Shown here: piece by piece, positions 1 through 37,547 of the stretch
Position numbering within the stretch: the first letter of the stretch is position 1
Layout of the letters: every line of letters starts with the position of its first letter
Source of the DNA: a virus
Taxonomy: Duplodnaviria; Heunggongvirae; Uroviricota; Caudoviricetes
DNA length: 37,547 bases
Direction: 5' to 3' (one strand)
IMG/VR virus record: IMGVR_UViG_2724679539_000004
Made by a program: the position numbers and the translations under genes
The notes under the pieces: model-generated
Told to the model about the DNA's origin: nothing
The model's database searches: none
What the model saw: the letters and a program-made list of their open reading frames with translations, nothing else

Positions 1-1020
1 TTAATCCCCCGTGGACACTGCGTGGACACTCACGCCACCTTTCAGCGGATTAAGGGCCACCGCATCCTGCAGGTAATCCGGTGCAAAATGTGCATATGCC
101 ATTGTTTGCTGAATGGTTGCGTGGCCAAGAATCTTCTGAAGCGCAATAATGTTTCCTCCGTTCATCACAAAATGGCTGGCGAACGTATGCCGCAGCACAT
201 GTGCAGCCTGGCCTTTTGGCAAATCGGGCTTAACTCTTTTCAGCGCCAAGCAGAATTCCCGGTACTTCACCTCAAACAAGCCGCCTGTTTCTCTGGTTTT
301 GATCGCCTCACAAACTGCCTGCGAAATTGGCACTGTTCTCTTTCGGCCATTTTTGGTTTCAAGAAACGTTACACGGTTATGAACTATCTGTTCACCACGA
401 AGCTTACTGGCTTCACTCCAGCGCGCCCCCGTGCTTAAACACAAAAGCGCAACACGCCAGTAATCGCCCTCCAGTGTATCGAGCAATAACGCCACTTCCT
501 TCTGGGACAGGAAAGCCATTTCTCGTGGAGATACATAAAGAATAGAAATTCCCCTTACCGGATGTTCTGCATCCCAGAGGCCTATTTTCTTCAGTACGGT
601 AAACATTCCGGATAACCGATTCATGTATCTGTTAGCAGATGACGGTTTCAATCCATCAGCTATCTTTTGAGAACGCCACGCGATAATTTTTAGCTTATCA
701 AGATCCACAGCCTGCATATCAGCGCCAAGCTCATTGATTATGTTGCGCAGTTGTTTTCGGTCTTCTTCCGCCTTACGCCTGTGCTGGCCGTGATACATCC
801 ACCACAACTCAAGCAAATCATTTAGCGTTCGACGATCACGGTAGCCCTGTATATATTCCCGCTTTTCAGCGTTCGCCATGATGTAGCGTTCAGTGGCCAC
901 CGCTACCGATTTTTTGTCAAATACCTTACGCACGCGCTTTCCCTTGCGTCCGTTCGGCCTGATGTCCAGCAAATAACGACCATCTTCGAGCTTCTTAATC
1001 GACATTGCGAAGCCCTCCAA
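1..1020 (-). CDS. int: Tyrosine integrase (P2 Int-like)
   Basis: 339 aa; C-terminal catalytic region HVLRHTFASHFVMNGGNIIALQKILGHATIQQTMAYAHF typical of phage tyrosine recombinases; adjacent to C repressor as in P2. Confidence 0.9.
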   Translation of the reverse strand: MEGFAMSIKKLEDGRYLLDIRPNGRKGKRVRKVFDKKSVAVATERYIMANAEKREYIQGYRDRRTLNDLLELWWMYHGQHRRKAEEDRKQLRNIINELGADMQAVDLDKLKIIAWRSQKIADGLKPSSANRYMNRLSGMFTVLKKIGLWDAEHPVRGISILYVSPREMAFLSQKEVALLLDTLEGDYWRVALLCLSTGARWSEASKLRGEQIVHNRVTFLETKNGRKRTVPISQAVCEAIKTRETGGLFEVKYREFCLALKRVKPDLPKGQAAHVLRHTFASHFVMNGGNIIALQKILGHATIQQTMAYAHFAPDYLQDAVALNPLKGGVSVHAVSTGD

Positions 1021-1101
1021 TGAACCGCTCTACAATTTCTCCAGCCTCTTTCCAGCAATAATCAGACCAGACAAAAAGCAGGTCTAACCAGTTTTCTGGC
1101 C

Positions 1102-1422
1102 TCAGCGGGATAATTTTTGGATTGTTTCGGTTGAAACACGATCTCCCTCCGAATTGCAGGAACCATCAAGAGAGAGAGCCGGAGAAATTTGCCCAACCTC
1201 CGGCATCGTTTCATCTGTTGATAACCAATAAGCATATTTCTTAAATTTAGGGTGTTTCGTAACCTTAAGTAAGGCACCCTCTGTTACTTGCTTCCCCCTC
1301 ACCTCATAGTTAGTTACCGTCCCATAAGGCAGCCCAACACAATCCGCAAACTCCTGGCGGGTCATACCTTCTGCTTCACGAATCAGGCGAAATTTTTCAC
1401 CCATGCTTGACAAAGATGCCAT
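1102..1422 (-). CDS. Immunity repressor (P2 C / CI-like, HTH)
   Basis: HTH segment MTRQEFADCVGLPYGTVTNYE; divergent from cox; start uncertain (in-frame ATGs at 1455, 1440, 1431, 1422; GGAGGA lies 10 nt upstream of 1422). Confidence 0.7.
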   Translation of the reverse strand: MASLSSMGEKFRLIREAEGMTRQEFADCVGLPYGTVTNYEVRGKQVTEGALLKVTKHPKFKKYAYWLSTDETMPEVGQISPALSLDGSCNSEGDRVSTETIQKLSR

Positions 1423-1476
1423 ATCGGGCATATCCTCCATCGCAACATGCCACATCGGGCACAAACATAAAAACAC

Positions 1477-1535
1477 TCAAATAAGCCGATATAAGCCATT
1501 TTGAGCCATTCGAACGAATTAGGGAGATTACCACA
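1477..1535. promoter_or_regulatory. Divergent early/repressor promoter region with 10-bp-phased direct repeats (candidate operators)
   Basis: ATAAGCCgat ATAAGCCatt ttgAGCCATTcg at 1481-1510, between C and cox; P2-type repressors bind direct repeats. Confidence 0.4.
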
Positions 1536-1823
1536 ATGAGCGAATCAGAGCTTGGGGGCTTCATTCAGGTAGCACCATATCCACTTGAAGCAGTGCCATA
1601 TCAACTATTCGCCAAGATGATCGGCCGCAAGGAATCCACAGTCAGAACCATGATTGACGCAGCAAAGCTACCAACAATTGACTTTGTGAAACCAGGTTCA
1701 GTAAAGACGCGTGCATCAGAAAACTGGGTATATCTGCCAGCATTTAACGAAGGCATGCGCAAAGCGTTTTTTGAGCAACCGAAAGAACGCCGCGATGCAT
1801 GGTTGTTGTGGCTGGGGCTTTAG
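1536..1823 (+). CDS. cox: Cox-like excisionase/transcriptional regulator
   Basis: 95 aa, first gene of rightward early operon divergent from C; SD agggag upstream; position and size match P2 Cox. Confidence 0.7.
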   Translation: MSESELGGFIQVAPYPLEAVPYQLFAKMIGRKESTVRTMIDAAKLPTIDFVKPGSVKTRASENWVYLPAFNEGMRKAFFEQPKERRDAWLLWLGL

Positions 1824-1829
1824 TCATAA

Positions 1830-2036
1830 ATGACCAGCCATATCATCAGCGCCATTCTGACCCTTGTTTTTATTGAGATAGGCGTAATAGCGATCTATTT
1901 GTTTCGTAAGTTAACGGGACATGAAGAACGCTTTATTGAACTCAGCATTGAATATATCGCCGCTTATACCAAAGGGCTTTTCCCGGCAGCTATTGGGGCG
2001 ATGTTTATAGCGTTTGTTATCTGGTTTATCGGGTGA
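1830..2036 (+). CDS. Small membrane protein (two predicted TM helices), hypothetical
   Basis: 68 aa, hydrophobic segments ISAILTLVFIEIGVIAIYLF and AAIGAMFIAFVIWFIG. Confidence 0.45.
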   Translation: MTSHIISAILTLVFIEIGVIAIYLFRKLTGHEERFIELSIEYIAAYTKGLFPAAIGAMFIAFVIWFIG

Positions 2037-2075
2037 GAAACCTGATAAACCACAACTACTGCAATGAGGGTAATT

Positions 2076-2183
2076 ATGTGTGGCATGGACAAATTGGACC
2101 TTATGTTAATTGTAATACTATCAATTAACTTCGGTTACCTCTTAAGCGGCGTAATTCTCATGTGCGGAGGCAAACGAAAATGA
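2076..2183 (+). CDS. Small hydrophobic peptide (35 aa), hypothetical
   Basis: ATG at 2076, MCGMDKLDLMLIVILSINFGYLLSGVILMCGGKRK; stop overlaps next ATG (ATGA); not in ORF track (<60 aa). Confidence 0.3.
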   Translation: MCGMDKLDLMLIVILSINFGYLLSGVILMCGGKRK

Positions 2184-2287
2184 ACCAGCAGTCCGCACAA
2201 CGTGAAAACAATGCGATGCGATTTAATCGCAAATATTTTGAGTTCGGCCGCTATGCCGGAATAATTAAATCTGTACAGAGTCTTTAA
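2180..2287 (+). CDS. Small basic peptide (35 aa), hypothetical
   Basis: ATGA-coupled to upstream and followed 1 nt later by the 2289 ORF start; MNQQSAQRENNAMRFNRKYFEFGRYAGIIKSVQSL. Confidence 0.3.
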   Translation: MNQQSAQRENNAMRFNRKYFEFGRYAGIIKSVQSL

Positions 2288-2288
2288 C

Positions 2289-2630
2289 ATGAAACAGCAA
2301 CGTAATTCACGCTTTCGTAATGGTGCTGAACGTCACGCTAACCGTTTCGCTACCAGTGCATCACGCAGCAACATCCGCTACAGCCTGAGTGATACACACG
2401 CAACGCCGGATGGCTACCCAGTAAAACAAATCGGCGAGCATGCCTGGCTGATTGAGAAAGCTGGAATCGTGGTCCACAAATGCCCACGCAATCCGTTTAC
2501 TGGAAACCGCATTTTTGCTCTAAGCAGCGGCGAAAATCAGTTCGGGCAGGATTTCACATTATACGAAGCACTACGCACGGTTGATCGTCTGCTTCGCGGA
2601 CAAAGTTTTATTAAACAGGCTGATTTATAA
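2289..2630 (+). CDS. Hypothetical early protein (113 aa)
   Basis: ORF in early operon; no recognisable motif. Confidence 0.5.
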   Translation: MKQQRNSRFRNGAERHANRFATSASRSNIRYSLSDTHATPDGYPVKQIGEHAWLIEKAGIVVHKCPRNPFTGNRIFALSSGENQFGQDFTLYEALRTVDRLLRGQSFIKQADL

Positions 2631-2640
2631 CAGGTGCTTT

Positions 2641-2928
2641 ATGACCAAAGACCATGCACAAGGTGTATTTATCCGTTTTATTGATTTTCGCGGTGAACTG
2701 TTATTACGCGCATCCGCTATTGATGGAGTGGCTCCGGCGGGTAAAAACGGAGCCGACGAAGCCACTTACGTTTATCTGAACGGCACGCGACTGCTTGTGG
2801 AACTTCCGTACCAGACCGTACGAGAAATCATTAGCAAAGCTGAAAAAGCGCGCCAGGCTAATGGCAATGAACCCTATATCGAAATTATTTGCATGGATTC
2901 AGAAGCTGAAATTCAGAAAGCAGATTAA
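2641..2928 (+). CDS. Hypothetical early protein (95 aa from ATG 2641)
   Basis: ATG at 2641 with aggtg SD; longer ORF from 2581 overlaps previous gene. Confidence 0.5.
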   Translation: MTKDHAQGVFIRFIDFRGELLLRASAIDGVAPAGKNGADEATYVYLNGTRLLVELPYQTVREIISKAEKARQANGNEPYIEIICMDSEAEIQKAD

Positions 2929-2939
2929 AGGGTGTTGCA

Positions 2940-3182
2940 ATGGGCAAAGAATATAAAACACTCATCAACAAAGCACTTGAGCGTTTTTATTTTCGCTTAA
3001 GTGCATCAGGCTCTCATGCTGAACGTGCAGCCCGTGACTCATTGACCAGGGCAATCCGGAGTCTGTATGACGTGGCTTTTTACGCTGATGATCTGGATGC
3101 ACTTAACGAACTTTCCGAGCTAATCTGTGCCGCAGAATGCGGGGAACATATTGAACCGTATAAGCTGGGGAATATCGCATGA
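2940..3182 (+). CDS. Hypothetical early protein (80 aa)
   Basis: ORF in early operon. Confidence 0.5.
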   Translation: MGKEYKTLINKALERFYFRLSASGSHAERAARDSLTRAIRSLYDVAFYADDLDALNELSELICAAECGEHIEPYKLGNIA

Positions 3183-3292
3183 GTATATTTATCTCATGGC
3201 TTGTTCTGATTATTTCTGTGGCCTGCGCCATTGGGATTATGCGAATTATTCATTCAGTAAAAAAGATTGAACGCTTTTTCACTGGCGAATAA
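3179..3292 (+). CDS. Small membrane peptide (37 aa), hypothetical
   Basis: ATGA overlap with upstream stop; MSIFISWLVLIISVACAIGIMRIIHSVKKIERFFTGE, single TM helix. Confidence 0.3.
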   Translation: MSIFISWLVLIISVACAIGIMRIIHSVKKIERFFTGE

Positions 3293-3378
3293 CAGAGCAA
3301 ATAAAACCACAGGTTAAATAAGAAAATGTAAAAACAATCCGCATTCGCGGAGGTATTCGCATACGCCAAGGAGGCGTA

Positions 3379-3582
3379 ATGGCAATTAAGCATTTTCCTG
3401 TCGTTCGTTTTACCTCCAGAGGACGTGAATACGAAGTCGACGAACGCCTGATTACCACAATCGACAAACACCGTTCAGAAAAGGATGCACATCACATCTA
3501 TCTCACTGACGGCACTTACTTCTGCGCCACGAATGTGGTGCAGGTGAACCTTATCCGACAGGTACAGGAGTCACGCAGATGA
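3379..3582 (+). CDS. Hypothetical early protein (67 aa)
   Basis: ORF with aaggagg SD; overlaps next gene start by 4 nt. Confidence 0.5.
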   Translation: MAIKHFPVVRFTSRGREYEVDERLITTIDKHRSEKDAHHIYLTDGTYFCATNVVQVNLIRQVQESRR

Positions 3583-3824
3583 CCATTCTGGATTATATCG
3601 CTGCCAATCCGGGGTGTAGCGGTGGAGAAATCGCCGCAGCACTGAATACCCCAACCACAGCCATTAATGCGGAGTTACGCCGACTCTGGCGCAGCGGTTC
3701 AGTCATAAGAAAAGAGCGCAAAACAGGCGGTCGCTTTTCTTACCAGATAAACCCGATGCCGTTCGGGTGCGGCAATCCACTTACCAACATGTTTAACCAG
3801 CTACTGAAGGAAGCCAGAGCATGA
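3579..3824 (+). CDS. Small putative winged-helix DNA-binding protein
   Basis: 81 aa; GCSGGEIAAALNTPTTAINAELRRLWRSGSV resembles wHTH recognition region; ATGA coupled. Confidence 0.45.
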   Translation: MTILDYIAANPGCSGGEIAAALNTPTTAINAELRRLWRSGSVIRKERKTGGRFSYQINPMPFGCGNPLTNMFNQLLKEARA

Positions 3825-4120
3825 GCACCATCAACCACCAGAAGCTACGCGAACTGGCATTTGCCCTGCAACGAATGGCAACGCCTCAAAAATTACTGGC
3901 ATTTCGCGCAATGCTCTCGCCGTCTGCTGTGCTGGCACTGCTGGATCAGCTGGAGCACGCCAGAACCACGGCTCCTGCCATTCGCCTCACGCTCCATCAT
4001 GAAATCGCTGATTTCTGCGCAACGCTGGGGGCACCTGGCGAACCGGAAACGCCGGAAGCAATGCAGCAAGAGCTGCTGCAACGCATCGATAACGTTTTTG
4101 ATTTTTTTCTGAACCAGTAA
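3821..4120 (+). CDS. Hypothetical protein with Ea22/Ead-like N-terminal motif
   Basis: 99 aa; N-terminus MSTINHQKLRELA and LALLDQLE motif shared with the two paralogs at 9388 and 9930. Confidence 0.5.
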   Translation: MSTINHQKLRELAFALQRMATPQKLLAFRAMLSPSAVLALLDQLEHARTTAPAIRLTLHHEIADFCATLGAPGEPETPEAMQQELLQRIDNVFDFFLNQ

Positions 4121-4242
4121 GAAACCAGAACATGCACACACAAAAAAACCGCTTGCCATGCCTCAATCGGTCAGGTTACATTTCCGCTGCACCTCATAAA
4201 ACGGGTGCCGGGATTCTCAACCCGATACAGAGCAAAGCGCAT

Positions 4243-4263
4243 AACCGCGCAAGCGGTTTTTTT
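4243..4263 (+). terminator. Rho-independent terminator-like hairpin (ACCGC-GCAA-GCGGT + T7)
   Basis: GNRA-loop hairpin followed by TTTTTTT; perfect 15-bp inverted partner AAAAAAACCGCTTGC at 4142-4156. Confidence 0.5.
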
Positions 4264-4442
4264 GTGCGTACTGTATTGCCACGTCTTTTTCGCGTCAGAA
4301 TTATGGCGGGGCGTACGGGGCCGACTTCGGTCGGGCCGGATTCTTTGCTCTCCGGTGTTGAGAACCCTGTACGTCTCGCCACCCCGAGATTCTCAACTCT
4401 GGATGGTGAGTTATTTCTATCACCGAGCAAAGAGGCCACACC

Positions 4443-4673
4443 ATGGCAGACCGCAAACAGCACCGCGCTATCGCGGAGCGTCGTCACATCCAGACTGAAA
4501 TCAACCGCAGACTTTCCCGCGCATCACGCGTCGCGCAAATCATGCACATCAATATGCTGCATGAGCGCAGCCACGCACTATCAAACATTTATTCCGCCTC
4601 TGTTTTCAGCTATCTGGCGGATGATCTGCACGAGCTTCAACAGCTCATCCAGCAGCAAAACAAACTCCATTAA
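4443..4673 (+). CDS. Hypothetical protein (76 aa)
   Basis: ORF with aagagg SD 9 nt upstream; preferred over overlapping low-complexity 205-aa ORF. Confidence 0.45.
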   Translation: MADRKQHRAIAERRHIQTEINRRLSRASRVAQIMHINMLHERSHALSNIYSASVFSYLADDLHELQQLIQQQNKLH

Positions 4674-4745
4674 TTCCTGTTCCGGGCCTTTCCTGCACCT
4701 TGCGGCGGGAGGCCTTCGCACATCTGTAGTAAAGAGAATTGCAGC

Positions 4746-5135
4746 ATGATTGACGCTCATGACTTCACAAGATGGGTGCGCACACAGGACACCCGTCTGG
4801 CTCCCGTTCTTCAGGGGTTATTTGATCTCTACATCCGTGGTCGTGACAACAGAGCACGCACCACAAAACCGGAGAATGCAGACACCCTTTATTTCACAGT
4901 AGACGACTGCTACCGCGTGGACTTCACACCACACGGACTGGCGTTGCACTGCCTGACACCGCACGGCGAATCACTGCTGGCGTATTACGACTCCCCGGCC
5001 TCCGTATTTGCAGCAATGCTGGCGCATCGCACTGCTGGCGGGTGTGCCTCGCTGAGTGAATACACCGCTGAATTTAACCGCCTTTCCGCCCTCTTCTCGC
5101 AGGAGTGGCAGCGCGTGACGGGATACCAGCCATGA
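4746..5135 (+). CDS. Hypothetical protein (129 aa) translationally coupled to A
   Basis: Stop TGA overlaps ATG of A (ccATGAgt). Confidence 0.55.
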   Translation: MIDAHDFTRWVRTQDTRLAPVLQGLFDLYIRGRDNRARTTKPENADTLYFTVDDCYRVDFTPHGLALHCLTPHGESLLAYYDSPASVFAAMLAHRTAGGCASLSEYTAEFNRLSALFSQEWQRVTGYQP

Positions 5136-7972
5136 GTGCGTTTGCATGGAGCTGGAATGAACCACGACCAGCTATTGATCCGGCCAGATTTACGGAGCGC
5201 AGGCAGGAAACTGAAACCGACCTGCAACGCGCCATCCGTTACTACCTTGAGGCGGACAAAAGGGCACAGAAAGAACAGGAAGCGAAGGAAGAAGCCTTTT
5301 TCGCACAATCCGCCATGGGTAAAAAACTCATGGCATCCCTTGAGGAAGCCGGACAGCGTGAAAAGCTGGCACAGAGCATCATCAGTAAGCGCCGGGCAAC
5401 AGAACAAGACCCGGTAGCCCGTGCCTTTGCCACACTGAAGGCGCTTCCCGTTTATCTGCGAGAACCTCTGAGCCGCCACCTCTCTTTCCTGCGCAAGAAG
5501 CAGGAAGCCGATCGTCAGAAAGGCAAAAAGAGCTGGCAGGCGGAACGCTATGCACGCGGAACCCTGCGCAAAATATTCGAACGTCTGGACCGCACCGACA
5601 GCCGCTGGCTGACACCGGGTTATCGCTCCCTTGCCGGACGCGAACGCCTGGACGATTTGCTTTACCTGCCGCAGCTCAACAAACACCAGATACAGACGCT
5701 GGCCACCATGACAGCGGCGATGTTCAGCAGCACCTTCGAAAAACTCTGCGATGGCTTTGACGCGACTGATGGCGAACTGACCATGGATGTAACGCTGAAG
5801 GCGTATCAGATGCTGGCCCGCATGGCGTTACACCTGCACGCCATGCCTCCACATTATGACGCACTGACAACAGACAAAGACCGGAGGAACGAACCGGACA
5901 CGGAGCTGCTGCCGGGCGCAATCCTTCGCCTGACCTGTGCGGAATGGTGGAAACGCAAACTGTGGCTGTTACGTTGCGAGTGGAGAGAAGAACAACTCCG
6001 CGCCGCCTGTCTGGTTTCCAGAAAAACATCACCCTATCTGAGCCAGGACGCGTTAAGCGAGTTTCGCGCACAGCGCGAGAAAACACGCGATTTCCTGAAA
6101 AGTTTCATACTGGAAAACGAAGACGGGTTCACGATTGATCTCGAGACAGTGTATTACGCGGGAGTAAGTAACCCGGTTCACCGTAAGGCAGAAATGATGG
6201 CCACCATGAAGGGGCTGGAACTTCTGGCCGAAGCCCGTGGCGACAAAGCGGTGTTTCTGACTGTCACCTGCCCGTCAAAATACCACGCCACAACAGAGAA
6301 CGGTCATCCGAATCCCAAATGGAACGGGGCCACCATGCGCGACTCCAGCGATTACCTGGTTAACACGTTTTTTGCGGCGGTCCGCAAAAAACTGAACCGC
6401 GACGGCCTGCGCTGGTATGGCATCCGCACGGTGGAGCCTCACCATGACGGCACCGTGCACTGGCACATGATGGTCTTTGCTCATCCGGAAGAAATCGACA
6501 GCATCGTGGCCATCACCCGCGATATTGCCATTCAGGAAGACCGCCACGAGCTGGGCAATGATATTACTCCGCGCTTTAAGGTGGAGTATGTCGACGGCTC
6601 AAAAGGCACACCAACCAGCTACATCGCCACCTACATCGGAAAGAACCTGGACAGCCGCGCCGTGGATGGCATCGACCCAAAAACGGGCAAGCCACGCGTT
6701 GACCACGAAACCGGAAAATCAATGGCCGAGAGCGTGGAACGCGCCATCGGCTGGGCGCGCCTTCACCGGGTCCGCCAGTTCCAGTTCTTTGGCATTCCCT
6801 CCCGTCAGGTGTGGCGTGAACTCCGCCGCCTTGCCAGCCAGATGGCACGCAACCCGGAAGGCCCGCAACGGCTGAAGGATGACGCAATGGATGCGGTTCT
6901 TGCTGCCGCTGATGCCGGGTGTTTTGCCACCTACATTGAAAAACAGGGTGGCGTACTTGTTCCGCGCAAGGACTACCTGATTCGCACAGCCTACGACCTC
7001 GCAGATGAGCTGAACGATTACGGCGAACAGAGTGTACAGATTTACGGGATCTGGTCGCCACTCATCGGGGAATCCTCCCGTGTGTGCACGCACCCGGATA
7101 ACTGGAAGCTGGTAAGACGTAAACCGGAAGCGGAAGACAGCACCCACGAAAATGGTTTTGACCTTCAGGGCGGCCCTGCCGCCCCTTGGACTCGTGGCAA
7201 TAACTGTCCCCGTGCACAGGAAACGAACAACAACGGGACAGAACAGCCGGAAGAACGGCCAGCACCGTGGCCGCAGCTCCCTGACGGCGTTGAAGTGAAC
7301 GAATGGATGCGCTCACTGAAACGGCACGAACGCCGGGCGCTGATGCGTTCGCTTCGTGACAAACAGGCAAAAAACAGCAGTGATGAAATGCAGAGCTGGA
7401 CACAGAGCCGCAAACAGCAGCGGCCTTTGCCTGATAACCACGAGTTACTCGCTAAAGAATGGCGGGAGTCTGCTGAATCTCTCGGCCTGCATATCGGTGA
7501 ACAGCAGATGCAGCACCTGTTACGGGGCGGCAGCCTGTACGTTGACGACAGCATCATTGCACCGCAGGGGTTTGAAATTGTACGCAAACCGGATACACGC
7601 CCGGACAGCCGAATCACGCAGCTCTGGCAGCGCCTGAGCCGCAATCACGGCGTAAGCAGCACGGAGATCCGCCATAACCCGGTCGCCAGCTATCTGGAAC
7701 AGCTGGGGGCATCAGACCCCGAAGCCGCCGCACGCCTGGCATCCACACTTCAGCAGGACCAGAACACCATGAAAACCCCTGTTACCGTACTTTCTGACAT
7801 GCTGCGCGCCATCCGTGACGCAGAGCACGCACAGAGAATCAGTGAAACCACTGAACGCGCCAGCCGCAAAGCAGACCTGCTGCGGGGTGGCCTGACCAGC
7901 GGAAACAAAAAACAGACAGAAACGGGACTCACGAATCCCGTAAATGAGCAAAAAACGCGCAGCGATATATGA
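5132..7972 (+). CDS. A: Rolling-circle replication initiator endonuclease (P2 gpA-like, HUH)
   Basis: 946 aa; HUH motif HDGTVHWHMMVF; position after early genes as in P2; longer than P2 A (about 761 aa from memory). Confidence 0.9.
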   Translation: MSAFAWSWNEPRPAIDPARFTERRQETETDLQRAIRYYLEADKRAQKEQEAKEEAFFAQSAMGKKLMASLEEAGQREKLAQSIISKRRATEQDPVARAFATLKALPVYLREPLSRHLSFLRKKQEADRQKGKKSWQAERYARGTLRKIFERLDRTDSRWLTPGYRSLAGRERLDDLLYLPQLNKHQIQTLATMTAAMFSSTFEKLCDGFDATDGELTMDVTLKAYQMLARMALHLHAMPPHYDALTTDKDRRNEPDTELLPGAILRLTCAEWWKRKLWLLRCEWREEQLRAACLVSRKTSPYLSQDALSEFRAQREKTRDFLKSFILENEDGFTIDLETVYYAGVSNPVHRKAEMMATMKGLELLAEARGDKAVFLTVTCPSKYHATTENGHPNPKWNGATMRDSSDYLVNTFFAAVRKKLNRDGLRWYGIRTVEPHHDGTVHWHMMVFAHPEEIDSIVAITRDIAIQEDRHELGNDITPRFKVEYVDGSKGTPTSYIATYIGKNLDSRAVDGIDPKTGKPRVDHETGKSMAESVERAIGWARLHRVRQFQFFGIPSRQVWRELRRLASQMARNPEGPQRLKDDAMDAVLAAADAGCFATYIEKQGGVLVPRKDYLIRTAYDLADELNDYGEQSVQIYGIWSPLIGESSRVCTHPDNWKLVRRKPEAEDSTHENGFDLQGGPAAPWTRGNNCPRAQETNNNGTEQPEERPAPWPQLPDGVEVNEWMRSLKRHERRALMRSLRDKQAKNSSDEMQSWTQSRKQQRPLPDNHELLAKEWRESAESLGLHIGEQQMQHLLRGGSLYVDDSIIAPQGFEIVRKPDTRPDSRITQLWQRLSRNHGVSSTEIRHNPVASYLEQLGASDPEAAARLASTLQQDQNTMKTPVTVLSDMLRAIRDAEHAQRISETTERASRKADLLRGGLTSGNKKQTETGLTNPVNEQKTRSDI

Positions 7973-8014
7973 AGCGCGCACAAAACAGGCAAAAACGGGA
8001 TTTCAGAATCCCGT
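7922..8014. repeat. Two palindromic 20-bp iteron-like repeats flanking the A stop codon, upstream of parM
   Basis: ACGGGActcacgaaTCCCGT (7922-7941) and ACGGGATTtcagAATCCCGT (7995-8014) with shared flanks aaACGGGA...GAATCCCGTAAA. Confidence 0.5.
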
Positions 8015-8048
8015 AAACGATTAATTAATCAACATAAGGAAAAGCGAC

Positions 8049-9008
8049 ATGAAAATTTGTATCGACGACGGCTCCACCAACATCAAGCTGGCATGGACTG
8101 AGAACGGCGAACGCCGCAACGCCATCAGCCCGAACAGCTTCAAGTCGGAATGGTCTGCGCCGTTCGGTGGCACGCAGCCCGCGAACTACATGCTTGATGG
8201 CGTGCGCTATGGTTTTGATCCGGTCAGCGATCGCTTTGTCCAGACGACCGACACGCAATACCAATACAGCGATGTGAATGTCATTGCCATTCATCACGCG
8301 CTGGTCAAATCAGGCATCACGCCACAGGAGGTGGATGTGGTTGTCACCCTGCCACTGAGCGAGTATTTCGACACAAACGCACAGCCGGACATGGCCAACA
8401 TCAACCGCAAAAAAGCGAACGTTATGCGCCCGGTGGAGTACCAGAACGGCGAAGCATTCACTATCCGTAACGTGCGGGTTATGCCTGAATCCATTCCGGC
8501 TGGCTTTAAGGCACTGGCTGACATGAGTCCGTTTGAATCCCTGCTGATTGTGGATTTGGGCGGAACCACGCTGGATGTGGCAAAGGTTCAGGGGCAACTG
8601 GCAGGTATCAGCCAGGTGTTTTGCGATCCACACGTAGGCGTTTCTCTGATGGCCGATGCCGTACTGTCGGTGATGGCCACTAACGGTATGCGCACCAGTC
8701 ACCACATCGCCAATACCATTATCGAACATCGCCATGATGAAGCCTGGCTGCGCCAGCACATCCACAATGACGCGCATTACGCCAGCCTGATGGCGGTTAT
8801 TCGTGAAAAGGAAGAAACACTGAAACAACGCGTGATCCGCGCGCTGGCGGTTTTTTCGGGTTACGGGCGGGTGATGGTTGTCGGTGGCGGGGCGGAGATT
8901 GTGGCACCCGCTATCCGCGAAGCCTGCGGAGTTAATGCGACTTTCATCGCGGACGGGGTGCCACAGTTTGCTCTGGTTAATGGGCTGTACGCAATGGACA
9001 AGGAGTAA
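8049..9008 (+). CDS. parM: ParM/StbA-like actin-type segregation ATPase
   Basis: 319 aa; N-terminus MKICIDDGSTNIKLAW...ISPNSFKSEW and YQYSDVNVIAIHHAL closely parallel plasmid R1 ParM as recalled; LIVDLGGTTLDV and VMVVGGGAEIVAP actin-fold motifs. Confidence 0.8.
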   Translation: MKICIDDGSTNIKLAWTENGERRNAISPNSFKSEWSAPFGGTQPANYMLDGVRYGFDPVSDRFVQTTDTQYQYSDVNVIAIHHALVKSGITPQEVDVVVTLPLSEYFDTNAQPDMANINRKKANVMRPVEYQNGEAFTIRNVRVMPESIPAGFKALADMSPFESLLIVDLGGTTLDVAKVQGQLAGISQVFCDPHVGVSLMADAVLSVMATNGMRTSHHIANTIIEHRHDEAWLRQHIHNDAHYASLMAVIREKEETLKQRVIRALAVFSGYGRVMVVGGGAEIVAPAIREACGVNATFIADGVPQFALVNGLYAMDKE

Positions 9009-9012
9009 ACCA

Positions 9013-9324
9013 ATGACGACACCAACCAGACGGATAAGTTTCTATCTGAAGCCTGTGGCCGTCAAGAACGAAAGCGAAGCATGCGCCTGGCTGGACAGCC
9101 TTACACCAGAAGCCCGCAAAAGCGGCCAACGCGTGGCTTTTCTGGCCGGGCTGGCACTTCTGAAAATGAATCCAGCAGAGGCTTACCGACTGGCTGCATG
9201 GGCTGACGATGAGGCGTTATCAGTGACACAAACCAGGACAGAATGCCCCGCGTCACAGCCAGTATCAACCGCACAGATAACCAGTCAGATGGCCGGAAAT
9301 ATCCGGGCGTTATTTCCCGAATAA
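9013..9324 (+). CDS. parR: ParR/StbB-like centromere-binding adaptor
   Basis: 103 aa; RRISFYLKPVAV...AFLAGLALLKMNP...IRALFPE parallels R1 ParR as recalled; directly downstream of parM. Confidence 0.6.
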   Translation: MTTPTRRISFYLKPVAVKNESEACAWLDSLTPEARKSGQRVAFLAGLALLKMNPAEAYRLAAWADDEALSVTQTRTECPASQPVSTAQITSQMAGNIRALFPE

Positions 9325-9387
9325 CACAACATCAGGGCGCATCCGCCCTGATCTCCACCTCAGAACATAAACAAGGAGACCGACTTA

Positions 9388-9933
9388 ATGAGCGAAATCA
9401 ACTATCAGGCACTGCGTGAGTTAGCAAAACAGGCAACACAGGGCGAATGGGTCGCATTTATTTCGCCGGGCAAATACGGCACGTACGCCGTGCACACACC
9501 AGGAGATAATCATCACGGAGATATTGTCGACTGGCCTGGATTCGACGGACAGAAAAACGCAGAGAACAACGCTCGTTATATCGCAGCTTTCAACCCTGAA
9601 GTAGTGCAGGCGCTGTTGGATGAACGAGAAGCCCAAAGCAAACGCATTGCAGAGCTGGAGGCTAATTTCACGGTGCTGGCAGTGGAGAATGCCTCAATGA
9701 AGCTGTTTATCAGGGGCTGTTGCTATGTATTTGATGGAGAGCAGGATGAAATATCTGACGCGTATATCTGCGCAACAGACGGAGGAATGCCACAAACCCC
9801 AGCCACCGACGCTTTCCTGGCTGAAGTGCGGGCGCAGGGCGTGGAGATGTTTGCGGAGTGTGCATACACACTTGAACATCATGATCACGCAGTAGCTTTT
9901 GCCGCCGAGCTACGTAAAGGAGGCAGTCAGTGA
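9388..9933 (+). CDS. Ea22/Ead-like protein
   Basis: 181 aa; MSEINYQALRELAKQATQGEW N-terminus typical of Ead/Ea22 family; coiled-coil ALLDEREAQSKRIAELE. Confidence 0.6.
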   Translation: MSEINYQALRELAKQATQGEWVAFISPGKYGTYAVHTPGDNHHGDIVDWPGFDGQKNAENNARYIAAFNPEVVQALLDEREAQSKRIAELEANFTVLAVENASMKLFIRGCCYVFDGEQDEISDAYICATDGGMPQTPATDAFLAEVRAQGVEMFAECAYTLEHHDHAVAFAAELRKGGSQ

Positions 9934-10469
9934 GCAAAATTGACTATCAGGCACTACAAATGGCAGCAGAACGTGCAATTCCGGCAATGGAACGCCTGTT
10001 AATATTGCCAGTTGATGATGATTTGTTAAGCGAACAGGAACTTAAAGATTACGGTGTGGATATTGACGCGATCAACACCTTCAGACTTCTGGCTGGACCG
10101 GAAGACATGCTGGCACTGCTGGATGAACTGGAAATAGCAAAAAAGCGCATCGCTGAACTGGAAAAAATCGCCACTGACTATGCACTTAAATTCCAGAAAG
10201 CACAGGACGCATTAAAGTATGCCGCTTTGCCGCATAGCCGGACGGCGCAACAAACAAATAATCTTGCAGTATCGCTTCCGGACATAAGCGAATATTTCAT
10301 TAATGACGTATTTCAGCCCTTGCGATACGAGCGGGATGTTGAAAGAGCCATCATAAAGGCTGGCGGAAAAGCATTGTGGCAGGAGAAACACGAGGACAGA
10401 ACGCATCAGTCATGCGATGTAAATTGTGGATGGTTTAGCCCACTGACGACAGATAAAAATAACACCTGA
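9930..10469 (+). CDS. Ea22/Ead-like paralog
   Basis: 179 aa; MSKIDYQALQMAAERA and ALLDELEIAKKRIAELE; ATGA-type overlap with upstream paralog. Confidence 0.55.
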   Translation: MSKIDYQALQMAAERAIPAMERLLILPVDDDLLSEQELKDYGVDIDAINTFRLLAGPEDMLALLDELEIAKKRIAELEKIATDYALKFQKAQDALKYAALPHSRTAQQTNNLAVSLPDISEYFINDVFQPLRYERDVERAIIKAGGKALWQEKHEDRTHQSCDVNCGWFSPLTTDKNNT

Positions 10470-10959
10470 TCCCCCTCAAACCAGGGCGATAATCGCACAT
10501 CGCCCTGCTGCACAATAGTGCACAAATTTGCACAATTTTTTTGAACGAATTTTTGCCCTTCCAGCCCGCGTGGCGGCTGGATCCGTCAAGGATCCGTGCG
10601 TGCACAAAAAAACGCGCTTTTTCTGCGCGCAGGTGACGGGGGAACAGCCCGCGTTTCAGGGGGTAAATAGCATTCCCTGAGCGATGTCGCAGCGACACAA
10701 CAGAATGGCTGTATTTCTCACGCTGAGCGTGAAAAAGACGTAAGGGTTTTTGATTTGATGGGTTGAAAGGTAAGGCCGTCAAAATCGCACTGAGGCGGCG
10801 AGAACATACAGTCAACGCGGTGGGATTGCGTAAGAGTCTGACCGTCGATGGTGGCGATAAACTGGAAGGCGTCGTGAAATTATCTGATTGATACAGGAGC
10901 TGGAGAGTCGGGGCATAAATTTTTTATGCCCCGGCGAAGCAGCAGACAAGCGAAGCGCG
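10470..10959. other. cos-containing region between cargo and Q (exact cohesive-end site not identified)
   Basis: Position equivalent to P2 cos; GC-rich elements (gcgtggcggctgg, ggtgacgggggaacagc) resemble but do not match P2/186 cos as recalled. Confidence 0.3.
10910..10932. terminator. Bidirectional hairpin terminator downstream of Q
   Basis: GGGGCATAAA-ttt-TTTATGCCCC perfect palindrome just 3' of Q. Confidence 0.5.
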
Positions 10960-12006
10960 TCAGGCTGTGGGCTGGGTGTCTAACAGTGCGTAAGGGTTAA
11001 AGCGGATCACCTCTTCGCCCAGCCAGTCATTGATGTGCTTCATGGCCTCCATGACGGGCATCAGCTCGTTAATTGCGTAAACCCGCGCGGCCTTCTCCAC
11101 ATCACCAAACGCACTTTTTTCACCCGGCATCGCCCCCATCAGTTGCGGCGGAACGCGGTGCGCAGCCAGCACATCATCACGGGATGCCGCCTTAACATTC
11201 ATGAACTCATCCTTTGCAGTGATCTGCTGGAACGGCAAAATTTGCACCCCCTCTTTGCCCCCGTTGGGCGCATGAATGAGCACGTTTTTAAACGCACCAC
11301 CACCACGTGCCCCCTGTAGCGTTTCTTTCAGGGAGTCCATGCTTTCGCGGTTTACCTGCGCTGCACCGATGTAGATGATGCACCCGGCGTGGGATCCGTT
11401 GTCGTAATACAGTTTTCTGAACATGTCCGCCGAATGAGACAGGCTGGCCGAGAGTAATGCGCCGAGATATTCCGGCATGCCGTAGATTTCCTGGTTAATG
11501 TCAGGATTCATCAGGTGGCACACTTTGCCAGGGCGAAACTGAAACGCATCCTTGCCATCCTGCACATACCACCATGATTCAAGATCGCTTCCGCGTCGCA
11601 TGTATTTCGCCAGTGCGTGCCGTAATTTAAGCGGTTCGCCGAGCATATTGCTTCGAAGCTCAAGGAATGCGTTACCGAACACAAACCAGTCCAGCGCCAG
11701 CGCCGAGAAATCCTGCCGGGAAAGCAGCGGGTGCGGGATGTAGCAGCCGAGTAATACATTGCGCTTAAAGTAAAGCGCAGACTGATGCCAGGACGTTTGC
11801 CGGGCAGCTCTTGCCAGACCGTACCAGTCTACCGGGGTTTCATACCACCGCCCGTTATCAGCACAGTACATATTGTCCAGCAGATCATGCCCGGTCAGGC
11901 GATAAGGACCATCAAATGTGAATGCACTGAGCGATGATTCTTTCCTGAGCGCATCAGCGAGATCAATGCGTGAACTCATGCGCACTTTTTTATTTTTTCT
12001 GCTCAT
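10960..12006 (-). CDS. Q: Portal protein (P2 gpQ-like)
   Basis: 348 aa; size/position match P2 Q; ATGA overlap with P stop. Confidence 0.85.
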   Translation of the reverse strand: MSRKNKKVRMSSRIDLADALRKESSLSAFTFDGPYRLTGHDLLDNMYCADNGRWYETPVDWYGLARAARQTSWHQSALYFKRNVLLGCYIPHPLLSRQDFSALALDWFVFGNAFLELRSNMLGEPLKLRHALAKYMRRGSDLESWWYVQDGKDAFQFRPGKVCHLMNPDINQEIYGMPEYLGALLSASLSHSADMFRKLYYDNGSHAGCIIYIGAAQVNRESMDSLKETLQGARGGGAFKNVLIHAPNGGKEGVQILPFQQITAKDEFMNVKAASRDDVLAAHRVPPQLMGAMPGEKSAFGDVEKAARVYAINELMPVMEAMKHINDWLGEEVIRFNPYALLDTQPTA

Positions 12007-13757
12007 CAGAACTCCATAACCGTGAAACGCTCGTTTTCTCCTTCGCCGCCAATCGGTTCGTTAATGACAGCAAGCATGGTTGCCCACGCAAGGTCGCCGT
12101 GGCTGATCCCCCTCGCGCGGTCCGTTTCGTAAGTGATAAAGCCGCCCGGTGTTTTCACCTTACGCACGGCGTTAAAGGCCGCGACCAGCTCGCGTTCGGC
12201 GCGATCGTATTCCCACCGCCCGGCACGCATTATTTGCAGCATTTTCAGTACCAGCGACCGTTTTGATGACAGCGTGAAGGTGTACGGAATAGCAGCAGGG
12301 AAAAACCGTTTCACTATCTGATAAACAGCCTCCCCGTTCCCGCCCGTCACATCAATGCCGATGTGTTCCACGTTGTAGCGATACGTGAACTCTTCAATGA
12401 CTCTGGCCTGTTCTTCAAACTCCAGCCCCTGAACGCGTCGCGTCTCCACCGTTCGAAAACGGCCACCAGGAACAGCCGGAGGAACCACCACGGACACAGC
12501 GCCGCTGTCGCCGTTACCACTGCTGCCGTTTGCGTCATACCCAATCCATACCGGACGATTCCCCATCGGGCGGGGAGCAAAAGGTTTCCAGTCTTTCCAG
12601 TCGTCGTATCCGTCAACACCGCAGCCAATCAGGATATTCAGGTTAAATGCCGATTCCCCTTCGCGGACAAACTCACACATATAGAGATTGAGGAACTCGT
12701 CTTCGGTATTTTCATCACGAATTTCGTCGATATCGGTGTGTTTCCAGCCGTGATTAACCACATCTTCCAGCGTGACAATTTGCCGCCACGTCCGGTCAGG
12801 GCAGATAAGCCCGTTATGCAGCGTTTTCCAGTCCACAGAAAAACGCTGGCGTTTATGCGAGGCCTTTTTCTCGTTCCAGCGGTCGCCGTTCCAGTAGGCG
12901 TATGCCTCGTGCGTTTCGGTGGATGGCGTGGAGAAGTAGGTGCGCCGCAGTCCGCTGAGGGTTGCCATAGCGCCAGCCACCTTGCGCAGTTCAGCAAAGC
13001 GACTGACCCAGAAAAATTCATCAAAATAAAAATTGCCCGTATAGGACTGTGCCGACGCAGCAGAAGTGCCGAGAAAATGCAGCTCTGCGCCGTTGGAGAG
13101 GATGATTTTATCGCCCCCTTTCAGCTCCACATCAACTTCAGCCGCGGCCTTCTGGATAATGCTTTTAAACTGGAACGCCTGACGACGCGACGCAGACAAA
13201 AAAATCTGGTTACGCTGGTAAGGTTGCGCCACATCGTCACGCAGCGCCATCAGCAGAGCTTCCTGTGCAAAATACCAGGTCGCCCCAATCTGTCGGGATT
13301 TCAGGATCATCCTGTTACGTATCCCGGCTTCCCTGCAAAGGGTCAGGGAGTCAAACCAGCCCCGCTGATGCCACTCCAGCCTGCTGATGATTTTTTCCCG
13401 CAGTGCGGCAATCTGTTCCGGCGTGAAATGATTTTTGAGTTTTTTCGCCCGGCCTTTCTTTCCTGTGGCCGCCGCATCCGGCTGGCCATCATGCAGTTTT
13501 TTAAGCTGCCGGGTCAGCAGGTCTATTTCCTTGAAGTCACCACCTGTTTTATTCTGTTTTTCAGTGAGCTGGATGAGGCGCGCATCGATGGACTGCGTGA
13601 CACGCTGCACGGGTGGCGTTTCATCCCACTGGTCGCGTTTTTTCCACGCATAAATCGTGTTCGGGTTTATTCCCATCAGACGTGATATTTCTGCGGGCGG
13701 ATAACCCTGCCAGTAAAGTTGACGCGCACGCTGGCGCACAAAAGCGTCCTGAATCAT
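12006..13757 (-). CDS. P: Terminase large (ATPase) subunit (P2 gpP-like)
   Basis: 583 aa; divergent from O as in P2; terminase-like architecture. Confidence 0.85.
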   Translation of the reverse strand: MIQDAFVRQRARQLYWQGYPPAEISRLMGINPNTIYAWKKRDQWDETPPVQRVTQSIDARLIQLTEKQNKTGGDFKEIDLLTRQLKKLHDGQPDAAATGKKGRAKKLKNHFTPEQIAALREKIISRLEWHQRGWFDSLTLCREAGIRNRMILKSRQIGATWYFAQEALLMALRDDVAQPYQRNQIFLSASRRQAFQFKSIIQKAAAEVDVELKGGDKIILSNGAELHFLGTSAASAQSYTGNFYFDEFFWVSRFAELRKVAGAMATLSGLRRTYFSTPSTETHEAYAYWNGDRWNEKKASHKRQRFSVDWKTLHNGLICPDRTWRQIVTLEDVVNHGWKHTDIDEIRDENTEDEFLNLYMCEFVREGESAFNLNILIGCGVDGYDDWKDWKPFAPRPMGNRPVWIGYDANGSSGNGDSGAVSVVVPPAVPGGRFRTVETRRVQGLEFEEQARVIEEFTYRYNVEHIGIDVTGGNGEAVYQIVKRFFPAAIPYTFTLSSKRSLVLKMLQIMRAGRWEYDRAERELVAAFNAVRKVKTPGGFITYETDRARGISHGDLAWATMLAVINEPIGGEGENERFTVMEF

Positions 13758-13911
13758 TGCTCCCCCTGAGTAATTACAGGAAGATTACCCGCGCGCGAAA
13801 CTGTTCTCCTTAACCCCCTGTTCTGGCCGTTTTCTTACAACAAAAGCCCTTTGTATCAGCCTGTTACGCTTTGCCATCATGACTGAAGAACCAGTCAGAG
13901 GGGCAAAAACT

Positions 13912-14748
13912 ATGGCTAATGAAAAAAAGACATCCCGCAAAAAGTTTCGCGTGGCTGTCTCCGGTGTAACGGCAGACGGGCGCGAAATCAACGGCGACAT
14001 GCTGAAAGCTGCCGCCACCAGTTATAACCCGTCCGTTTATGGTGCACGTGTGAATATTGAGCACATCCTGTCACCACTCCCCGGTAGCGAGTTTTCCGCT
14101 ATGGGCGATGTTGTGGGGTTGAGCACCGAAGACATAACCGATGGCCCGCTGGCAGGTCGCACGGCACTGTATGCCGAAATTGAGCCGACCGCTCGCATGA
14201 TGTCCCTGCTTAACGATGGTAAAAAAATTTACTCCAGTATTGAGCTGGAACCACAGTCAACCATCACGGGAGGCCCTTACCTGCGCGGGCTGGCAATGAC
14301 CGACACCCCTGCCAGCCTGGGCACGGAACGTCTGGCCTTTGCGGCACAACAACGTATGCAACTGATGACATTCAACTGTCAGCAGGGAGACGTGGCGATG
14401 TTTACCGCCGCTATGGAGTCAGAACTTATCGAACTCACCGAACAACGTCAGGAAGAAGGCACCCAGTGGTTTAACCGCGTTATGGGGATTATTGGCCGTG
14501 GCCGCAAAGCGGATGACGCCAGTTTCTCCCGTATTCAGGAAGCGGTGGAAGGTGTCGCAACGTCACAGGCCGACATTATCGACCGTTTTAATGTGCTGGA
14601 AACCCGCCATCAGCAGGACAGCCAGAAAATCACTTTACTGACCACAGAGCTGACAGCACTGAAGGAAAAACTGCGCACGCAGGACGGCGATCCGCAGAAC
14701 CGGTTCACCGCAACGGGCGCAGCCTCCGATCAACTGGCTGACTTCTGA
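13912..14748 (+). CDS. O: Capsid scaffolding protein (P2 gpO-like)
   Basis: 278 aa from ATG 13912 (SD gagggg); acidic, coiled-coil rich; precedes major capsid gene. Confidence 0.8.
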   Translation: MANEKKTSRKKFRVAVSGVTADGREINGDMLKAAATSYNPSVYGARVNIEHILSPLPGSEFSAMGDVVGLSTEDITDGPLAGRTALYAEIEPTARMMSLLNDGKKIYSSIELEPQSTITGGPYLRGLAMTDTPASLGTERLAFAAQQRMQLMTFNCQQGDVAMFTAAMESELIELTEQRQEEGTQWFNRVMGIIGRGRKADDASFSRIQEAVEGVATSQADIIDRFNVLETRHQQDSQKITLLTTELTALKEKLRTQDGDPQNRFTATGAASDQLADF

Positions 14749-14771
14749 TAAGACAAAGGAGCAAATTTTTT

Positions 14772-15824
14772 ATGAATCTGGTGATGTCAGATATTACCCG
14801 CAACAAGCTGGGTTGCTATATGGCGCAGCAGGCGTCGCTTAACAACATCCCGGTATCTGCACTGGTATCGCGATTTACCGTGGAACCCTCGGTGCAGCAG
14901 CGTTTTGAAAACGCAGTAAAGGAGAGCACTGAATTTACAAAAAAAATTAACGTGTTCGGTGTGACCGACCAGAAAGGCGAAAAAATCCTCCTGGACACCA
15001 CAGGACCGATTGCGCGCACGAATACCAGTTATGACGGCACAAAACGCCGTAACCCGAATAACGTGGTTGATCTGAAAAACCGCAAATATCAGTGCGAACA
15101 GGTGAACTACGACACGTTTATTTCGTATCCGCAGCTTGATGCCTGGGCGGCACACCCTGATTTTCAGTCACGCGTCAGCACACAGATTGCCCGGCAGGTG
15201 GCGCTTGACCGCATCATGATCGGTTTCAACGGCACGTCTCACGCGGATGAGTCCAACTTCAGCACCAACAAGCTGCTTCAGGACGTTAACGTGGGATGGC
15301 TGGAGCACATCAGAACCGACGCCAGCGAGCGCGTAATGAATGACGTGACGCTGACCTCCCGCAACATGGACAACACCGTGGCGCACGCGGGTAAGTATGC
15401 GAACGCTGATGCACTGGTACAGGACGCGCGCTCATCCCTGCTGGATGAATGGCACAAGGAAGCTGACGACCTCGTGGTGATTATGGGGCGCAACCTGTTT
15501 AACTCGCTGCGTCTGCCCGTGCTGAACAGCATCAGCGGCCAGAATCCCAATGCGGAATTACTTGCCGGACAGCTCATCCTGTCATCGCGCGCCATTGGCG
15601 GACTGGATGTATTCCTTGCGCCGTTCTTCCCGGATTCAACGATGCTGATCACCTCGTTCAACAACCTGTCGATTTACTGGCAGAAAGGAACAATGCGTCG
15701 CCTGATGAAAGACGAGCCGGAATACAACCGCATCGCCACCTACCAGTCCATCAATGACGCTTATGTCGTTGAAGACTATGGCAAGTGCGCGATGGTCACT
15801 GGCCTGAAGTTCGCCGACAGCTAA
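14772..15824 (+). CDS. N: Major capsid protein (P2 gpN-like)
   Basis: 350 aa; position/size match P2 N. Confidence 0.85.
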   Translation: MNLVMSDITRNKLGCYMAQQASLNNIPVSALVSRFTVEPSVQQRFENAVKESTEFTKKINVFGVTDQKGEKILLDTTGPIARTNTSYDGTKRRNPNNVVDLKNRKYQCEQVNYDTFISYPQLDAWAAHPDFQSRVSTQIARQVALDRIMIGFNGTSHADESNFSTNKLLQDVNVGWLEHIRTDASERVMNDVTLTSRNMDNTVAHAGKYANADALVQDARSSLLDEWHKEADDLVVIMGRNLFNSLRLPVLNSISGQNPNAELLAGQLILSSRAIGGLDVFLAPFFPDSTMLITSFNNLSIYWQKGTMRRLMKDEPEYNRIATYQSINDAYVVEDYGKCAMVTGLKFADS

Positions 15825-15869
15825 TCAACTCACGGCGGGCATCATGCCCGCCTGTAACGGAGAGAAAAA

Positions 15870-16670
15870 ATGATTACTCCTGCACAGCAACACTGGCAGA
15901 ACGTGATGGCACAGCGCGCAGGCCGGGCGAATGAAGGCGTGGACCACGCCGCGCGTACCGCGCATGAAGAGGTGCTGTATCGTCTGCGTCTGGCACAGGC
16001 CCGACTTAAGGGCGTACAGGCCAGAAGCGCGAAAGCCGCCATCAAAAAAGAGTTGTTGCCGGACTTTTCCGGCTGGATTGAGGGAACGCTGGAGGCTGAC
16101 GGCGGGCAGCAGGATGAAGTGATTGCCACGCTGATGGTGTGGGCAATTGACTGCGGCGATCTTCCGCTGGCGTTGCGTATTGGTGCGTATGTGGTCCGTC
16201 ATAACCTCATTATGCCGGATAACTTTGGCCGTACGGCTGCCACAGTGCTGACCGAAGAAATCTGCAACCCGGTACTGACGCAGGCCGGGACGGATGCCGA
16301 CGCGGATTTGTCCGCCTTTATCGAACCACTGGATACCCTCCGGGAGATTGTCACCGACCAGGACATGCCGGACGAAGTGCGCGCCAAATTATGCAAGGCG
16401 TGCGCCTTTGCCCGTCGTGGTCTGACCGATGCAGACAACATGGCCTTATCACTGAAGCTGCTGCGCGAAGCGATGCACCTGAACCCGAACGCAGGTGTGA
16501 AACGCGAGATTGCAACCCTTTCCCGCGCCCTGAAAAAAGCCGATTCCGCAGCCGAACCAGAAGACGCCAGCGCACAGCAGGCGCAGGACGAAAGCAGCAA
16601 AAGTAAAAAGACAACGCGGAAGCCTGCAACACGAAAAACCACCGCGACGCAGAAGGCGAAGCGCGGTTAA
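15870..16670 (+). CDS. M: Terminase small/endonuclease subunit (P2 gpM-like)
   Basis: 266 aa; basic C-terminal tail; position match. Confidence 0.8.
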   Translation: MITPAQQHWQNVMAQRAGRANEGVDHAARTAHEEVLYRLRLAQARLKGVQARSAKAAIKKELLPDFSGWIEGTLEADGGQQDEVIATLMVWAIDCGDLPLALRIGAYVVRHNLIMPDNFGRTAATVLTEEICNPVLTQAGTDADADLSAFIEPLDTLREIVTDQDMPDEVRAKLCKACAFARRGLTDADNMALSLKLLREAMHLNPNAGVKREIATLSRALKKADSAAEPEDASAQQAQDESSKSKKTTRKPATRKTTATQKAKRG

Positions 16671-16772
16671 CGACTGACCCCGTCAGCGGGCGGCGTGCGC
16701 GGTGTTCCGGTTTGACTCCGTGACCGTTTACACCGCGCACCCACCGCCCGATTTTTTTCAGGAGTGAACCCC

Positions 16773-17267
16773 ATGAGTATGGTTGCCAGAACCAACCCCG
16801 GACCCGCAGAGGACGACATCACCGATACCGATGATGGTGATACCCGTATTTCAGCGGGCGCATTCTGGCCGGATATTGTGCTGCGTGAGCTGCGTCTGGC
16901 GATACGACTGCCGGGCCGTGTGACCACCTCCCGCCTGCTGCATACCGCCACCGGGGCCGTGGCACACGTTACCCGCGAGCTGGAAGCGTGGCAGCAGGAA
17001 CAACAGGCGGCTGGCCATCAGACGCTGGCCGATGTTCCGGCACCCGTAATTAACGGAGAAAGCGTCAATCTCTGGCACTGGCGCAATGCCGTTTATACCG
17101 CCACACGCGCCCTGATTCTGGAGCGTTACCGCGATGCGGACACAACGGATAAGGGCGACCGCCGCGCGGACGCACTGGATATACAGACATCGGATTTGTG
17201 GCGCGATGTGAGCTGGGCCATCTCTGACATTCTGCGCCGCCCGCGAATCTTTGCGGAGCTGTGCTGA
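16773..17267 (+). CDS. L: Head completion/stabilisation protein (P2 gpL-like)
   Basis: 164 aa from ATG 16773; position match. Confidence 0.75.
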   Translation: MSMVARTNPGPAEDDITDTDDGDTRISAGAFWPDIVLRELRLAIRLPGRVTTSRLLHTATGAVAHVTRELEAWQQEQQAAGHQTLADVPAPVINGESVNLWHWRNAVYTATRALILERYRDADTTDKGDRRADALDIQTSDLWRDVSWAISDILRRPRIFAELC

Positions 17268-17467
17268 TGAAAGTGAAGGCACTGGAAGGCGACACCGTGG
17301 ATTCGCTCTGTTTCCGGTACTACGGCACGACGCAGGGCGTCACCGAAAAGGTGCTGGATGCCAACCCCGGACTCTGTCAGCAGGTATTTCTGGACGCCGG
17401 GCAGGAAGTGGAGATTCCGGAGCCGGAGAAGAAGAAACGAGAAATGATTCAGTTGTGGGGGGAGTAG
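17267..17467 (+). CDS. X: Tail protein X-like
   Basis: 66 aa; ATG overlaps L stop (TGATG); position match to P2 X. Confidence 0.65.
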   Translation: MKVKALEGDTVDSLCFRYYGTTQGVTEKVLDANPGLCQQVFLDAGQEVEIPEPEKKKREMIQLWGE

Positions 17468-17469
17468 CA

Positions 17470-17793
17470 GTGAGCACCATTCAAACAGGGATCACAGAGC
17501 AGGTTATTGCGTGGCTCTTTGACCACCTGCCAACGGTGTATGCAGTAGGCGCGGCAGTCAGCATTTCCGCGCTGATGAGTCTTTATGACGGACGAACACT
17601 GGTTCAGACCGTAACGGGATCGCTGGCGTGCGGCGTTCTTGCCATGGCCGTGGCCGGGTCGTTGCGCTTCTTCGGGTTTCCTGAAGATGCCGTGACGTTT
17701 ATCGGCGCATCAATCGGTTTTATGGGCGCAGAGAAAGCACGCGACAAGGTTATTGCGGCCTTTAATCGCAGGGTGAAGGAGAAGGACGAATGA
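17470..17793 (+). CDS. Holin (three predicted TM segments)
   Basis: GTG start after SD ggagtag; hydrophobic segments; immediately upstream of endolysin. Confidence 0.6.
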   Translation: MSTIQTGITEQVIAWLFDHLPTVYAVGAAVSISALMSLYDGRTLVQTVTGSLACGVLAMAVAGSLRFFGFPEDAVTFIGASIGFMGAEKARDKVIAAFNRRVKEKDE

Positions 17794-18182
17794 GCAACAC
17801 ATTTAAATTCAGCAGCCGGAGCGAAAAGAATTTGCAGGGCGTAAATCCTGATCTGGTGAAAGTGACCCGACGGGCACTGGAAATTTCGGAAGTGGATTTT
17901 GGTATCACCGAAGGGTTGCGCAGCCGTTACCGCCAGAAGCAACTTGTGGCCACAGGTAAGAGCCAGACCATGAACAGCCGCCACCTTACGGGACATGCCG
18001 TGGATGTTGTGGCTTATATCGGCAGCCAGGTGTCATGGGAATGGCCGCTGTACGAAAAAATCGCAGCAGCATTCAGACAGGCCAGCCGGCAACTGAATAT
18101 TCCGGTGGAATGGGGCGGCGACTGGAAGACCCTGAAAGACGGACCGCATTTTCAGTTACCACACGGAGCCTATCCGGCATGA
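17790..18182 (+). CDS. Endolysin, peptidase M15-type (not P2 K lysozyme type)
   Basis: 130 aa; SRHLTGHAVDVV and EWGGDW motifs resemble M15 peptidoglycan endopeptidases. Confidence 0.65.
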   Translation: MSNTFKFSSRSEKNLQGVNPDLVKVTRRALEISEVDFGITEGLRSRYRQKQLVATGKSQTMNSRHLTGHAVDVVAYIGSQVSWEWPLYEKIAAAFRQASRQLNIPVEWGGDWKTLKDGPHFQLPHGAYPA

Positions 18183-18586
18183 AGCTCTGGCCCACGCTGG
18201 GTGTCGCTTCCCTTCTGATTGCCGCATGGGGAACATCCATGCGTCTGTCATGGTCGCTTGGCCGGGAGAACGCCAGAAACGAAGCACAGGCCAGCACCCT
18301 GAAAAGTACCGTCGACACACTGAATATCATCAGTGCCGGGGTACAGGATATGCAGCAGGTGCTGGCGCAACTCCGCGTGGAAAATCAACAGCGAAATCAG
18401 GACGGAGAGGCCAGACGTGAACAGCTACGCAACGATATTGCAAAAGATGAATGCGCCCACGCTTTGCCTGACGCTCGTTTTACTGACAGGTTGCGCAGGC
18501 ACGCAGAACGCGCCACGGCCAGCGCCGTCAGTCCGGCTTATACCGCAGACGCTGACCATACCGGTAACGCCTCCCCCCTTCCCTGA
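18179..18586 (+). CDS. i-spanin (Rz/LysB-like)
   Basis: ATGA overlap with endolysin; N-terminal TM (WPTLGVASLLIAAWG) then coiled coil. Confidence 0.6.
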   Translation: MKLWPTLGVASLLIAAWGTSMRLSWSLGRENARNEAQASTLKSTVDTLNIISAGVQDMQQVLAQLRVENQQRNQDGEARREQLRNDIAKDECAHALPDARFTDRLRRHAERATASAVSPAYTADADHTGNASPLP

Positions 18587-18737
18587 CACTCCCACATGGG
18601 GAAATCTCGGTATATGGGGCGACCGCCTTCTGGATGCACTGGAAACCTGTAACGCTGATAAACGGGCCATTGAATTACTGGAACAGCGCAGGCTGCAACG
18701 ACTGAACAACGAGGATAACAACCATGCTGAAAACTGA
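18447..18737 (+). CDS. o-spanin lipoprotein (Rz1/LysC-like), overlapping i-spanin in +1 frame
   Basis: Lipobox LLTGC after signal peptide; proline-rich; overlaps end of i-spanin as P2 lysC does lysB. Confidence 0.55.
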   Translation: MNAPTLCLTLVLLTGCAGTQNAPRPAPSVRLIPQTLTIPVTPPPFPDTPTWGNLGIWGDRLLDALETCNADKRAIELLEQRRLQRLNNEDNNHAEN

Positions 18738-19191
18738 TTCCCTGCGTGAAGCCATGACCCGTTCATGCCGATGGTGTCAGGCTAACCCGGAAAAATTCAC
18801 CATTTTCGTGGAGAGCGGCAACATTGAAACGACCGGAGAAACGCCCTCGTTTGTTTACCGCTATCAGATGGTGATGTTTGTCATGGATTACGCCGGGGAG
18901 CTGGACGACCTCACGCTGCCGCTGCTGGCGTGGTTATCCGAAAATCAGCCACAGTTGTTGCTCAATCCGGAGCGTAATCAGGACATCAAATTCTCCGCCG
19001 TTATCAATGACGATGACAGCGCCGATCTCCTGTTTACGCTCCCCCTGCGGGAACGCGTTCGCATTACGCGCAACAGTCAGGGCACACCGCAGGCAGAACA
19101 CCTGCCGGAGCCAAAACCCCGTCTGCCCTCTTCCGAAGGCGACTGGTCGCATGTATTCCAGGATGTGACGTGGGGTGAAAGCGATGGATAA
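18724..19191 (+). CDS. R: Tail completion protein R-like
   Basis: 155 aa equals P2 R size; position match. Confidence 0.7.
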   Translation: MLKTDSLREAMTRSCRWCQANPEKFTIFVESGNIETTGETPSFVYRYQMVMFVMDYAGELDDLTLPLLAWLSENQPQLLLNPERNQDIKFSAVINDDDSADLLFTLPLRERVRITRNSQGTPQAEHLPEPKPRLPSSEGDWSHVFQDVTWGESDG

Positions 19192-19819
19192 GGCATTCAC
19201 CCGCGTGGATGAAACCTTTGAGGCCATCCGCGACAGCCTGAATCAGCAGGCCATCAATAACATCGCCAGAAAGCTGGCACAGGATTTACGCCGCGCCCAG
19301 CAGGCGCGCATCCGGTCACAGAAAGCGCCGGACGGGACCGCATGGACACCACGCAGACGCCGCGTAACCCGGATACAGGAACGCATTCGCTTTATCTGGA
19401 ATAACGAAGCACGCACGCTGAAAAACTGGCATCACGACACGGGGAAATACGGGCGAACCATTACCGGGTGGGATGAGGATAAAAACAATATCCGCACGTT
19501 TTACCGGGATGACATCGACCGTTTTCTGGAAATACGCACCCGGCGCATCAACCAGGACAGCACAAAGCGCGTCCCCATGTTCGCAAAACTGCGCACCGCC
19601 CGCTACCTGAAAGCCCGTGCAGATGCTTCCGGTGTGACGGTGGGTTACAGCGGCGTGGCCGCACGTATTGCACGCGTTCATCAGTTCGGTGAGCGCGATC
19701 AGGTTGCGCCGGGCATTTTCACCGATTACCCGGTACGTGAGCTGCTGGGTATCAGCCAGGCAGATGAGCGCCTGATTTATAACACGGTGCTGGGCCGGAT
19801 TGCGGAGGCTGTACGGTGA
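19175..19819 (+). CDS. S: Tail completion/virion morphogenesis protein S-like
   Basis: 214 aa; position match. Confidence 0.65.
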   Translation: MKAMDKAFTRVDETFEAIRDSLNQQAINNIARKLAQDLRRAQQARIRSQKAPDGTAWTPRRRRVTRIQERIRFIWNNEARTLKNWHHDTGKYGRTITGWDEDKNNIRTFYRDDIDRFLEIRTRRINQDSTKRVPMFAKLRTARYLKARADASGVTVGYSGVAARIARVHQFGERDQVAPGIFTDYPVRELLGISQADERLIYNTVLGRIAEAVR

Positions 19820-20397
19820 GCGCAGAACTCATGCGGCTACTGAGCAATATCATCCGCACCGGGATCATCTCTGAAGTTGATGAGAAGTCCTGGCGCGTGC
19901 GCGTTCGCAGCGGCGAACTGGAAACAGGCTGGTTGCGCTGGAACACCACGCGCGCGGGAGCCTTCAATGTGTGGCTGCCGCCATCACCAGGCGAACAGGT
20001 GGCAATTGCCTGCATTGGCGGCAACCCGGAAACCGCCATGATAATTGGCAGCCTGTGGAGTGATGCCATTCCGGCCCCCGGAAAAAGCCTGAAAGAAATC
20101 GTGGTCAGCGCGCCGGATGGCGCGGTGTTCCGCTACGACGCGGACGCAGGCGCACTGAGCGCCAGCGGCATGAAAACAGCCACCCTGCAGGCATCCGTCA
20201 GCGTGACACTGGATACGCCCGTCGTGGAATGCACAGACCTTCTGAGAACGGCGACGCTTGACGTCACAAAAGGGGGAAAGATGAGCGGCAATATCACGCA
20301 CAGCGGCGGCAATTTCACCTCAAACGGCATTACCGTGCATACGCATAAACACGGTGGCGTTAAAGGTGGCAGCGATTCGACAGGAGGCCCGCAGTGA
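19816..20397 (+). CDS. V: Baseplate spike protein V-like
   Basis: 193 aa; position match. Confidence 0.75.
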   Translation: MSAELMRLLSNIIRTGIISEVDEKSWRVRVRSGELETGWLRWNTTRAGAFNVWLPPSPGEQVAIACIGGNPETAMIIGSLWSDAIPAPGKSLKEIVVSAPDGAVFRYDADAGALSASGMKTATLQASVSVTLDTPVVECTDLLRTATLDVTKGGKMSGNITHSGGNFTSNGITVHTHKHGGVKGGSDSTGGPQ

Positions 20398-20744
20398 CAA
20401 CCCGCTACACAGGAATGAACCCGGACGGAACGGGAAACCTGAACGATATGGAGCACCTGAAACAGTCAGTCAGGGACATCCTGACCACCCCGCTGGCAAG
20501 CCGGGTTATGCGACGGGAATATGGCAGCCTTGTGCCTGATTTGATTGACGAACCCATGAATAACACCACGCGTCTGCAATGCATGAGTGCTGCCGTGATT
20601 GCACTGACGCGATGGGAACCCCGCATTGCCCTGGACGCTATCGACGTTGTCTGGAAGGCAGGAGGCCGCGCCGGGGTGACGCTGTCGGGCACTGTCATGC
20701 AGACCATGCAGAATGTTGAATTAACCATCACGCTGAGAGAGTAA
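20394..20744 (+). CDS. W: Baseplate wedge protein W (gp25-like)
   Basis: 116 aa (P2 W 115 aa). Confidence 0.8.
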   Translation: MTTRYTGMNPDGTGNLNDMEHLKQSVRDILTTPLASRVMRREYGSLVPDLIDEPMNNTTRLQCMSAAVIALTRWEPRIALDAIDVVWKAGGRAGVTLSGTVMQTMQNVELTITLRE

Positions 20745-20747
20745 ATC

Positions 20748-21644
20748 ATGCCTGCTGTTGACCTTTCCCAGTTACCGGAACCCGCCATCATCGCGGAGCC
20801 TGATTTTGAGGCAATTCTGGCTGACACAAAGGCCATGATGATTGCGTCCTATCCCGCCGAACAGCGTGAAGCCGTTTCCGCCGCGCTGGAGCTGGAATCG
20901 GAACCCCTTAACGTTATCGCTCAAACCATGTCGTTTCGTGAAATGCTGTTACGCCAGCGGGTCAATGAGGGCGCACGCGCCTGTATGTTAAGCCACGGTT
21001 CAGGGACAAACCTGGACAACCTCGCGGGCAATATGAACACAAAGCGCCTGGTTATCACTCCGGCAACGGATACCACCGACGCGGTGATGGAGAGCGACAC
21101 CTCGCTGAGACTACGGGCGCAACGGGCGTATGACGGCCTGAGTGTTGCAGGCCCGTCAGGCGCATACGAGTATTTTGCACGCAGCGCCAGCGGTCTGGTG
21201 CGTGATGCGCGGGCCATCAGCCCGTCTCCGGCCTGTGTGACGCTTTCCATCCTGTCCACTGAGGGCGACGGCACGGCAACGGAGGCGTTGCTTAATACCG
21301 TTCGCGCCGTTCTGAATGCAGAGGATACCCGCCCGGTGGCCGACCGCCTGACCGTACAGAGCGCCAGAATCGTGACATGGCGGCTGAATGCAAAACTGTA
21401 CTTTTACCCCGGTCCGGAATCCGAACCTATTCTGGCCGCGGCGGAATCGTCATTCAGGAAGTGGCTGGCTGAACAGGGGCTTATCGGTCAGGACGTGGCG
21501 TTGTCCGCCATTGCTGCCGCACTGCATGTGCACGGCGTGCAACGCGTGGAGATAATCGAACCCACACAGAATATGGCCATCAGCGACATACAGGCGGCGC
21601 GCTGTGAGTCATTCACCATCAGCGAAGGTGGGCGCAATGAGTAA
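20748..21644 (+). CDS. J: Baseplate protein J
   Basis: 298 aa (P2 J about 302 aa). Confidence 0.8.
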   Translation: MPAVDLSQLPEPAIIAEPDFEAILADTKAMMIASYPAEQREAVSAALELESEPLNVIAQTMSFREMLLRQRVNEGARACMLSHGSGTNLDNLAGNMNTKRLVITPATDTTDAVMESDTSLRLRAQRAYDGLSVAGPSGAYEYFARSASGLVRDARAISPSPACVTLSILSTEGDGTATEALLNTVRAVLNAEDTRPVADRLTVQSARIVTWRLNAKLYFYPGPESEPILAAAESSFRKWLAEQGLIGQDVALSAIAAALHVHGVQRVEIIEPTQNMAISDIQAARCESFTISEGGRNE

Positions 21645-22245
21645 TTCACTGTTACCGCCATCAGCCAGCAGTTTCATGCGTTGTGCCGAAGCCGTCGGAA
21701 CACGCATTACAGACATTCCGGTAGACCTCAATACGCTGTGGTCGCCGGATACCTGCCCGGTGCATCTGCTGCCTTATCTCGCCTGGGCGTTTTCCGTTGA
21801 CCGCTGGGATCGCAACTGGCCGGAAGAGACAAAGCGACAGGTAATTCGTGATGCATGGCTGATACACCGACACAAAGGGACCATCAGCGCACTGCGAAGA
21901 GCCGTGGAGCCTCTCGGCTACCTGATTGAAGTAAAGGAGTGGTGGCAACTCAACGAGGAGCCAGGAACATTTCGCATTGTTGTCGGAGTACTTGATCAGG
22001 GCATCACCGATGAAATGTATCAGGAACTTGAGCGCCTTATTGCGGATGCAAAACCAGTAAGTCGCCATCTGACGGGGCTGGCGATCAGCCTGAGTGTGAA
22101 CGGAAAGATTTTCGTTGGTACGGGATGCTATCACGGCGATGCCCTGACGGTTTATCCCTACACCCCGGAGTCCATTATTGTCGAAGGGGATTATTTCCCT
22201 GCCCCGGCCATTCATTTAATTGATAATCTGAGAGTAAACGCATGA
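21637..22245 (+). CDS. I: Baseplate protein I
   Basis: 202 aa from ATG 21637 overlapping J stop. Confidence 0.75.
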   Translation: MSNSLLPPSASSFMRCAEAVGTRITDIPVDLNTLWSPDTCPVHLLPYLAWAFSVDRWDRNWPEETKRQVIRDAWLIHRHKGTISALRRAVEPLGYLIEVKEWWQLNEEPGTFRIVVGVLDQGITDEMYQELERLIADAKPVSRHLTGLAISLSVNGKIFVGTGCYHGDALTVYPYTPESIIVEGDYFPAPAIHLIDNLRVNA

Positions 22246-23912
22246 CAGTGAAATACTACGCCATTCTGACTAATCAGGGCGCGGCACGACTGGCTAACGC
22301 GACGATGCTCGGCAGTAAGCTGAATCTGACGCAAATGGCCGTTGGTGATGCAAATGGTGTGTTACCAACACCAGACCCTGCACAAACAAAACTGATTAAC
22401 CAGAAACGCATTGCACCGCTGAATCTTCTGAGTGTTGACCCTAACAATCAGAGCCAGATTATTGCGGAACAAATCATCCCTGAAAACGAGGGAGGATTCT
22501 GGATCCGTGAGATTGGTCTTTATGATGATGAAGGCGTACTTATTGCGGTGGCAAACTGCCCGGAAACGTACAAACCGCAGTTGCAGGAAGGCAGTGGACG
22601 CACCCAGACTATCCGCATGATTCTGGTTGTCACGAACACCGAAGCCATCACGCTGAAAATCGACCCGTCTGTGGTTCTGGCAACCCGCAAATATGTGGAT
22701 GATAAAATCTCAGAGCACGAACAGTCACGACGTCACCCGGACGCCTCGCTGACCGTAAAAGGTTTTACTCAGTTAAGCAGTGCAATTAACAGTGAATCAG
22801 AAACACTGGCCGCAACACCGAAAGCGGTTAAGGCTGCATATGACCTGGCTAACGGGAAATATACCGCCCAGAACGCCACCACTACACAAAAAGGGATTGT
22901 TCAGCTCAGTAGCGCCACGAACAGCACGTCTGAAACGCTGGCAGCGACACCAAAAGCTGTTAAGGCGGTAATGAATGAAACGAAAAAGAAAGCACCATTA
23001 AACAGCCCGGCACTGACCGGAACGCCAACAACACCAACGGCGGCACAGGGGACTAATAGTACCCAGATCGCAAGCACGGCTTTCGTTATGGCCGCGATTG
23101 CCGCACTTGTAGATTCGTCACCTGATGCACTGAACACGCTGAACGAACTGGCTGCGGCGCTGGGCAATGACCCGAATTTTGCGACCACCATGACTAACGC
23201 GCTTGCGGGTAAGCAACCGAAGGATGCCACCCTGACGGCGCTGGCGGAGCTTGCCACATCAGCAGATAAACTCCCATATTTTACAGGGGCAGATCGTGCC
23301 GCGTTAACCGCGTTGACAAGTGTTGGACGTGCCATTCTTGGCAAAACCAGCACTCAGGGAGTTCTTGATTACCTTGGTTTGGGGGAAGGCTCTGCGTTGC
23401 CCGTTGGTGTACCCGTTCCGTGGCCCTCAGCTACACCGCCAACGGGCTGGCTGAAATGTAACGGCGCAGCATTTTCTTCTGAAGATTACCCCAAACTGGC
23501 ACAGGCTTACCCCGCGAATAAATTACCGGATCTACGGGGTGAATTTATCCGTGGCTGGGATGATGGACGTGGCTTGGATGCTGGGCGTGCCTTGCTAAGT
23601 CTTCAGGATGACTCCTTTGAAGCGCACAGGCATGAGTCCTTTTTTTATGCGGGTATTTCACGTAATGAAACACCATTAAAAAATCTTCCAAGTTCAGACG
23701 AGATGCTGACTTTAAGTTCCACAACTAATGCCTTGTCCCCGGACAGTATTGATGCCACCAACTCGTTAATTGGTAATGACGATTACAACTGTCTTATCGA
23801 AGGGAATAAAAATAACAAACGAACAGCGACAGGACTGAGTACCAGTATTGTCGGCACAGCAGAAACACGCCCCCGCAACGTTGCATTCAATTACATCGTA
23901 AGAGCCGCATGA
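22242..23912 (+). CDS. H: Tail fibre protein H (constant N-terminal part fused to cassette 1)
   Basis: 556 aa; N-terminus MTVKYYAILTNQGAARLANA typical of P2 H/Mu S fibres; C-terminal 179 aa is the first of six cassettes. Confidence 0.85.
   Translation: MTVKYYAILTNQGAARLANATMLGSKLNLTQMAVGDANGVLPTPDPAQTKLINQKRIAPLNLLSVDPNNQSQIIAEQIIPENEGGFWIREIGLYDDEGVLIAVANCPETYKPQLQEGSGRTQTIRMILVVTNTEAITLKIDPSVVLATRKYVDDKISEHEQSRRHPDASLTVKGFTQLSSAINSESETLAATPKAVKAAYDLANGKYTAQNATTTQKGIVQLSSATNSTSETLAATPKAVKAVMNETKKKAPLNSPALTGTPTTPTAAQGTNSTQIASTAFVMAAIAALVDSSPDALNTLNELAAALGNDPNFATTMTNALAGKQPKDATLTALAELATSADKLPYFTGADRAALTALTSVGRAILGKTSTQGVLDYLGLGEGSALPVGVPVPWPSATPPTGWLKCNGAAFSSEDYPKLAQAYPANKLPDLRGEFIRGWDDGRGLDAGRALLSLQDDSFEAHRHESFFYAGISRNETPLKNLPSSDEMLTLSSTTNALSPDSIDATNSLIGNDDYNCLIEGNKNNKRTATGLSTSIVGTAETRPRNVAFNYIVRAA
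23362..23387 (+). repeat. hix/gix-like 26-bp crossover site A (inside H)
   Basis: TTCTTGATTACC-TT-GGTTTGGGGGAA; left half nearly identical to hixL as recalled. Confidence 0.6.
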
Positions 23913-23931
23913 AAACGTTGGTTTGGGGGAA
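23906..23931 (+). repeat. hix/gix-like crossover site B
   Basis: CGCATGAAAACG-TT-GGTTTGGGGGAA. Confidence 0.6.
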
Positions 23932-24429
23932 GGCTCTGCGCTGCCCGTTGGTGTGCCCGTTCCATGGCCCTCAGCCACGCCGCCAACGGGGTGGCTGAAA
24001 TGTAACGGTGCAGCATTTTCTTCTGAAATGTACCCCAATCTGGCAAAAGCCTACCCCACCAATAAATTACCGGATTTACGCGGTGAATTTATCCGTGGCT
24101 GGGATGATGGGCGTGGTGTGGATGCGGGGAGAGCAATATTATCCGCTCAGGGCGATGCCATACGTAATATCTATGGTGAGTTCAGGACTGTAAACACCGA
24201 AAATTATTCAATATGGGAATCAGTAGGCTCGTTTAAGGGGGCCGTGGTGCCTTTGAACCCCTCAACGAACAATAGTTATTTCTCCTTAGTCAGAAGTATG
24301 GTGACAGAAAGGTCCGAGGGAGGTGTTTACCCAAAAGTGATAGGCCTTGATGCTTCAAGAATTGTTCCAACTGCAAACGAAAACCGTCCTCGTAACATTG
24401 CGTTTAATTACATCGTAAGGGCAGTATGA
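23920..24429 (+). CDS. Promoterless tail-fibre C-terminal cassette 2 (tail-collar-like domain)
   Basis: No ATG; conserved N-end GEGSALPVGVPVPWPSATPPTGWLKCNGAAFSS, RGEFIRGWDDGRG collar motif, conserved C-end RPRNIAFNYIVRA, divergent middle. Confidence 0.7.
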   Translation, partial: GLGEGSALPVGVPVPWPSATPPTGWLKCNGAAFSSEMYPNLAKAYPTNKLPDLRGEFIRGWDDGRGVDAGRAILSAQGDAIRNIYGEFRTVNTENYSIWESVGSFKGAVVPLNPSTNNSYFSLVRSMVTERSEGGVYPKVIGLDASRIVPTANENRPRNIAFNYIVRAV

Positions 24430-24448
24430 AAACGTTGGTTTGGGGGAA
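24423..24448 (+). repeat. hix/gix-like crossover site C
   Basis: AGTATGAAAACG-TT-GGTTTGGGGGAA. Confidence 0.6.
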
Positions 24449-24898
24449 GGCTCTGCACTGCCCGTTGGCGTGCCCGTTCCGTGGCCTTCAGCAACACCGC
24501 CAACGGGGTGGCTGAAATGTAACGGCGCAGCATTTTCTTCTGAAATGTACCCCAATCTGGCAAAGGCTTACCCAACGTTAAAATTACCTGATTTACGCGG
24601 TGAGTTTATCCGTGGTTGGGATGATGGGCGCGGGGTGGATGCGGGAAGGGGCATCTTAAGCATACAGGGGTGGTTAACAGGAAGTCATTATCATAATATT
24701 CGGTCATGGGACGCGTGGGATAACACGGTACTGGTGCCAAATGACAAAGGAGGGGATAGTCTGTTGTCGACAGATAACGCCGTCCGGCAAGGTGCAATTA
24801 ACGGTAGATTTACCAGTCAATACAGAACGGAATCCTCAGTGGGGAATGAAACCCGCCCACGCAATATTGCCTTCAATTATATTGTGAGAACCGCATAA
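24437..24898 (+). CDS. Promoterless tail-fibre C-terminal cassette 3
   Basis: Same conserved ends, distinct central segment. Confidence 0.7.
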   Translation, partial: GLGEGSALPVGVPVPWPSATPPTGWLKCNGAAFSSEMYPNLAKAYPTLKLPDLRGEFIRGWDDGRGVDAGRGILSIQGWLTGSHYHNIRSWDAWDNTVLVPNDKGGDSLLSTDNAVRQGAINGRFTSQYRTESSVGNETRPRNIAFNYIVRTA

Positions 24899-25509
24899 TG
24901 AATAACGCGATATTAAATGATGACCTTATTGCCGTACAGGCAGGAAACATCGTCGTTTATAACTATGATGGTGAGACACGGGAATATATTTCCGAATCAA
25001 CTGAATATCTTGCTGCGGGTGTCGGTATTCCGGCAAATTCCTGTTTAGATGCCCCGGGCGCACATAAAGCGGGCTATGCTATCCGCCGTTCGGAGAATTT
25101 AAATTCATGGGAGTATACGCCAGATCATCGTGGTGAAACCGTCTATAGCACTGACACGGGAAACACCGAAGAAATCACGACGCTGGGTGACTACCCGAAA
25201 AATACAACCACTATCGCCCCGTTAACACCATACGATAAATGGGATGGTGAAAAATGGGTGACAGATACTGAGGCACAACATGGTGCCGCAGTAGAAGCGG
25301 CAGAAACCAAGCGCCAGTCACTGGCTGATGCGGCAATGGCTTCCATAAGTCTGATTCAGTTGAAGTTGCAGGCCGGGCGGAAGTTGACGCAGGCAGAAAC
25401 CACCCGGCTTAACGCCGTGCTGGATTATATAGACGCACTGAACGCAATGGATATAAACATGGCACCAGATATCAACTGGCCGGAAATACCACTGGCAGCA
25501 GCCAGTTGA
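24898..25509 (+). CDS. Tail fibre assembly chaperone (P2 gpG / Mu U family)
   Basis: 203 aa; C-terminal DINWPEIP resembles Tfa-family C-termini; lies between forward and inverted cassettes. Confidence 0.75.
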   Translation: MNNAILNDDLIAVQAGNIVVYNYDGETREYISESTEYLAAGVGIPANSCLDAPGAHKAGYAIRRSENLNSWEYTPDHRGETVYSTDTGNTEEITTLGDYPKNTTTIAPLTPYDKWDGEKWVTDTEAQHGAAVEAAETKRQSLADAAMASISLIQLKLQAGRKLTQAETTRLNAVLDYIDALNAMDINMAPDINWPEIPLAAAS

Positions 25510-25515
25510 ATATAA

Positions 25516-25995
25516 CTAAGCCGCCCTCACGATATAGTTAAATGCAATATTGCGGGGGCGGGTTTCACTACCACCTGTGTTACCAATACTTCCTCGTGAA
25601 TGAAGCGTTGGTGATGGAATCAAACTCCCTCCTGTATTTGTGGCATCAAGCCCCCTGCCTTGTGTATATGTTTTTTTGAAAATCGTGGCCAACTCCCATT
25701 CATCCTTTGTGTCATATCCATCGTTAGCTACAACAATATGGCGGTGTTTTTCCAACATCCCGGTTTGAATGCTCAATAAAGCGCGTGCTGCATCAATTCC
25801 TCGCCCATCATCCCAGCCGCGAATAAATTCGCCCCGTAAATCCGGTAATTTATTGGCGGGGTAGGCTTTTGCCAGTTTGGGGTACATTTCAGAAGAAAAT
25901 GCTGCACCGTTACATTTCAGCCAGCCCGTTGGTGGTGTTGCTAAGGGCCACGGAACGGGCACACCAACGGGCAGTGCAGAGACTTCTCCTAAACC
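25516..25995 (-). CDS. Promoterless tail-fibre C-terminal cassette 4 (inverted)
   Basis: Same conserved ends on minus strand. Confidence 0.7.
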   Translation of the reverse strand, partial: GLGEVSALPVGVPVPWPLATPPTGWLKCNGAAFSSEMYPKLAKAYPANKLPDLRGEFIRGWDDGRGIDAARALLSIQTGMLEKHRHIVVANDGYDTKDEWELATIFKKTYTQGRGLDATNTGGSLIPSPTLHSRGSIGNTGGSETRPRNIAFNYIVRAA

Positions 25996-26009
25996 AACGT
26001 TTTCATGCG
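25984..26009 (-). repeat. hix/gix-like crossover site D (inverted)
   Basis: minus strand reads CGCATGAAAACG-TT-GGTTTAGGAGAA. Confidence 0.6.
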
Positions 26010-26509
26010 GCTCTTACGATGTAATTGAATGCAACGTTGCGAGGGCGAGTTTCTGTACCTACATTTCCACTAATTTCACCAAACCGTTTTACATTACGAG
26101 AGCTAATGGCTCGTAGTGAGGAAGGCACCTTTAAACCGGGTTCGTCTGTTTTAACTATTCCCCCGTCCCCGTATGTAGCCAGTATTCCAGGGTTTACTCC
26201 TTCCCGTGCACTTCCCGCGGCAAGTCCGCCCCCGGTCCATAATTCCATATAGTGTGCATGATCCAAAATTGTGTGTGGCTGCCAATTAAGCAAAGCGCGA
26301 CCAGCATCCACCCCGCGCCCATCATCCCAGCCGCGAATAAATTCTCCCCGTAAATCCGGTAATTTATTGGCGGGGTAGGCTTTTGCCAGTTTGGGGTACA
26401 TTTCAGAAGAAAATGCTGCGCCGTTACATTTCAACCACCCCGCTGGCAGCGTGGCTGAGGGCCATGGAACGGCCACACCAACAGGCAGCGCAGAGCCTTC
26501 CCCCAAACC
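26003..26509 (-). CDS. Promoterless tail-fibre C-terminal cassette 5 (inverted)
   Basis: Same conserved ends on minus strand. Confidence 0.7.
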   Translation of the reverse strand, partial: GLGEGSALPVGVAVPWPSATLPAGWLKCNGAAFSSEMYPKLAKAYPANKLPDLRGEFIRGWDDGRGVDAGRALLNWQPHTILDHAHYMELWTGGGLAAGSAREGVNPGILATYGDGGIVKTDEPGLKVPSSLRAISSRNVKRFGEISGNVGTETRPRNVAFNYIVRAA

Positions 26510-26523
26510 AACGTTTTCATGCT
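26498..26523 (-). repeat. hix/gix-like crossover site E (inverted)
   Basis: minus strand reads AGCATGAAAACG-TT-GGTTTGGGGGAA. Confidence 0.6.
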
Positions 26524-26948
26524 GCCCTTACGATGTAATTAAACGCAATATTACGAGGACGAATGGTTACATAATTAACCCCATCACCTCGTGAAGGCCC
26601 TGCAAATGAAAAACGGGAAAAGCCTGGTTGGTTAGAAACAATTTGGTCATAGTTATTGATTGAATGACCAGACCCAATGTCGAAATTACCTCCGTAATGA
26701 GAAAAACTTGTACCATCCTGCCCTGAAAGCAGGGTACGTCCCGCATCAATCCCGCGCCCATCATCCCAGCCACGGATAAATTCACCGCGTAAATCCGGTA
26801 ATTTATTGGTGGGATAAGCCCTTGCCAGTCTGGGATACATTTCAGAAGAAAATGCTGCACCGTTACATTTCAGCCAGCCCGTTGGTGGTGTTGCTGAGGA
26901 CCACGGAACGGGCACACCAACGGGCAGTGCAGAGCCTTCCCCCAAACC
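26517..26948 (-). CDS. Promoterless tail-fibre C-terminal cassette 6 (inverted)
   Basis: Same conserved ends on minus strand. Confidence 0.7.
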   Translation of the reverse strand, partial: GLGEGSALPVGVPVPWSSATPPTGWLKCNGAAFSSEMYPRLARAYPTNKLPDLRGEFIRGWDDGRGIDAGRTLLSGQDGTSFSHYGGNFDIGSGHSINNYDQIVSNQPGFSRFSFAGPSRGDGVNYVTIRPRNIAFNYIVRAA

Positions 26949-26962
26949 AACGTTTTCGTTTT
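26937..26962 (-). repeat. hix/gix-like crossover site F (inverted, next to invertase promoter)
   Basis: minus strand reads AAAACGAAAACG-TT-GGTTTGGGGGAA. Confidence 0.55.
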
Positions 26963-27015
26963 ATCCCTACCTATACCAACTATGTATTTTTCACGAAACA
27001 AAGAGGATGTTTTTT

Positions 27016-27615
27016 ATGCAAATTGGCTATATTCGTGTGTCAACAAATGACCAGAACACGGATTTACAACGCAATGCACTGAACTGCGCAGGATGTGAAC
27101 TGATTTTTGAAGATAAAATCAGCGGAACGAAATCAGCCAGACCGGGATTGAAAAAACTGCTCAGAACGCTATCAGAAGGAGATACGCTGGTTGTCTGGAA
27201 GCTGGACAGACTGGGCAGAAGTATGAAACACCTGATCACGCTTATTGAGGAATTGCGGGAAAAAGGTGTTAATTTCCGTAGTCTGACGGACAGCATTGAC
27301 ACATCAACACCCATGGGGCGTTTCTTTTTTCACGTCATGGGGGCTTTAGCCGAAATGGAACGTGAATTAATTGTAGAGCGTACACTGGCCGGGCTGGCAG
27401 CAGCACGCGCACAAGGACGCATTGGCGGACGTCGCCCGAAGTTGACAAAAGAACAACATGAGCAAATAGCGAGACTGATTAAAAACGGTCATGACAGGAA
27501 ACAACTGGCGATCATTTACGACATCGGCATATCGACGATTTATCGTTATCACCCTGTAGGCGATATACAGGCTGAAGAAACAACCAGGCAGACTCAGGAA
27601 AATGAAAACCGCTAA
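27016..27615 (+). CDS. Serine DNA invertase (Gin/Hin/Cin/Pin family)
   Basis: 199 aa from ATG 27016; MQIGYIRVSTNDQNTDLQRNAL with catalytic Ser, GDTLVVWKLDRLGRS, C-terminal HTH; near-identical in pattern to Gin as recalled. Confidence 0.9.
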   Translation: MQIGYIRVSTNDQNTDLQRNALNCAGCELIFEDKISGTKSARPGLKKLLRTLSEGDTLVVWKLDRLGRSMKHLITLIEELREKGVNFRSLTDSIDTSTPMGRFFFHVMGALAEMERELIVERTLAGLAAARAQGRIGGRRPKLTKEQHEQIARLIKNGHDRKQLAIIYDIGISTIYRYHPVGDIQAEETTRQTQENENR

Positions 27616-27634
27616 TCTGACCATTAGCGGTTTT
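27605..27634. terminator. Bidirectional hairpin between convergent invertase and U genes
   Basis: AAAACCGCTAAT-ctgacc-ATTAGCGGTTTT perfect 12-bp stem. Confidence 0.5.
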
Positions 27635-27641
27635 GCGTTAA

Positions 27642-28136
27642 TCAAAACAGCCCTTTAACGGAGCTGGCCGCGCTGTTAAGGGATGATGTGACCTTATCTT
27701 TGAAGCCGGACAGCATATCACTGAACGATGAGGATTGCAGGCGCTCCCGCAAATCCTCATCACAGCGTTCAAGAGTCAGTGAAAATTCTATCTTTTTCGC
27801 CTTACCGTAGCGATCAAACTCGGAACGGGTCGTATTCGTTTCAGTCAGTACATACATGCCGTAAATCTGCCCGACACCATCAATCAGAGGCCAGGGGCGT
27901 CCTGTATATGCCTGCGTGGTCAGCAACGAAAGCGACACTTCGCCACCTGTAATTTCAGGATAAAGCACGCCGGAAAGCACGATGCGCTCATCACCTGCAC
28001 CGATATACTGCCAGCTTGCTGAACGGTTAACACGTTCATTTTTCACATGCCGCCAGCTTTTGTTTTGCTGTAACTGCTGATGCGGCAGTGTGCGCAGCTC
28101 AAAAACAAACATGCCGTAGATCATCATCATGGCCAT
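27642..28136 (-). CDS. U: Tail protein U-like
   Basis: 164 aa (P2 U about 159 aa); follows tape measure. Confidence 0.75.
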   Translation of the reverse strand: MAMMMIYGMFVFELRTLPHQQLQQNKSWRHVKNERVNRSASWQYIGAGDERIVLSGVLYPEITGGEVSLSLLTTQAYTGRPWPLIDGVGQIYGMYVLTETNTTRSEFDRYGKAKKIEFSLTLERCDEDLRERLQSSSFSDMLSGFKDKVTSSLNSAASSVKGLF

Positions 28137-28142
28137 GACTCC

Positions 28143-30986
28143 TCAATCTTTATCGTAAAAACTGCCACGTCCGGCACGGTCGCGTCGTTCCAATTCTGCC
28201 CTGACCATTTCACCGACCAGTTTCGCCAGTTCGCGGGGATTCTGCGTAACAACGTTATGCAGATGAACATGAATTTCACCGCCAAATCCGGAGGCAACAG
28301 GCTCCCGGTTACGGAAAGTTACAGGAACTGATGCCACTGGAGATCGTATGGCCTCCGCCACCGGGCGGGAGCTGGCCGCAACAACAGGGACCAGCGCCGG
28401 AGGCAGCGGAGCCGGGACCACGGGTGTGATATTAATTGCGGGGGCAGGCTTACTGACCTGCGCAATCTTCCGCTCCTGCCACTCCCCACGAACAGCAAGT
28501 GCGCGGGGCAGGTTCTTAAAGACAATATCGCCGGGGCCAATGCGTTTTTTCGTCTCATCAACCAGCTTACCTGTGTTATCAGCAATTTTGCTGAGTCTGC
28601 GTAGCGTCCCGGTATTGCTGTCTGTGAGCGGTTTGTTGTCTTTGGGTTTATCACCTCCGGTGCCATTGCCATTTTCCACAGGCTTCGGCGGATTGATTTT
28701 CGCCAGGTCACCCTGAAGCAAGGCAACCTTGTCCTGAAGAATGGCCGCACGCTGTGCGTCTTCGATTTTCTTGCGCGCCCTTTCCGCTTCATCCGGAAGG
28801 ACGCCAAGTTTTTCAAGTATCCACGCCAGCGTATCCAGTAGCATTTTTGCAGGTGTCAGAACAAGCTGTAACGCACCGCCAAGAACGTTACCGAATATCT
28901 CGCCAGCACTGGTACATTTATCCAGCGTTTCCTTGCTGGACTCCATCGGTGACAGCAGCGATTTAAACCAGTTAAACACCTGGCTGATCCCGCTTCCGAT
29001 TGCGTCAAAAACAGGACCAAACCGTTCAAAGGTTTCGCGCAACGGGGTCAGCCTTTCCATAATCCCGCTGAACACCCCGGCAAAAAATGCCCTGATGGGA
29101 TCCCAGTATTTCCAGATAAGAACGGCAGCTCCGGCAAGCGCAGCCACGATAAGACCAACCGGACTGAACAGCGCCCCGATAGCGCCTCCCAGTAAAGAAA
29201 CGGAACCCGTCACCATTCCCCATAGCGCAGGCAACACCCTGACGACATTCATTGACCGGGTAAGAATGTCAAAACCAAGACGCAGGGTGGCCAGCTTCCC
29301 GTAAAGCACCCCAATAACCAGCGACAACGAGCCAATCGTTGCAGTCATTGCCAGCAACGCACCGCCTGCTATCAGTAGCTGGCGCGTCAGTACCGGATGG
29401 GCCTGCGCCAGCGAGGTGATTTTTTCAAGCACCCGCGTGAGCCACTGCGTGACAGAACGCAGCGGACCGTCAACCAGATCACTGATGCGAATACGAAGAC
29501 CTTCCCATGCGCTGTCGAGATTTTTCAGGTCCCCATCAAGATTATCGGCCATTACTTTTGCAACGCGATCGGCCTCTCCCCTTGCCCCCTGCAATTCTCT
29601 GGTCAGTTTTTGCAGCTCTCCTGAACCAGCCGCCGCAACAAGCGTCTGCAAACCAACGAACGCCTCTTCTCCGGCGATGTCCTTGAAGAAGGAGACCTGG
29701 TCCACCTGTCCGTATTTTTGTGTCGCCTTATAGAGATCAAGCAGCACATCCTCCATCGGGCGCATTTTGCCTCTGGCGTCAGCAACTGACACCCCCAGCT
29801 CTTTCAGTGCATCAGCCGCAGCTTTTGGCGGTGATGCAAGGCGGGACAGACTTGCGCGCATGGCCGTACCAGCATCGCTTCCGCGAAGACCATTATTGGC
29901 AAGCATCCCTGCCATGGCCGCCGCTTCTTCAAGACTGATACCAAGTTTTGCGGCAACCGGACCGGTATACTTCATGGTTTCGCCCAGCGCGCGTAAATCA
30001 GTATTGGTCCGGGTGAATGCTGCTGTCAGCGTATCGCCAACCCGGTCCATTTGATCGGCTGTCAGGTTGAACTGTGTGAGGATATTGGAGCCTATATCAG
30101 CCGTCTCGCCGAGTTCGACGCCACCTGCCAGCGCCATATTAAGAACACCGGGCAATGCGGCCTGAATGGCCTGCGGAGTAAAACCAGCCATTGCCAGAAA
30201 GCTCTGCCCACTGGCGGCATCACTCGCAGTAAACTGTGTTTCAGAGCCAAGTTTTAACGCCTGCTCACGCAGCGCCTTAAACTGCGGGCTGTTTTTGTCG
30301 ATTCGCGTCAGTGCCTGAACGCGGGACATCTCTTTGCCGAACCCGATCGCAGGCTGCAAAAAACGCCCGGCAGCATAGCCGCCCGCCGCTGCCGCACCAA
30401 TTGCCAGCGCACCACCTGTTTTCAGTTTTCCCGCTGTTTCCTGCGCGCGCGAATACCGCTCACGCGCCCGCGTTACACGCGCAAGCGCCTGCCGTTCGCG
30501 TTCAAGCTGGTTGTTGTACTGTTCGGTGCGTCTGATGGCCTGCTGGATGGTGTTATCGCTACCTGTCAGGGAAATGCCGTGGCGTTTTAGCTCTCCGCCA
30601 AGTTCCCGCATTTTCTGAATTTCCCGTGTGCGCGATTCATTCAGGCGTTCAAGCCGGGTGCTTAACTGCTGCATCAGCTTTTGTTGTTTTTCGCTGAGCA
30701 CTGTACCCGTGCGTTGTAACTGATTAAGGGCGTTAAGCTGGCGTCGTGCTTTCACGATGCCCGCATCCGCTTTACTGACAGCGTCACGGGCGCGCTCAAA
30801 TGAACGCGCCTGACGCTCGAGATTTTTGATCGCCCCCTGCGTTCGCTGGATGGAGTCACCAAACTGCCCCATCAGGCGGCGGGCGTTTTCGGCAGGCCGG
30901 GTCAGCCTGTCAACGGCGCTGAAAGCGACCCGGATATCAAGAGTCTTCATTGTCTGCATTCCCGCTGCGAAGTGCCGCCCGCTCAC
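28143..30986 (-). CDS. T: Tail tape measure protein T
   Basis: 947 aa; coiled-coil and Gly/Ala-rich TM-like segments typical of tape measure. Confidence 0.85.
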   Translation of the reverse strand: MSGRHFAAGMQTMKTLDIRVAFSAVDRLTRPAENARRLMGQFGDSIQRTQGAIKNLERQARSFERARDAVSKADAGIVKARRQLNALNQLQRTGTVLSEKQQKLMQQLSTRLERLNESRTREIQKMRELGGELKRHGISLTGSDNTIQQAIRRTEQYNNQLERERQALARVTRARERYSRAQETAGKLKTGGALAIGAAAAGGYAAGRFLQPAIGFGKEMSRVQALTRIDKNSPQFKALREQALKLGSETQFTASDAASGQSFLAMAGFTPQAIQAALPGVLNMALAGGVELGETADIGSNILTQFNLTADQMDRVGDTLTAAFTRTNTDLRALGETMKYTGPVAAKLGISLEEAAAMAGMLANNGLRGSDAGTAMRASLSRLASPPKAAADALKELGVSVADARGKMRPMEDVLLDLYKATQKYGQVDQVSFFKDIAGEEAFVGLQTLVAAAGSGELQKLTRELQGARGEADRVAKVMADNLDGDLKNLDSAWEGLRIRISDLVDGPLRSVTQWLTRVLEKITSLAQAHPVLTRQLLIAGGALLAMTATIGSLSLVIGVLYGKLATLRLGFDILTRSMNVVRVLPALWGMVTGSVSLLGGAIGALFSPVGLIVAALAGAAVLIWKYWDPIRAFFAGVFSGIMERLTPLRETFERFGPVFDAIGSGISQVFNWFKSLLSPMESSKETLDKCTSAGEIFGNVLGGALQLVLTPAKMLLDTLAWILEKLGVLPDEAERARKKIEDAQRAAILQDKVALLQGDLAKINPPKPVENGNGTGGDKPKDNKPLTDSNTGTLRRLSKIADNTGKLVDETKKRIGPGDIVFKNLPRALAVRGEWQERKIAQVSKPAPAINITPVVPAPLPPALVPVVAASSRPVAEAIRSPVASVPVTFRNREPVASGFGGEIHVHLHNVVTQNPRELAKLVGEMVRAELERRDRAGRGSFYDKD

Positions 30987-31475
30987 GCCAGCTAACCACT
31001 TCGCCGGGCGTCATCATGAAGATTTCGGCGGGCGACCAGTTAAAAATGGCGGCGATATCTGCCACCAGATCTTCGATGTGCTCAAAGCACACCAGGGTGA
31101 TTACGCTGCCGTCTCCTGCACGCTCTTCGCGCCAGAGTCTGGCTCGCTCATAAAATTTACAGCCACAGCGCACAACTGAATAAAATCGCGTGAAGACATT
31201 TTTTTAATCATCACTTCATCCAGTCGTGGCGAGGTCACGCGAGGCAACAGCGTGAACATGGTATCCGCTTTCAGATTCAGCACATCAGACAGCGACAGAC
31301 CACGCAGGGATCCAGCCTGTTCAATAGCCCCGGTGATCTCCACATACGTGATTTTTTCGCCACCACGCTCAATTGGTCGGGTCAGTTTTACGCCACGTTC
31401 GACAGCCATATCCTCACCTGCCGTCACATCATCCGCCGCGGTGTTATTCCGGGTTTCAGTATCGATGTCTTTCAT
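30937..31475 (-). CDS. E+E' programmed -1 frameshift product (GT-like)
   Basis: Slippery heptamer A_AAT_TTT (plus-strand 31152-31158) in E frame; -1 frame stays open to 30937, overlapping T start. Confidence 0.55.
31101..31475 (-). CDS. E: Tail assembly chaperone E (G-like)
   Basis: 124 aa; aaggag SD; precedes T; slippery site near 3' end. Confidence 0.7.
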   Translation of the reverse strand: MKDIDTETRNNTAADDVTAGEDMAVERGVKLTRPIERGGEKITYVEITGAIEQAGSLRGLSLSDVLNLKADTMFTLLPRVTSPRLDEVMIKKMSSRDFIQLCAVAVNFMSEPDSGAKSVQETAA

Positions 31476-31530
31476 CAGTTTTCTCCTTTTCAGTCAGAGG
31501 CGACGCACTGCGCCGCCTGCATATTACTTA

Positions 31531-32043
31531 TCAGCCAAGCCCGAGCGCGGAACGGATACGGTCAGGCACAATGTCCTTGCCGTCCTTCCGGTAAATGAAG
31601 TTCAGCAGGTCAATCTCCCACAACGGGCGATCGTTAACACTCAGCTTGTAGTAGGTGTTTTTAATGGCGTAAGTGTGTGATGTGGCTTCGCCCTGTTTGG
31701 CTTCCCCCATATCAATTTCCGTCACACGTCCGCGCATTTCGACTTCATACAGGTCGCTTTCTGCATCGGTGTAGTATTCACCCGCAAAACGCAGCAGCGT
31801 GCCGTCAATCGTGCCGCCATACTTAAGGAACAGCTCACGAACTGCGCCCCCCATGACAAAGCTCGCATCAAGCGCGGAGTCGTCCAGACCGAGATCAATA
31901 CTTACCGCACCCATCATGCCACCACCCCGGTAGCTGTCGGTTTTGCGCGTCAGCTTAGGTAGAGTGACGGACGTCACCTTACCCACTTCGTTTTCACCAT
32001 CCACAAACAGCGTAAAAAAGCGAAGATGTTTTGGTACAGCCAT
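31531..32043 (-). CDS. FII: Tail tube protein FII
   Basis: 170 aa; TLPKLTRK and EVEMRGR motifs resemble P2 FII as recalled. Confidence 0.85.
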   Translation of the reverse strand: MAVPKHLRFFTLFVDGENEVGKVTSVTLPKLTRKTDSYRGGGMMGAVSIDLGLDDSALDASFVMGGAVRELFLKYGGTIDGTLLRFAGEYYTDAESDLYEVEMRGRVTEIDMGEAKQGEATSHTYAIKNTYYKLSVNDRPLWEIDLLNFIYRKDGKDIVPDRIRSALGLG

Positions 32044-33227
32044 CAGGCACCTCCCAGCACCGCAAATGCGGGACCAAAGAATTCATCAGTAAACGACTGG
32101 TAAAGCTCCATGTCTTCCAGCGGGGGAACGGGCGTATATTTGTAGCGAATACGCACACGCCCCTGACGTAAATCCGTGGTGCTGTTATCCACCACGTCAT
32201 ACCAGCACTCCGCGCCAATCAGTTTCCCGGCAGTAACCAGTGAATCCAGTTTTGCCCTGATGGCACTGATAACATCCTTCACGTTCGCAGGCGTCAGTGG
32301 ACTGTCGATGGTTTCAAACTGCGCTTCCGCAATTGAATCAGCCAGCACCTGTGCGGTTCGGGTATACACCTCAAAGATGTAGGCGTTCGTTTCCGGTGTG
32401 CGGTTGCCCCAGAAGCGGAACCCGTTGCGACGAATAATGGTCGTGATTTCTTTGTTGTTGAGACTGTTGGCATCGCTGTCTTCGGCCTGCAACGACCAGA
32501 ACACATGCCTCGACATCCCCAGCACATTTTTAACCGGAACGTTGGACAGTGATTTGTGCCATCCCTGCTCATGGTCAATGTACGCACGAAGGCCGCACGC
32601 ATAGGCAGGCGCGGGGAACGTTTCGTTTTTGCCACTTTTCGGGTTGTAGGCGATGAAGTCCGGCCATAAGAGCATCACCTCACGTTCGTTGAATTTCTGG
32701 CGGTAGGTAATCGCCTCAGCCATCGTGTTACAGCCGTGACATGAGGCATACACAAACGCGCGCAGTTTACCCGCAATCACGCACAGGGATTTTGTTACAG
32801 CCTCCGTGTCCAGCTCCGGCGCGGCCAGAATACGCGGACGGTATCCGATGCTTTCATCCTGCTCTGCAACAAGCAGCGCATACATCCCCGTATAGCTGCC
32901 GTCAGATTCAGAACCACCGATAACCAGTTGATCCTGCGTTTTTCCGTCTTCTTCTTTGTGTTCAGCCACGCGAACGACGATCACCTTTGTGCTCACCTGG
33001 TCTGCGATGGCCTTAAGCGCACGATAAAGCGTCCCCGTTGTTCCGCATTTTCCCAGCACGTCATTGACGCGGGTCAGCAGTGTGGGCTTGTTCAGCGGGA
33101 ACAGCTCCGCATCCGCATCATCCGCCGTTGCCACGATACCGATAACACTGGAATCAACATCATTAATCGCTGTTACCAGGTCGGTACTTTCCGTAACACG
33201 GGCACCATGAAAACGAGTTTCACTCAT
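32043..33227 (-). CDS. FI: Contractile tail sheath protein FI
   Basis: 394 aa; FPLNKP, QEQGWHK, IRRNGFRFWGNRT, YTPVPPLE match P2 FI as recalled. Confidence 0.9.
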   Translation of the reverse strand: MSETRFHGARVTESTDLVTAINDVDSSVIGIVATADDADAELFPLNKPTLLTRVNDVLGKCGTTGTLYRALKAIADQVSTKVIVVRVAEHKEEDGKTQDQLVIGGSESDGSYTGMYALLVAEQDESIGYRPRILAAPELDTEAVTKSLCVIAGKLRAFVYASCHGCNTMAEAITYRQKFNEREVMLLWPDFIAYNPKSGKNETFPAPAYACGLRAYIDHEQGWHKSLSNVPVKNVLGMSRHVFWSLQAEDSDANSLNNKEITTIIRRNGFRFWGNRTPETNAYIFEVYTRTAQVLADSIAEAQFETIDSPLTPANVKDVISAIRAKLDSLVTAGKLIGAECWYDVVDNSTTDLRQGRVRIRYKYTPVPPLEDMELYQSFTDEFFGPAFAVLGGA

Positions 33228-33384
33228 AGCTTCAGCCCCTTGTATCCGTTAAATGATTCGGCAACAATCATCACCCACCACGCGCGTAATCTCACCCCTG
33301 CGCCATTCTCCCGCCACGGCGACAACAAAAAGCAGTAACCCCCTCCGCACGCACATGCGACCATGCCGCACAGGGAGGGAACAG

Positions 33385-34494
33385 ATGACCGACACCACCA
33401 TGCAATTGCTCAGTCAGGGCACAGACCCCGTGAAAATGCCGGATTTTGATATTCTCGCGGAGGGTAAAACGCTGTCAGGCGTGGCAGAGCGCCTGATGAG
33501 TCTGTCACTGACCGACAACCGGGGATTTGAAGCGGACCAGCTCACCATCACGCTGGATGATGCGGATGGTCAGTTGCAGCTACCGCCACGGGGCGCGCGC
33601 CTGACGGTTCTCATTGGCTGGAAAGGAGAACCGCTGACAGAAAAAGGCACTTACATTGTTGATGAAATCGCTCACGAAGGACCGCCGGACAGGCTGACTG
33701 TTTCAGCCAGAAGCGCAGATTTTCGGGATGAATTTAACGTTAAACGTGAGGTGTCCTGGCATGATGTGACCGTTGAGCGTGTGGTATCCGCCATCGCTCA
33801 TCGGTACGGTCTGAAACCGCAAATCAGCGAAATGCTGATGGATATCGAAATCGACCACGCCGACCAGACCGAAGAAAGCGACATGTCCTTTCTTACGCGC
33901 ATGGCGGAAATGCTGGGCGCAATCACCACGGTAAAAAGCGGTAATCTGTTATTCATCATGCCCGGCGGTGGCGTGAACGCACAGGGCCAGCCGTTGCCAT
34001 CGTTCGCCATCACACGCAGCAGCGGCGATCGCCATCAGTTCCGCATTGCGGACCGCGAAGCGTATACGGGGGTACGCGCCTACTGGCTTGATCTTAATTA
34101 CGGGAAAAAGAAAAAAGTCAGCGTGAAACGCCGCAAACCGCCAAAACCCAAAAAGGAGAAAAGCAGCAGCCGTGAAGGTGATTATATGGAAGGCGCGGAA
34201 GGCAATGTGTTTGTGTTACGCAAGACCTATCAGAACGAACAGGCAGCAAGACGCGCAGCGGCGGCAAAGTGGCAGCAACTACAACGCGGAGCCGCATCAT
34301 TCTCCATCACGCTGGCGCGTGGACGTGCAGAACTCTACCCCGAAATGCATGGTACGGTAACAGGATTTAAAAGCGAGATTGATAATCAGGACTGGATCAT
34401 TGCAAAAGCCGAGCACACCATTGATAACAGTGGCTTTACCACGCAGCTTGAGCTTGAGGCAAAAATCCCGGAATGGATAGCGGAAACAGAGTGA
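33385..34494 (+). CDS. D: Tail protein D (late control gene D family)
   Basis: 369 aa from ATG 33385 (SD gggaggga); position upstream of ogr. Confidence 0.8.
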   Translation: MTDTTMQLLSQGTDPVKMPDFDILAEGKTLSGVAERLMSLSLTDNRGFEADQLTITLDDADGQLQLPPRGARLTVLIGWKGEPLTEKGTYIVDEIAHEGPPDRLTVSARSADFRDEFNVKREVSWHDVTVERVVSAIAHRYGLKPQISEMLMDIEIDHADQTEESDMSFLTRMAEMLGAITTVKSGNLLFIMPGGGVNAQGQPLPSFAITRSSGDRHQFRIADREAYTGVRAYWLDLNYGKKKKVSVKRRKPPKPKKEKSSSREGDYMEGAEGNVFVLRKTYQNEQAARRAAAAKWQQLQRGAASFSITLARGRAELYPEMHGTVTGFKSEIDNQDWIIAKAEHTIDNSGFTTQLELEAKIPEWIAETE

Positions 34495-34536
34495 GGAACT
34501 TAGAATAGCGACAGCACCACGTTAAGGGAGGTCGCT

Positions 34537-34797
34537 ATGTTCCGTTGTCCGCTTTGTGGCGCATCTGCCCGTATCCGCACCAGTCGTCCGGAAAATGATT
34601 CAAACACCGTGCGGCAAAAGTATTACCAGTGTAACAACCTGGAATGCGGCGTATGCTTCTCAACACTGGAAGCTTTCCATAAATTCACATCGAAACACGC
34701 CTCCGGCGTTCACTCATCAGAAGGTATCCCGTGGCATGAGCTGCCAGCTTCACACAGGGGAAACAATCAGATGAGTTTGCCTTTATCTCAGAATTAA
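34537..34797 (+). CDS. ogr: Ogr/Delta-type zinc-finger late transcription activator
   Basis: MFRCPLCGASARIRTSR...YYQCNNLECGVCF is a C4 zinc finger like P2 Ogr; 86 aa (P2 Ogr 72 aa). Confidence 0.8.
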   Translation: MFRCPLCGASARIRTSRPENDSNTVRQKYYQCNNLECGVCFSTLEAFHKFTSKHASGVHSSEGIPWHELPASHRGNNQMSLPLSQN

Positions 34798-34987
34798 CAG
34801 GCAGAATTGCCGGAGTAACAAAAAAGCGATAGATTACGCGCGGGTGCCTTTCGGCTGATGGTCGGAGGGAATACCCGAAGGCCAGATGTGGAAAGGCCCC
34901 GGAAAACATCTCTGTTTAACCGAGGCCCTAACCGCATTACCTTAGCAAGTGATAGGTTAGCGCCTCCCTGAAAAAGGAGCAAGCGCT

Positions 34988-35128
34988 ATGTCGCAAAAAT
35001 CGCTTACGGCCATCACGTTCTGCGTGACGGCAATCCTCATCATCTGGATGCTGCACGGTTCGCTGTGCGAAATACGGATGAGCTTCTGGGGAGCGGAGTT
35101 TGCGGCGTTCTTACAGTGTAAGCAGTAA
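34988..35128 (+). CDS. hok: Hok/Gef-family type I toxin
   Basis: 46 aa; N-terminal TM helix then SLCEIR...EFAAF signature of Hok family; SD aaggag; not in ORF track (<60 aa). Confidence 0.65.
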   Translation: MSQKSLTAITFCVTAILIIWMLHGSLCEIRMSFWGAEFAAFLQCKQ

Positions 35129-35204
35129 GGAAACCGCGACGGGGGAGCAATCCCCCGTCAATCGGTTGCCAGGGTAAGGTCGATAAGGCACCCTATCTCA
35201 CAGA

Positions 35205-35239
35205 CATGAACAACAAACCCGCAGCGTAAAAACTGCGGG
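35205..35239 (+). terminator. Rho-independent terminator after hok locus
   Basis: CCCGCAG-loop-CTGCGGG followed by TTTTCTTTTT. Confidence 0.6.
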
Positions 35240-35296
35240 TTTTCTTTTTGGTGCCCTCACAAATGAGGGCACCATACATAAGCAATAGGCATAACA

Positions 35297-35334
35297 GATC
35301 GATGCAATAAATCCGATCGATAAAAACGATCGAT
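35297..35334. promoter_or_regulatory. Cluster of three CGATCGAT (GATC) motifs upstream of com
   Basis: GATC at 35297, 35316, 35329 within 38 bp; overlaps putative -35/-10 (TATCAT at 35339). Confidence 0.5.
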
Positions 35335-35378
35335 TTGTTATCATATCGGCAGCAGTAACCACACAAGAGGTGCCGCAA

Positions 35379-35576
35379 ATGACGCAAAATGTACGATGCA
35401 AAAATTGCAACAAACTACTTGCCCGCGCCTCATTTCACTACATTGAAATAAAATGTCCGCGCTGCAAAACACTTAACCAGATAACGAGAGCCATCGAGCA
35501 CCCCACACACATGAGGAGTTATGACCGTGGGGATCGCAATCCAGCACCAACCAGCACATACACCGGAACACACTAA
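35379..35576 (+). CDS. com: Com-like zinc-finger translational activator
   Basis: 65 aa; VRCKNCNKLL...HYIEIKCPRCKTLN matches phage Mu Com zinc finger as recalled; overlaps start of downstream methyltransferase. Confidence 0.7.
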   Translation: MTQNVRCKNCNKLLARASFHYIEIKCPRCKTLNQITRAIEHPTHMRSYDRGDRNPAPTSTYTGTH

Positions 35577-36312
35577 GGTTTATCAGACTGACAATGCCAC
35601 GCTCTGTCGTGGGAATGCGCTGGAAATATTGCCGCTGATTGAGCCAGAAAGCATTGATGCCTTAATCACTGACCCACCTTACAGTTCGGGTGCGACACAC
35701 AAGGCCGGACGCACCAACCAGGGCAGCCATGCAAAATATCTGAACGGCGAGAACCTTCACCGCTTTGATGGGTTCGCGGGTGAAAACATGGACGCCCGTT
35801 CGTGGGCTTACTGGACACAATTATGGATGGCACAGGCACACCGCGCAGTCAGGCCGGGCGGTTATGCCCTGGTATTTACTGACTGGCGACAACTACCAGC
35901 TTTAACCGATGCGTTTCAGGCCAGTGGCTTTACATGGCGCGGCATCATTGCGTGGAACAAAGGGAGGGGGTCACGAACACCACATACCGGGTATTTCCGG
36001 CATCAGTGCGAATACATCGTCTGGGGCAGCAAAGGCCATTTAGATAAATCGCCTTCGGGACCGTTCGACGGCTGCATGACGTTCCCGGTTATCCCGTCAA
36101 AGAAAATGCACCCAACCGGAAAACCAGAAGAACTAATGGCGGAACTGGTCAGGACTGTGAATAGTGGCGGAACAGTCCTTGATCCTTTTATGGGGTCAGG
36201 GACAACGGGTGTGGCTGCACTGAAAGCAGGACGCAAATTTATTGGTATAGAAACCAGTGATCATTATTTTGATGTAGCAACACAACGGCTCAAAACGGCG
36301 ATCGAACCATAA
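35521..36312 (+). CDS. DNA methyltransferase, beta-class (DPPY before FxGSGTT)
   Basis: 263 aa; motif IV DPPYSS upstream of motif I FMGSGTTGVAA; CcrM/HinfI-like order, N6-adenine or N4-cytosine. Confidence 0.8.
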   Translation: MTVGIAIQHQPAHTPEHTKVYQTDNATLCRGNALEILPLIEPESIDALITDPPYSSGATHKAGRTNQGSHAKYLNGENLHRFDGFAGENMDARSWAYWTQLWMAQAHRAVRPGGYALVFTDWRQLPALTDAFQASGFTWRGIIAWNKGRGSRTPHTGYFRHQCEYIVWGSKGHLDKSPSGPFDGCMTFPVIPSKKMHPTGKPEELMAELVRTVNSGGTVLDPFMGSGTTGVAALKAGRKFIGIETSDHYFDVATQRLKTAIEP

Positions 36313-36332
36313 GACAAAGCCCGCAATGTTGC
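36311..36332 (+). terminator. Hairpin terminator after methyltransferase
   Basis: AAGCCCGCAA-tg-TTGCGGGCTT. Confidence 0.45.
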
Positions 36333-36350
36333 GGGCTTACTCTACCTCTC

Positions 36351-36373
36351 GAAAATGTGGTCACTGCGTGGAC
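36351..36373. other. Candidate attR core (direct repeat of sequence at 11-33 inside int 3' end)
   Basis: gtggTcactgcgtggacaTA vs gtggAcactgcgtggacaCT; 13-bp identical core, 18/20 match. Confidence 0.3.
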
Positions 36374-36539
36374 ATACGCTGATACAAATCCTTTTATATC
36401 AATAAATTAAATCTTTGTTTTTTTCATCAACAAGGATTTTCACGTTTGTGTTACCTGTTTGAGAACGAGAGTTAACCGGGCAAGTGTGCCATAATCTCGC
36501 CGTCAGGCATACTTACGAAGATTTATGATTTAAGGATAA

Positions 36540-37547
36540 GTGATGATGCAACCTATTTCCGGTACTCCACCACGCCCACCGGATATCAACCAAAATCAAC
36601 CAGCCGGGCCAGGCGAACAACCTTTATCAACACAGCAACGCACTGTACTGGAACGTCTGATAACCCGCCTGACTGCATTAACGAAGCAGCAAAGTGCTGA
36701 AGTATGGGCTGCTGTTAAGCATGATCTTGGTATGAAAAGTGATACTCCGTTGCTCTCACGTCATTTTCCCGCTGCGGAAGTTAATCTTAACCAGCGCCTG
36801 CTGCGTGCTCAGCAAACTCACGTGACCCGCCAATTGTTGTCACAACTGAGTGGGCTGCTCAGTCAGGGGAATAATCGCCAGGCTGTCAGCGATTTCATTC
36901 GCCAGCAATACGGTCAAACCGCGCTGAATCAGCTAACTCCTGAACAGTTAAAAAATGTCCTTACGTTGCTCCAACAAGGCAAACTGGCAATCCCGCAACC
37001 ACAGCAACGCACACCAACTGCTCGCCCGTTGTTACCTGCTGAGCATAATACGTTAAAGCAACTGGTGACTAAACTTGCTGCCGCGACCGGGGAGCCAAGT
37101 AAACAGATCTGGCAATCGATGCTGGAGCTTTCGGGGGTGAAGAACGGTGAACTTATCCCGGCGAAACAATTTACCCATCTTGTGACATGGCTACAGGCTC
37201 GTCAGACTTTGAGTTTGCAAAGTGCACCAACGTTGGAAACGTTGCAAATGGCACTGAAGCAGCCGCTGGAACGGGCTGAACTCACTGAACTGCAACATTA
37301 TGCACAGCAAACCTGGAATGTCCTGCCGCAAATGGCGCTCACGTCATCCCAGGTTCTTGATCTGCTTAATCACGTGTTTTTAAAACGTGCGGAGCGAGAA
37401 AGTGGATTTATCGATCCGCGTAATATTCAGCCATTATTTACCCCTTTCCCTCCACTGATGGATACGTTTAAATCCTTCACCGGGAGTACCGGGTTGGTTT
37501 TAATGGCCTTCTTAATTGTGCTCCTGCTTATCTGGTTGGTGATTTAA
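36540..37547 (+). CDS. flk: Host flagellar regulator Flk-like, C-terminal membrane anchor
   Basis: 335 aa; Gln/Pro-rich; PLLSRHFPAAE and C-terminal LVLMAFLIVLLLIWLVI anchor resemble enterobacterial Flk as recalled. Confidence 0.7.
   Translation: MMMQPISGTPPRPPDINQNQPAGPGEQPLSTQQRTVLERLITRLTALTKQQSAEVWAAVKHDLGMKSDTPLLSRHFPAAEVNLNQRLLRAQQTHVTRQLLSQLSGLLSQGNNRQAVSDFIRQQYGQTALNQLTPEQLKNVLTLLQQGKLAIPQPQQRTPTARPLLPAEHNTLKQLVTKLAAATGEPSKQIWQSMLELSGVKNGELIPAKQFTHLVTWLQARQTLSLQSAPTLETLQMALKQPLERAELTELQHYAQQTWNVLPQMALTSSQVLDLLNHVFLKRAERESGFIDPRNIQPLFTPFPPLMDTFKSFTGSTGLVLMAFLIVLLLIWLVI

Follow-up and report, generated by a model that had tools for sequence, protein, structure and literature searches.

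Region 4142-4442 of the window, the whole 37,547-nucleotide stretch of DNA analyzed here, belongs to the early operon of an E. coli prophage of the P88-like (P2-family) kind and is with high confidence an antisense-RNA control module of the IsrK-C4 type. It very probably represents a device of the sort known from immI of P1/P7, from the immunity region of the satellite phage P4, and from isrK in the Salmonella prophage Gifsy-1, and its specificity is in all likelihood determined by two sets of short pairing boxes, a and b. Judged from its sequence, the region combines two known phage small-RNA genes, IsrK-like and C4, with their own target sites. Family membership, architecture, and pairing potential were demonstrated, as was the evolutionary conservation of pairing, which is evident from co-variation. 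IsrK has been equated with seqA and C4 with CI RNA, and the pair was named the 'IsrK-C4 immunity system' (PMC3632133). A sequence-only reading of this DNA had suggested a small RNA, a terminator/antiterminator, or a regulator-binding array in this place. All of the repeats it listed are present and turned out to be parts of a known RNA module. Two small RNAs could be recognized, an IsrK-like sRNA and a C4 antisense RNA, each scoring above its Rfam gathering score.

The window, which carries integrase, C, Cox, GPA, and portal, is a complete P2-like prophage and not a P4-like satellite. A 601-bp query (window 4100-4700) exhibited ~92% identity to P88-like Xuanwuvirus phages, and similar sequence was found in 1293 of 5426 complete E. 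coli genomes, about a quarter. The literature on P88, Xuanwuvirus, and P2-like phages with C4 or epsilon-like genes yielded no account of such a module. In RefSeq/GenBank records, the stretch is unannotated or covered by doubtful ORFs. The need for a second control layer is not obvious, since the C repressor already shuts off the surrounding operon.

Two small-RNA genes and the genes downstream

The first element, equivalent to a1b1 and to the seqA element of P4, was identified by a full-length covariance match to isrK (RF01394) at 4189-4263 on the plus strand, as are all elements of the module, with 63.1 bits against a gathering score of 50. Its predicted fold comprises hairpin 1 (4189-4208) and hairpin 2 (4209-4224), the latter holding box a1. 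A terminator scan and folding located a hairpin at 4243-4258 (AACCGC-GCAA-GCGGTT), followed by T7 in the DNA (U7, 4257-4263). This is the GNRA-loop terminator previously noticed in the 3' arm of an inverted repeat, and it ends the IsrK RNA. An isrK gene should possess its own promoter in addition to an intrinsic terminator (here 4243-4263). A candidate sigma-70 promoter for it (TTGCCA, 18 nt, TACATT) is located at 4153-4182, with a predicted start near 4189. The layout of -35, ~17 nt, -10, ~6 nt, and hairpin 1 is the same at the annotated P1c4 promoter of P1 (P51b), in P4, and at PisrK of Gifsy-1 (PMC4825925), and the hexamers are almost invariant among relatives. A second promoter-like site (4276-4304; TTGCCA, 17 nt, AATTAT) was rejected as a conserved promoter, since around half of the relatives have TCGCCA as the -35 and transcripts initiated from it would lack part of the C4 stem. 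The c4-a1b1 model (RF03163) reached only 15.9 bits at 4176-4228, against a gathering score of 46.7. Despite this miss, both hairpins exist, the second with a1 in its loop, and the isrK model covers them. Elsewhere, P1 and Gifsy-1 pass the c4-a1b1 model, and P4 remains slightly under its threshold at 44.1 bits.

The second element is a C4 antisense RNA (RF01695) at 4299-4386, matched over the full model length (positions 1-87) with 78.5 bits against a gathering score of 45. With the P1 annotation as a guide, we predict that mature C4 extends from 4305 to 4383. RNAs of this family are characteristically cut at the 5' end by RNase P from a longer precursor and are stable at ~77 nt. A tRNA-like stem is visible, and the 3' end carries GCCACC; as in related systems, RNase P probably excises C4 to a tRNA-like RNA of ~79 nt. 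According to the family structure and the fold, C4 consists of an outer stem (4304-4320/4365-4381), a UUCG hairpin (4321-4334; CCGAC-UUCG-GUCGG) that is helix P2 of C4, a hairpin (4335-4356) with b' (4342-4351) in its loop, and the single-stranded a' (4357-4364), the complement of a2. The UUCG hairpin had been noted before at 4322-4339, slightly off its actual position. When mature C4 was folded alone, the family structure was obtained as the minimum free energy (MFE) structure (-47.1 kcal/mol, 73% of the ensemble, z of -5.3), with a' and b' unpaired. Among 54 relatives, two-sided changes occurred at three outer-stem and two UUCG-hairpin pairs, and at least 99.9% of cells were paired.

Immediately downstream lies a gene (4443-4673, plus strand) for a 76-aa epsilon-like derepression protein. 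It matches Pfam PF25738 'Derepression' with 32.5 bits (gathering score, 27), exhibits modest BLASTP similarity to P4 epsilon (32% identity over 50 aa; E, 6e-9), and is named 'derepression protein' in RefSeq. We consider the product a P4 epsilon homologue with a presumed anti-repressor-like role. The repressor of the prophage is of the P2 C type. An interaction between epsilon and C was reportedly described by Liu et al. in 1998, and the P2 C type is the known target type of P4 epsilon. The same transcription unit contains orf129 (4746-5135, plus strand; function not assigned), which has no similarity to orf151 of P4. NCBIfam gave no match for the 76-aa or the 129-aa protein, and no Tum-type anti-repressor was recognized in the scanned part of the window. 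Replication endonuclease A follows at 5132-7972 on the plus strand (RefSeq start, ~5132), identified by Pfam Phage_GPA (435.6 bits), phrog_3237, and RefSeq, and it lies downstream of the module in every relative examined. The region had been supposed to control A expression. Its immediate target is instead the ribosome-binding site of the 76-aa gene, which the sequence-only reading had not linked to the region. Polarity may affect orf129 and A, and an effect on A by this route is plausible by analogy with P1 and P4.

Co-variation of the pairing boxes

The motif pair reported at 4212 and 4388, with an inverted copy at 4357, was confirmed as TTCTCAAC at 4214 and 4390 and its complement at 4357-4364. 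The GATTCTCAAC copies are the target boxes a1 and a2, and GTTGAGAA is a' within C4. Four copies of TTCTCAAC or its complement occur in the 37.5-kb window, compared with ~1.0 expected, and three of these are in the module. We noticed a second repeat set that had not been listed earlier: AGAGCAAAG at 4229 is b1, GAGCAAAGA at 4425 is b2, and their complement, b', is TCTTTGCTCT at 4342-4351. Box a1 (4214-4221) occupies the loop of hairpin 2 of the IsrK-like RNA, and b1 (4229-4237) is located just 3' of this hairpin. Box a2 (UUCUCAAC, 4390-4397) is the target of a'. Box b2 (4425-4435; box proper, 4425-4433) overlaps the Shine-Dalgarno sequence AAGAGG at 4430-4435. Between a2 and b2, a spacer hairpin (GGUGA...UCACC) is predicted at 4405-4424; its position, compared by eye, is kept with differing sequences in relatives, P4, PA2, and Gifsy-1.

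A C4 RNA should expose a' and b' and be accompanied by a2/b2 downstream and a1/b1 upstream, and all of these were found: b' (4342-4350) is complementary to b2 (4425-4433), and a' to a2. The box positions match the experimentally defined sites of P1 in GenBank, with a1 in the hairpin-2 loop, b1 ~8 nt later, a2 starting ~4-7 nt past C4, and b2 ending ~10 nt before the start codon. Folding C4 and the leader in cis paired a'/b' with a2/b2 and covered the Shine-Dalgarno sequence. The duplex energy was -24.6 kcal/mol for the module's own targets, compared with -10.8 for foreign targets. A search of the window for extra C4 targets recovered each 8-mer only once more (34657 on the plus and 6475 on the minus strand), never paired.

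Among 54 distinct related modules, variation concentrates in the boxes, which fall into 6 a-types and ~12 b-types. In each module, a1 equals a2 and the complement of a', and the b boxes behave likewise. Two-sided changes were observed at 6 of 8 a':a2 pairs, 6 of 9 b':b2 pairs, 6 of 8 a1:a' pairs, and 7 of 9 b1:b' pairs. Box cells were paired in ~98.5% of cases, compared with roughly 40% when the partners were slid. This three-way co-variation of hypervariable boxes argues for selection for RNA-RNA pairing and specificity. Box types reassort, and tandem modules of different types occur in some relatives. The specificity type of this module, CTTTGCTC-N6-GTTGAGAA, was not found on other backbones or satellites in IMG/VR: 39 matches had P88-like or C4-type flanks (37 both, 2 one), and 19 were chance matches.

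Proposed working and alternative readings

We infer that the promoter is active, that RNase P processes C4, that translation is blocked, that polarity reaches A, and that the 76-aa protein acts as an anti-repressor; promoter use, RNA ends, and RNase P cleavage in the prophage module are proposed by analogy with related systems. Transcription from the candidate promoter (4153-4182) would initiate near 4189, and most transcripts would end at the GCAA-loop terminator, yielding an IsrK-like RNA of ~75 nt with a1 in a loop and b1 just after it. C4 would be contained in read-through transcripts and in those arriving from the upstream early promoter, from which RNase P would probably excise 4305-4383. 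The excised RNA would display b' at the tip of a hairpin and a' in an unpaired junction, allowing them to pair with b2 (4425-4433) and a2 (4390-4397) of the mRNA. Because b2 covers the Shine-Dalgarno sequence of the 76-aa gene, we propose that translation is blocked. By analogy with P1 and P4, the untranslated RNA would be prone to premature termination, lowering expression of orf129 and A. As the IsrK-like RNA has the same boxes a1 and b1, it should be able to bind and modulate C4, either as a decoy relieving repression (shown for Gifsy-1 and proposed for P1) or as a target aiding termination (P4). In Gifsy-1, IsrK activates in trans the translation of the downstream anti-repressor, and Hfq binding and trans action on its own read-through transcript are known for Gifsy-1 IsrK only (PMC4825925). 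Competition by a1/b1 has been put forward before (PMC2864571, supplement). What a1/b1 do varies by system: they are activating in Gifsy-1 and needed for immunity in P4. Gifsy-1 uses translation of a small ORF from the AUG at the C4 5' end, and a similar frame exists here at 4303-4749; the mechanism may therefore exceed Shine-Dalgarno occlusion.

The main output could alternatively be premature (Rho-dependent) termination in the style of P4, caused by C4 pairing with a1/b1 and a2/b2 on nascent RNA. A prophage or a same-type superinfector would then lack expression of the epsilon-like gene and A, constituting an RNA-based second immunity. This overlaps with a translational block, and we consider it possible, though not probable, as the principal effect. 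As P4-type immunity entails, a C4-family RNA is present with complementary sites up- and downstream on one transcript. P4 itself carries the same isrK-C4 pair upstream of epsilon and its replication gene, and pairing of CI RNA with seqA and seqC to terminate transcription is described in PMC4825925 and PMC3632133. The hypervariability and reassortment of box types agree with selection for immunity specificity, as do tandem modules that combine different types, and the essential gene A lies downstream throughout the relatives examined. However, b2 is placed exactly on the Shine-Dalgarno sequence, as in P1, whose primary event is a translational block, and no downstream termination site was identified. 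It is highly improbable that a regulatory protein such as Cox, the winged-helix protein, or C binds the repeats as DNA. Motifs of 8-10 nt in direct and inverted orientation within 200 bp might suggest such an array, as the sequence-only reading had proposed, but they are RNA-RNA pairing boxes co-varying three ways. They vary freely among close relatives yet stay complementary to the C4 loop and junction, whereas a protein site would be conserved in sequence; moreover, their positions are those of the P1 a/b RNA target sites, and the region matches two RNA families. We give equally little credence to a protein encoded by the region. A 205-aa 'Ash-like' ORF (4132-4749) and 97-aa ORFs on each strand cross it mechanically. 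The 205-aa frame is open in 51 of 54 relatives and has a weak match to Pfam Phage_ASH, the frame from the conserved AUG at 4303 (C4 5' end) forms an ATGA overlap with the next gene in ~82 of 100 modules, and in P88 an annotated minus-strand ORF covers the corresponding stretch. Nevertheless, the Phage_ASH match (18.6 bits) is below the gathering score of 26, and the Ash family itself matches the old 'cI ORF' of P4, which is situated over the CI RNA gene; the family appears to be a translation of a C4-type RNA locus. Where the 205-aa ORF overlaps the 76-aa gene, the synonymous fraction is 0.18 in the ORF frame and 0.58 in the gene frame, which is the only coding signature in the overlap. Variation within the region tracks RNA pairing and not codons, and the 97-aa ORFs are interrupted in many relatives. 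We consequently rejected these ORFs as genes, in substance agreeing with the earlier impression that no convincing ORF exists, although ribosomes reading this frame might yet play a part in coupling, as for orf45 of Gifsy-1.

The long inverted repeat permits a further reading. It was confirmed as a perfect 15-nt repeat, the arms of which, AAAAAAACCGCTTGC (4142-4156) and GCAAGCGGTTTTTTT (4249-4263), are separated by 92 nt; it extends to 21 nt at 95% (4136-4156/4249-4269). By a rough estimate, a perfect 15-nt inverted repeat within ~120 nt is expected by chance roughly 0.004 times per window of this size, and the repeat is real. The left arm (4136-4156; perfect core, 4142-4156) shares sequence with the A-tract and with the -35 element of the IsrK promoter, and the right arm (4249-4269) comprises the terminator loop, the 3' stem half, the U-tract, and GUGCGU. 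The left-arm core AAAAACCGCTTGCC was invariant in 54 of 54 distinct related modules, with differing flanks farther upstream, and the arm forms the left boundary of the conserved module; the more distant homologues L100 and L102 have the same arm. The arms might pair in the RNA, and this helix could render termination of IsrK dependent on the transcript start, which we regard as unlikely. As the left arm sits just 5' of the predicted IsrK start, only upstream-initiated transcripts would carry it. In this unlikely reading, the arm could displace the terminator hairpin and refold the a1/b1 domain, so that such transcripts would read through, and transcripts from the IsrK promoter, which lack it, would terminate. 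The duplex of ~21 bp could also serve as an RNase III site, a similarly unlikely variant. The helix reading complements the preferred account and does not replace it. A repeat of this length and quality is very improbable by chance, and folding of upstream-started transcripts gave the long helix as the optimum (MFE of -54.4 kcal/mol, z of -6), 11.2 kcal/mol better than the terminator-enforced fold. It is present in every examined module inside a P2-like early operon and absent from P4, Gifsy-1, and the Stx phage PA2, in which even the closest upstream match differs at 6 or more of 15 positions. In the divergent Salmonella locus L093, two pairs are changed on both sides and the helix extension is kept. 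On the other hand, the covariation test in 54 modules was uninformative, since 14 of 21 pairs are invariant and a single sequence accounts for all two-sided changes. Pair 4154:4251 is broken without compensation in 47 of 54 relatives, making the perfect 15-mer of the window a minority state. Both arms are constrained otherwise, the left as A-tract and -35 and the right as terminator. Because it is complementary to the 3' and not the 5' half of the terminator stem, the left arm cannot pair before the local hairpin has formed; antitermination is therefore kinetically unfavorable, and pairing of the A-tract with the U-tract could strengthen termination instead. Of the terminator/antiterminator suggestion, the terminator in the 3' arm stands as that of IsrK, whereas the version based on the long repeat has thermodynamics on its side and almost no covariation.

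Our preferred reading remains a C4 RNA that blocks translation of the epsilon-like gene and is modulated by the IsrK-like RNA. As an antisense-RNA switch, the feature is of a textbook kind that routine Rfam annotation would detect, and the main value of the analysis therefore lies in correct annotation. A broader joint reading, which we put forward tentatively and hold to be fairly unlikely, is that P88-type P2-like phages have installed a P4/P1-type IsrK-C4 switch midway in their early operon, immediately ahead of an epsilon-like anti-repressor and the replication gene. It would serve these 'helper-type' phages as a second, RNA-based and hypervariable layer of immunity or induction, with at least 6 a-types, ~12 b-types, and tandem modules in some relatives. 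In the same tentative reading, the left arm would couple the IsrK terminator and the a1/b1 decoy to the promoter of origin, so that lytic transcripts pass the terminator whereas those begun at the internal promoter end there as IsrK. If the epsilon-like protein inactivates a P2-type C repressor, the switch could be the induction route of these prophages. P2-like phages are helpers that P4 exploits through its own epsilon, and the presence in them of the module and an epsilon-like gene bears on the exchange of regulatory parts between P4 and its helpers. The clean three-way covariation, reassorting types, and tandem modules offer a natural data set on how RNA-immunity specificity diversifies.

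Comparison with known systems

In P4, Gifsy-1, and the Stx phage PA2, isrK, C4, and the next gene are found in the same order, and the promoter is likewise placed. Stx-converting lambdoid phages (PA2, VT2phi_272) carry IsrK-C4 pairs 5' of regulator or anti-repressor genes, with ~71% DNA identity across isrK and C4, both families above threshold, and equal spacing. They differ in phage type, downstream gene, and a/b boxes, and they are without the long inverted repeat. The isrK-orf45 (STnc1160)-anrP locus of Gifsy-1 (Hershko-Shalev et al. 2016, PMC4825925) resembles the module in having isrK with its own promoter and a leaky terminator. A C4-family RNA is located there 25 nt after isrK and an anti-repressor-like gene ~55 nt after C4, and the conserved AUG at the C4 5' end is the start of orf45, the counterpart of which is at 4303 here. 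Gifsy-1 is, however, a lambdoid phage with an unrelated anti-repressor (AnrP) and no long inverted repeat. Its orf45 has 45 codons and is translationally coupled to anrP, whereas the frame here is open for 148 codons, and translation of the target gene can draw on a separate Shine-Dalgarno sequence, under b2.

The P4 immunity region (seqA and CI RNA with seqB and seqC, 5' of epsilon and alpha) contains an isrK and a C4 element that each exceed the Rfam threshold and agree with the module in order and strand. It shares with the module two boxes per system complementary to an upstream and a downstream site, the same relative promoter position, and a homologous derepression protein (epsilon) and a replication gene downstream. 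In contrast, P4 is an 11.6-kb satellite in which the module leads the left operon, whereas here it is embedded partway along the early operon of a complete P2-like phage with its own C/Cox switch. Its epsilon starts ~245 nt past the C4 match, whereas the epsilon-like gene here directly follows C4, with b2 on the Shine-Dalgarno sequence. The replication protein of P4 is the alpha primase, of a kind unrelated to the GPA endonuclease; P4 is also without the long inverted repeat, and its orf151 is dissimilar to orf129.

The immI region of P1/P7 (a1 b1 - c4 - a2 b2 - icd - ant) differs in matching the c4-a1b1 model and not isrK, in having icd as the first downstream gene followed by the unrelated anti-repressor Ant1/2, and in an upstream promoter under C1 control. 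It resembles the module in its C4 RNA family, in the relative positions of the boxes, with b2 beside the start of the first downstream gene, and in a regulated function that is an anti-repressor, here a putative one. In P1/P7, and in all likelihood here, the box sequences set specificity, which is the basis of P1/P7 heteroimmunity.

An IsrK-C4 antisense module in the early operon

The window derives from an E. coli prophage of the P88/Xuanwuvirus type (P2 family), adjoining pdxB. A sequence search with 601 bases around the region yielded 100% identity to many E. coli chromosomes and approximately 92% identity to phages P88, PhiR44_2, and others. Similar sequence is contained in 1,293 of 5,426 complete E. 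coli genomes. The integrase (1-1020) and a P2 C-type repressor (1102-1422; 42% identity to P2 C) are encoded on the minus strand, followed by Cox (1536-1823), several small early genes, and the region at 4142-4442. Located 3' of it are a gene for a 76-aa protein (4443-4673), orf129 (4746-5135), and replication endonuclease gene A (about 5132-7972). ParM-like and StbB-like plasmid partition genes (8049-9008 and 9013-9324, plus strand), which P88 also has, lie directly 3' of gene A. Database records carry no annotation for 4121-4442, bar one doubtful minus-strand open reading frame (ORF) in P88, and the paper reporting that phage P88 was obtained by mitomycin C treatment makes no mention of any RNA regulator (PMC5285337).

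All of the structural elements listed for this region by the sequence-only reading exist, and its proposal of a small RNA or terminator element was right. Rfam models matched isrK at 4189-4263 (63.1 bits; curated threshold, 50) and C4 antisense RNA at 4299-4386 (78.5 bits; curated threshold, 45). The region is thus a true and well-described feature of a known kind, an IsrK-C4 antisense module. The GNRA-loop terminator, a hairpin of AACCGC-GCAA-GCGGTT followed by T7, forms the 3' end of the IsrK-like RNA. The UUCG hairpin corresponds to C4's first inner hairpin; it was correctly recognized, but its extent, 4321-4334, had been drawn a few bases too long. A promoter-like site at 4153-4182 (TTGCCA, 18 nt, TACATT) predicts a start at about 4189, where the match to the isrK model begins.

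The noted repeat of TTCTCAAC was recovered at 4214 and 4390 and, as its complement, at 4357. The whole window has just four copies, including these three, where approximately one is expected. Of the two TTCTCAAC copies, the first is target box a1, situated in the hairpin 2 loop of IsrK, and the second is target box a2, just 3' of C4; GTTGAGAA is a', a single-stranded segment of C4. A second trio had been overlooked, comprising AGAGCAAAG at 4229, GAGCAAAGA at 4425, and the complement at 4342-4351. Here, the two GAGCAAAG copies are boxes b1 and b2, and TCTTTGCTCT is b', situated in the loop of C4's second inner hairpin. Box b2 overlaps the Shine-Dalgarno sequence AAGAGG (4430-4435) of the 76-aa gene. 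Folded alone, 4305-4383 adopts the structure of the C4 family and leaves a' and b' exposed (energy of -47.1 kcal/mol; 73% of the ensemble; z of -5.3). When the leader is included in the fold, these two segments pair with a2 and b2. Between a2 and b2, a small hairpin (4405-4424) is kept family-wide, with equivalents of differing sequence in P4, PA2, and Gifsy-1, and may help present both boxes.

Covariation of the boxes and the long inverted repeat

Related modules were collected from IMG/VR, genomes, and assemblies (n = 100, 54 distinct in sequence). The 76-aa protein shows 60 to 100% identity across these loci. Among close relatives, the noncoding region is 82 to 100% identical, and the differences concentrate in the six boxes. 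Six a-types and about 12 b-types were found in varied combinations. Bar a few single mismatches or wobbles, a1 equals a2 and the complement of a' in every module, and the same applies to b1, b2, and b'. Alignment counts revealed two-sided changes in 6 of 8 pairs for both the a':a2 and a1:a' helices, in 6 of 9 for b':b2, and in 7 of 9 for b1:b'. Paired cells made up approximately 98.5% of all, compared to roughly 40% with partners slid by 1 to 3 columns, and none of the shuffles matched the observed covariation score. Predicted duplex energy was -24.6 kcal/mol for own targets versus -10.8 kcal/mol for foreign ones. The covariation counts and duplex energies are strong evidence that selection acts on both interactions of C4, that with the mRNA leader and that with the IsrK-like RNA, and that specificity is diversifying. 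We consider the identity, anatomy, and selected pairings of the module established. By analogy with P1 versus P7, diversifying specificity would be expected of an immunity determinant.

The 15-nt inverted repeat reported at 4142-4156 and 4249-4263 was confirmed and reaches 21 nt at 95% (4136-4156 with 4249-4269). It is real and not due to chance. Its left arm comprises an A-tract and CCGC and then runs four bases into the -35 hexamer. Since this arm lies just 5' of the predicted IsrK start, only transcripts initiated further upstream contain it. In these, the lowest-energy fold contains the long helix (-54.4 kcal/mol, z of -6); it is 11.2 kcal/mol better than the fold in which the terminator hairpin is enforced, and IsrK hairpin 2 is refolded too. 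The repeat might serve as a conditional terminator or as a site for RNase III. It is present in every module examined inside a P2-like early operon and was not found in P4, Gifsy-1, or PA2. However, 14 of the 21 pairs are invariant, two-sided changes are confined to one Salmonella locus, and one pair inside the perfect 15-mer is disrupted in 47 of 54 relatives. The promoter and the terminator offer other grounds for conservation of the two arms. Moreover, the left arm is complementary to the terminator's 3' half rather than its 5' half, which is kinetically unfavorable for antitermination. Because of these points, we regard such a function as a minority hypothesis and rather improbable.

Homology among relatives stops just 5' of the left arm (about 4139; about 4121-4141 in the window), a break also seen in L005, L046, L065, L076, L082, L090, L091, L094, and L097. 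The cargo genes preceding the module vary between prophages (Band_7, DNA methyltransferase, HTH protein, or DUF4406). The left edge of the module is therefore a mosaic boundary. In some related P2-like prophages, the IsrK-C4(-derepression gene) module occurs twice in tandem, complete both times; the copies differ in a/b box types and are each preceded by the same left arm. In L094-L096, isrK, C4, and the gene lie at 3247, 3357, and 3501 and again at 3859, 3969, and 4113; the second copy in L097 has isrK at 4076 and C4 at 4186. In an E. coli assembly (L100, GCA_003287845.1; 3100-5732 and flanks), the module, an epsilon-like gene, and a shorter GPA-family gene are situated amid lambdoid-type genes, including DUF1627, DUF977, and antiterminator Q. 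This setting suggests that the module moves between phage types.

The predicted target gene and overlapping reading frames

RefSeq names the 76-aa product "derepression protein." It scores 32.5 bits against Pfam Derepression (threshold, 27) and shares 32% identity over 50 residues with P4 epsilon (E value of 6e-9). Liu, Renberg, and Haggard-Ljungquist reportedly found in 1998 that P4 epsilon inactivates the P2 C repressor. The repressor of the window is of this P2 C type. No Tum-type anti-repressor was recognized by Pfam among five ORFs scanned in 9013-12006, from the partition genes to the portal gene.

A 205-aa ORF (4132-4749) crosses the region and is uninterrupted in 51 of 54 relatives; its match to Pfam Phage_ASH is below threshold (18.6 bits versus 26). 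It was rejected as coding because, where it overlaps the 76-aa gene, substitutions are synonymous only in the latter's frame (0.58 versus 0.18). The old P4 "cI" ORF (L086, 8168-8584, minus strand) matches Phage_ASH (PF10554) with 59.7 bits and overlies the CI (C4-family) RNA gene, which suggests that Phage_ASH represents, at least partly, the translated RNA locus. A RefSeq 62-aa minus-strand hypothetical protein of P88 (L002, 5033-5221) over IsrK/C4 has no Pfam match. It is probably spurious, since its window equivalent is interrupted in 10 of 54 relatives.

A conserved AUG at the 5' end of C4 (4303) is the counterpart of the Gifsy-1 orf45 start. The frame from it (4303-4749, plus strand) runs on without a stop for 148 codons through the 76-aa gene, and amino acid-level selection was not seen in it. 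In about 82 of 100 related modules, this frame ends in an ATGA overlap with the orf129 start (4746), which may reflect inheritance or hint at translational coupling.

Proposed working and comparison with known systems

From these features, we infer promoter activity, processing, translational block, polarity, and protein function. In the most probable scheme, the IsrK promoter, being internal to the early operon, could be active in a lysogen. Most transcripts would end at 4263 as IsrK-like RNA, and read-through transcripts, once processed, would yield C4. Pairing of C4 with a2 and b2 would block translation of the epsilon-like gene and then lower expression of orf129 and A, by analogy with Rho-dependent polarity after the icd block in P1 and CI-dependent termination in P4. 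The IsrK-like RNA may bind the same C4 segments and thereby tune the switch.

Competition of a1/b1 and a2/b2 for C4 is an idea summarized in the supplement of PMC2864571. IsrK and C4 have already been equated with P4 seqA and CI RNA, respectively, in PMC3632133, which uses the term "IsrK-C4 immunity system" and lists P1, P7, N15, and lambdoid prophages as having similar ones. In the literature searched, this module does not appear to have been reported from P2-like phages, where it precedes an epsilon-like gene. The layout of -35, approximately 17 nt, -10, and approximately 6 nt precedes the first hairpin in all five loci (the window, P1, P4, Gifsy-1, and PA2). The site corresponding to the window promoter is the annotated promoter P1c4 (P51b) in P1 and the experimentally used PisrK in Gifsy-1. 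As in the window, an isrK match is followed by a C4 match and then the next gene in P4, Gifsy-1, and Stx phage PA2. The C4 match of Gifsy-1 coincides with the described orf45/STnc1160, upstream of the anti-repressor-like anrP (PMC4825925), and the relative positions of a1, b1, C4, a2, b2, and icd in the GenBank record of P1 match those in the window.

Follow-up and report, generated by a model that had tools for sequence, protein, structure and literature searches.

The window, by which we mean the whole stretch of 37,547 nucleotides analysed here, is a P88-like (Xuanwuvirus, P2-family) prophage. We are concerned with the region that begins at the 3' end of its replication gene A and runs through two further genes, parM and parR, to a GC-rich hairpin (Table 1). 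An earlier note on this DNA, made by reading the sequence, had pointed to paired palindromic repeats straddling the stop codon of gene A and had proposed them as a candidate centromere or operator.

Table 1. Features of the region between gene A and the right edge of the proposed parMRC cassette, in window coordinates.
Feature	Position	Strand	Remarks
Replication gene A, 955-aa ORF	5105..7972	+	Phage_GPA domain; last 22 codons enter the cassette
Left 42-nt repeat block	7906-7947	+	A-rich flank, S1, GTAAA flank
S1, 20-bp near-palindrome ACGGGACTCACGAATCCCGT	7922-7941	no strand	core GGG-N10-CCC box 7924-7939; within the last codons of gene A
Central core CGCGCA...CGATATA...CGCGCA	7956-7980	no strand	both direct repeat and dyad; 31 bp separate the two blocks
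Right 42-nt repeat block	7979-8020	+	A-rich flank, S2, GTAAA flank
S2, 20-bp palindrome ACGGGATTTCAGAATCCCGT	7995-8014	no strand	core box 7997-8012; box end 36 nt upstream of the parM ATG
Candidate parC (S1 block, central core, S2 block, parM leader)	7907-8048	no strand	left edge of the parMRC cassette
parM, actin-like segregation ATPase, 319 aa	8049..9008	+	Pfam StbA_N 1.8e-82, ParM_N 6.3e-69
parR, ribbon-helix-helix adaptor, 103 aa, short form	9013..9324	+	Pfam Plasmid_stab_B 5.2e-23
GC-rich hairpin ATCAGGGCGCATCCGCCCTGAT	9331..9352	no strand	cassette right edge; terminator-like on the minus strand

Judged by sequence comparison, both proteins are true members of their families. The parM product matches the structure of R1 ParM (1MWK) with E=8.3e-93 over 315 aligned residues (residues 2-316). 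For ParR, the family profile matches the structure of pB171 ParR/StbB (2JD3) with E=3e-14 in a profile search of the PDB, and a PDB search with the single sequence gave no match. An AlphaFold2 model of the ParR monomer has low confidence (pLDDT 62), and a Foldseek search of the PDB with this model found no match at E<1; because the fold needs a dimer, the monomer model is uninformative. Its N-terminal strand (RRISFYLKP) and its C-terminal tail (NIRALFPE) are common to R1-type ParR proteins. The locus thus has three of the features of a type II partition system: an actin-like ParM ATPase, a ParR gene directly downstream of it, and repeated cis sites upstream. The sites, parM and parR together most likely form a type II (ParMRC) cassette extending from about 7907 to 9352.

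The cis sites are largely as the earlier note had described them. The coordinates bear out two near-palindromes lying 73 bp apart (start to start), S1 in the last codons of gene A and S2 upstream of parM, with the gene A stop codon between them. When both strands of the 37,547 bases are searched for ACGGGA-N8-TCCCGT with at most one mismatch, exactly two matches are found, namely S1 and S2; the mean in shuffled sequences is 0.05, and two or more matches occur in 0 of 100 shuffles. The flanks that the sites were said to share are real and longer than claimed, since each site lies within a 42-nt block that is directly repeated with 81% identity. The flank of the right block, AACAGGCAAAAACGGGA, is also present upstream of parM in a Serratia relative (L221). 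The G3 and C3 triplets of the boxes are the sole such runs in the cis region, and they lie 13 bp apart from centre to centre. To call the sites iterons, as the note did, overstates the case: there are two inverted-repeat boxes and no direct-repeat array. The central core is centred about 1 bp off the midpoint between S1 and S2 and is the most polymorphic part of the cis region; in a Hafnia relative (L009) it reads CGTGCA in both copies, with CGATATA retained.

Given that S1 overlaps gene A, it is important to ask to which unit the sites belong. In two relatives, L135 and L067, similarity to the window begins at 7908 and 7907, respectively, with different DNA upstream, and stops at 9352 and 9380. 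These edges indicate that S1 and S2 are part of the parMR cassette and not of gene A. Moreover, S1 is crossed by three different upstream reading frames. In Hafnia L009 the stop codon of gene A falls inside the S1 box, and in L067 the box is traversed by another short ORF, so that S1 is not kept by coding constraint; we could rule out this explanation also from the other ORFs that read through S1 in L135 and L219, and from the many S1 polymorphisms that are nonsynonymous. S1 and S2 were found only in phages that carry parMR.

The earlier note had suggested searching related prophages for conserved repeats. Our unbiased set for this purpose comprises 76 loci collected through ParM alone. Both sites are present in 75 of the 76, separated by 73 bp in 74 loci and by 72 bp in one. 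One variant, L154, has a 73-bp deletion, which is explained by recombination between the two 42-nt blocks. Between E. coli and Hafnia L009, 29 of the 31 bases in 7982-8012 are identical (by hand count on the alignment), as compared with 72% identity at the third codon positions of parM.

A scan of genome contigs with ParM gave three near-identical loci only, and intermediate relatives were obtained by a ParM protein search followed by examination of their contigs. Two such relatives, in which ParM is 62% identical to that of the window, retain the pair. L219 (Hafnia) has boxes GGGATTGAGGAAACCC and GGGTTCATTAAATCCC, 73 bp apart, and L220 (Plesiomonas) has boxes GGGACAACAAAAACCC and GGGACAACACTAACCC, 72 bp apart; in both, the pair lies at the same distance from parM as in the window, and a box pair of this type occurs in 0 of 2000 shuffles. 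The site pair is thus conserved across four lineages, and the unit that is conserved is the 16-bp GGG-N10-CCC box rather than the full 20-bp palindrome of the earlier description. What is lost in L219 and L220 is the strength of the hairpins, together with the T-runs: the folding energy in the parM sense is -4.2 to -4.9 kcal/mol, as against -8.7 to -10.7 kcal/mol in loci of the window type. Since the boxes are kept while the hairpins decay, the conserved element is a pair of sites in double-stranded DNA, changing in step within each ParR lineage. The two boxes of one lineage are more alike than boxes taken from different lineages, and ParR identity to the window drops to 41% and 37%; this is the pattern expected for sites that co-evolve with one binding protein. 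Relatives in which ParM is 54-58% identical (L221, L222) have another layout, with one long inverted repeat whose ends read GGGAAC…GTTCCC. In the parC regions of IncI, IncL/M and IncF plasmids (L015-L017) we found other repeat types and no GGG-N10-CCC box.

In type II loci, parC lies directly upstream of parM (PMC5016525; for R1, PMC2241845), which is the position of S1 and S2. Considering this position together with the family membership of ParM and ParR, the travel of the sites with parMR, and the conservation of the pair down to 62% ParM identity, we put at roughly 65% the probability that S1 and S2 act as the pair of ParR boxes in a minimal parC of split layout. The centromere half of the earlier proposal is supported to this extent.

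Each site can also be drawn as a hairpin, and it is necessary to disentangle conservation of a protein site from conservation of a structure in RNA. The earlier note had set terminators aside on the ground that neither hairpin is followed by a T-run. This is true of the plus strand, where no hairpin followed by a U-run is found. On the minus strand, T-rich runs follow both hairpins, which have 8-bp stems of -10.2 kcal/mol each, and our scan scores them as terminator-like. S1 and S2 might then be tandem Rho-independent terminators for leftward transcription, with the task of protecting gene A and the early operon from antisense read-through or of ending a cis-antisense RNA over the parM ribosome-binding site; the late genes Q and P (10960-13757) are transcribed leftward. 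We nevertheless consider this explanation unlikely. No minus-strand promoter is predicted in 7400-9600, and another terminator-like hairpin on the minus strand is already in place past parR (9352-9331). Of the 75 ParM-selected loci of the E. coli type, 21 have 8012 C>T in S2 and 35 have 7995 A>G, changes that produce A·C mismatches on the minus strand and shorten the U-run. In L219 and L220, boxes and spacing persist with weak stems and no T-runs on either strand. Finally, a terminator leaves unexplained both the spacing of 72-73 bp and the fixed distance from parM.

Conversely, the hairpins might act on the plus strand, as stem-loops in an A-parM transcript that serve in stability or processing, or as a 5' stem-loop of the parM mRNA, independently of ParR. 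The plus-strand stems have energies of -9.0 and -10.7 kcal/mol (z=-2.5 and -3.8), the two common S2 changes given above retain G·U pairing on this strand, and variation is found in the loop nucleotides, with the arms retained. Conserved arms around a variable centre, however, are just as much to be expected of a site for a dimeric protein, and the changes in S1 point the opposite way: C at 7928, 7941 T>C and 7940 G>A all break plus-strand pairing. Because the tolerated wobbles favour the minus strand at S1 and the plus strand at S2, neither strand is consistently supported. Our first large set for covariation had been selected by the pattern, which fixes the arms, and was therefore biased. The unbiased, ParM-selected set is too shallow for covariation; it contains no compensatory double changes, and its single changes break pairing on one strand or the other. 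Within E. coli, divergence is too shallow to separate conservation of a protein site from that of a hairpin. The more distant relatives are informative in this respect: on the plus strand, L219 and L220 could form stems of only 3-4 bp with 10-nt loops, at the low energies reported above, and yet both triplets, GGG and CCC, persist with their spacing. The region 7700-8300 has no match to an Rfam family (best E=8.4), and across the whole window Rfam 15 at the gathering threshold returns only isrK and C4, both elsewhere. We judge a ParR-independent RNA element to be improbable. We also considered a single large palindrome spanning S1 and S2, and rejected it: the long-range fold of -33.3 kcal/mol (z=-5.1) is only the pairing of two similar palindromes, and the flanks are, by eye, direct rather than inverted repeats.

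Spaced dyad boxes, conserved as these are, point to some dimeric protein on double-stranded DNA and do not by themselves specify which one. The sites could be operators at which another DNA-binding protein (phage Cox, the C repressor, Ogr, an unknown protein or a host factor) controls parMR or the end of the early operon. The boxes, however, travel with parMR and not with the rest of the phage, as the cassette edges at 7907 and about 9352 demonstrate, and ParR is the sole recognisable DNA-binding protein inside those edges. No further copy of the box is found in the 37.5-kb window, and the box sequence shifts along with the ParR lineage. The P2 Ogr dyad is TGT-N12-ACA and the C repressor binds direct repeats; the boxes resemble neither of these, nor the Cox boxes. 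We therefore assign little probability to a protein other than ParR. Least probable by far is that the sites form part of a P2-type replication origin recognised by protein A: the origins of P2 and 186 do lie inside gene A, whose 3' end contains S1, but among P2-like phages that otherwise do not align, gene A keeps 81-91% identity in one stretch only, at about 7166-7237, some 700 bp away, and S1 and S2 occur only with parMR and persist where the C-terminus of A differs or a further ORF separates A from parM.

Having weighed these alternatives, we return to S1 and S2 as candidate ParR boxes, and to the suggestion that they double as an operator. The earlier note had placed S2 just upstream of a parM promoter region. 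That region was an assumption: a consensus scan of both strands predicts no sigma-70-type promoter in 7400-9600. Weak candidates can be read by eye (TGAGCA-15-TATATG in the window, TGAACA-16-TATAAG in L009), of which the latter suggests that the central core could house a weak promoter; conservation of these candidates does not extend to all four lineages. The sequence ATTAAT, which is conserved ahead of the parM Shine-Dalgarno sequence, matches the -10 consensus poorly. It may be that parMR is co-transcribed with gene A. Since no promoter was detected, the operator half of the proposal is without support.

The natural comparison is with parC of plasmids R1 and NR1, which shares with our candidate its position directly upstream of parM-parR. 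R1/NR1 ParM is about 50% identical to ParM of the window, and the ParR proteins are homologous and agree in their N-terminal strand and C-terminal tail. R1 parC consists of two sets of five 11-bp direct iterons that flank a 39-bp promoter region, 159 bp in total, and it is reported to be strongly curved (PMC2241845). The arrangement of two repeat blocks around a central core is common to both, and a half-site with its flank, AATCCCGTAAAC, resembles the R1-type iteron AAACCCAAAAAC, with a CCC core and A-tracts; we observed R1-type iterons in L014, which was included for comparison. The differences are equally clear. An array of ten 11-bp direct iterons is not found here; instead there are two inverted-repeat boxes, 73 bp apart, with four CCC cores as two inverted pairs and no detected promoter. 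The 3' end of the upstream gene extends into the left part, and the host is an integrating P2-like prophage rather than a low-copy plasmid.

Other systems resemble the candidate in single respects. The chromosomal centromere candidate Cb-cParC of C. botulinum has a few palindromic repeats in place of a long direct-repeat array, and ParR binding to it was observed by EMSA (PMC12270681). It comes from a Firmicute, has three palindromes and no detectable sequence relation to our sites, and a figure legend places cparC after cParR (PMC12270681). The AlpACS system of the Corynebacterium glutamicum prophage CGP3 combines an actin-like filament protein and an adaptor with DNA sites, alpS, and serves phage DNA transport and replication rather than plasmid inheritance (PMC4446434, PMC5539076). 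As a prophage-borne filament system it offers the best functional analogy for the presence of such a cassette in a prophage, although AlpC and AlpA are not close homologues of R1-family ParM and ParR, and host and phage type differ. In pSK41 parC and in the omega system of pSM19035, ribbon-helix-helix adaptors recognise repeats about one helical turn long. The repeats of pSK41 are contiguous and omega binds 7-10 heptads, whereas here two isolated boxes lie seven turns apart.

How might such a centromere work? ParR dimers of the ribbon-helix-helix type would recognise the inverted half-sites AATCCCG and CGGGATT in each box. With the boxes seven helical turns apart and the A-tracts in phase, bound ParR would occupy a single face of some 100 bp of bent DNA. 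The A-tracts are phased at 10.5 bp with R=0.94, a value reached by 1.6% of shuffles (0.25% for L009), although the tracts are few. The complex would present the conserved C-terminal tails of ParR (…NIRALFPE) to the ends of ParM filaments, which would then drive copies of the element away from each other; in addition, ParR at the boxes may damp transcription from gene A into parM. We infer ParR binding, stoichiometry, bending, and any segregation or regulatory activity of the candidate sites; the sites themselves, their place in the cassette, their conservation as a spaced pair and the identity of the two proteins are observed. There are only four CCC cores here, compared with ten iterons in R1, which may be too few for a ring- or U-shaped complex capping a ParM filament.

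The region is present in 1291 of 5426 complete E. coli genomes, or about a quarter, and 1415 of the 1417 places where it occurs in E. coli are on the chromosome; one circular 'plasmid' record of 34.5 kb consists of an entire P88-like genome. Because the element is almost always chromosomal, its need for a centromere is not obvious. One tentative answer, which we hold to be possible but doubtful, is that the excised, replicating P88-type genome uses a working ParMRC system with a minimal two-box centromere, either to position or segregate phage DNA in the lytic cycle, in the manner of AlpACS in CGP3, or to maintain a plasmid-like carrier state. Our literature search found no paper addressing this cassette.

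The layout is most likely a variant of the known plasmid system, with candidate paired boxes in place of the iteron array. Knowledge of type II centromeres rests on a small number of plasmids whose iteron arrays are long; a natural parC of two palindromic boxes, if such it is, would set a lower bound for the capture of a ParM filament by ParR. A cassette at work on the excised phage genome would further show that two such boxes, seven helical turns apart and with four CCC cores in all, are enough to couple DNA to ParM filaments. A known cis site makes the presence of a plasmid-segregation machine on an integrating phage directly testable, and a further possible effect of the candidate site is incompatibility or interference with any plasmid or co-resident prophage that shares its boxes.

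The window is a prophage of the P2 family and of the P88 (Xuanwuvirus) type: the 601- and 801-base stretches that we tested share 97-98% identity with phage P88 and its relatives, and the 955-aa open reading frame is the replication gene A, with a Phage_GPA domain. An earlier note, made from the sequence alone, had assumed parM and parR-like genes downstream, and Pfam, structure and profile matches establish that both are real. The first encodes a true ParM (StbA_N, 1.8e-82; ParM_N, 6.3e-69), which aligns end to end with the structures of R1 ParM (E=8e-93). The second encodes a ParR of 103 aa (Plasmid_stab_B, 5.2e-23), which, aligned with R1-type and other plasmid ParR proteins, retains the N-terminal R(R/K)xSFYLxP strand and the C-terminal (K/R)N(A/I)xxLFP tail; a profile from this alignment matches the pB171 ParR/StbB structure 2JD3 (E=3e-14). 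Judged by its proteins, the locus belongs to the type II ParMRC family.

The same note had proposed two palindromes with common flanks, 73 bp apart, as a candidate centromere or operator. Both palindromes, here called S1 and S2, are present, and the stop codon of gene A falls between them. Their common flanks extend further than had been claimed, forming a long direct repeat. When we search the 37.5-kb window on both strands for ACGGGA-N8-TCCCGT, allowing at most one mismatch, S1 and S2 are the sole matches; shuffled sequences contain 0.05 matches on average, and 0 of 100 shuffles contained two.

Coordinates of the features in the window
Feature	Position	Sequence	Remarks
isrK	4189-4263 (+)		Rfam, 63.1 bits
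C4 antisense RNA	4299-4386 (+)		Rfam, 78.5 bits
Gene A	5105..7972
Conserved stretch inside A	about 7166-7237
42-nt direct repeat pair	7906-7947 and 7979-8020		81% identity; A-rich left flank, palindrome, GTAAA
S1	7922-7941	ACGGGACTCACGAATCCCGT	palindrome
Central core	7956-7980	CGCGCA…CGATATA…CGCGCA	most polymorphic part of the region
S2	7995-8014	ACGGGATTTCAGAATCCCGT	palindrome, 73 bp from S1
ATTAAT element	8020-8035	ATTAAT / TTAATCAA	directly 5' of parM Shine-Dalgarno
parM	8049-9008
parR	9013-9324
GC-rich hairpin	9331-9352
Ead/Ea22-like genes	9388-9933 and 9930-10469 (+)		two, adjoining

Comparison with relatives shows that S1 moves with parMR rather than with gene A. Two relatives from IMG/VR carry other DNA upstream: L135 has a different C-terminal part of A, and in L067 the left flank is unrelated and there is a 31-codon ORF. 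Similarity to the window begins at 7908 and 7907, respectively, 17 nt 5' of the GGG of S1, spans parM and parR, and stops at 9352 and 9380, just past the GC-rich hairpin. In the Hafnia locus L009, whose ParM is 94% identical (72% identity at third codon positions), the A stop codon lies in the middle of S1, and both boxes and their 73-bp spacing are retained. Therefore, S1 is not conserved as coding sequence for the end of protein A.

Scanning viral contigs for the pattern returned at least 120 loci; among the matches listed, parM lies downstream in 129 of 131 pattern-carrying loci, and the remaining two are parM loci as well. A second set, picked through ParM alone and thus unbiased as to the sites, yielded 76 usable loci. 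Both boxes occur in 75 of these, spaced by 73 bp in 74 loci and by 72 bp in one. The sole exception, L154 (IMGVR_UViG_2657245439_000011), has lost exactly 73 bp upstream of parM, so that the two 42-nt repeats are joined into one hybrid copy with a single hybrid box; the deletion presumably arose when the direct repeats recombined. The 181-bp region is found in 1291 of 5426 complete E. coli genomes, where 1415 of its 1417 places are chromosomal.

The earlier note had suggested searching related prophages for conserved repeats. We took P2-like prophages with ParM of 54-62% identity from a protein search and fetched their contigs; the spaced pair recurs in L219 (Hafnia sp.) and L220 (Plesiomonas), as it does in L009. 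The 200 nt upstream of parM in L219 contain two GGG-N10-CCC boxes and no more, GGGATTGAGGAAACCC and GGGTTCATTAAATCCC, at a spacing of 73 bp; those of L220, GGGACAACAAAAACCC and GGGACAACACTAACCC, are spaced by 72 bp. From the end of the downstream box to the parM ATG there are 36 nt in the window, 39 in L219 and 43 in L220. Dinucleotide shuffles of either region produced a single box in at most 5% of trials and the pair in 0 of 2000. Boxes are more alike within one lineage than across lineages, while ParR is down to 41% (L219) and 37% (L220) identity with that of the window. The box interiors in these two loci lack self-complementarity, and their predicted parM-sense stems have energies of only -4.2 to -4.9 kcal/mol, versus -8.7 to -10.7 in the window. 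Because the boxes keep their triplets 10 bp apart, a spacing of 72-73 bp and their register to parM, and because hairpin potential is lost while the two copies change in step, the sequences point to double-stranded-DNA sites for one co-evolving protein. The architecture is not universal in the clade, since L221 (Serratia) and L222 (Enterobacter), with ParM of 54-58% identity, have another layout: a AACAGGCAAAAACGGGA-type left element as in the window, then a 14-19 bp AT-rich inverted repeat, then a GTTCCCAAAAGC-type right element.

The comparative evidence thus supports the centromere interpretation, and we assign a probability of roughly two in three to S1 and S2 being ParR boxes. A protein other than ParR might conceivably bind them, but the cassette has ParR as its only recognisable DNA-binding protein, and the window contains no further copy of the box. 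Plus-strand RNA stem-loops would be compatible with the polymorphisms of S2 but not with those of S1; moreover, the stems are not maintained at depth, and no Rfam family matches the region. As for termination, the earlier remark that no T-run follows the palindromes is correct for the plus strand and wrong for the minus strand, where T-rich runs follow both hairpins and both score as terminator-like. Minus-strand terminators would fit this window, yet common variants degrade them (of the 75 ParM-selected loci, 21 have 8012 C>T in S2 and 35 have 7995 A>G there), and they are gone in L219 and L220, where the boxes persist and no T-run follows a box on either strand. A replication origin at S1/S2 was rejected, since the stretch within A that is conserved across P2-like phages lies elsewhere, at about 7166-7237. 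In many such phages of Klebsiella, Salmonella and Yersinia, the A genes cannot be aligned as DNA apart from that stretch (45-65 nt), which is 81-91% identical across them and is probably the nick site or origin recognised by protein A.

In the parC of plasmid R1, 11-bp direct iterons stand in two sets of five around a 39-bp promoter region, with about one ParR dimer per iteron, and the DNA is strongly curved (PMC2241845). The phage element is likewise split into two repeat blocks around a central core, and its half-site plus flank, AATCCCGTAAAC, resembles the iterons of the R1-type plasmid locus L014 (AAACCCAAAAAC, AACCCACTCCA etc.), whose CCC cores recur every 11 bp. Unlike R1-type parC, it lacks ten direct 11-bp iterons. 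Ribbon-helix-helix centromere binders take direct and inverted repeats alike (PMC5016525), and a palindromic-repeat parC bound by ParR has been described in a chromosomal C. botulinum system (PMC12270681). In the cassettes of the window, L009, L219 and L220, the DNA upstream of parM has no G3/C3 runs beyond the four half-sites, except the GGG of the L220 parM ribosome-binding site. A-tracts are in phase at 10.5 bp in the window (R=0.94, matched by 1.6% of shuffles) and in L009 (matched by 0.25%). In the mechanism that we propose, ParR dimers would occupy the inverted half-sites in both S1 and S2, which, seven helical turns apart on DNA presumably bent by its A-tracts, would place the bound proteins on one side; the conserved C-terminal ParR tails would then contact the ends of ParM filaments, whose growth would shift the DNA. 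As to an operator role, no sigma-70-type promoter is predicted on either strand in 7400-9600, and parMR may simply share a transcript with A that starts at the early promoter. As a functional parallel for an actin-like system on a prophage, AlpACS of CGP3 comes closest (PMC4446434, PMC5539076). Our literature search found no paper on this parMR cassette, whose cis region, a parC-like split element of two palindromic boxes carried by an integrating P2-like phage, is a candidate new variant.

Several further observations concern the cassette and its surroundings. The ATTAAT element is kept in the window, L009, L219 and L220; it holds stop codons in two reading frames in the window and in all three in L009 (TGATTAATAAAG), and may serve to end any upstream ORF that enters the cassette. 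parR is mosaic: in L002, L012 and proteins P0029-P0054 the first 24 residues and the LFPE tail at the C-terminus are preserved and the middle third is swapped (51-57% overall identity to the window), the adjacent ParM is still 99% identical, and the boxes are unchanged. The slot occupied by the Ead/Ea22-like genes holds very different cargo in relatives, including HicAB, a KAP NTPase, Ogr/Delta and an Rrf2 regulator, which marks the interval from parR to the portal gene as a variable accessory-gene ('moron') slot. The isrK and C4 matches, both above the Rfam gathering score, lie side by side upstream of the 4443-4673 ORF and resemble an antisense immunity or antirepressor module of the P1/P7 kind, here within a P2-like prophage.

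The genomic settings also vary. A defective prophage (NZ_CP085183.1, 2272155-2277201) lacks the equivalent of 2637-8012, from the end of a DUF4761 gene to the end of S2, so that parM-parR directly follows early-operon genes with neither box. A 34,461-bp circle deposited as an E. coli plasmid (NZ_CP148288.1, pZ1323PEC0009-2) carries A, parM, parR (ParR 99% identical), terminase, capsid scaffold and capsid genes. It appears to be a complete P88-like phage genome, which either exists in a plasmid-like state or was assembled from an excised or replicating form. L002 (NZ_MK439959.1, 43014-49325) is a P88-like prophage with gene A, parMR and the portal gene, inserted in a 228-kb conjugative IncC plasmid with KPC. 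The presence of this enterobacterial prophage region, with ParM of 98% identity, on a contig labelled as the Gram-positive Vagococcus sp. WN89Y (NZ_JBQPOM010000071.1) likely reflects contamination or mis-binning of that assembly.

A partition specialist would find the result unsurprising; it nonetheless points to a very common prophage system, in which the boxes offer a precise, mutable target and L154 a natural, ready-made single-box mutant.

Follow-up and report, generated by a model that had tools for sequence, protein, structure and literature searches.

Why roughly one in four E. coli genomes should carry what appears to be a type II partition machine, within prophages that are almost always integrated in the chromosome, is the question raised by the parMR locus of a P88-like (Xuanwuvirus) P2-family E. 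coli prophage, analysed here as a single window of 37,547 nucleotides (IMG/VR record IMGVR_UViG_2724679539_000004). The original prediction, made from the letters of this window, had placed an actin-like ParM/StbA ATPase and a ParR/StbB-type adaptor at 8049-9324, between gene A and cos, the position of tin and old in P2, on an element that also encodes an integrase and a repressor. Matches to Pfam, PHROG and PDB entries bear out the two gene identities, and both the location and the accompanying integrase and repressor are as predicted. The features on which the argument depends are the following.

4-1020, minus strand: integrase
1102-1476, minus strand: HTH repressor (C repressor)
1536-1823: Cox
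5105..7972, plus strand: gene A, replication endonuclease of 955 aa (Pfam Phage_GPA, E 1.4e-130)
7906..7947, no strand assigned: distal 42-nt repeat (repeat families D1, I1, I10) with palindrome ACGGGACTCACGAATCCCGT at 7922-7941; candidate ParR site (one half of a parC)
7979..8020, no strand assigned: proximal 42-nt repeat with palindrome ACGGGATTTCAGAATCCCGT at 7995-8014; candidate ParR site or operator
8049..9008, plus strand: parM, actin-like segregation ATPase of 319 aa (Pfam, PDB and PHROG matches)
9013..9324, plus strand: parR, adaptor and putative centromere-binding protein of 103 aa (Pfam and PHROG matches)
9325..10959, plus strand: variable cargo slot from parR to Q, with two Ead/Ea22-like genes and a cos-proximal non-coding region; outside the partition module
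9388-9933 and 9930-10469, plus strand: the Ead/Ea22-like genes (Pfam Ead_Ea22, E 5e-25 and 1e-20)
10960-12006, minus strand: portal gene Q, assigned from its synteny with the annotated genome record of P88

The position of cos is given by synteny only, because the P2 cos 19-mer was not found in the window.

The module itself is already known. P88, P884B11, 520873, PhiR44_2 and Citrobacter phage Shae_phiSM (Xuanwuvirus) have it at 95-100% nucleotide identity and in the same A-parM-parR-Q synteny, and Xuanwuvirus and E. coli copies already carry the annotations 'plasmid segregation protein ParM' and 'partition protein'; the present copy shows essentially no difference from the P88/Xuanwuvirus module, apart from its ParR allele ('allele 1') and its rare cargo. 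Rousset et al. 2022 (PMC9122126) noted a putative plasmid partitioning system in roughly one in four P2-like phages. The P88 genome paper makes no mention of it, and the literature searched contained no functional test of its role in P88-like phages. What we add is the selection acting on parM, the linkage of the module to one type of gene A, the placing of the variable slot downstream of parR, the structure of the upstream repeats and the chromosomal residence of nearly all copies.

Homology search, the check by which the ParM assignment was to stand or fall, puts the 319-aa protein inside the ParM/StbA family: it matches the StbA_N profile (E 1.8e-82, 275 bits against a cut-off of 24.6), the ParM C-terminal domain (E 6.3e-69, 231 bits against a cut-off of 27.4) and PHROG 691 'partition protein', and a PDB sequence search returns the R1 ParM structure 1mwk (E 8e-93). 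Identity to plasmid R1 ParM is 47% over the full length, and among plasmid ParMs the closest reaches no more than 52% identity. The motifs IDDGSTNIKL, PES (R1 E148), DLGGTTLD (R1 D170) and GGGAE are retained, as are both phosphate loops (DxGxT), so that the residues for nucleotide binding and hydrolysis are intact, as in a type II partition system. The dN/dS ratio of parM is 0.03-0.09, also at a dS of 0.62 in comparison with the Hafnia copy, and by this measure the gene is under strong purifying selection.

Directly 3' of parM lies what its sequence identifies as a small adaptor of the ParR/StbB family, again as in a type II system, matching Plasmid_stab_B (E 2.1e-23, 82 bits against a cut-off of 25) and PHROG 2515 (E 3.4e-57); a search of ParR against PDB sequences gave no match, even at E 10. 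We place the start of parR at ATG 9013, 4 nt after the parM stop, with an AAGGAG Shine-Dalgarno sequence at 9000-9005 that overlaps the end of parM, an arrangement suggesting that parR is translationally coupled to parM. The TTG at 8878 at which the mechanical ORF begins was rejected as the start. Across 17 ParR alleles the N-terminal RRISFYLKP is identical, the linker (residues 66-92) is hypervariable, and the C-terminal tail NI(R/Q)xLFPE is kept in 17 of 17; this tail aligns with plasmid ParR C-termini, including KKNAMKLIN of R1, and is likely to be the ParM-binding tail that a type II adaptor requires. The dN/dS ratio of parR is 0.2-0.4. Two alleles, approximately 52% identical, both follow near-identical parM and upstream DNA and both retain the N-terminal strand and the tail, with a recombination boundary inside parR at about codon 15. 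The pattern of RRISFYLKP followed by two helices is compatible with a ribbon-helix-helix protein. An AF2 monomer model built from the 17-sequence alignment, of low confidence (mean pLDDT 57.7), predicts helices at 20-29, 32-52 and 54-61, a C-terminal helix at 86-100 and a disordered linker, and at this same low confidence leaves residues 1-17 unstructured, the N-terminal strand being absent; the ribbon of a ParR ribbon-helix-helix forms in the dimer only.

The candidate cis-acting site departs further from the plasmid pattern, and here the original prediction holds in part: palindromic repeats do precede parM, but the supposed iterons amount to two 42-nt copies only, the distal one inside gene A. 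The 42-nt direct repeat occurs exactly twice, 73 bp from start to start, the distal copy within the 3' end of gene A and the proximal copy 34 bp 5' of the parM ATG, and each copy contains a 20-bp palindrome, ACGGGA-n8-TCCCGT (CGGGA...TCCCG arms), whose core pattern is absent from the rest of the window. Repeat count alone is not significant, as 26 of 100 shuffles give at least 2 matches; the repeats exceed chance because they are adjacent, fixed in spacing and conserved in sequence. The distal and proximal repeats share 80% and 86% identity with the Hafnia homologue, whereas the spacer (7948-7978) shares 48%. E. coli, Cronobacter and Hafnia all keep the 73-bp spacing; in the Hafnia homologue the stop codon of gene A lies within the palindrome. 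As a candidate centromere the locus offers two conserved repeats 5' of parM in a layout unlike that of R1, with no consensus promoter detected. R1 parC consists of ten 11-bp direct iterons, and a control plasmid locus shows iteron-like repeats with a 10-bp offset. With two palindromes only, against ten iterons in R1 parC, the sites may be just an autoregulatory operator. A scan called the palindromes as minus-strand terminator-like hairpins, a call that we rejected because no minus-strand gene reads towards them; the missing plus-strand T tract was also counted against a terminator. A short motif, AAAACRSG, has 3 of its 16 window matches clustered at 7952-7999; the pattern was picked post hoc and we do not treat it as evidence.

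Scanning of 7600-8050 found neither a plus-strand terminator-like site nor a sigma-70 consensus promoter. Since no plus-strand terminator or consensus promoter of its own was detected between gene A and parM, parMR is probably co-transcribed with A and would be expressed with the early/replication operon. This conclusion must be tempered by the crudeness of both scans, and a weak ParR-regulated promoter active in lysogens is possible. In P2 biology it is the C repressor that switches the early operon off. The prophage also encodes a Hok/Gef protein, so that counterparts of both R1 stability loci are present; Rfam called no Sok/hok RNA near the hok-like ORF.

Among 5426 complete E. coli genomes the module turns up in 1308 (~24%), at 95-100% nucleotide identity, with O157:H7, ST131 and O104:H4 strains among the carriers. 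The original prediction had taken it for cargo of the tin/old type. It does lie between gpA and gpQ, but it does not vary among close relatives as a swappable cassette would: the gene A type of this prophage is found in 1354 genomes, against 1308 with parMR. Gene order is constant as A-parM-parR-(variable)-Q wherever A was on the contig, and as parM-parR-(variable)-Q on a contig that begins inside parM. Both ORFs are intact in E. coli, Cronobacter and Hafnia. On these counts and alignments, parMR travels with this A type as a conserved, lineage-core part of P88-like phages. Variation begins further on. The stretch 9325-10960 is shared by 6 of 5426 genomes at a coverage of at least 80%, making the cargo of this copy rare, and the contents of the slot vary among P88, pC-Ec2-KPC, Cronobacter and Hafnia. 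Because parMR tracks the A type while the stretch after parR is held by 6 genomes, the variable slot must begin within or after parR. That the A-Q interval is an anti-phage hotspot of P2-like phages, as the original prediction had it, is documented (Rousset 2022, PMC9122126). A PADLOC scan of ParM, ParR and the pair of Ead/Ea22-like proteins gave no hits, and the reading of the locus as a known defence system was therefore dropped.

Residence of the module is overwhelmingly chromosomal, in 1454 of 1456 copies in complete E. coli genomes, the other 2 being on plasmids. This ParR type appears in just 7 of 72,556 plasmid records; the three that were examined proved to be P88-like phage DNA, and a further three are replicons of very large size. 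A single free phage-sized circle was found among the plasmid records, pZ1323PEC0009-2, which is a complete circular P88-like genome of 34,461 bp deposited as a plasmid, and of which a 4-kb stretch (23000-27000) is essentially 100% identical to the chromosome of a related isolate. A phage-plasmid is recognised by an extrachromosomal prophage; here more than 99% of places are chromosomal and an integrase is present. The original prediction entertained an episomal phase; a long-lived one is not supported, with 1454 of 1456 copies chromosomal and one whole-phage circle on the other side.

Several characterised systems invite comparison. The archetypal type II loci, parMRC of R1 and of NR1/R100 (parA / stb locus), share with the prophage the order of cis site, parM and parR. 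Prophage ParR belongs to the same Pfam family as R1 ParR and has the N-terminal segment and C-terminal tail motif in common with it, but it is 103 rather than 117 aa, is 27% identical and lacks a central segment. Its upstream site, two 20-bp palindromes 73 bp apart with the distal one within gene A, is unlike R1 parC, and unlike R1 parMRC the prophage operon has no detected consensus promoter of its own; the R1-type locus serves a low-copy plasmid, whereas the prophage module sits on an integrating P2-family phage. A comparable setting is that of the SXT/R391 family of ICEs, normally chromosomal, whose SrpMRC is a type II actin-like partition system of experimentally shown function that acts on the transient circular replicating form and whose centromere likewise has few repeats, four of 13 bp, direct and inverted (Carraro et al. 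2015, PMC4489591). SrpM and SrpR are no more than distant relatives of ParM and ParR, SrpR having no homology to known ParRs (PMC4489591), and the carrier is an ICE, not a phage; parMR, by comparison, is known here from sequence. Among phages, the integrated prophage CGP3 of C. glutamicum encodes AlpA and AlpC (Donovan et al. 2015, PMC4446434), a pair made up of a filament-forming actin-like protein and an adaptor that binds DNA at sites 5' of the operon; the pair is induced early after excision and tethers circular phage DNA to filaments, and both proteins are needed for efficient replication of that DNA (PMC4446434). AlpA/AlpC differ in actin-like family, adaptor, gene order and in having a Gram-positive host, and, unlike them, the prophage ParM and ParR are closely related to genuine plasmid ParM and ParR. 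Plasmid-type partition on temperate phages is also found in the P1-like phage-plasmid D6, whose StbA is 48% identical to prophage ParM, in P1 (ParAB) and in N15 (SopAB), but these three are maintained as plasmids without chromosomal integration, whereas P88-like phages sit in the chromosome in over 99% of cases.

The explanation that we favour, and consider somewhat better than an even prospect, is that parMR is a functional type II (ParMRC-type) segregation module acting on excised or replicating phage circles, a role probably akin, by analogy, to those of SrpMRC in SXT/R391 and AlpAC in CGP3. ParR dimers would bind the two conserved palindromes, one within the 3' end of gene A and the other 5' of parM, through the N-terminal ribbon-helix-helix segment, and the ParR tail would capture the ends of ATP-dependent ParM filaments, whose growth would push apart or position DNA molecules bearing the site. 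Expression would come with that of gene A, after infection or induction, and the substrate would be the circular phage genome, either excised or not yet integrated, or as monomeric circles produced by A-dependent replication. The expected gain is a better distribution or positioning of circles, so that the element would be lost less often at division or would replicate more efficiently. It counts against this explanation that partition serves no evident purpose in an integrated prophage, that 1454 of the 1456 copies lie in the chromosome, and that an O157:H7 prophage remnant incapable of making phage still has parMR intact. Less likely, in our view, are stable maintenance as a plasmid and a role in defence.

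The plasmid lifestyle, an idea raised by Rousset et al. 2022 (PMC9122126), would have parMR and the hok homologue let P88-like phages persist as low-copy circles, for example in hosts without the attachment site. The 34,461-bp circle deposited as a plasmid, its near-perfect 4-kb match to a related isolate's chromosome, and the Hok/Gef protein of the prophage speak for it; yet that circle, the one of its kind among the 7 plasmid records with this ParR, may represent simply phage DNA that replicates upon spontaneous induction, nearly every copy is chromosomal, the integrase is intact and gene A lies in the early operon. Because the C repressor shuts the operon containing A, there is no known replicon for the immune state, and we think this lifestyle improbable. 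Much the same doubt attaches to its broader form, in which roughly one in four E. coli P2-family prophages would not be purely integrative, parMRC and hok maintaining a replicating circle either as a plasmid or carrier state or as positioned lytic templates. Slighter still is the chance that the module is a moron, with ParR and ParM expressed in the lysogen hindering incoming plasmids, phage-plasmids or related P2-like phages. Its place in the defence-rich A-Q interval (PMC9122126) and its survival in the defective O157:H7 remnant would suit such a role, which is weakened by the lack of any PADLOC family match, by the tie of parMR to the A type in place of variable cargo, and by the full ATPase and filament signature that ParM retains. 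Incompatibility with resident plasmids, which the original prediction had suggested, is likewise unlikely: with this ParR in 7 of 72,556 plasmid records and the nearest plasmid ParM no more than 52% identical, and with this ParR type and its palindromes confined to P88-like phage DNA where context was checked, resident plasmids offer no cross-reaction.

Two further readings dispense with the partition of free circles. In one, about as doubtful as exclusion, the module works in cis, on the locus as integrated, or else ParR serves chiefly as a transcriptional regulator; it might, for instance, insulate the cargo slot against read-through out of A, or control that read-through, or position a chromosomal region. 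Chromosomal residence fits this, as does the presence of two palindromes only, of which the one nearer to parM looks like an operator, 34 bp ahead of the ATG; the low dN/dS of parM (0.03-0.09) and the conserved ParR tail point instead to a working motor-adaptor pair, and the literature searched held no precedent. In the other, parMR is a non-functional relic of ancient plasmid-phage recombination, hitch-hiking with gene A, to which it is tightly linked; the absence of a demonstrated phenotype would also fit. The selection data disfavour a relic, parM dN/dS staying at 0.03-0.09 at dS of up to 0.62, and with ORFs intact across E. coli, Cronobacter and Hafnia and the upstream repeats conserved, we give it very little credence.

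If phage circles are indeed partitioned or positioned by parMR, the principle known from SXT/R391 and CGP3 would extend to Gram-negative tailed phages, and the retention of a plasmid gene set by an integrative phage would be explained; were a replicating circle maintained, P88-like phages would become a tractable Gram-negative model of actin-driven phage DNA organisation. For annotation, a 'plasmid segregation protein ParM' encoded in an E. coli chromosome is usually the sign of a P88-like prophage rather than of an integrated plasmid, and for hotspot mining, the variable slot of the P88-like lineage is best taken to begin after parR.

The prophage that makes up the window belongs to the P2 family and is of the P88 type (Xuanwuvirus, a genus of Peduoviridae), and the stretches of it tested against the E. 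coli PK-F-10122 chromosome (6400-7899, 7900-9400 and 9325-10960) are 99-100% identical. Gene order runs from A through parM, parR and two Ead/Ea22-like genes to Q/P, which agrees with the placement originally predicted for the pair, between the replication endonuclease and portal genes where P2 has tin and old:

4-1020, minus strand: integrase
1102-1476, minus strand: helix-turn-helix (HTH) repressor
1536-1823: Cox
5105-7972, plus strand: gene A, replication endonuclease (Phage_GPA, E 1e-130)
8049-9008, plus strand: parM, 319 aa (Pfam StbA_N, E 1.8e-82; ParM C-terminal domain, E 6.3e-69)
9013-9324, plus strand: parR, 103 aa (Plasmid_stab_B, ParR/StbB, E 2e-23; PHROG 2515, E 3e-57)
9388-9933 and 9930-10469, plus strand: an Ead/Ea22-like tandem pair, the stop codon of the first gene overlapping the start codon of the second, in the variable slot between parR and Q
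minus strand: Q (portal) and P (large terminase), assigned by synteny to the annotated record of P88

The parM product matches PHROG 691 ('partition protein') and crystal structures of ParM from R1 (E 8e-93, PDB 4a62 among the matches), the plasmid with the archetypal type II partition system parMRC, and is 47% identical to R1 ParM over its full length. It keeps the counterparts of R1 E148 (PES) and D170 (DLGGTTLD), as well as the N-terminal IDDGSTNIKL loop and GGGAE. Judged by these matches the 319-residue protein is ParM beyond reasonable doubt, and the identities originally proposed, ParM/StbA and ParR, are borne out by homology search. Strong purifying selection acts on parM, with dN/dS of 0.03-0.09 (five comparisons); for parR the value is 0.2-0.4, and replacements fall mostly in the linker.

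An alignment of 17 ParR alleles, with identity down to 48%, reveals an invariant N-terminal RRISFYLKP with conserved helices after it, a linker (residues 66-92) that is hypervariable, and a conserved C-terminal tail, NI(R/Q)xLFPE. The tail can be aligned with the C-terminal ends of ParRs from plasmids, R1 among them; in R1 this end is the ParM-binding peptide. The parR gene is a mosaic, in which two or more allele classes, ~52% identical, lie behind near-identical parM and upstream DNA with a breakpoint at about codon 15, among many more intermediate alleles (48-96% identity). Both classes retain the N-terminal strand and the tail, as would be expected of adaptors that share one DNA site and one ParM. 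For the predicted ribbon-helix-helix (RHH) fold of ParR, an AF2 monomer model of low confidence (pLDDT 57.7) gave no independent confirmation, resolving only the helices, an unstructured linker and one helix at the C-terminus. A TTG at 8878, from mechanical ORF calling, was rejected as the parR start in favour of the ATG at 9013, which lies 4 nt past the parM stop and is preceded by AAGGAG (9000-9005). Directly 3' of the parR stop, at 9331-9352, is a perfect 9-bp-stem hairpin, ATCAGGGCG-catc-CGCCCTGAT, without a T tract on the plus strand and terminator-like in our scan on the minus strand only.

The candidate cis site is a 42-nt direct repeat in two copies, 7906-7947 and 7979-8020, whose starts are 73 bp apart. 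Both contain a 20-bp palindrome, ACGGGA-n8-TCCCGT. The last codons of A contain the distal copy, and the proximal copy ends 34 bp upstream of the parM ATG. The core pattern has no other match in the window, although two occurrences in 37.5 kb are not significant alone. At the homologous Hafnia locus (parM dS 0.62) the repeats are 80-86% identical to ours against 48% for the intervening spacer, the 73-bp spacing is unchanged, and the A stop codon falls inside the distal palindrome. Within the palindromes, variation falls in the loop bases and the arms are conserved, the pattern expected of a protein-binding palindrome, and this comparative evidence suggests that the repeats matter. The 'palindromic iterons' of the original prediction are these two repeats, in an architecture unlike that of R1: R1 parC, the centromere, has ten 11-bp iterons, and the plasmid control locus showed iteron-like repeats at a 10-bp offset, whereas the prophage site has two palindrome-bearing 42-nt repeats, the distal one in A. 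A crude scan between A and parM detected neither a sigma-70 consensus promoter nor a plus-strand terminator, from which we infer that parMR is co-transcribed with A.

The module is 95-98% nucleotide-identical in phages P88, P884B11, 520873, PhiR44_2, Chuche, Citrobacter phage Shae_phiSM and others, and is present in 1308 of 5426 complete E. coli genomes (including O157:H7, ST131, O104:H4 and O127:H6), compared with 1354 for the 3' half of this type of A at ≥80% coverage. By contrast, the 1.6 kb 3' of parR reaches ≥80% coverage in only 6 of the 5426, and contents there differ in every related locus fetched. Despite its tin/old position, parMR is by its distribution an A-linked conserved flank rather than the swappable cargo first proposed, and the swappable slot starts within or after parR. 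Prophage ParM retains ≥94% identity as far afield as Cronobacter and Hafnia, against ≤52% for the nearest plasmid ParMs and 48% for StbA of phage-plasmid D6, and on these identities is a distinct clade.

E. coli copies are chromosomal in 1454 of 1456 places and on plasmids in 2. Among 72,556 plasmid records, only 7 have the prophage ParR type; the three of these that were examined are P88-like phage DNA (an IncC-plasmid prophage, a linear phage fragment and a free circle) and three others are very large replicons. The circular 34,461-bp record pZ1323PEC0009-2 (NZ_CP148288.1) is a whole P88-like genome closed at attP, with a 4-kb stretch 100% identical to chromosomal sequence of a related human isolate, Z1323HEC0067, and may be either a genuine episome or DNA arising from spontaneous induction. 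Its source is a cat E. coli isolate, and the same hok gene as the prophage's is annotated there. The conjugative IncC KPC plasmid pC-Ec2-KPC (227,878 bp) carries an integrated P88-like prophage including parMR, so the phage can ride on plasmids.

Probably the module works as a ParMRC motor acting on the phage genome in its extrachromosomal circular form: parMR would be expressed along with A upon infection or induction, ParR would bind the palindromes, and the circular genome would benefit. In P2, A-dependent replication yields monomeric circles and C represses the early operon in lysogens, which favours a role in a transient phase over stable plasmid maintenance. The near absence of plasmid-state records (2 of 1456) also supports such a role, and argues against a facultative plasmid lifestyle of P88-like phages, which we consider unlikely.

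An exclusion or defence function of parMR is more doubtful still, with no PADLOC matches and no cognate sites on any plasmid whose context was checked; the same absence of sites counts against the suggested incompatibility with resident plasmids. We give equally little weight to a cis or regulatory role at the integrated locus, and the idea that parMR is a dead relic, contradicted by dN/dS, seems very improbable. The proposed motor has mechanistic precedents in srpMRC, by which SXT/R391 ICEs are stabilised in their excised, replicating circular form (PMC4489591), and in AlpAC of the integrated prophage CGP3, with which circular phage DNA is tethered to actin-like filaments and which is required for efficient replication (PMC4446434).

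The module itself is not new. It is labelled ParM or partition protein in annotated phage records, and both the observation and the main hypothesis of the original prediction were published in passing by Rousset et al. 2022 (PMC9122126), who analysed 18,150 gpA-gpQ loci. The genes are absent from the text of the P88 genome paper, and the literature searched contained no functional study. What interest is left concerns only the function of so widespread a module. Overall the observation is confirmed and its interpretation partly supported.

Several further features were observed. The A protein (955 aa) has its Phage_GPA domain at residues 194-518 only, and a long C-terminal extension without domain matches, whose final codons encode the distal palindrome. 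The Ead/Ea22-like pair has no PADLOC matches. In a defective P2-like remnant of E. coli O157:H7 MB41-1 (locus 2960-4500), the proximal palindrome has 4 substitutions (GCGGGATTTAAAAATCCTGT) and an IS3 element truncates the prophage right after parR, leaving parM and parR intact. A 46-residue Hok/Gef-family ORF (34988-35128, plus strand; PF01848, E 4e-7, above the cut-off) adjoins ogr (34537-34797), without a Sok/hok RNA call at the Rfam gathering threshold; together with parMR, this gives the prophage a homologue of each of the two R1 stability loci, parMRC and hok. C4 antisense RNA (4299-4386; Rfam, 78.5 bits) and isrK (4189-4263; 63 bits), both on the plus strand, overlap an ORF (4132-4749) whose Cronobacter homologue has Phage_ASH, and the 4189-4386 region is a P1/P7 immI-like antirepressor-control module within a P2-like early region. 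At the right end, a Com-like zinc-finger ORF (35370-35576, plus strand) extends into the 5' end of an N6/N4 DNA methyltransferase gene (35521-36312), an arrangement like Mu com-mom.

Follow-up and report, generated by a model that had tools for sequence, protein, structure and literature searches.

The two adjacent genes at positions 9388-10469 of the window (i.e., of the whole stretch of 37,547 nt that was analysed), named eadA and eadB here, both belong to the Ead/Ea22 family, whose members are small and modular early phage proteins and non-essential, and comparison of their sequences shows that the pair was evidently assembled by module swapping with lambda-like phages. Most likely, as we infer by analogy, the two products act like lambda Ea22, that is, as oligomeric early accessory proteins. 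In addition, we identify a small C-terminal module of EadB that P88-like phages keep in the last gene before cos.

Prophage type and position of the pair

To judge from its gene content and alignments, the window is a P88-like prophage (Xuanwuvirus, P2-related). Int, a CI-like repressor, Cox and gpA are recognised within it, and the flanks of the pair are 94-98% identical to P88, P88_4B11 and other Xuanwuvirus genomes. The rightward early operon starts with Cox and leads via gpA, parM, parR, eadA and eadB to a terminator-like hairpin and cos, i.e., eadA and eadB are its last two genes. Coordinates are listed in Table 1. In P88_4B11, only 84 bp separate the homologous stop codon from the end of the linear record.

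Table 1. Location of the gene pair, its internal elements and its neighbours in the window.
Feature	Position	Strand	Evidence and remarks
orf99, 99 aa	3821-4120	+	conserved early-operon gene of P88-like phages; Ead/Ea22-type N-terminal module
parM	8049-9008	+	StbA_N 275 bits, ParM_N 231 bits; directly 5' of the pair together with parR
parR/stbB	9013-9324	+	Plasmid_stab_B 82 bits; between parM and eadA
Shine-Dalgarno-like AAGGAG	9374-9379	+	read from the sequence; 8 nt 5' of the eadA ATG
eadA, 181-aa Ead/Ea22-family protein, ATG start	9388-9933	+	ORF; PF13935; phrog_368; WP_046077165
Coupling junction AAGGAGGCAGTCAGTGA	9917-9933	+	Shine-Dalgarno AAGGAGG at 9917-9923, then eadB start over eadA stop
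eadB, 179-aa Ead/Ea22-family protein, GTG start	9930-10469	+	ORF; PF13935; WP_046077166
ALLDELE...KRIAELE codons of eadB	10110-10163	+	recombination joint between imported N-terminal and resident C-terminal part
Core of the EadB C-terminal module, residues 112-150	10263-10379	+	constant slot element in P88-like phages
Terminator-like hairpin GTGCACAAATTTGCAC then AATTTTTTTG	10518-10545	+	consensus scan only; the early transcript may end here, immediately ahead of cos
Portal gene (gpQ homologue)	10960-12006	-	PF04860; right-hand limit of the variable slot

The pair lies inside a variable slot that spans from gpA-parMR to the portal gene. The first-pass annotation had described this location as a cargo slot, which agrees with the gpA-gpQ interval being a documented hotspot of P2-like phages (PMC9122126): the pair sits between the replication endonuclease gene gpA and the portal gene gpQ, adjoins cos and is variable among relatives. 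Among 63 IMG/VR P88-like loci and the window, we find 27 different arrangements of the slot content. Other occupants are small early-type genes, e.g., for a ClpX-type zinc finger protein or an SSB, and P88 itself lacks both eadA and eadB. The GC content of eadB (0.45-0.47) is slightly lower than that of the flanks (0.54-0.57).

A simple, crude consensus scan of the + strand between 7900 and 11000 yields no sigma70-like site. A ParR-regulated promoter 5' of parM could drive the pair in lysogens. Further hairpins are present at 9331-9352 and about 10480-10508; as cassette boundaries they were rejected, since the mapped breakpoints fall within coding motifs instead.

Family membership and coupling of the two genes

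Both ORFs exist as initially described, and both products match the Pfam family PF13935 (Ead_Ea22; gathering score 27 bits), EadA with residues 2-105 (E 5.3e-25, 89 bits) and EadB with residues 2-123 (E 1.1e-20, 75.1 bits). EadA furthermore matches phrog_368 over its full length (E 8e-52). RefSeq names both 'ead/Ea22-like family protein', and the thousands of homologues of EadA and EadB are all annotated as ead/Ea22-like. For EadA we count 5457 homologues, and its exact sequence (P0001) is found intact on 352 contigs of E. coli and Salmonella.

The family alignments of EadA (A1) and EadB (A2), to the N-terminal parts of which lambda Ea22 aligns, show the typical Ea22 N-terminus, i.e., M/V-S-E/K-I-N/D-x-Q-A-L-R followed by ...LLDE(R/L)E. 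The motifs quoted earlier for the two proteins are present as ALLDEREAQSKRIAELE in EadA and ALLDELEIAKKRIAELE in EadB. In A1 the N-terminal 100 aa are invariant and the C-terminus is a mosaic, while in A2 an invariant N-terminal part is followed by shuffled C-terminal parts. That is, in line with Ea22 proteins, the C-terminal domain is variable and protein-specific, as is also seen with BLASTP. When EadA and EadB are compared with each other, BLASTP reports 36% identity between residues 1-91 and 1-78, respectively (E 1e-7), and no similarity past residue ~91; therefore, the C-terminal halves are unrelated. A common N-terminus with unrelated C-terminal halves is what the first-pass annotation had proposed, and this description holds. 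On the DNA level, the two gene starts share a 48-nt direct repeat (9389-9436 vs. 9931-9978; 73% identical).

The proposed translational coupling is likewise borne out by the junction, in which the GTG of eadB (9930-9932) overlaps the TGA of eadA (9931-9933) to form GTGA. An equivalent junction (CGCAAAGGAGGCARCCAGTGAGC) precedes Ead/Ea22 genes in six other loci regardless of the upstream gene, and via this conserved SD-GTGA junction eadA and eadB would be made as one translationally coupled unit. The junction forces the upstream product to end in ...LRKGG(S/N)Q, and EadA ends in ...FAAELRKGGSQ. Some annotations place the EadB start at Met11, which results in a protein of 169 aa; the GTG start is favoured because of family homology and the Shine-Dalgarno sequence.

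Predicted architecture

Both proteins follow one layout, in which an Ead helix or small domain at the N-terminus is followed by a long helix in the centre and by a small C-terminal module that can be swapped. EadA starts with the helix MSEINYQALRELAKQA, followed by a small conserved domain (GEWVAFISPG...NARYIAAFNPE, residues ~19-70), a long helix (70-111) and the mosaic C-terminal part (112-181). In EadB, an N-terminal helical module (1-56) leads into a long amphipathic helix (57-106, ALLDELEIAKKRIAELEKIATDYALKFQKAQDALKYAAL), which is followed by a small C-terminal module (112-150, SLPDISEYFINDVFQPLRYERDVERAIIKAGGKALW) and a low-confidence tail (151-179).

The helices were predicted with AlphaFold2 for the monomers based on the family alignments A1/A2. 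The models have a mean pLDDT of 56.3 for EadA and 63.9 for EadB, and only their helices are moderately confident. The long helix of EadA reaches a pLDDT of 82-85 and the remainder is low, while for EadB values of 70-86 are obtained for residues 1-90, 41-64 for the C-terminal part and below 50 for the tail. From lambda Ea22, which forms a tetramer, we infer that the proteins oligomerise via the central helix. A coiled coil had been assigned to both proteins, and here the result is mixed. Long helices are predicted for both, and a crude heptad a/d test backs the assignment for EadB (86% hydrophobic a/d positions, reached by 1.4% of shuffles), but the same test gives no support for a canonical coiled coil in EadA, for which 58% of shuffles do at least as well as the real sequence.

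Searching the PDB with Foldseek, both low-confidence models return nothing at E <= 0.001, and the top matches are scattered and meaningless. On the sequence level, neither phmmer searches with EadA and EadB nor a profile built from 13 sequences of the EadB C-terminal module find anything relevant in the PDB. None of the three queries matches 8DSX, the C-terminal domain of lambda Ea22, for which lambda Ea22 as control yields 1.2e-51.

The C-terminal module of EadB

The C-terminal module is identical in the proteins Ead196, Ead174 and EadB179 of five P88-like loci (L002-L006), and about half of the 63 IMG/VR P88-like loci carry an EadB-type module. In diverged variants, too, the gene with the module directly precedes the portal gene, and the terminal position is retained even at 42-58% identity. 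An exhaustive HMMER search with the C-terminal 100 aa of EadB identifies only 22 representatives, all of them uncharacterised phage-type chimeras with the module at the C-terminus. The modularity is also seen in P0152, which joins an EadA-type N-terminus to the EadB C-terminus within one gene of the same slot, and in P0187, whose N-terminus is of the lambda Ea22 type and whose C-terminus is EadB-type.

A third homologue in the early operon

A third copy had been suggested for orf99. Its position in the early operon and the homology of its N-terminal module are confirmed, but with 20.2 bits against PF13935 it stays below the cut-off of 27 and is by this measure no member of the family. The module covers the first ~48 residues (MSTINHQKLRELA...SPSAVLALLDQLE). 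They share 50% identity (E 2e-14) with the N-terminus of P0242, whose C-terminus is EadB-type, and over the first 43-46 residues the identity to annotated ead/Ea22-like proteins from Stx and lambdoid phages is 55-61%. The protein matches phrog_4144 (E 3.9e-62), and counterparts with 88-94% identity are found at the same position in P88-like phages.

Origin of the pair

Next, we consider how the pair arose. Across eadA and the initial ~68 codons of eadB, DNA identity to the tandem Ead pair of a lambdoid prophage is ~80%; in that prophage, the two genes overlap by 4 nt and follow lambda-P-type replication genes. The lineage-resident segment of EadB is its C-terminal ~100 aa. In three single-gene variants of the slot (L005, L006, L113), the match to the window (94-96%) does not begin before 10108-10116, and lambdoid, P22-like and BP9 loci match it only up to 10134. 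Mapped this way, the breakpoints sit on the MSEINYQAL and ALLDELE/KRIAELE codons. On the DNA level, the resident of the slot is a single Ead protein bearing the EadB-type C-terminal module, and homologous recombination with a lambdoid ea/nin-type region evidently imported the whole of eadA together with the 5' third of an adjacent Ead gene. Tandem pairs and single fused genes appear to be related via exchange at the shared helix motif.

This origin differs from that implied by 'tandem paralogs', the term used in the first-pass annotation. A local tandem duplication was rejected, since the two N-terminal coding parts share no more than 73% identity over 48 nt and closer relatives of either one exist elsewhere; instead, the DNA indicates a lambdoid Ead pair segment joined at the ALLDELE codons. 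An obligate two-gene system was rejected as well. EadB-type genes occur mostly alone or beside other upstream partners and the EadA-N/EadB-C fusion exists.

Function

The reading that we regard as probable is an Ead/Ea22 early accessory pair that was assembled by import and acts like lambda Ea22. EadA and EadB would be made early after infection or induction, and their C-terminal modules would bind some host or phage partner. Lytic development would thus be slowed and lysogeny and host survival favoured, rather than a prophage-expressed defence being provided. For lambda and Phi24B, deletion of ea22 shortens the latent period, enlarges the burst, lowers host survival and alters lysogenisation (PMC7093339). 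Ea22 is a tetramer with a variable, dimeric C-terminal domain (PMC10834534). The Ea22 proteins of lambda and Phi24B, which modulate lysis versus lysogeny, are the only tested relatives (PMC7093339), and a literature search on PF13935, 'Ea22-like' and Ea22 in an anti-phage context found no functional study besides the lambda/Stx work. The lambda-like phenotype need not transfer, because the C-terminal modules, which presumably carry the specificity, have no sequence similarity to 8DSX.

The position within the early operon would also suit proteins for early counter-defence or host takeover, where each swappable C-terminal module neutralises a different host factor (e.g., a defence protein, protease or nuclease) and the shuffling results from an arms race. 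We consider this unlikely. The C-terminal shuffling on a constant scaffold is indeed extreme, the proteins are small, non-enzymatic and predicted to be oligomeric, and in other slot variants a ClpX-zinc-finger-like protein and an SSB are neighbours. However, there is no homology to known anti-defence proteins in Pfam, PHROG or NCBIfam, yeast two-hybrid screens with lambda Ea22 gave no partner (PMC10834534), and growth of lambda delta-ea22 on K-12 is improved rather than impaired (PMC7093339). Quite unlikely in our view is the 'effector or sensor' role that had been suggested for the pair, i.e., an anti-phage defence or superinfection exclusion expressed from the prophage, in which the hotspot cargo protects the lysogen and the coiled-coil scaffold presents sensor or effector tails. 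What speaks for it is the location within the documented P2-like defence hotspot adjoining cos (PMC9122126), the strongly variable slot content, the slightly low GC content of eadB and the many unknown hotspot genes for which a defensive role has been predicted or demonstrated (PMC13586616, PMC9122126). Yet EadA, EadB and orf99 match no PADLOC family at E <= 1, and enzymatic, nucleotide-binding and membrane domains are all absent according to Pfam and NCBIfam, with tails of only ~70-80 aa. Unlike P2 old/tin, the pair runs in the same direction as the repressed early operon, follows tightly on it, and the scan found no promoter for it. Family members are also found among the early genes of lambdoid, P22-like and P1-like phage operons, the two genes are no obligate pair, and the alternative slot fillers are small early-type genes.

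That the genes are neutral passengers, persisting by linkage and recombinogenic conserved junctions and without selectable function in this phage, strikes us as improbable. Truncated or frameshifted copies in relatives (L017; EadZn_trunc in 5 loci), which imply that the genes are dispensable, would fit such a passenger status, as would the lack of both genes in P88 and the rarity of the pair, which is found at >=80% coverage in 6/5426 complete E. coli genomes. The dN/dS values (0.2-0.58 overall) are only moderately low in close comparisons (0.39-0.58), but drop to about 0.2 in more divergent ones; furthermore, exact EadA is intact on its many contigs and the EadB module holds its terminal position in diverged variants. 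The small size of the two genes, their translational coupling and their location in a hotspot also call to mind a toxin-antitoxin or abortive-infection module, with one product neutralising the other. This is highly improbable: EadA and EadB match no respective family in Pfam, PADLOC or NCBIfam, both belong to one scaffold family, and the modules occur apart (single EadB-type genes, the EadA-N/EadB-C fusion, and EadB with hyp174).

Beyond the Ea22-like accessory role, a bolder version, to which we give little credence, would see in the Ead scaffold an oligomeric carrier of a general 'plug-and-play' kind, and in the EadB module of ~40 aa (SLP..EYFI..VFQPLRYERDVERAI..AG) a new lineage-fixed binding module. 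EadA and EadB would form mixed oligomers via the shared helix that show two tails, and would neutralise host defence factors or exclude phages or satellites using the same cos.

Comparison with known systems

Lambda Ea22 is similar to EadA and EadB in several respects. It belongs to PF13935, has a similar size (182 aa vs. 181 and 179) and shares the GTG/ATG-Ser-Glu/Lys-Ile-Asn/Asp-x-Gln-Ala-Leu N-terminus as well as a ...VLxLLDERE motif. A short N-terminal part, a long helical middle and a variable C-terminal domain (PMC7093339, PMC10834534) are also common to them, and the gene is located in a non-essential early-operon stretch. Differences concern the C-terminal modules, which have no detectable sequence similarity to 8DSX, the shorter predicted helices of EadA and EadB, and the genomic setting: the host phage is P2-related and not lambdoid, there are two adjacent copies, and these lie at the cos end, behind the genes for replication and partition, instead of between exo and xis.

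In lambda as well as in the pair, the C-terminus of the upstream gene carries the embedded SD/start junction. A simple explanation for conserved C-terminal peptides, such as ...RKGG(S/N)Q in this gene class and, in lambda/Stx Ea22, the K/R-G-E motif 'of unknown significance', lies in the Shine-Dalgarno sequence and overlapping start of the next gene. A fold shared between the EadB C-terminus and the lambda ...AGIRIKGE tail was rejected, since the same junction accounts for the likeness.

Tandem Ead/Ea22 genes of lambdoid, P22-like and P1-like nin/ea-type regions (L107-L110) show the same 4-nt overlap after replication genes, an identical SD-GTGA junction and about 80-86% DNA identity to window positions 9389-9692 and 9799-10134. 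They differ in the downstream partner, which has 267 aa and another C-terminal part, and in the phage backbone. The same gpA-gpQ locus with the same flanking genes has been catalogued with one Ead gene (Rousset 2022, PMC9122126), whereas the window has two. The respective protein (WP_001289966, 196 aa, locus L005) is listed there and has the same C-terminal module as EadB; the accessions of the window pair are not among the supplement entries that the search covered, where single-Ead arrangements are found. The sole comment in that study touching this arrangement is that a putative partition system is present in about one in four P2-like phages (PMC9122126). In P2, the interval from gpA to cos/gpQ holds orf91, old and tin. 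Like the Ead genes, orf91 extends the early operon on the same strand, while old and tin, exclusion genes that are large or enzymatic, lie on the opposite strand, have a promoter of their own and mapped transcript starts, and show no sequence relation to Ead.

The family, its three-part modular plan, the hotspot and the RefSeq names of both genes were already known, such that little changes for the field in this regard. The pair provides a concrete case of a P2-related phage gaining lambdoid accessory modules, with crossovers on short conserved coding motifs. If a modulation of lysogeny or defence were shown in P2-like phages, Ea22 biology would extend beyond the lambdoid phages.

Gene order and the two Ead genes

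The prophage that makes up the window is P88-like (genus Xuanwuvirus, Peduoviridae). While the flanks of the Ead pair match P88, P88_4B11, PhiR44_2 and others at 94-98%, the pair region itself is unmatched. In the linear record of P88_4B11, the cut lies 84 bp past the stop of the homologous gene, which places the Ead genes last before cos. The pair lies within the gpA-gpQ interval, i.e., the hotspot of Rousset et al. 2022 (PMC9122126); the first-pass annotation had spoken of a cargo slot and defence hotspot.

Features of the prophage in the order of the window
Feature	Position	Strand	Product or placement	Basis
integrase		-	left end of gene order	
CI-like HTH protein		-	after integrase	
Cox, then several small genes, then orf99		+	before gpA	
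orf99	3821-4120	+	99 aa	ORF call
isrK Hfq-binding RNA	4189-4263	+		Rfam, 63 bits
C4 antisense RNA	4299-4386	+		Rfam, 78.5 bits
gpA	5105-7972	+		
ParM	8049-9008	+		
ParR/StbB	9013-9324	+		
eadA	9388-9933	+	ATG start, 181 aa	ORF call
eadB	9930-10469	+	GTG start, 179 aa	ORF call
terminator-like hairpin with T-run	10518-10545	+	after EadB	consensus scan
portal and terminase genes		-	right of ~490 bp non-coding DNA after EadB	
tail gene gpD	33253-34494			
DNA methylase N6_N4_Mtase	35521-36312			
weak GemA-like ORF	36540-37547		reaches window end	

Read from the sequence, the eadB GTG (9930-9932) overlaps the eadA TGA (9931-9933), with AAGGAGG ahead of it at 9917-9923; eadA has AAGGAG 8 nt upstream of its ATG. 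Against Pfam PF13935 (Ead_Ea22; cut-off 27 bits), EadA scores 89 bits over residues 2-105 and EadB 75.1 bits over residues 2-123. Both the Ead/Ea22 type and the translational coupling described earlier are confirmed. RefSeq labels both "ead/Ea22-like family protein", and each matches several PHROG families of unknown function. Pairwise similarity (36% identity, E 1e-7) is confined to residues 1-91 of EadA and 1-78 of EadB. Since nothing aligns beyond, the C-terminal halves are unrelated, as had been proposed together with the common N-terminus. At their starts, the two genes share a 48-nt direct repeat (73% identity). Purifying selection on both is moderate (dN/dS 0.2-0.58), and both are dispensable, because P88 lacks them and truncated copies are seen among relatives.

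AlphaFold2 predicts one long helix per protein (EadA 70-111, EadB 57-106); confidence in the models is low (mean pLDDT 56 and 64, respectively), and searching Foldseek with them gave no hit at E <= 0.001. A coiled coil had been described for both proteins; a simple heptad test supports it for EadB (observed a/d hydrophobicity reached by 1.4% of shuffles) but not for EadA.

The third copy reported for the early operon, orf99, stands in part. It scores 20.2 bits, under the PF13935 cut-off, but aligns with P0242, a protein with an EadB-type C-terminus, at 50% identity across 48 residues (E 2e-14). Residues 1-43/46 show 55-61% identity to Stx and lambdoid phage proteins annotated as ead/Ea22-like, and P88-like phages carry orf99 at 88-94% identity in unchanged position. 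Judged by these alignments, its N-terminal module is homologous to the Ead/Ea22 N-terminus. Directly 3' of orf99 and 5' of the gene at 4746-5135 (phrog_3237) are the isrK and C4 RNAs. Because they occupy 4189-4386, the 205-aa 'ORF' at 4132-4749 is probably not a gene; the segment looks like a P1/P7 immI-type c4 RNA control module within a P2-related phage early operon.

The stretch 8049-9324 is a complete actin-type ParM/ParR (StbA/StbB) partition module in an integrated P2-related prophage with integrase. Partition modules occur in about 1/4 of P2-like phages, and plasmid-like maintenance was suggested (PMC9122126). Just 5' of parM, a 20-bp palindrome (AAACGGGAYTCANNAATCCCGTAAA) is found twice, ~73 bp apart (7921-7945, 7994-8018). 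These are candidate parC/ParR-binding sites, and the region is a possible promoter region for parMR, perhaps also for the Ead genes in lysogens. GC-rich hairpins after parR (9331-9352) and after eadB (~10480-10508) have a common arm, CAGGGCG...CGCCCTG, and bracket the variable segment. On the + strand neither is followed by a T-run; they may reflect RNA processing, attenuation or chance. Past gpD, 35521-37547 may be a further accessory region.

Origin of the pair

We mapped breakpoints by BLASTN. In loci with single-gene variants, the parR-side match to the window ends at 9419-9429 (L005, L006), covering the intergenic region and the MSEINYQALRE codons, or at 9659 (L113), reaching the EadA-type N-terminal domain. 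All three match again from 10108-10116 on, starting with the EadB ALLDELE codons. In a lambdoid prophage (L110), a tandem Ead pair with 4-nt overlap lies behind DnaT/lambda-P-type replication genes and is ~80% identical to the window over 9389-9692 and 9799-10134; P22-like phage VSe13 and phage record BP9 match 9898-10134 at 85-86%. From this breakpoint pattern, EadA and the first ~68 EadB codons resemble the lambdoid tandem pair, joined to a resident C-terminal module at the ALLDELE/KRIAELE codons. The DNA crossover points are the same two conserved peptide motifs picked out by the first-pass annotation.

Related fusions are found among homologous proteins. P0152 (191 aa) fills the slot of the pair by itself and joins an EadA-type N-terminal domain to the EadB C-terminus exactly at the ALLDELE/KRIAELE motif; in P0187, a lambda-Ea22-type N-terminus precedes a C-terminus of EadB type. 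Breakpoints and fusions therefore argue against local duplication as source of the pair, and the earlier description as tandem paralogs gives way to a lambdoid-type segment on a resident C-terminus.

We also considered conserved co-occurrence, the absence of which had been named as counting against the proposal. Among the matches listed, an EadB gene comes after the exact EadA sequence in 10/10 places. The 93% EadB variant has a 199-aa EadA variant ahead of it in 6/7 places; in the 7th, that position is taken by a disrupted copy. EadB-type genes, however, mostly occur without EadA. Co-occurrence is thus one-directional, which fits linkage from a single recombination event better than functional dependence.

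Slot variability and the terminal module

We surveyed the slot, i.e., the variable interval from gpA-parMR to the portal gene, using ParR and the portal gene as anchors. Together with the window, 63 IMG/VR loci showed 27 arrangements. In 13 loci the slot contains just one Ead, 196 aa long, whose N-terminal part has a zinc-ribbon-like insert; further arrangements are hyp174 with EadB, diverse small partners next to a ClpX-type zinc-finger protein, XRE-ImmA with h183, and others. Among complete E. coli genomes, the exact pair reaches at least 80% query coverage in 6/5426, with fragment matches in 1224.

The constant element among translated slot proteins is the EadB C-terminal ~100 residues (NRIAELEKIATDYALKFQKAQ...SLPDISEYFINDVFQPLRYERDVERAIIKAGGKALW...), found behind four different N-terminal parts. 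Diverged versions (42-58%) are invariably encoded by the last gene before the portal gene in parMR-carrying P2-like prophages, downstream of hyp174, hyp161, hyp196, ClpX zinc finger or SSB genes. An exhaustive HMMER search with the last 100 residues of EadB yielded 22 representatives only, whose common core is a ~40-aa C-terminal module on many different N-terminal parts, with no relative in PDB or Pfam.

The most frequent alternative first slot gene encodes a small ClpX-type C4 zinc-finger protein of ~110 aa (L003 2489-2823; P88, L024, 1988-2320; L120, L121), mis-named 'carboxylate-amine ligase' in P88 and frameshifted in some genomes. In some P88-like prophages (L002 4189-4713, L099, L103, L106), an additional gene lies beyond cos, towards the portal gene, and forms a second, separate sub-slot. 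It encodes either hyp174x (174-194 aa) or a relative with 234 aa, neither of which matches Pfam, PADLOC or NCBIfam.

A conserved SD/start junction

The junction CGCAAAGGAGGCARCCAGTGAGC(G/A)AAAT is identical ahead of Ead genes in seven loci (window 9913-9935; L002, L004, L107-L110) and comprises a Shine-Dalgarno sequence and a GTG start overlapping a TGA stop. The upstream genes differ (EadA-type, HNH endonuclease, unrelated hypotheticals), and their products all end in ...LRKGG(S/N)Q because the junction sequence encodes that peptide. Lambda ea22 ends in ...atcaaaggagagTGA (AAAGGAG and GTGA; 3' end AAAGGAGAGTGA, L026 ~1045-1060, - strand), followed by a 5-codon remnant, and thus shares the design of the eadA/eadB junction. 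An embedded SD/start junction may hence explain the conserved K/R-G-E end of Ea22 proteins, described as "of unknown significance" (PMC7093339).

Expression and function

The Ead genes follow gpA-parMR on the same strand, and a simple consensus scan of 7900-11000 found no sigma70-like site on the + strand. In contrast to the P2 exclusion genes old and tin, which lie in the same interval on the other strand and have mapped transcript starts of their own, the Ead genes are on the early-operon strand and continue that operon as P2 orf91 does. Elsewhere, family members are found in early operons of lambda (exo-xis interval), a P22-like phage (ea region) and a lambdoid prophage (behind replication genes). 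Gene order thus points to early expression. A P1-like phage carries a further family member.

Pfam gives no domain besides PF13935, and neither protein matches an NCBIfam or PADLOC model; nothing enzymatic or defence-like is detectable, and the effector or sensor role suggested earlier finds no support. Among relatives, lambda and Phi24B Ea22 are the only ones that have been tested. Both are tetramers whose C-terminal domain is dimeric and variable; on deletion of ea22, the latent period is shortened, bursts are larger, fewer hosts survive and lysogenisation changes (PMC10834534, PMC7093339). By analogy, EadA and EadB would be early, oligomeric, non-enzymatic binding proteins that tune lytic development versus lysogeny via partners of their C-terminal modules.

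Among other readings, a role in host takeover or early counter-defence would be compatible with module shuffling and early position but lacks direct support, and we consider it unlikely. Defence expressed from the prophage, for which location is the one argument, is weakened by orientation, the absent defence/effector domains and the non-obligate pairing, which makes it quite improbable. That the genes are neutral passengers agrees with their rarity and with pseudogenes; the conserved terminal module does not fit, and we regard this as very unlikely. Each part occurs independently of the other, which contradicts a toxin-antitoxin pair and leaves it hardly credible.

EadA and EadB are a new combination within a known, already annotated family and a known hotspot. 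The junction reading offers a simple account of conserved C-terminal peptides in the Ead/Ea22 gene class. The concrete gain is a map of how lambdoid and P2-related phages exchanged modules, together with a cos-proximal C-terminal module.

Follow-up and report, generated by a model that had tools for sequence, protein, structure and literature searches.

An invertible tail-fibre locus in a P2-like prophage

The tail-fibre operon of a P2-like Escherichia fergusonii prophage very probably holds a Min-type multiple DNA-inversion system. The anatomy of this locus, the continuity of its reading frame and the identity of its invertase are established here, as is the natural occurrence of this cassette set in other isomeric arrangements whose breakpoints fall only at the crossover sites. 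We infer inversion activity in the source E. fergusonii strain itself from the isomers known in its relatives. Switches of this kind are already well known, as Min of p15B, the "shufflons" of P2-like prophages, the G segment of Mu and the C segment of P1. The first-pass annotation overstated the novelty of the locus, since systems of this type have been on record since 1990 and are frequent in Escherichia. Roughly 7% of the complete genomes of E. coli carry the cassette family, on P2-like prophages as well as P1-like plasmids.

The window, that is, the whole stretch of 37,547 nucleotides analysed, encodes a full P2-type gene set, including GPA, GPD, the sheath protein and a prophage integrase (1-1020), which is its sole tyrosine recombinase. 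Gene H sits 3′ of P2 I- and J-like genes, with GPW_gp25, Baseplate_J and Tail_P2_I as neighbours. Its constant part, Hc (aa 1-378; 22242-23375, + strand), is made up of a P2-type N-terminal domain and shaft repeats and matches Pfam Phage_tail_fib (1.6e-62) and Phage_fiber_2 (8.4e-40). Both this N-terminal domain and the position downstream of the baseplate genes V-W-J-I are those of a P2 H-type tail fibre. P2 itself was said to have no invertase, and this is correct: fun(Z) follows G there.

Crossover sites

The window contains the core AAACGTTGGTTTGGGGGAA at exactly six places when at most three mismatches are allowed, against 0.01 matches expected in shuffled sequence. Three occurrences are forward (23369, 23913 and 24430) and three inverted (25984, 26498 and 26937), in agreement with the six 26-bp sites, three in each orientation, that had been proposed. 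In 12+2+12 bp notation, s1 (23362-23387, +), the fixed outer site on the left, within H, reads TTCTTGATTACC TT GGTTTGGGGGAA, and the fixed right outer site, s6 (26937-26962, -), reads AAAACGAAAACG TT GGTTTGGGGGAA. The internal sites s2 (23906-23931, +), s3 (24423-24448, +), s4 (25984-26009, -) and s5 (26498-26523, -) follow the pattern (C/A)G(C/T)ATGAAAACG TT GGTTT(G/A)GG(G/A)GAA. The left half of s2 includes the stop codon TGA of cassette C1, and the right half of s4 is a variant, GGTTTAGGAGAA, whose two substitutions weigh somewhat against the reading, although the variant is common among relatives. All sites had been thought to have the same half-sites. This holds for the left half ATGAAAACG of s2 to s5, but the left halves of s1 and s6 differ from it, as expected of two fixed outer sites. 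Every P2-like relative has the same left half-site at s1, as does the S gene of the IncY plasmid. The s6 left half remains beside the spacer and the invertase in every isomer, with varying cassettes attached.

The layout of the sites is that of the Din family, with 26 bp, two imperfect inverted 12-bp half-sites, a 2-bp core and partners in inverted orientation. The resemblance to hix, gix and cix noted earlier is thus borne out by a 12-2-12 layout like that of gix and cix. The general form, xxxxxxAAAACG/ATTACC TT GGTTTGGGGGAA, may be compared with cix (CTAAACC TT GGTTTAAGAGAA) and with gix (CCAAAACC TC GGTTTACAGGAA). The TT core lies in codon 378 of H (CTT), and the cassette begins at the next codon, GGT. 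All six cassette fusions are therefore in frame with Hc, and the crossover dinucleotide does keep the H reading frame, as had been suggested.

Six alternative tips and a single chaperone gene

All six cassettes are intact. C1 (178 aa; 23376-23912, +) is currently fused to Hc and expressed; its coordinates are those of the first-pass annotation, which gave it 179 aa. The other five are silent: C2 (169 aa; 23920-24429, +), C3 (153 aa; 24437-24898, +), C4 (159 aa; 25516-25995, -), C5 (168 aa; 26003-26509, -) and C6 (143 aa; 26517-26948, -). Repeat finding recovered arms of 218-291 nt with 76-92% identity. Both of the common ends described earlier were found in all six cassettes, namely an N-end of about 77 aa (GLGEGSALPVGVPVPW...GRGxDAxR), in which C2-C6 show a small number of substitutions, and the C-end RPRN(I/V)AFNYIVR(A/T)(A/V). 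The variable cores between them measure about 52-87 aa and not 60-100 aa.

Pfam Collar (PF07484) is matched by 6/6 cassettes, and HxH motifs are found in C1, C3, C4 and C5. The cassette profile matches a short tail fibre (9cuy, E 1.3e-23) and aligns end to end with the T4 gp37 tip (PDB 2xgf, E 1.3e-19); both have NIAFNYIVR at the C-terminus. The collar motif PIGxPxPWPS...P.G...G..F....YP.LA.AYP...PD.RG is likewise shared with gp37. In contrast to T4, which has one fixed tip, the cassettes are alternatives, and their needle/head part is much shorter. The tips presumably confer receptor specificities.

The tail-fibre assembly gene tfa (24898-25509, +; Pfam Caudo_TAP 5.1e-33) lies within the central invertible segment s3-s4, a feature missing from the first-pass annotation. 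Its start overlaps the stop of C3 (ATAATG), and no second tfa or Caudo_TAP copy was found in the window. In all relatives examined tfa is linked to a C3-type cassette, always directly 3′ of it, and accompanies only this one cassette. A single tfa would thus have to serve six tips, including those expressed while it is inverted. In half of the simulated isomers tfa is antisense to H, which weighs somewhat against the reading, as some tips may not give functional fibres.

The invertase and its flanks

The gene at 27016-27615 (+) encodes a serine DNA invertase of 199 aa with the catalytic Ser9 in MQIGYIRVSTNDQ. The protein belongs to the Din family (Hin/Gin/Cin/Pin/Min), having a resolvase catalytic domain with the active-site Ser and a C-terminal HTH (Pfam Resolvase 1.5e-51 and HTH_7 1.4e-12). 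It matches Mu Gin in PDB over its full length (4m6f/3uj3, E 3.5e-91), contains the motif YIRVSTNDQ and is 72-74% identical to Gin and Cin. An adjacent Gin/Hin-like invertase had been recognised correctly, except for its start, which is at 27016; 27007 is an upstream in-frame ATG. Its counterparts in E. coli P2-like prophages are 99-100% identical, with 100% in D72 and many other prophages and 99% in E2348/69, and that of a six-site P1-like IncY plasmid is 93% identical. No homologue named 'Min' turned up in any source.

The fixed spacer between s6 and the invertase (26963-27015) is 100% identical in 23AR0998 and ETEC6335. It presumably carries the invertase promoter and ribosome-binding region; a consensus scan detected no invertase promoter. 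A putative Fis-dependent recombinational enhancer (sis) was mapped to the 5′ end of the invertase gene (27034-27105, +), which aligns ungapped to the cin enhancer annotated in P1 (nt 31678-31749). Across this region 79% of positions agree with P1, as against 60% in the next 60 nt, but the region also codes for the invertase, which confounds the conservation and makes the assignment a tentative one. A hairpin with a 12-bp stem (27605-27634), between the convergent invertase and gpU genes, is likely a bidirectional terminator.

Natural isomers in related genomes

Natural isomers of the same cassette set in other genomes are strong comparative evidence that the shuffling is real. E. coli ETEC6335 has the same six cassettes, spacer and invertase, with C4 expressed, in the order Hc / C4+ tfa- C3- / C5- / C1- / C6- / C2- / inv. 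Nucleotide identity to the window is 100% for C1, C3, tfa, C5, C6, the spacer and the invertase, 99.8% for C4 and 96% for C2, and C4 is joined to Hc in one piece (99.6%). This arrangement belongs to the predicted set of 240 isomers and lies five inversions from that of the window. In E. coli 23AR0998 the same cassettes, at 100% identity, are permuted within an 8-site array. C1 is 100% identical yet silent in both genomes, and C5 is 100% identical in both and in E. coli GPEC1031, where C2 is fused to Hc in one contiguous 810-nt match (99.9%). The expressed tip is C3 in D72 and in isomer a of E2348/69, and C6 in isomer b (98%), while the C5 type is joined to the S shaft on P1-like plasmids (~89-92%). 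Each of the six tip types occurs fused to a shaft in some genome. Against the reading, the exact chimeric H proteins predicted for the five other tips of the source strain were absent from a collection of 15 billion proteins, although its Hc allele is present on one contig only.

The two assemblies of EPEC E2348/69 are exactly one inversion at these sites apart: inverting assembly a in silico between s1 and s3 turned it into assembly b, the 8141 nt then agreeing without a mismatch. A three-inverted-repeat module in a P2-like prophage of E2348/69 has four co-existing variants, validated by PCR (Goldberg et al. 2014, Genome Med, PMC4272514). By description, the two assemblies compared fit this module (three sites, four predicted variants). 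Segments that are 100% identical in different E. coli isomers imply very recent activity of the module.

Homologous recombination by RecA between the conserved 5′ ends of the cassettes (~230 bp), with the invertase and the 26-bp motif incidental, would also rearrange such an array. The inverted repeat arms, 218-288 nt long and 83-92% complementary, are sufficient for RecA, and the crossover in the E2348/69 pair can be placed only within a 37-nt interval. We consider it very unlikely all the same, because cassettes are 100% identical over their full length across genomes in which they have different neighbours, homology at the two outer sites stops exactly at the core, and no chimeric 5′ regions were seen in the compared genomes. 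Cassette-specific SNPs first appear 6-33 nt away from the core; together with whole-cassette identity, this confines each exchange to the site. Moreover, an intact and highly conserved Gin-family invertase adjoins the array in every relative examined. That the extra copies are independent small tail-collar genes in a static array is scarcely credible. Each copy does have an open frame with a possible TTG start of its own, and RefSeq lists equivalents as separate CDSs (PGAP label 'phage tail protein'). However, this TTG lies inside the crossover site and no Shine-Dalgarno sequence precedes it, the ATG 13 nt before it belongs to a different frame, and every cassette is continuous in frame with Hc. 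The cassettes also have no shaft or baseplate-attachment part, and the same cassette can be silent in one genome and complete a full-length H at its 3′ end in another.

A Min-type switch could also have become a fossil, frozen in the source strain by a defective prophage, an unexpressed invertase or inactive sites. A single arrangement is on record for this strain, and the negative promoter scan is in line with such a state. It is nevertheless improbable, as the undamaged invertase ORF has 100% identical counterparts in many E. coli prophages, 6/6 cassettes and 6/6 sites are intact, the prophage has a complete P2-type gene set, and different E. coli isomers contain 100% identical segments. A site-specific switch operated by the adjoining invertase is the reading we retain.

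Predicted operation of the switch

With more than two sites, overlapping segments and promoterless 3′ cassettes for one 5′ part, the array is of the Min type. In such a switch, H would consist of the constant shaft (aa 1-378) and one of six exchangeable tips of 143-178 aa, joined at a 26-bp site. Each tip, homologous to the T4 gp37 tip, would hold a variable receptor-binding core between its conserved, collar-forming N-end and C-end. The invertase would pair two oppositely oriented sites, cut the central TT and invert the intervening DNA, and, to judge from Gin, Cin and Hin, it probably requires Fis at the enhancer in the 5′ end of its gene. The outer half-sites should remain fixed, TTCTTGATTACC in H and AAAACGAAAACG beside the invertase, and what moves would be the right half-site of a cassette together with its coding sequence and stop codon and the left half-site that follows.

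Serial inversions would then give rise to 240 isomers. This number was reached by breadth-first simulation of inversions between opposite sites, from six sites, five segments and six cassettes. All six tips can be displayed in the simulation, which supports the original proposal of any of six tips on one shaft; C4, C5 and C6 are one step from the expression position, and C2 and C3 two. As repeated inversions would bring each tip to this position, a lysogen population should release virions with different tips. Such diversity would amount to a bet-hedging host-range switch.

Comparison with known inversion systems

The Min system of p15B has six crossover sites, a constant 5′ fibre part and six alternative 3′ cassettes, with one Din-family invertase adjoining the array and 240 isomers. 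The two arrays are alike in their six sites, six cassettes, single adjacent invertase and 240 isomers. However, p15B is a P1-like plasmid prophage with a P1 S-type shaft, whereas the array described here is found in a P2-like (Peduoviridae-type) chromosomal prophage with a P2 H-type shaft. For sequence comparison, the present-day six-site P1-like IncY plasmid pMTY1586_IncY was used as a proxy for p15B (X62121). Its s1 half-site is identical, it has only one tfa, and its invertase is 93% identical. Of the six cassettes of the window, C5 has the best plasmid match, a C5-type cassette of this plasmid that is 96% identical in the variable region. The p15B Min literature, as listed in PMC5903667 and PMC6906374, comprises Sandmeier (PNAS 1990), Iida (Mol Microbiol 1990) and Sandmeier, Iida and Arber (J Bacteriol 1992).

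The E2348/69 shufflon shares the prophage lineage, the flanking genes, identical outer half-sites, the invertase (99%) and, at 98-99%, the central C3-tfa-C4 unit along with cassette C6. With three sites and three tips it has 4 isomers, compared with 240 from six sites and six tips here. The Mu G and P1 C segments also have 26-bp 12-2-12 sites with a 2-bp core, invertases 72-74% identical to this one and a constant Sc fused to a variable Sv, and the P1 enhancer is within the invertase gene, as the putative one here would be. They differ in having two sites, two states and a separate chaperone (U, U′) for each variable part, and their Sv parts (~320-530 aa) are much longer than the cassettes here. 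A two-state segment of this type is excluded by the six sites and the single tfa; the locus is closer to Min, as the first-pass annotation had judged.

In the R64/IncI shufflon, overlapping multiple inversions also exchange the C-terminal ends of one adhesin-like protein, but the recombinase is the tyrosine recombinase Rci, the sites are 19-bp sfx sites and the target is the conjugative pilus adhesin pilV. An R64-type system is ruled out by a recombinase of the serine resolvase family, and the term 'shufflon' thus fits the present locus only in a loose sense. Finally, the Enterobacter temperate phage FRphi has a tail-fibre shufflon whose locked variants show isoform-specific infection, with FhuA as receptor (Nat Microbiol 2026, PMC13418256). 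Likened by description, it too combines a Gin-type recombinase with alternative C-terminal tail-fibre isoforms (PMC13418256), three in number, and its lambda-like cI and cII regulators suggest a different lineage. Isoform-specific infection by FRphi supports the host-range logic proposed here.

Crossover sites and reading frame

The core AAACGTTGGTTTGGGGGAA, searched with up to three mismatches, occurs six times in the window against 0.01 expected from dinucleotide-preserving shuffles, and the six inversion sites proposed in the first-pass annotation are therefore real. The core scan placed three of them on the plus strand (23369, 23913 and 24430) and three on the minus strand (25984, 26498 and 26937). 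Alignment of the six regions, combined with the site scan, gave a 12+2+12 layout for every site. The outer site s1, inside H, reads TTCTTGATTACC TT GGTTTGGGGGAA; the internal sites s2 to s5 read xGxATGAAAACG TT GGTTT(G/A)GG(G/A)GAA; and s6, adjoining the invertase, reads AAAACGAAAACG TT GGTTTGGGGGAA. At s1 and s6, the homology between copies ends at the core.

An open cassette of 143-178 aa follows each site (C1, currently expressed, and the silent C2 to C6), and repeat finding gave arms of 218-291 nt at 76-92% identity. Approximately 77 N-terminal residues and the C-terminal RPRN(I/V)AFNYIVR are common to all six cassettes. The divergent cores between these ends measure ~52-87 aa, slightly shorter than the 60-100 aa first claimed. 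H codon 378 (CTT) takes its second and third bases from the TT core, and GGT is the first codon of every cassette, so all possible fusions are in frame, and the crossover does keep the H reading frame as had been proposed.

The TTG inside the crossover site (23923, 24440, 26506 and 26945) is taken as the start of silent cassettes by both ORF finders and PGAP. The separate "phage tail protein" genes called for these cassettes are a systematic annotation artefact of the module.

Tail fibre H and its tips

H combines a P2-type N-terminal fibre domain with fibre repeats and a Collar domain, and a Collar domain is also found in each silent cassette. Searched against PDB sequences, a profile of the six cassettes aligned end to end with the receptor-binding tip of T4 gp37 (2xgf, E 1.3e-19), including the collar motif and the terminal NIAFNYIVR, and also matched the short tail fibre 9cuy (E 1.3e-23). 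In the gp37 tip, the chain extends to the distal head and then returns, with both chain ends at the collar. By analogy, such an out-and-back chain would explain the conserved N- and C-terminal ends of the cassettes, the variable middle being the receptor-binding end. Tips of the gp37 type are intertwined trimers; an AlphaFold2 monomer of C1, modelled on the six-cassette alignment, had a pLDDT of 36 and was unusable.

In the E. coli relative ETEC6335 (locus L017, 4403-5800), the shaft is longer and H reaches 625 aa. Nucleotides 516-725 (~210 nt) of the constant shaft part of the window H (Hc, aa 1-378) align twice in this protein's gene, consistent with an internal duplication. Fibre length thus varies as well as the tip.

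Invertase and flanking elements

The product of the invertase gene (27016-27615) carries Resolvase and HTH_7 domains and matches Mu Gin structures at E 3.5e-91, in agreement with the Gin/Hin-like invertase placed beside the array at first reading. It shares 72-73% identity with Gin and 74% with Cin. Closer relatives are the enzymes of a six-site P1-like IncY plasmid (93%), EPEC E2348/69 (99%) and E. coli D72 (100%). None of the more than 6,600 relatives returned by the homologue search is named Min. Within the 5′ end of the gene, positions 27034-27105 are 79% identical to the enhancer annotated in P1 cin, compared with 60% over the next 60 nt; because this stretch is also coding, the alignment is only suggestive of a putative enhancer. 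No invertase promoter was found in a consensus scan, which is uninformative here since P2 late promoters do not follow the sigma-70 consensus. A hairpin with a perfect 12-bp stem (AAAACCGCTAAT...ATTAGCGGTTTT) at 27605-27634 overlaps the invertase stop, precedes the gpU stop and separates the invertase from the convergent gpU gene; it is likely a bidirectional terminator.

Predicted isomers

Allowing inversion between any two oppositely oriented sites, a breadth-first simulation of the six sites reached 240 configurations, equal to the number of isomers reportedly given for p15B. Every cassette attained the expression position, C4, C5 and C6 in one inversion and C2 and C3 in two, which bears out the proposal that any of six tips could be displayed on one shaft. 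The outer sites kept their orientation throughout. In general, n sites give 2(n-1)! isomers; three sites give 4, the published EPEC count.

Natural isomers

Shuffling was judged by natural comparisons between genomes. Two assemblies of the E2348/69 lineage differ at the locus, and an in silico s1/s3 inversion converts one to the other with 0 mismatches over 8141 nt. Goldberg et al. (2014, PMC4272514) reported a shufflon in a P2-like prophage of E2348/69 that has three inverted repeats and alternates between three C-termini, and confirmed four co-existing variants by PCR; by its description, it fits this three-site locus.

The six-site array of E. coli ETEC6335 holds the same six cassettes as the window. 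At the DNA level C1, C3, the tail-fibre assembly gene tfa, C5, C6, the spacer and the invertase are 100% identical, C4 is 99.8% and C2 96%. The order is Hc / C4+ tfa- C3- / C5- / C1- / C6- / C2- / inv, with C4 expressed; this arrangement is among the 240 predicted isomers and lies at least five inversions from that of the window. In E. coli 23AR0998, the cassettes are permuted in an 8-site array in which C1, C2, C5, C6, the spacer, the invertase and gpU are 100% identical to the window and C4, tfa and C3 94-99%.

None of the five chimeric H proteins predicted (Hc joined to C2 through C6) was found by exact look-up; this look-up had no power, since only one E. fergusonii contig carries this Hc allele. 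Chimeric-junction DNA queries were used in its place. The Hc-C2 junction was recovered as one contiguous 810-nt match in GPEC1031 (99.9%) and the Hc-C4 junction in ETEC6335 (99.6%). C3 and C6 occur fused in the E2348/69 isomers and C1 in the window; P1-like plasmids carry the C5 type joined to the S shaft (~89-92%).

Several other readings were weighed. RecA acting alone could exchange cassettes across the 230-bp homology; however, whole cassettes remain identical while their neighbours change and cassette-specific SNPs start 6-33 nt from the core, which confines each crossover to the site and argues against this explanation, and it was rejected. An R64-type shufflon was also rejected, as its recombinase is of a different class. 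The silent cassettes were considered as independent small genes, and this too was rejected. We regard it as very probable that the locus is a Min-type multiple inversion host-range switch that was recently active and is probably still active.

The short-read assembly of Escherichia sp. MOD1-EC7003 is broken into 1.0-1.7-kb contigs that end at the sites (L010-L012, NZ_PTRE01000134/254/255), as expected if the sequenced culture contained a mixture of isomers. Frameshifted or truncated cassettes occur in the arrays of 23AR0998 (L013, 8367-8934) and 2014C-3075 (L014, 8489), and the expressed tip of 23AR0998 is degenerate (100 aa). These degenerate cassettes could reflect real decay or long-read indel errors.

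A single chaperone gene

The tfa gene (24898-25509) encodes a Caudo_TAP tail-fibre assembly protein, and no second homologue was found anywhere in the window. Its ATG overlaps the C3 stop, and C4 ends 6 bp past tfa on the opposite strand. No crossover site lies between tfa and C3, which are physically locked together, and C3-tfa-C4 thus forms one invertible unit in every relative examined. Half of the simulated isomers (120 of 240) have tfa antisense to H, among them all those that display C4; the natural ETEC6335 arrangement is one of these. A scan found no sigma-70-like promoter to drive the inverted tfa and is uninformative, P2 late promoters deviating from the consensus. Read-through into tfa from the convergent tail operon should be limited by the hairpin at 27605-27634.

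Either Tfa is dispensable for the folding of most tips, or tfa is expressed whichever way it points. If gp37-like tips generally need Tfa, we would tentatively entertain, as a rather doubtful possibility, an unrecognised orientation-independent expression of tfa or a mixture of chaperone-dependent and -independent tips on one shaft. The same tentative reading adds an apparent exchange of the whole module (sites, cassettes and invertase), as one unit, between two unrelated families of phage, the P2-like prophages and the P1-like phage-plasmids. This single-tfa question is the sole part of the locus with some potential for novelty.

Relation to known systems

The Min system of p15B (GenBank X62121), in work attributed to Sandmeier (1990, 1992) and Iida (1990), is said to combine six mix sites with six alternative 3′ ends of the tail-fibre gene and an invertase of the Din family. 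These studies appear in the reference lists of PMC5903667 and PMC6906374. The window locus has the mechanism and layout of the Min system. Mu G and P1 C, in contrast, have two sites and two chaperone genes, against six sites and one chaperone gene here. The locus is closer to p15B Min, as originally suggested.

A functional analysis of Gin tail-fibre shufflons in another phage appeared recently (PMC13418256), and a three-site P2-like version is already published (PMC4272514). Among the targets of programmed inversion, tail-fibre genes are recognised as an enriched class (PMC9881135). After p15B Min (1990-92) and the EPEC P2-like shufflon (2014), the locus has little that is conceptually new. 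It does offer a clean six-tip case of programmed host-range switching, fully intact and carried by a P2-like prophage; its activity is documented by natural isomers in other genomes. Short-read assemblies break at the crossover sites, and of up to 240 states any one assembly captures a single one. Host-range prediction from one assembled tail-fibre gene is therefore unreliable. The cassettes are a ready-made library of compact receptor-binding tips with one docking interface that could serve the engineering of P2- or R-pyocin-type fibres.

Distribution and prophage context

A search of 5,426 complete E. coli genomes found the conserved cassette 5′ end in 365 of them, at 578 chromosomal and 592 plasmid places (up to 14 per genome). 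P2-like prophages carry two sites in D72, three in E2348/69, five in JNE082640 and HCM-28C-2, six in 2014C-3075, ETEC6335 and GPEC1031, and eight in 23AR0998; P1-like IncY plasmids have six. The P2-like and P1-like elements have an identical s1 half-site, TTCTTGATTACC, indicating that the module is shared between them. The exact internal site matched only Escherichia sp. MOD1-EC7003 in an exact search of one genome per species, which has little bearing on distribution.

The host of the window is Escherichia fergusonii (GCA_000968905.2, contig JZWQ02000001.1). The prophage has a P2-like gene set comprising integrase, GPA, capsid and lysis genes, V-W-J-I-H, sheath, tube, T, U and D. P2 itself, with the canonical order H-G-fun(Z)-FI, has no invertase, as the first-pass annotation stated. 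The tail block FI-FII-E-T-U (27642-33227) runs on the minus strand, towards H and the invertase, and D lies on the plus strand (33253-34494); P2 has all of these genes in the same direction as H-G. The E. coli relatives share this tail-block layout, and the 5.6-kb block inversion is therefore typical of the lineage. Accessory genes at 8049-10469 and 35521-36312 encode a ParM-like actin segregation protein, two Ead/Ea22-like ORFs and an N6/N4 DNA methylase.

Follow-up and report, generated by a model that had tools for sequence, protein, structure and literature searches.

The inverted FI-U tail block of P88-like prophages is an inherited gene order and may share one Ogr-type site with gene D

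The DNA analyzed here (37,547 nucleotides in all, hereafter the window) is an E. coli prophage of the P2 family that belongs with the P88-like phages (Xuanwuvirus); its tail genes FI to U are flipped relative to phage P2. We find that this flipped tail block is the normal inherited gene order of the P88 group of P2-related phages. The departure from P2 order thus marks a lineage and is neither an error nor a switch. As an explanation of the whole arrangement, we consider it quite probable that a single ancient inversion became fixed in the P88-like lineage and that a symmetric Ogr site serves both P_F and P_D, the promoters proposed for the leftward FI-U unit and the rightward D unit, respectively.

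Gene identities were taken from the open reading frame (ORF) listing and Pfam matches, from blastp comparisons with P2 and Fels-2, and from the PGAP names in an identical genome; the window is 100% identical to a prophage adjoining flk in E. coli H9Ecoli. The Pfam matches bear out the strand assignment made in an earlier note on this DNA, with U, T, E/E', FII, and FI on the minus strand and H, the invertase, D, and ogr on the plus strand (Table 1). All of the F-operon homologues (FI, FII, E/E', T, and U) are present, in P2-type order. Because P2 and Fels-2 carry FI-FII-E-T-U-D-ogr on one strand, the FI-U block is truly inverted, as that note had proposed. It was also correct that D has been cut off from U and diverges from FI: U and D overlap in P2 and Fels-2, and the P2-type succession of U and then D on the same strand is absent from the window, where the end of U lies 5.7 kb from D on the opposite strand.

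Several of the gene calls merit comment. The reading frame of T stays open upstream as far as a GTG at 30986, and the start adopted in Table 1 is the PGAP start in the identical genome. The Pfam match of E (PF10109) is weak and falls under the curated cutoff; the protein is 35% identical to P2 E, and PGAP names it "GpE family phage tail protein" in the identical genome. The D ORF is intact and its product is 49% identical to P2 D over 376 residues. The ogr gene starts 42 bp downstream of D and encodes a protein carrying the CX2CX22CX4C (C4 zinc-finger) motif by which the Ogr/Delta proteins are defined (PMC3931495). Rfam and tRNA scans of the 27-35 kb region returned nothing.

Table 1. Positions of the tail block, its neighbors, and the observed or predicted control elements in the window.
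Feature	Position	Strand	Basis
Comparison site TTCTggccgttttcttACAACAAAA, second copy of the extended motif	13821-13845		Divergent P-O spacer
H, tail fibre	22242-23912	+	Pfam
Serine invertase	27016-27615	+	Pfam
Putative bidirectional intrinsic terminator, convergent invertase/U junction	27605-27634		Terminator scan
gpU, final gene of inverted F operon	27642-28136	-	PF06995 (Phage_P2_GpU), E 7.7e-39; 47% identity to P2 U
gpT, tape measure protein	28143-30950	-	PF10145, E 1.6e-56; 33% identity to P2 T
gpE and E' frame, tail assembly chaperone pair	E 31101-31475; E' 30937-31092	-	
gpFII, tail tube protein	31531-32043	-	PF04985, E 7.5e-47
gpFI, tail sheath protein, opens inverted operon	32043-33227	-	PF04984, PF22671, PF17482; 46% identity to P2 FI
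Divergent FI-D control region, 157 bp	33228-33384		Between FI and D
Predicted P_F -10, GATGAT	33267-33272	-	44-49 nt from dyad centre; profile
Ogr-type dyad TCTcccgccacggcgACA (TCT-N12-ACA)	33307-33324 (centre 33315.5)		Homologous position kept in relatives
Predicted P_D -10, GACCAT	33359-33364	+	44-49 nt from dyad centre; profile
gpD, baseplate hub protein, heads D-ogr unit	33385-34494	+	PF05954
Ogr/Delta-family zinc-finger late activator	34537-34797	+	PF04606, E 5e-14

The inverted order is widespread among close relatives. Of 5426 complete E. coli genomes, 1107 matched an 8-kb query (26900-34900) colinearly, as did 13 phage records, P88 among them, each in a single match. Over this stretch, P88 is 92.9% identical (98% of the length), and the Xuanwuvirus phage P884B11, phiSM, and others are 93-95% identical, the Xuanwuvirus match being judged on these 8 kb. 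P88 is annotated with the same strands as the window. Both P88 and phiSM are plaque-forming phages, active spontaneously or upon induction (PMC5285337, PMC6456863), and because they form infectious particles, the inverted layout is functional. A 757-bp probe spanning the FI-D junction found this junction in 1376 of the 5426 complete E. coli genomes, about a quarter; at least 80% of the probe was covered in one place in 1358 of these, and the remaining genomes gave partial matches. None of the E. coli genomes carrying the FI-D junction holds the block in the flipped (canonical) state.

These counts bear directly on the suggestion, one of three options in the earlier note, that the order is an assembly artefact of this single genome. 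Nothing beyond the departure from P2 order speaks for an artefact, whereas the identical, colinear order recurs in over 1,100 E. coli genomes that were finished independently, in independently isolated phages, and in 67 loci of other genera. With the junction colinear in nearly all matching genomes and present in two infectious phages, we exclude this option, and we put its remaining chance at essentially nil. A comparison of synteny with related P2-like phages, named at the outset as the observation that would argue against an anomaly, likewise shows many relatives sharing the order.

To place the inversion in a wider context, we searched 50,697 phage records by tblastn with D and FI. The divergent FI/D arrangement also appears in Salmonella phage SEN5 (Senquatrovirus) and in the Klebsiella phages Kp4871-3 (Reginaelenavirus) and Kp4847-1 (Reipivirus), so that with Xuanwuvirus four ICTV genera have the inverted order. 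In the same search, remoter P2-like phages from Burkholderia, Mannheimia, Yersinia, and Klebsiella, plus ECOO78, showed the canonical order, which in this sample of records fits its being the ancestral state. A survey of one genome per species then gave 80 loci, which were typed, along with 7 loci fetched earlier, by tblastn with the window proteins. Inverted loci, with H on the plus strand, U-T-E-FII-FI on the minus strand, and D and ogr on the plus strand, numbered 67 and came from about 30 genera, all Enterobacterales (among them Salmonella, Serratia, Erwinia, Pantoea, Klebsiella, Xenorhabdus, Photorhabdus, Providencia, Morganella, and Yersinia). D is at least 61% identical to the window's D in all 67 of them versus at most 53% in all 15 canonical loci. 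The "old rearrangement" option of the earlier note is therefore the one that this distribution supports, the order being common to phage records, E. coli chromosomes, and loci from many genera alike.

Average-linkage clustering by identity splits the inverted and canonical loci perfectly in two for D, for FI, and for U, whereas FII and J split inside the inverted group. The simplest reading is one old inversion that was inherited and fixed in a large clade; a single origin is likely rather than proven, because it rests on identity clustering instead of a rooted phylogeny. Given the mosaic nature of Peduoviridae and the rearranged tail operons of other members, Smp131 among them (PMC3931495), we also weighed whether the tail module came from another phage lineage and was inserted in the opposite orientation, with no inversion in place. 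We consider this very unlikely. Block proteins are 33-47% identical to those of P2 and flanking proteins 25-74% (mostly 36-54%), and because the block is no more diverged from P2 than its flanks, it is not a recent import. Moreover, FI and U inside the block yield the same two-way split as the flanking D, the spacing from the P_F site to FI is kept, and FI does not exceed 60% identity between any sampled canonical lineage and any inverted locus.

The serine invertase gene abuts the U end of the block, and invertases of this family invert multi-kilobase segments in Mu, P1, and p15B. The earlier note accordingly offered an inversion linked to the invertase as an option; in its strongest form, the enzyme would flip the block as a switch, with both orientations present in the population. 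However, the crossover cores (AAACCAACGTTT) occur in five copies, at 23913, 24430, 25991, 26505, and 26944, all of them confined to 23913-26955 in the tail-fibre region, where they flank alternative fibre cassettes. A search of the whole window found no core near 27615-27645 or 33228-33384, the two block borders, and a repeat search confirmed the earlier observation that no inverted repeat joins these junctions. The distribution of the enzyme points the same way. An invertase homologue beside U is absent from 54 of the 67 inverted loci and present in 9, SEN5 has the inverted order but no invertase, and the invertase of Fels-2 is 81% identical to that of the window. Because Fels-2 combines its invertase with the canonical order, invertase and block inversion are unrelated. 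A switch would also be hard to reconcile with the single state in which 1358 of the 1376 E. coli genomes hold the FI-D junction, the others being partial matches. We conclude that the invertase acts on the tail-fibre cassettes only; a link to the block inversion is excluded, and the chance that the block is a switch appears extremely remote.

At its U end, the block meets the invertase in a convergent junction. A probe for this junction was intact in 621 E. coli genomes; in many others, the U half matched, the window's invertase was absent, and the break fell at about 27636-27640. The junction contains a hairpin with a perfect 12-bp stem and U-runs on both strands, overlapping the stop codon of the invertase gene. 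Its computed folding energies are -16.9 kcal/mol on the plus strand and -15.8 kcal/mol on the minus strand (z-scores of -3.8 and -3.5). It is plausible from these features that the hairpin terminates transcripts arriving both from the invertase side and from the U side.

We next turned to the spacer between FI and D, which the earlier note had reasoned would have to hold two late promoters. The length of this spacer is 140-164 bp in nearly all inverted loci, with outliers of 177 and 195 bp, and its sequence is mostly poorly conserved except for a few islands, the strongest of which is a dyad. The P2 activator consensus is TGT-N12-ACA (as quoted in PMC3931495). Exact matches to it number 6 in the window (9.5 are expected by chance) and none falls in the FI-D spacer, so the earlier statement that the spacer lacks a TGT-N12-ACA site holds to the letter. 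It does not hold for an Ogr-type site in the broader sense: the dyad TCTcccgccacggcgACA reads TCT-N12-ACA, one mismatch from the consensus, and this single difference is why the exact search missed it. The exact test is in any case too strict and misleading when used alone, because it also rejects sites annotated in P2 itself, those at P_O/P_P and P_F, which read TGT-N12-CCA. TCT-N12-ACA by itself is not enriched in the window (15 occurrences against 12.7 expected). At the dyad position in 61 unique spacers, 34 read TGT-N12-ACA, 22 read TCT-N12-ACA, and 5 have another sequence. From the centre of the dyad, it is 88.5 nt to the ATG of FI and 69.5 nt to that of D.

A promoter profile built from 30 representatives with pairwise identities below 85%, aligned without gaps and anchored on the dyad centre, is mirror-symmetric, with -10-like hexamers at +/-44-49 and -35-like hexamers at +/-21-26, separated by 17-bp spacers. 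Conservation on the FI side reaches 94% at three positions (A at -49, T at -48, and T at -45) and 98% at a fourth (C at -23). The P_F -35-like element in the window, GTGAGA, is the reverse complement of 33290-33295, and together with the -10-like hexamer, it predicts a P_F start near 33259-33260 on the minus strand. The corresponding D-side values are 88% for A at +45, 72% for A at +48, and 85% for T at +49; here the predicted P_D start falls near 33371 on the plus strand, with the D ATG preceded by a ribosome-binding site, GGAGG. The two predicted starts would be about 111 bp apart, and the distance of the -10 boxes implies a dyad centre near -55.5. The expectation of two late promoters was reasonable, and the spacer answers it with a conserved Ogr-type dyad and two mirror-image -10 boxes, although the promoters are predicted. 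From conservation and by analogy with P2, we propose that the dyad is probably a single activator site common to both P_F and P_D. A generic sigma-70 scan gave nothing useful in the spacer, as would be anticipated because activator-dependent promoters are expected there.

The geometry of this proposed pair can be compared with late promoters whose starts are mapped. In P2, one annotated common site (3057-3087) is flanked by the P_P and P_O starts (3016 and 3127), which are separated by 111 bp, and the dyad within it, at 3063-3080, lies 55.5 nt from each start. Smp131, another P2-like phage, has already been described as combining rearranged late operons with a common P_P'/P_O' site (PMC3931495). 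Dyad and FI ATG are 75.5-88.5 nt apart in the inverted relatives and 79.5-82.5 nt apart in the canonical set (P2, Fels-2, and 11 of 13 canonical prophages), and this similar spacing fits a flipped segment that included P_F along with its activator site.

An extended form of the motif, TTCT-N12-ACAACAAAA, has two exact matches in the 37.5-kb window, one in the FI-D spacer and the other, TTCTggccgttttcttACAACAAAA, in the divergent P-O spacer. When a matrix was built from the FI-D sites only, this P-O site ranked second-best in the whole window with a score of 16.6. Because genome-wide shuffles averaged 10.5 and reached as high as 18.9, the hit argues by its location and not by its score. On the P2 genome, the same clade matrix ranked the P-O site 8th and left P_V and P_F outside the top 10; because the transfer failed, we applied the matrix within the clade only. 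SEN5 carries an exact TGT-N12-ACA in both its P-O spacer and its S-V spacer, and the cores of its P_V and P_P (TTGTT, a CGCGCG-rich spacer, and a -10) resemble its D-side promoter.

A rival reading concerns the sharing of the dyad. The inversion could be fixed while the dyad serves P_F only, with D and ogr relying on a promoter in the spacer or inside D that does not need Ogr. Consistent with such a promoter, the predicted P_D -35 of the window (TAACCC) is poor, ogr of P2 has a promoter of its own beyond the end of D, and a sigma-70-like match occurs within D at 34357-34386, upstream of ogr. On the other hand, D is a structural baseplate protein and needed late, and the D-side -10 is kept at the exact mirror position, as the conservation at +45 and +49 shows. 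In addition, the D-side core (a TTG-like -35, a CGCGCG-rich spacer, and the -10) resembles SEN5 P_V and P_P and also the window's P_P, and the spacer length is tightly conserved. We therefore regard an Ogr-independent D-ogr unit as rather unlikely and retain a fixed inversion with a shared dyad as the favored explanation.

In the history that we propose, a segment comprising the Ogr site, P_F, FI, FII, E/E', T, and U would have inverted once, long ago, and then become fixed throughout the lineage. One breakpoint would have fallen between U and D and the other a short way upstream of the activator site of P_F. The dyad-symmetric Ogr site would thus have been carried along with the flip and would now lie about 70 nt upstream of D. 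Because the dyad is symmetric and centred about 55 nt from a predicted start, it would be able to serve two back-to-back promoters. P_F would transcribe leftward from FI to U, and this operon would stop at the bidirectional terminator in common with the convergent H-to-invertase transcript; the new P_D would transcribe rightward through D and probably on into ogr. We infer Ogr binding, both starts, the sharing of the site, and the read-through from D to ogr from conservation, geometry, and the analogy with P2. Whether one Ogr-bound dyad drives mirror promoters 111 bp apart, giving a compact D-ogr unit with ogr under direct positive feedback and uncoupling the dosage of the hub from that of sheath and tube, is a matter on which we judge the chances to be evenly balanced.

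The gene order itself is already present in public reference genomes of the four named genera. In the literature, we found no published comment on the FI-U inversion, including in work on P88, SEN4/5, phiSM, PP4, and P2 defence hotspots. The inversion appears to mark a large Peduoviridae clade that spans four genera and many enterobacterial prophages, and with its junction in so many complete E. coli genomes, it could be used as a synteny character for classifying and annotating prophages. The case also illustrates how a dyad-symmetric activator site may make the inversion of an operon tolerable, because the stranded gene D would need just a -10 box at the right distance. If one dyad does drive both promoters, the dozens of natural TGT and TCT spacer variants would form a series on bidirectional RNA polymerase recruitment by a small zinc-finger activator.

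Several known systems resemble the window in part. As in the Gin/Cin/Min multiple-inversion systems, the window's invertase has its five cores flanking fibre cassettes (23.9-27.0 kb); unlike the segments of those systems, the FI-U block has borders without crossover sites and was never seen in the flipped state. Fels-2 (Felsduovirus) is also a P2-family prophage with a Gin/Cin-type invertase and an invertible fibre segment directly upstream of the tail operon, but its invertase, FI to U, D, and ogr are in canonical order on one strand. The closest counterparts are Escherichia phage P88 and its relatives (Xuanwuvirus), among them Citrobacter phage phiSM, whose order and strands are identical to those of the window; P88 differs in its tail-fibre cassettes, in the cargo downstream of ogr, and in having H as a single 2295-nt ORF. 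SEN4/SEN5 and the Reginaelenavirus and Reipivirus Klebsiella phages share the inverted FI-U block, an FI-D spacer of 153-157 bp, and a dyad in the same place, although their D is just 63-71% identical to that of the window, and SEN5, besides lacking an invertase, carries an exact TGT-N12-ACA in a separate spacer for P_V.

Two systems of P2 can be compared as well. Its F operon has the same gene set in the same FI-U order, encoding proteins 33-49% identical to those of the window, and an Ogr-type dyad 82.5 nt upstream of the FI ATG rather than 88.5 nt; in the window, FI-U is flipped as a block and D heads its own D-ogr unit on the other strand. P2 P_P/P_O has a dyad midway between back-to-back late units, as the window does with its predicted starts at a like separation. 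The P2 pair, however, drives capsid and packaging genes from mapped starts with a TGT half-site, whereas the window pair would drive the tail genes FI-U and D from predicted starts with a TCT half-site. We regard the proposed P_F/P_D pair as one more example of the P_P/P_O design already known.

The reading frame of D is unbroken from 33385 (369 aa), and its product aligns over nearly its full length to the D proteins of P2 and P88. In the RefSeq genome that is 100% identical to the window (that of E. coli H9Ecoli), PGAP instead has D begin at window position 33694 (266 aa) and calls a pseudo fragment on the minus strand over the upstream part (window 33385-33693; 26486-26794 in the H9Ecoli locus, L003), a stretch that goes by "hypothetical protein" in many E. 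coli records. This treatment of the stretch appears to be an annotation error that recurs from record to record.

A multi-cassette invertible tail-fibre region occupies 23366-26970 of the window. The crossover core AAACCAACGTTT occurs there five times, in both orientations, and the first crossover site is directly preceded by the stop codon of H (23910-23912). Six homologous cassettes encode the Collar domain, one fused to H and five following it, each of the latter beginning directly after a crossover core. This layout is closer to Min or a shufflon-like multiple-inversion system than to a simple two-state G segment.

The early region of the window carries isrK and a C4 antisense RNA in tandem, a pair of P1/P7-type immunity RNA elements within a P2-family prophage. 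At the other end, cargo genes sit beyond ogr, before the prophage end on the flk side; among these, the gene for a Mu Com-like protein overlaps the start of the DNA methyltransferase gene, reminiscent of the com-mom arrangement of phage Mu.

Features of the window and of the Salmonella phage SEN5 locus (L088), with predicted promoters where applicable
Feature	Sequence	Position	Source or promoter
isrK	window	4189-4263	Rfam
C4 antisense RNA	window	4299-4386	Rfam
Crossover cores AAACCAACGTTT, one orientation	window	23913, 24430	
Crossover cores AAACCAACGTTT, opposite orientation	window	25991, 26505, 26944	
Tail-fibre assembly gene	window	24898-25509	
hok/gef toxin	window	34988-35128	
Mu Com-like zinc-ribbon protein	window	35379-35576	
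DNA methyltransferase	window	35521-36312	
CGCGCG-rich block	window	33346-33358 and 13789-13799	P_D and P_P (predicted)
CGCGCG-rich block	SEN5	3008-3022 and 9295-9310	P_D, P_P, P_V (predicted)

A prophage whose D is 96-98% identical to that of the window's E. coli phage sits on a 226-kb contig labelled as the Gram-positive "Vagococcus sp. WN89Y" (NZ_JBQPOM010000071.1, L009); the assembly was probably contaminated or wrongly labelled. The chromosome of Symbiopectobacterium purcellii (NZ_CP189882.1) holds three inverted-order prophage copies (L013, L014 and L018), in one of which FI contains ≈0.45 kb of extra DNA, and two E. coli relatives, H7 and H12 (phages 520873 and 503458), carry an IS100 insertion in the tail gene block.

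Several of the late promoters that we predict in this clade, namely P_D and P_P in the window and P_D, P_P and P_V in SEN5, share a CGCGCG-rich block between their -35-like and -10-like elements. Within the FI-D spacer, this block is conserved on the D side and missing from the FI side. The S-V spacer of SEN5 is 157 bp long (L088 9262-9418) and carries an exact TGT-N12-ACA, the Ogr-type activator dyad consensus. Because the S-V gap of the window is only 11 bp (19819-19831) and contains no recognisable P_V site, P88-like phages may read O through H and the invertase as a single unit. If so, these phages would have two bidirectional late control regions, as compared with the four late promoters at three sites in P2.

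What the first reader, a model, noticed from the sequence alone, without database searches (positions are those of the whole stretch)
34798..35263. Hok-family type I toxin locus between ogr and the methyltransferase module
A 46-aa ORF has the Hok/Gef signature (TM helix, SLCEIR, EFAAF). Upstream is a 190-bp leader containing a 37-codon ORF (ATG at 34870) that ends just before the hok SD, possibly a mok-like coupling frame. A strong hairpin (GACGGGGGA-GCAA-TCCCCCGTC, 35138-35159), a rho-independent terminator and a 24-bp perfect palindrome (35240-35263) follow. Such modules act in post-segregational killing or abortive infection. I could not locate the Sok antisense RNA.
Basis: partly seen in the sequence, partly recalled or inferred. 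Interest (0 to 1): 0.5.

Follow-up and report, generated by a model that had tools for sequence, protein, structure and literature searches.

The report
Known hok/Sok toxin–antitoxin cassette in prophage
This is an ordinary, already catalogued hok/Sok toxin–antitoxin cassette, with a small membrane-killing peptide held in check by an antisense RNA, carried as cargo at the end of a P2-like prophage of E. coli; its missing antisense gene can be placed, and the proposed "mok-like" leader ORF is not real.

Summary
The finding is correct in substance and not new. The 46-aa ORF (34988-35128) passes Pfam's HOK_GEF threshold. RefSeq annotates it "Hok/Gef family protein", and the locus is present in about 1,630 of 5,426 complete E. 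coli genomes. A 2026 preprint lists the identical peptide (72_1621) among its overexpression-tested homologues and does not list it among the three non-toxic ones.

The RNA layout matches the hok family. There is a roughly 405-nt mRNA starting near 34842. Its 5' end (tac) pairs with a 3' element (fbi, 35180-35193), supported by compensatory changes across 18 loci from four genera. The ucb, GAGG-box and dcb switch elements, a protective 3' hairpin (35138-35159) and a terminator (35215-35242) are all present.

This rests on homology to annotated K-12 sokB/sokC. A TTGCTC-17-TAACCT promoter is conserved in 18/18 loci.

The 37-codon leader ORF starts at 34858, not 34870, and is not conserved. No mok frame crosses the hok ribosome-binding site here or in most relatives. 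The "24-bp perfect palindrome" is a 10+4+10 inverted repeat at 35250-35273, outside the cassette. Interest is low.

The parts
34808..34835 (+). Predicted weak hok promoter: -35 TTGCCG (34808-34813), 16-nt spacer, -10 TAGATT (34830-34835)
   Evidence: Read from the sequence. The -10 aligns with TATAAT of K-12 hokC and TAGGAT of hokB, 6 nt upstream of the conserved GGGTGC start. TAGATT or TAGAAT is kept in relatives. It falls below the 9/12 threshold of the simple promoter scan.
34842..35250 (+). Full-length hok mRNA, about 405 nt. The 5' end is inferred; the 3' end is at the terminator T-run.
   Evidence: The Rfam RF01794 model begins at 34842. The 5' GGGTGCC is invariant in 17 of 18 loci. MFE is -180.2 kcal/mol, z = -8.71.
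34842..34854 (+). tac (translational activator element). It pairs with fbi in the full-length RNA and with ucb in the truncated RNA.
   Evidence: A 9-bp perfect repeat links 34842-34850 with 35185-35193. Helices 1 and 2 are 100% and 94% paired, and all four pairs of the extension covary. The alternative pairing with 34891-34900 appears (I7).
34891..34901 (+). ucb / anti-SD box (GAAAGGCCCCG). It pairs with the GAGG box in the closed form and with tac in the open form.
   Evidence: Helix 5, 34895-34901 with 34921-34927, is 100% paired with GC to AU compensation in 7 of 18 loci. It switches to tac on removal of fbi.
34886..34946 (-). Predicted Sok antisense RNA, about 61 nt: 5' end at G34946, a 9-nt single-stranded 5' tail, then one GC-rich hairpin followed by UUUCC. 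The 3' end is uncertain by about 10 nt.
   Evidence: The annotated K-12 sokC and sokB coordinates both project onto 34946-34886. The fold is -26.4 kcal/mol, z = -4.0.
34954..34982 (-). Predicted Sok promoter: -35 TTGCTC (34982-34977), 17-nt spacer, -10 TAACCT (34959-34954), 7 nt, then +1 G
   Evidence: The same layout occurs in 18/18 aligned loci: TTGCTC, TTTACT or TTGCCT, then 17 nt, then TA(A/T)CCT. K-12 sokB has the same architecture, TTGCCG-17-TAAGAT-7-G. It matches only 6/12 consensus positions and was missed by the simple scan.
34922..34967 (+). Sok-target hairpin. The GAGG box (34922-34925) is homologous to the mok SD of R1. The loop is CUUAGCAA (34940-34947). The dcb element GCGCCUC (34961-34967) forms the 3' arm.
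   Evidence: The hairpin forms only in the 3'-truncated fold. Mean unpaired probability of the loop rises from 0.14 to 0.80. The stem is 95.5% paired across 18 loci.
34974..34979 (+). hok Shine-Dalgarno AAGGAG, 8 nt upstream of the ATG
   Evidence: Read from the sequence. GGAG is conserved in the alignment.
34988..35128 (+). hok coding sequence, 46 aa: a single transmembrane helix followed by the periplasmic SLCEIR...EFAAFLQC tail
   Evidence: Pfam HOK_GEF 29.9 bits against GA 22. PHROG 251 E = 1.3e-22. dN/dS of 0.10-0.37. RefSeq WP_000078916.1. Identical to peptide 72_1621 in Table S2 of the preprint.
35093..35108 (+). Intragenic partner (codons 36-41) that base-pairs with the hok start codon and codons 2-6 (34988-35003)
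   Evidence: Helix 8 has 14 pairs, 100% paired in 18 loci. Third codon positions are invariant in 71-75% of codons at both CDS ends, against 11% in the middle. An analogous pairing occurs in K-12 hokB.
35132..35167 (+). 3' stem-loop (core 35138-35159). Probable terminal stem of the processed mRNA, protecting it from 3' exonucleases.
   Evidence: Helices 12 and 13 are 99-100% paired, and five pairs carry compensatory changes, for example GC to CG in 9 of 18 loci. The role is inferred from the R1 terminal stem described in PMC9841398.
35180..35193 (+). fbi (fold-back inhibitory element), complementary to tac
35215..35250 (+). Rho-independent terminator of the hok mRNA
   Evidence: The scan finds a 10-bp stem with 6 GC pairs and a T-rich tail. 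The stem carries compensatory changes across loci (helix 14).

Best explanation
[quoted passage not shown] It is carried as cargo at the ogr-proximal (right) end of a P88/Xuanwuvirus-type P2-like prophage of E. coli.

Shown here:
- A weak plus-strand promoter and a roughly 405-nt mRNA (start near 34842) encode the 46-aa Hok peptide.
- The full-length RNA is closed by pairing of its 5' end (tac, 34842-34854) with fbi (35180-35193).
- In that state ucb (34895-34901) holds the GAGG box (34921-34927), and the Sok-target loop is buried.
- The hok start codon is paired with codons 36-41.
- Removing fbi in silico flips tac onto ucb (34891-34900), so the target hairpin 34922-34967 forms and exposes its loop.
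- The minus strand carries a conserved promoter (-35 at 34982-34977, -10 at 34959-34954) and a roughly 61-nt tail-plus-hairpin RNA (34946→34886). Its position and shape match K-12 SokB and SokC.

Inferred from the R1 paradigm (PMC9841398):
- Slow 3' trimming back to the stable hairpin at 35132-35167 activates the stable mRNA.
- Abundant but short-lived Sok pairs with the exposed target, and the duplex is cut by RNase III.
- When Sok synthesis stops, through loss of the prophage or transcription shut-off, the processed mRNA is translated and Hok depolarises the inner membrane and kills the cell.

The most likely biological role is stabilisation of the prophage by post-segregational killing. Phage exclusion or help with lysis are the alternatives. 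How hok translation is opened without a mok leader frame is not explained.
For: Protein:
- Pfam HOK_GEF is above the gathering score, and PHROG 251 matches at E = 1.3e-22.
- Identity is 39% to Hok of R1 over 31 aa and 31% to HokW over 35 aa.
- All positions reported as conserved in more than 80% of Hok peptides are present with an offset of 4: C12, T14, L26, C27, E28, E37.
- dN/dS is 0.10-0.37 across 16 comparisons.

Toxicity:
- The identical peptide is 72_1621 (plasmid LRP137) in Table S2.
- The text names only 19_179, 60_1482 and 69_1540 as non-toxic among the 45 tested.

RNA:
- The Rfam hok-leader model matches 34842-35001 at E = 2e-8.
- The full-length fold closes 5' to 3' with z = -8.7.
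- The 18-locus consensus has 80 pairs, 98% of cells paired and 20 pairs with compensatory changes, against 1-5 in slid controls. This includes all four pairs of the tac/fbi extension.
- The truncated fold switches to tac/ucb plus the target hairpin. The alternative helices are 90.7% paired against 37-53% when slid. Loop accessibility rises from 0.14 to 0.80.

Sok:
- Projection of the annotated sokB and sokC coordinates gives 34946-34886.
- The fold has z = -4.0.
- The promoter layout is conserved in 18/18 loci.

Context:
- RefSeq annotates the ORF as Hok/Gef and the locus lies in 1,628 genomes.
- gpD-ogr-hok synteny recurs in Salmonella P2-like prophages.
Against: - No expression data are available, so the Sok transcript, both mRNA ends and the 3' processing are all inferred.
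- The Sok and hok promoters match only 6/12 and 8/12 consensus positions. The simple scan found neither.
- The Rfam score of 44.8 bits is below the family's gathering score of 59.
- The Sok hairpin is followed by only UUUCC, a poor U-run.
- No mok frame exists. No canonical start codon lies in any frame crossing the hok SD in the window or in 12 of the other 17 loci. Yet the hok AUG is base-paired in both predicted states.
- Predicted SD accessibility stays at 0.28 in the closed, open and Sok-occupied states. The translational switch is therefore not reproduced in silico.
- The biological role (addiction, exclusion or lysis help) is untested for this cassette.
Confidence: 0.88

Rival explanations
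1. It is the same cassette, but its main job is to help the phage rather than to stabilise the prophage. On induction Sok disappears, and Hok permeabilises the membrane early, increasing or advancing phage release. This is what was shown for hokW-sokW of Stx2 prophage Sp5.
For: PMC8621323 reports several relevant results. sokW RNA vanishes after mitomycin C. HokW appears about 1 h before endolysin. Deleting hokW-sokW halves the released phage. Close relatives of this cassette (about 81% DNA identity) sit in Stx phages.
Against: HokW is a different cluster: 51 aa and 31% identical over 35 aa. The effect in Sp5 was modest, about two-fold. From my own knowledge, P2-like prophages are not induced by the SOS/RecA route that triggered HokW. 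Many copies sit at prophage ends next to other TA modules, which fits a cargo or addiction role.
Confidence: 0.2
2. It is the same cassette, acting mainly as an anti-phage exclusion (abortive infection) module. An infecting lytic phage shuts off host transcription, the labile Sok decays, and Hok kills the cell before the invader matures.
For: [quoted passage not shown] The cassette lies in a prophage-end cargo slot that elsewhere holds HicAB, YafO and Fic/Phd modules.
Against: The same preprint found no enrichment of hok near known defence systems (section heading; discussion). No exclusion data exist for this cluster.
Confidence: 0.2
3. It is an inert relic. The cassette is transcriptionally or translationally silent, as has been proposed for the chromosomal hok loci of E. 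coli K-12, and persists only by hitch-hiking on the prophage.
For: There is no mok frame. The hok AUG is sequestered in every predicted state. A C-to-T change specific to this allele creates TGA at 34969-34971, where relatives read CGA. The preprint notes earlier reports that chromosomal homologues are mostly inactive in K-12.
Against: The coding sequence is under purifying selection, with dN/dS of 0.10-0.37. Long-range RNA helices are maintained by compensatory changes across four genera. Promoters, tac, fbi and the ORF are all intact, unlike the 5'-truncated Salmonella copy in L011. The peptide is listed among the tested homologues and is not among the three named as non-toxic. The family lacks mok throughout, so its absence is not a recent lesion.
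Confidence: 0.1
4. The reader's 37-codon ORF (34858-34971) is a functional mok-like leader. Its translation up to the hok SD would open the hok initiation region.
For: The ORF ends 2 nt before the hok SD. In R1, mok translation needs to reach only the hok SD.
Against: - The ATG lies 16 nt from the predicted 5' end, inside the tac/ucb stem, with no SD.
- The frame stops after 28 codons in Chuche, which is 94% identical.
- It has no start codon in the Salmonella and Klebsiella loci, and in StxLyz no ORF of 8 or more codons opens at the equivalent ATG.
- The peptide has no Pfam or PHROG match.
- It runs through the region that varies fastest, the Sok target.
- It does not start at the position of mokB or mokC, where the window has no ATG.
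Confidence: 0.07

Closest known systems
hok/Sok (parB) of plasmid R1, the paradigm type I toxin-antitoxin system
   Same: - A small Hok peptide with a transmembrane helix and the SLCEIR...E-AAF motif, 39% identical over 31 aa.
- A roughly 400-nt mRNA closed by tac/fbi.
- A ucb/GAGG-box helix.
- A tac/ucb switch after loss of the 3' end.
- A GC-rich terminal 3' stem.
- A roughly 60-nt cis-antisense RNA made of a tail plus a hairpin, with its promoter next to the hok SD.
These come, compared with PMC9841398.
   Different: - There is no mok reading frame. R1 has a 70-codon mok starting 58 nt upstream of hok and requires it. Here no start codon follows the GAGG box, and no frame with a start crosses the hok SD.
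- The leader is 146 nt against 173 nt in R1.
- Hok is 46 aa against 52 aa.
- The cassette is carried on a prophage, not a plasmid.
Hok cluster 72 (peptides 72_1621 and 72_1589) of Escalera-Maurer et al., bioRxiv 10.1101/2025.08.07.668861
   Same: 72_1621 is the identical 46-aa peptide, and its CDS differs from the window by one synonymous base. 72_1589 is the Stx-phage variant found in L003. The preprint marks the cluster as high-abundance, and neither peptide is among the three it names as non-toxic.
   Different: That study analysed only the coding sequences. It states explicitly that Mok, Sok and the mRNA ends were not analysed. The RNA anatomy given here is therefore additional detail on the same object.
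Chromosomal hokB/mokB/sokB and hokC/mokC/sokC of E. coli K-12
   Same: The leader aligns from the -10 through the GAGG box. The same Rfam model hits all of them on the hok-sense strand. Sok position and length project directly onto the window. hokB shows the same tac/fbi closure and AUG-to-CDS pairing. The sokB promoter has the same layout.
   Different: The K-12 loci have annotated mok frames; this one has none. The Hok peptides are only about 30% identical. The Rfam score is 44.8 bits against 110-118 bits for the K-12 loci. By NCBIfam the nearest named family is HokA, but at 34 bits against a cut-off of 89.
hokW-sokW of Stx2 prophage Sp5 (PMC8621323)
   Same: It is a prophage-borne hok/Sok system shown experimentally to be a type I TA. 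Sok antitoxin activity there partly depends on RNase III and Hfq. It falls in the same PHROG, phrog_251 "MokW-like host killing".
   Different: HokW is 51 aa and belongs to the HokD-like cluster. It is 31% identical over 35 aa. It sits in a lambdoid, SOS-inducible phage. The phage annotation "MokW-like" for this ORF is a family label, not evidence of a Mok.

Membership tests
Hok/Gef toxin family (Pfam PF01848) | Protein scores above the curated Pfam gathering threshold | tested here: met
   29.9 bits against a cut-off of 22, E = 4.1e-7, residues 7-44 on profile positions 5-42 of 42.
Hok/Gef toxin family (Pfam PF01848) | Conserved residues of the family logo (C16, T18, L30, C31, E32, E41; C or Y at position 48) and one N-terminal transmembrane helix | tested here: met
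   C12, T14, L26, C27, E28, E37 and C44 are present at a constant offset of 4 from the logo positions quoted. The hydrophobic stretch LTAITFCVTAILIIWML spans residues 6-22.
Hok/Gef toxin family (Pfam PF01848) | Toxic when overexpressed | not testable with these tools
   Reported elsewhere. The identical peptide 72_1621 (LRP137) is in Table S2, and the text names only three other sequences as non-toxic among the 45 tested.
hok/Sok type I TA locus (R1 parB type) | Long-range 5'-3' pairing (tac/fbi) that closes the full-length mRNA | tested here: met
   A 9-bp perfect complement. The MFE closes 5' to 3', z = -8.7. There are 11 pairs that are 94-100% paired in 18 loci, four of them with compensatory double changes.
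hok/Sok type I TA locus (R1 parB type) | Alternative tac/ucb pairing and release of the antisense target after loss of the 3' end | tested here: met
   The fold of 34842-35176 switches to tac/ucb plus the target hairpin. The alternative helices are 90.7% paired against 37-53% when slid. Loop accessibility rises from 0.14 to 0.80. This is in silico only.
hok/Sok type I TA locus (R1 parB type) | A cis-encoded Sok antisense gene in the leader: its own promoter, a single-stranded 5' tail and a terminator hairpin | tested here: met
   This is shown at sequence level only. K-12 sokB and sokC project onto 34946-34886. The promoter layout is conserved in 18/18 loci. A 9-nt tail plus hairpin folds with z = -4.0.
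hok/Sok type I TA locus (R1 parB type) | Sok is actually transcribed, is unstable, and neutralises hok | not testable with these tools
   No transcript data are available. It needs a Northern blot or dRNA-seq and a promoter knock-out.
hok/Sok type I TA locus (R1 parB type) | A mok leader reading frame, starting after the GAGG box and translated at least up to the hok SD | tested here: not met
   There is no ATG at the position of mokB or mokC. No ATG, GTG or TTG lies in any frame that crosses the hok SD in the window or in 12 of the other 17 loci. The leader ORFs differ from locus to locus.
hok/Sok type I TA locus (R1 parB type) | 3' exonucleolytic processing to a truncated, active mRNA that ends at a stable stem | not testable with these tools
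   A suitable covarying stem exists at 35132-35167, but processing itself is inferred from R1.
Rfam RF01794 ('sok', in fact the hok mRNA leader) | Score at or above the curated gathering score | tested here: not met
   44.8 bits against 59, although E = 2e-8 and the full model length 1-157 is matched. The relatives L003 and L013 score 42.1 and 38.3 bits. This is a divergent subfamily that the curated threshold misses.
HokA (NCBIfam NF007290, equivalog) | Score at or above the equivalog cut-off | tested here: not met
   34 bits against 89. It is not HokA; HokA is only the nearest named family.

The most novel reading that the evidence does not exclude
The 46-aa Hok cluster to which this locus belongs (cluster 72, common in E. 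coli and Salmonella prophages) may run the hok/Sok circuit without any mok leader peptide. Every other R1-type RNA element is kept: tac, ucb, GAGG box, dcb, fbi and AUG sequestration. Hok translation would then have to be opened and repressed by a route other than mok coupling. Examples would be direct initiation at the strong AAGGAG after processing, or Sok acting only through RNase III decay. This would be a regulatory variant of a system whose text-book model makes mok obligatory. A second, related point concerns the Sok-recognition segment. It is the fastest-evolving part of the cassette: 5 of 14 window-versus-Chuche differences lie in 9 nt. It also differs among three tandem copies in Salmonella, which suggests selection for mutually orthogonal Sok/hok pairs.
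Probability: 0.35. Interest if true: 0.4.

Novelty: already known. Interest (0 to 1): 0.15.

Why it matters
It matters little as a discovery.
- The gene is annotated in RefSeq and sits in about a third of complete E. coli genomes.
- It belongs to the best-studied type I toxin-antitoxin family.
- This exact peptide appears in a recent survey's table of overexpression-tested homologues, and that survey also reported that hok is enriched in prophages.

The value of the re-examination is practical.
- It gives coordinates for the Sok gene and for all the RNA switch elements, which automated annotation does not provide. The Rfam score is below threshold, and the Rfam "sok" model actually describes the hok-sense leader.
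- It removes a spurious mok candidate.
- It flags that this abundant prophage-borne cluster has no recognisable mok. This is a cheap, testable question about how general the mok-coupling rule is.

Tried and rejected
1. An SD/anti-SD switch. I proposed that Sok binding frees CCUCC (34963-34967) to sequester the hok SD. This would explain mok-independent control. Partition-function calculations gave the same SD accessibility (0.28) in the full-length, truncated and Sok-occupied states. The idea is not supported.
2. The 37-codon ORF as mok. Rejected on lack of conservation and lack of any family match.
3. Non-AUG mok starts after the GAGG box. No conserved near-cognate codon was found.
4. The simple sigma-70 scan. 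It found neither the hok nor the Sok promoter; its only hit is the com promoter at 35317-35344. The promoter calls therefore rest on homology and conservation.
5. The genome-contig scan with the Hok alignment. It returned only six loci, three of them in implausible hosts (Planococcaceae, Vagococcus, Xanthomonas), probably contamination. Diversity was obtained instead from eight exact-protein look-ups.
6. Literature searches for hok together with ogr, P2-like or "type I toxin" plus prophage. These gave no papers.
7. The inverted repeat at 35250-35273 as part of the cassette. Rejected because it is deleted in phage Chuche, whose hok unit is otherwise intact. It is unique in the window.
8. Equating this Hok with HokW because phage records call it "MokW-like". 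Rejected because HokW is a different cluster.
Full report
**What is in the sequence**

The 46-aa ORF exists at 34988-35128 and reads MSQKSLTAITFCVTAILIIWMLHGSLCEIRMSFWGAEFAAFLQCKQ. An AAGGAG Shine-Dalgarno sits 8 nt upstream. A terminator-like stem lies at 35215-35242, followed by a T-run.

Three details in the finding are off.
- The 37-codon ORF begins at ATG 34858, not 34870. It ends at 34971.
- The 190 bp is the ogr-to-hok intergenic gap, not the transcribed leader.
- The "24-bp perfect palindrome" lies at 35250-35273, not 35240-35263. It has two 10-nt arms around a non-palindromic CAAA.

**Context**

The window is a complete P2-like prophage of E. coli.
- An integrase-sized ORF (339 aa, not scanned) lies at the left end.
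- The right end runs gpD (33253-34494), ogr (34537-34797), hok, com (35370-35576), a DNA methyltransferase (35521-36312), and then the host gene flk.
- The nearest phages are P88, Xuanwuvirus P884B11, Chuche and PhiR44_2.

**Protein identity**

- The peptide passes Pfam HOK_GEF, at 29.9 bits against a cut-off of 22.
- It falls in PHROG 251.
- It is 39% identical to Hok of R1 and about 30% identical to HokC and HokW.
- By NCBIfam it is nearest to HokA but far below that cut-off.
- It carries every residue reported as conserved in more than 80% of Hok peptides.
- Relatives form a distinct 46-aa cluster in E. coli, Shigella, Salmonella and Klebsiella.
- dN/dS is 0.10-0.37.

**It is already known**

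- RefSeq annotates the ORF as "Hok/Gef family protein" (WP_000078916.1).
- Phage records call it "MokW-like host killing protein".
- The locus occurs at 80% coverage or more in 1,628 of 5,426 complete E. coli genomes, with up to nine copies per genome.
- The identical peptide is entry 72_1621 (plasmid LRP137, a high-abundance cluster) in Table S2 of bioRxiv 10.1101/2025.08.07.668861. That paper names only three other sequences as non-toxic among the 45 tested.
- The same paper shows that hok is about four-fold enriched in prophages.

**The hok mRNA**

Rfam RF01794 matches 34842-35001 on the plus strand (E = 2e-8, 44.8 bits, below the gathering score of 59). In K-12 the same model hits the hokB and hokC sense strand, opposite to the annotated sokB and sokC. 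The model therefore describes the hok leader, and its position 1 marks the mRNA start.

I built an 18-locus alignment from E. coli, E. albertii, Salmonella and Klebsiella. It gives a consensus structure of 80 pairs.
- 98% of cells are paired, against 33-42% with slid partners.
- 20 pairs carry compensatory changes, against 1-5 in the controls.

The structure contains these elements.
- tac (34842-34854) pairs with fbi (35180-35193). All four pairs of the helix extension covary.
- ucb (34895-34901) pairs with the GAGG box (34921-34927).
- A 14-bp helix joins the hok AUG and codons 2-6 to codons 36-41. Synonymous sites are frozen at both ends of the CDS. K-12 hokB has an equivalent helix.
- The terminator also covaries.

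The full-length fold has z = -8.7.

**The switch**

Deleting fbi in silico (34842-35176) flips tac onto ucb (34891-34900). The hairpin GAGGC...GCCUC (34922-34967) can then form. The alternative helices are conserved. Mean unpaired probability of the target loop rises from 0.14 to 0.80.

This reproduces the closed-to-open logic described for R1, where the terminal 3' stem protects the processed RNA (PMC9841398).

**Sok**

Aligning the leader with K-12 hokB and hokC and projecting the annotated sokB and sokC coordinates places Sok at 34946→34886 on the minus strand.
- Upstream lies TTGCTC, a 17-nt spacer, TAACCT, 7 nt, then the starting G. The same layout occurs in 18/18 loci and in sokB as TTGCCG-17-TAAGAT.
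- The RNA folds into a 9-nt free 5' tail plus one GC-rich hairpin, z = -4.0.

Some caveats apply. The promoter is weak by consensus and the simple scan missed it. The U-run after the hairpin is poor. There are no expression data.

**mok**

The 37-codon ORF is not conserved.
- It stops after 28 codons in Chuche, which is 94% identical.
- It has no start codon in the Salmonella and Klebsiella loci. In StxLyz no ORF of 8 or more codons opens at the equivalent ATG.

There is no ATG at the mokB or mokC position. In the window and in 12 of the other 17 loci, no frame crossing the hok SD contains ATG, GTG or TTG.

This defining feature of the R1 paradigm is therefore tested and not met. In R1, mok translation up to the hok SD is required. 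How the base-paired hok AUG is opened here is unexplained. My SD/anti-SD hypothesis failed its test.

**Function**

Identity as a hok/Sok cassette is secure. The role is inferred.

The cassette occupies a cargo slot just after ogr at the prophage end. In Salmonella P2-like prophages this slot holds one to three hok copies. In other elements hok sits next to HicAB, YafO or Fic/Phd modules.

Prophage stabilisation by post-segregational killing is my first choice. Phage exclusion, and the lysis-helper role shown for hokW-sokW (PMC8621323), remain live alternatives.

**Verdict**

This is a correct identification of an ordinary, annotated element. The only mildly novel thread is that this abundant cluster appears to lack mok.

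Noticed in passing
window 35280-36312: Downstream module resembling phage Mu com-mom. A Com zinc-ribbon ORF (35370-35576, PF10122 E = 1.1e-11) overlaps an N6/N4 DNA methyltransferase (35521-36312) by 56 nt. Three GATCGAT motifs, each containing a Dam GATC site, lie within 38 bp (35297-35334). They overlap the only sigma-70-like promoter found by the scan (35317-35344). This recalls Dam-dependent control of the Mu mom promoter, a comparison from my own knowledge.
   Followed up: partly
window 35250-35273: Inverted repeat GGTGCCCTCA-CAAA-TGAGGGCACC immediately after the hok terminator. It is unique in the window, precisely absent from phage Chuche, and present in altered form in E. albertii. It may be a small insertion or an extra hairpin between the two modules. 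Its function is unknown.
   Followed up: partly
window 34842-35001; L017 602-754; L018 667-818: The Rfam family RF01794, named "sok antitoxin (CssrC)", matches the hok-sense strand from the mRNA start to the hok AUG. In K-12 its hits lie opposite to the annotated sokB and sokC genes. The model describes the hok leader rather than Sok, so strand calls from it are misleading. This divergent cluster scores below its gathering threshold and therefore receives no RNA annotation.
   Followed up: yes
L023 2005-3141 and L024 2005-3141 (Salmonella enterica): Three tandem hok cassettes sit directly after gpD-ogr in a P2-like prophage, and there are two tandem copies in L015 and L016. The copies keep tac, fbi and the Sok promoter but differ in the Sok 5'-tail/target segment. 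This suggests non-cross-reacting Sok/hok pairs.
   Followed up: partly
window 34909-34943: The Sok-complementary segment is a hot spot of variation. Of 14 differences between the window and phage Chuche over about 415 nt, 8 fall here, including 5 within 9 nt of the Sok 5' tail (34935-34943). Across 18 loci this is the least conserved functional segment, with a mean column identity of 0.71. Only 11 E. coli records carry a leader at least 99% identical to this allele.
   Followed up: partly
L011 2813-3000 (Salmonella enterica): One relative has an intact Hok ORF and 3' elements but has lost the promoter and the tac 5' end, which are replaced by unrelated sequence. It is probably a decaying or silenced copy at the end of a lambdoid tail-fibre region.
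   Followed up: no
window 4189-4386: Rfam hits above gathering score for isrK (4189-4263, 63.1 bits) and C4 antisense RNA (4299-4386, 78.5 bits) lie in the early region of the prophage. Together they point to a P1/P7/P4-type antisense-RNA immunity or anti-repressor module.
   Followed up: no
window 34969-34971: An allele-specific C-to-T change turns the family-consensus CCG/CGA into TGA just upstream of the hok SD. Chuche and most relatives read CCCCGA or CTCCGA.
   Followed up: yes
L004, L005, L008 (genome contigs): Near-identical copies (72-98% at protein level) of this enterobacterial hok appear in assemblies labelled Planococcaceae, Vagococcus and Xanthomonas pisi. This is most likely contamination of those assemblies by E. 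coli or Salmonella DNA rather than true hosts.
   Followed up: no
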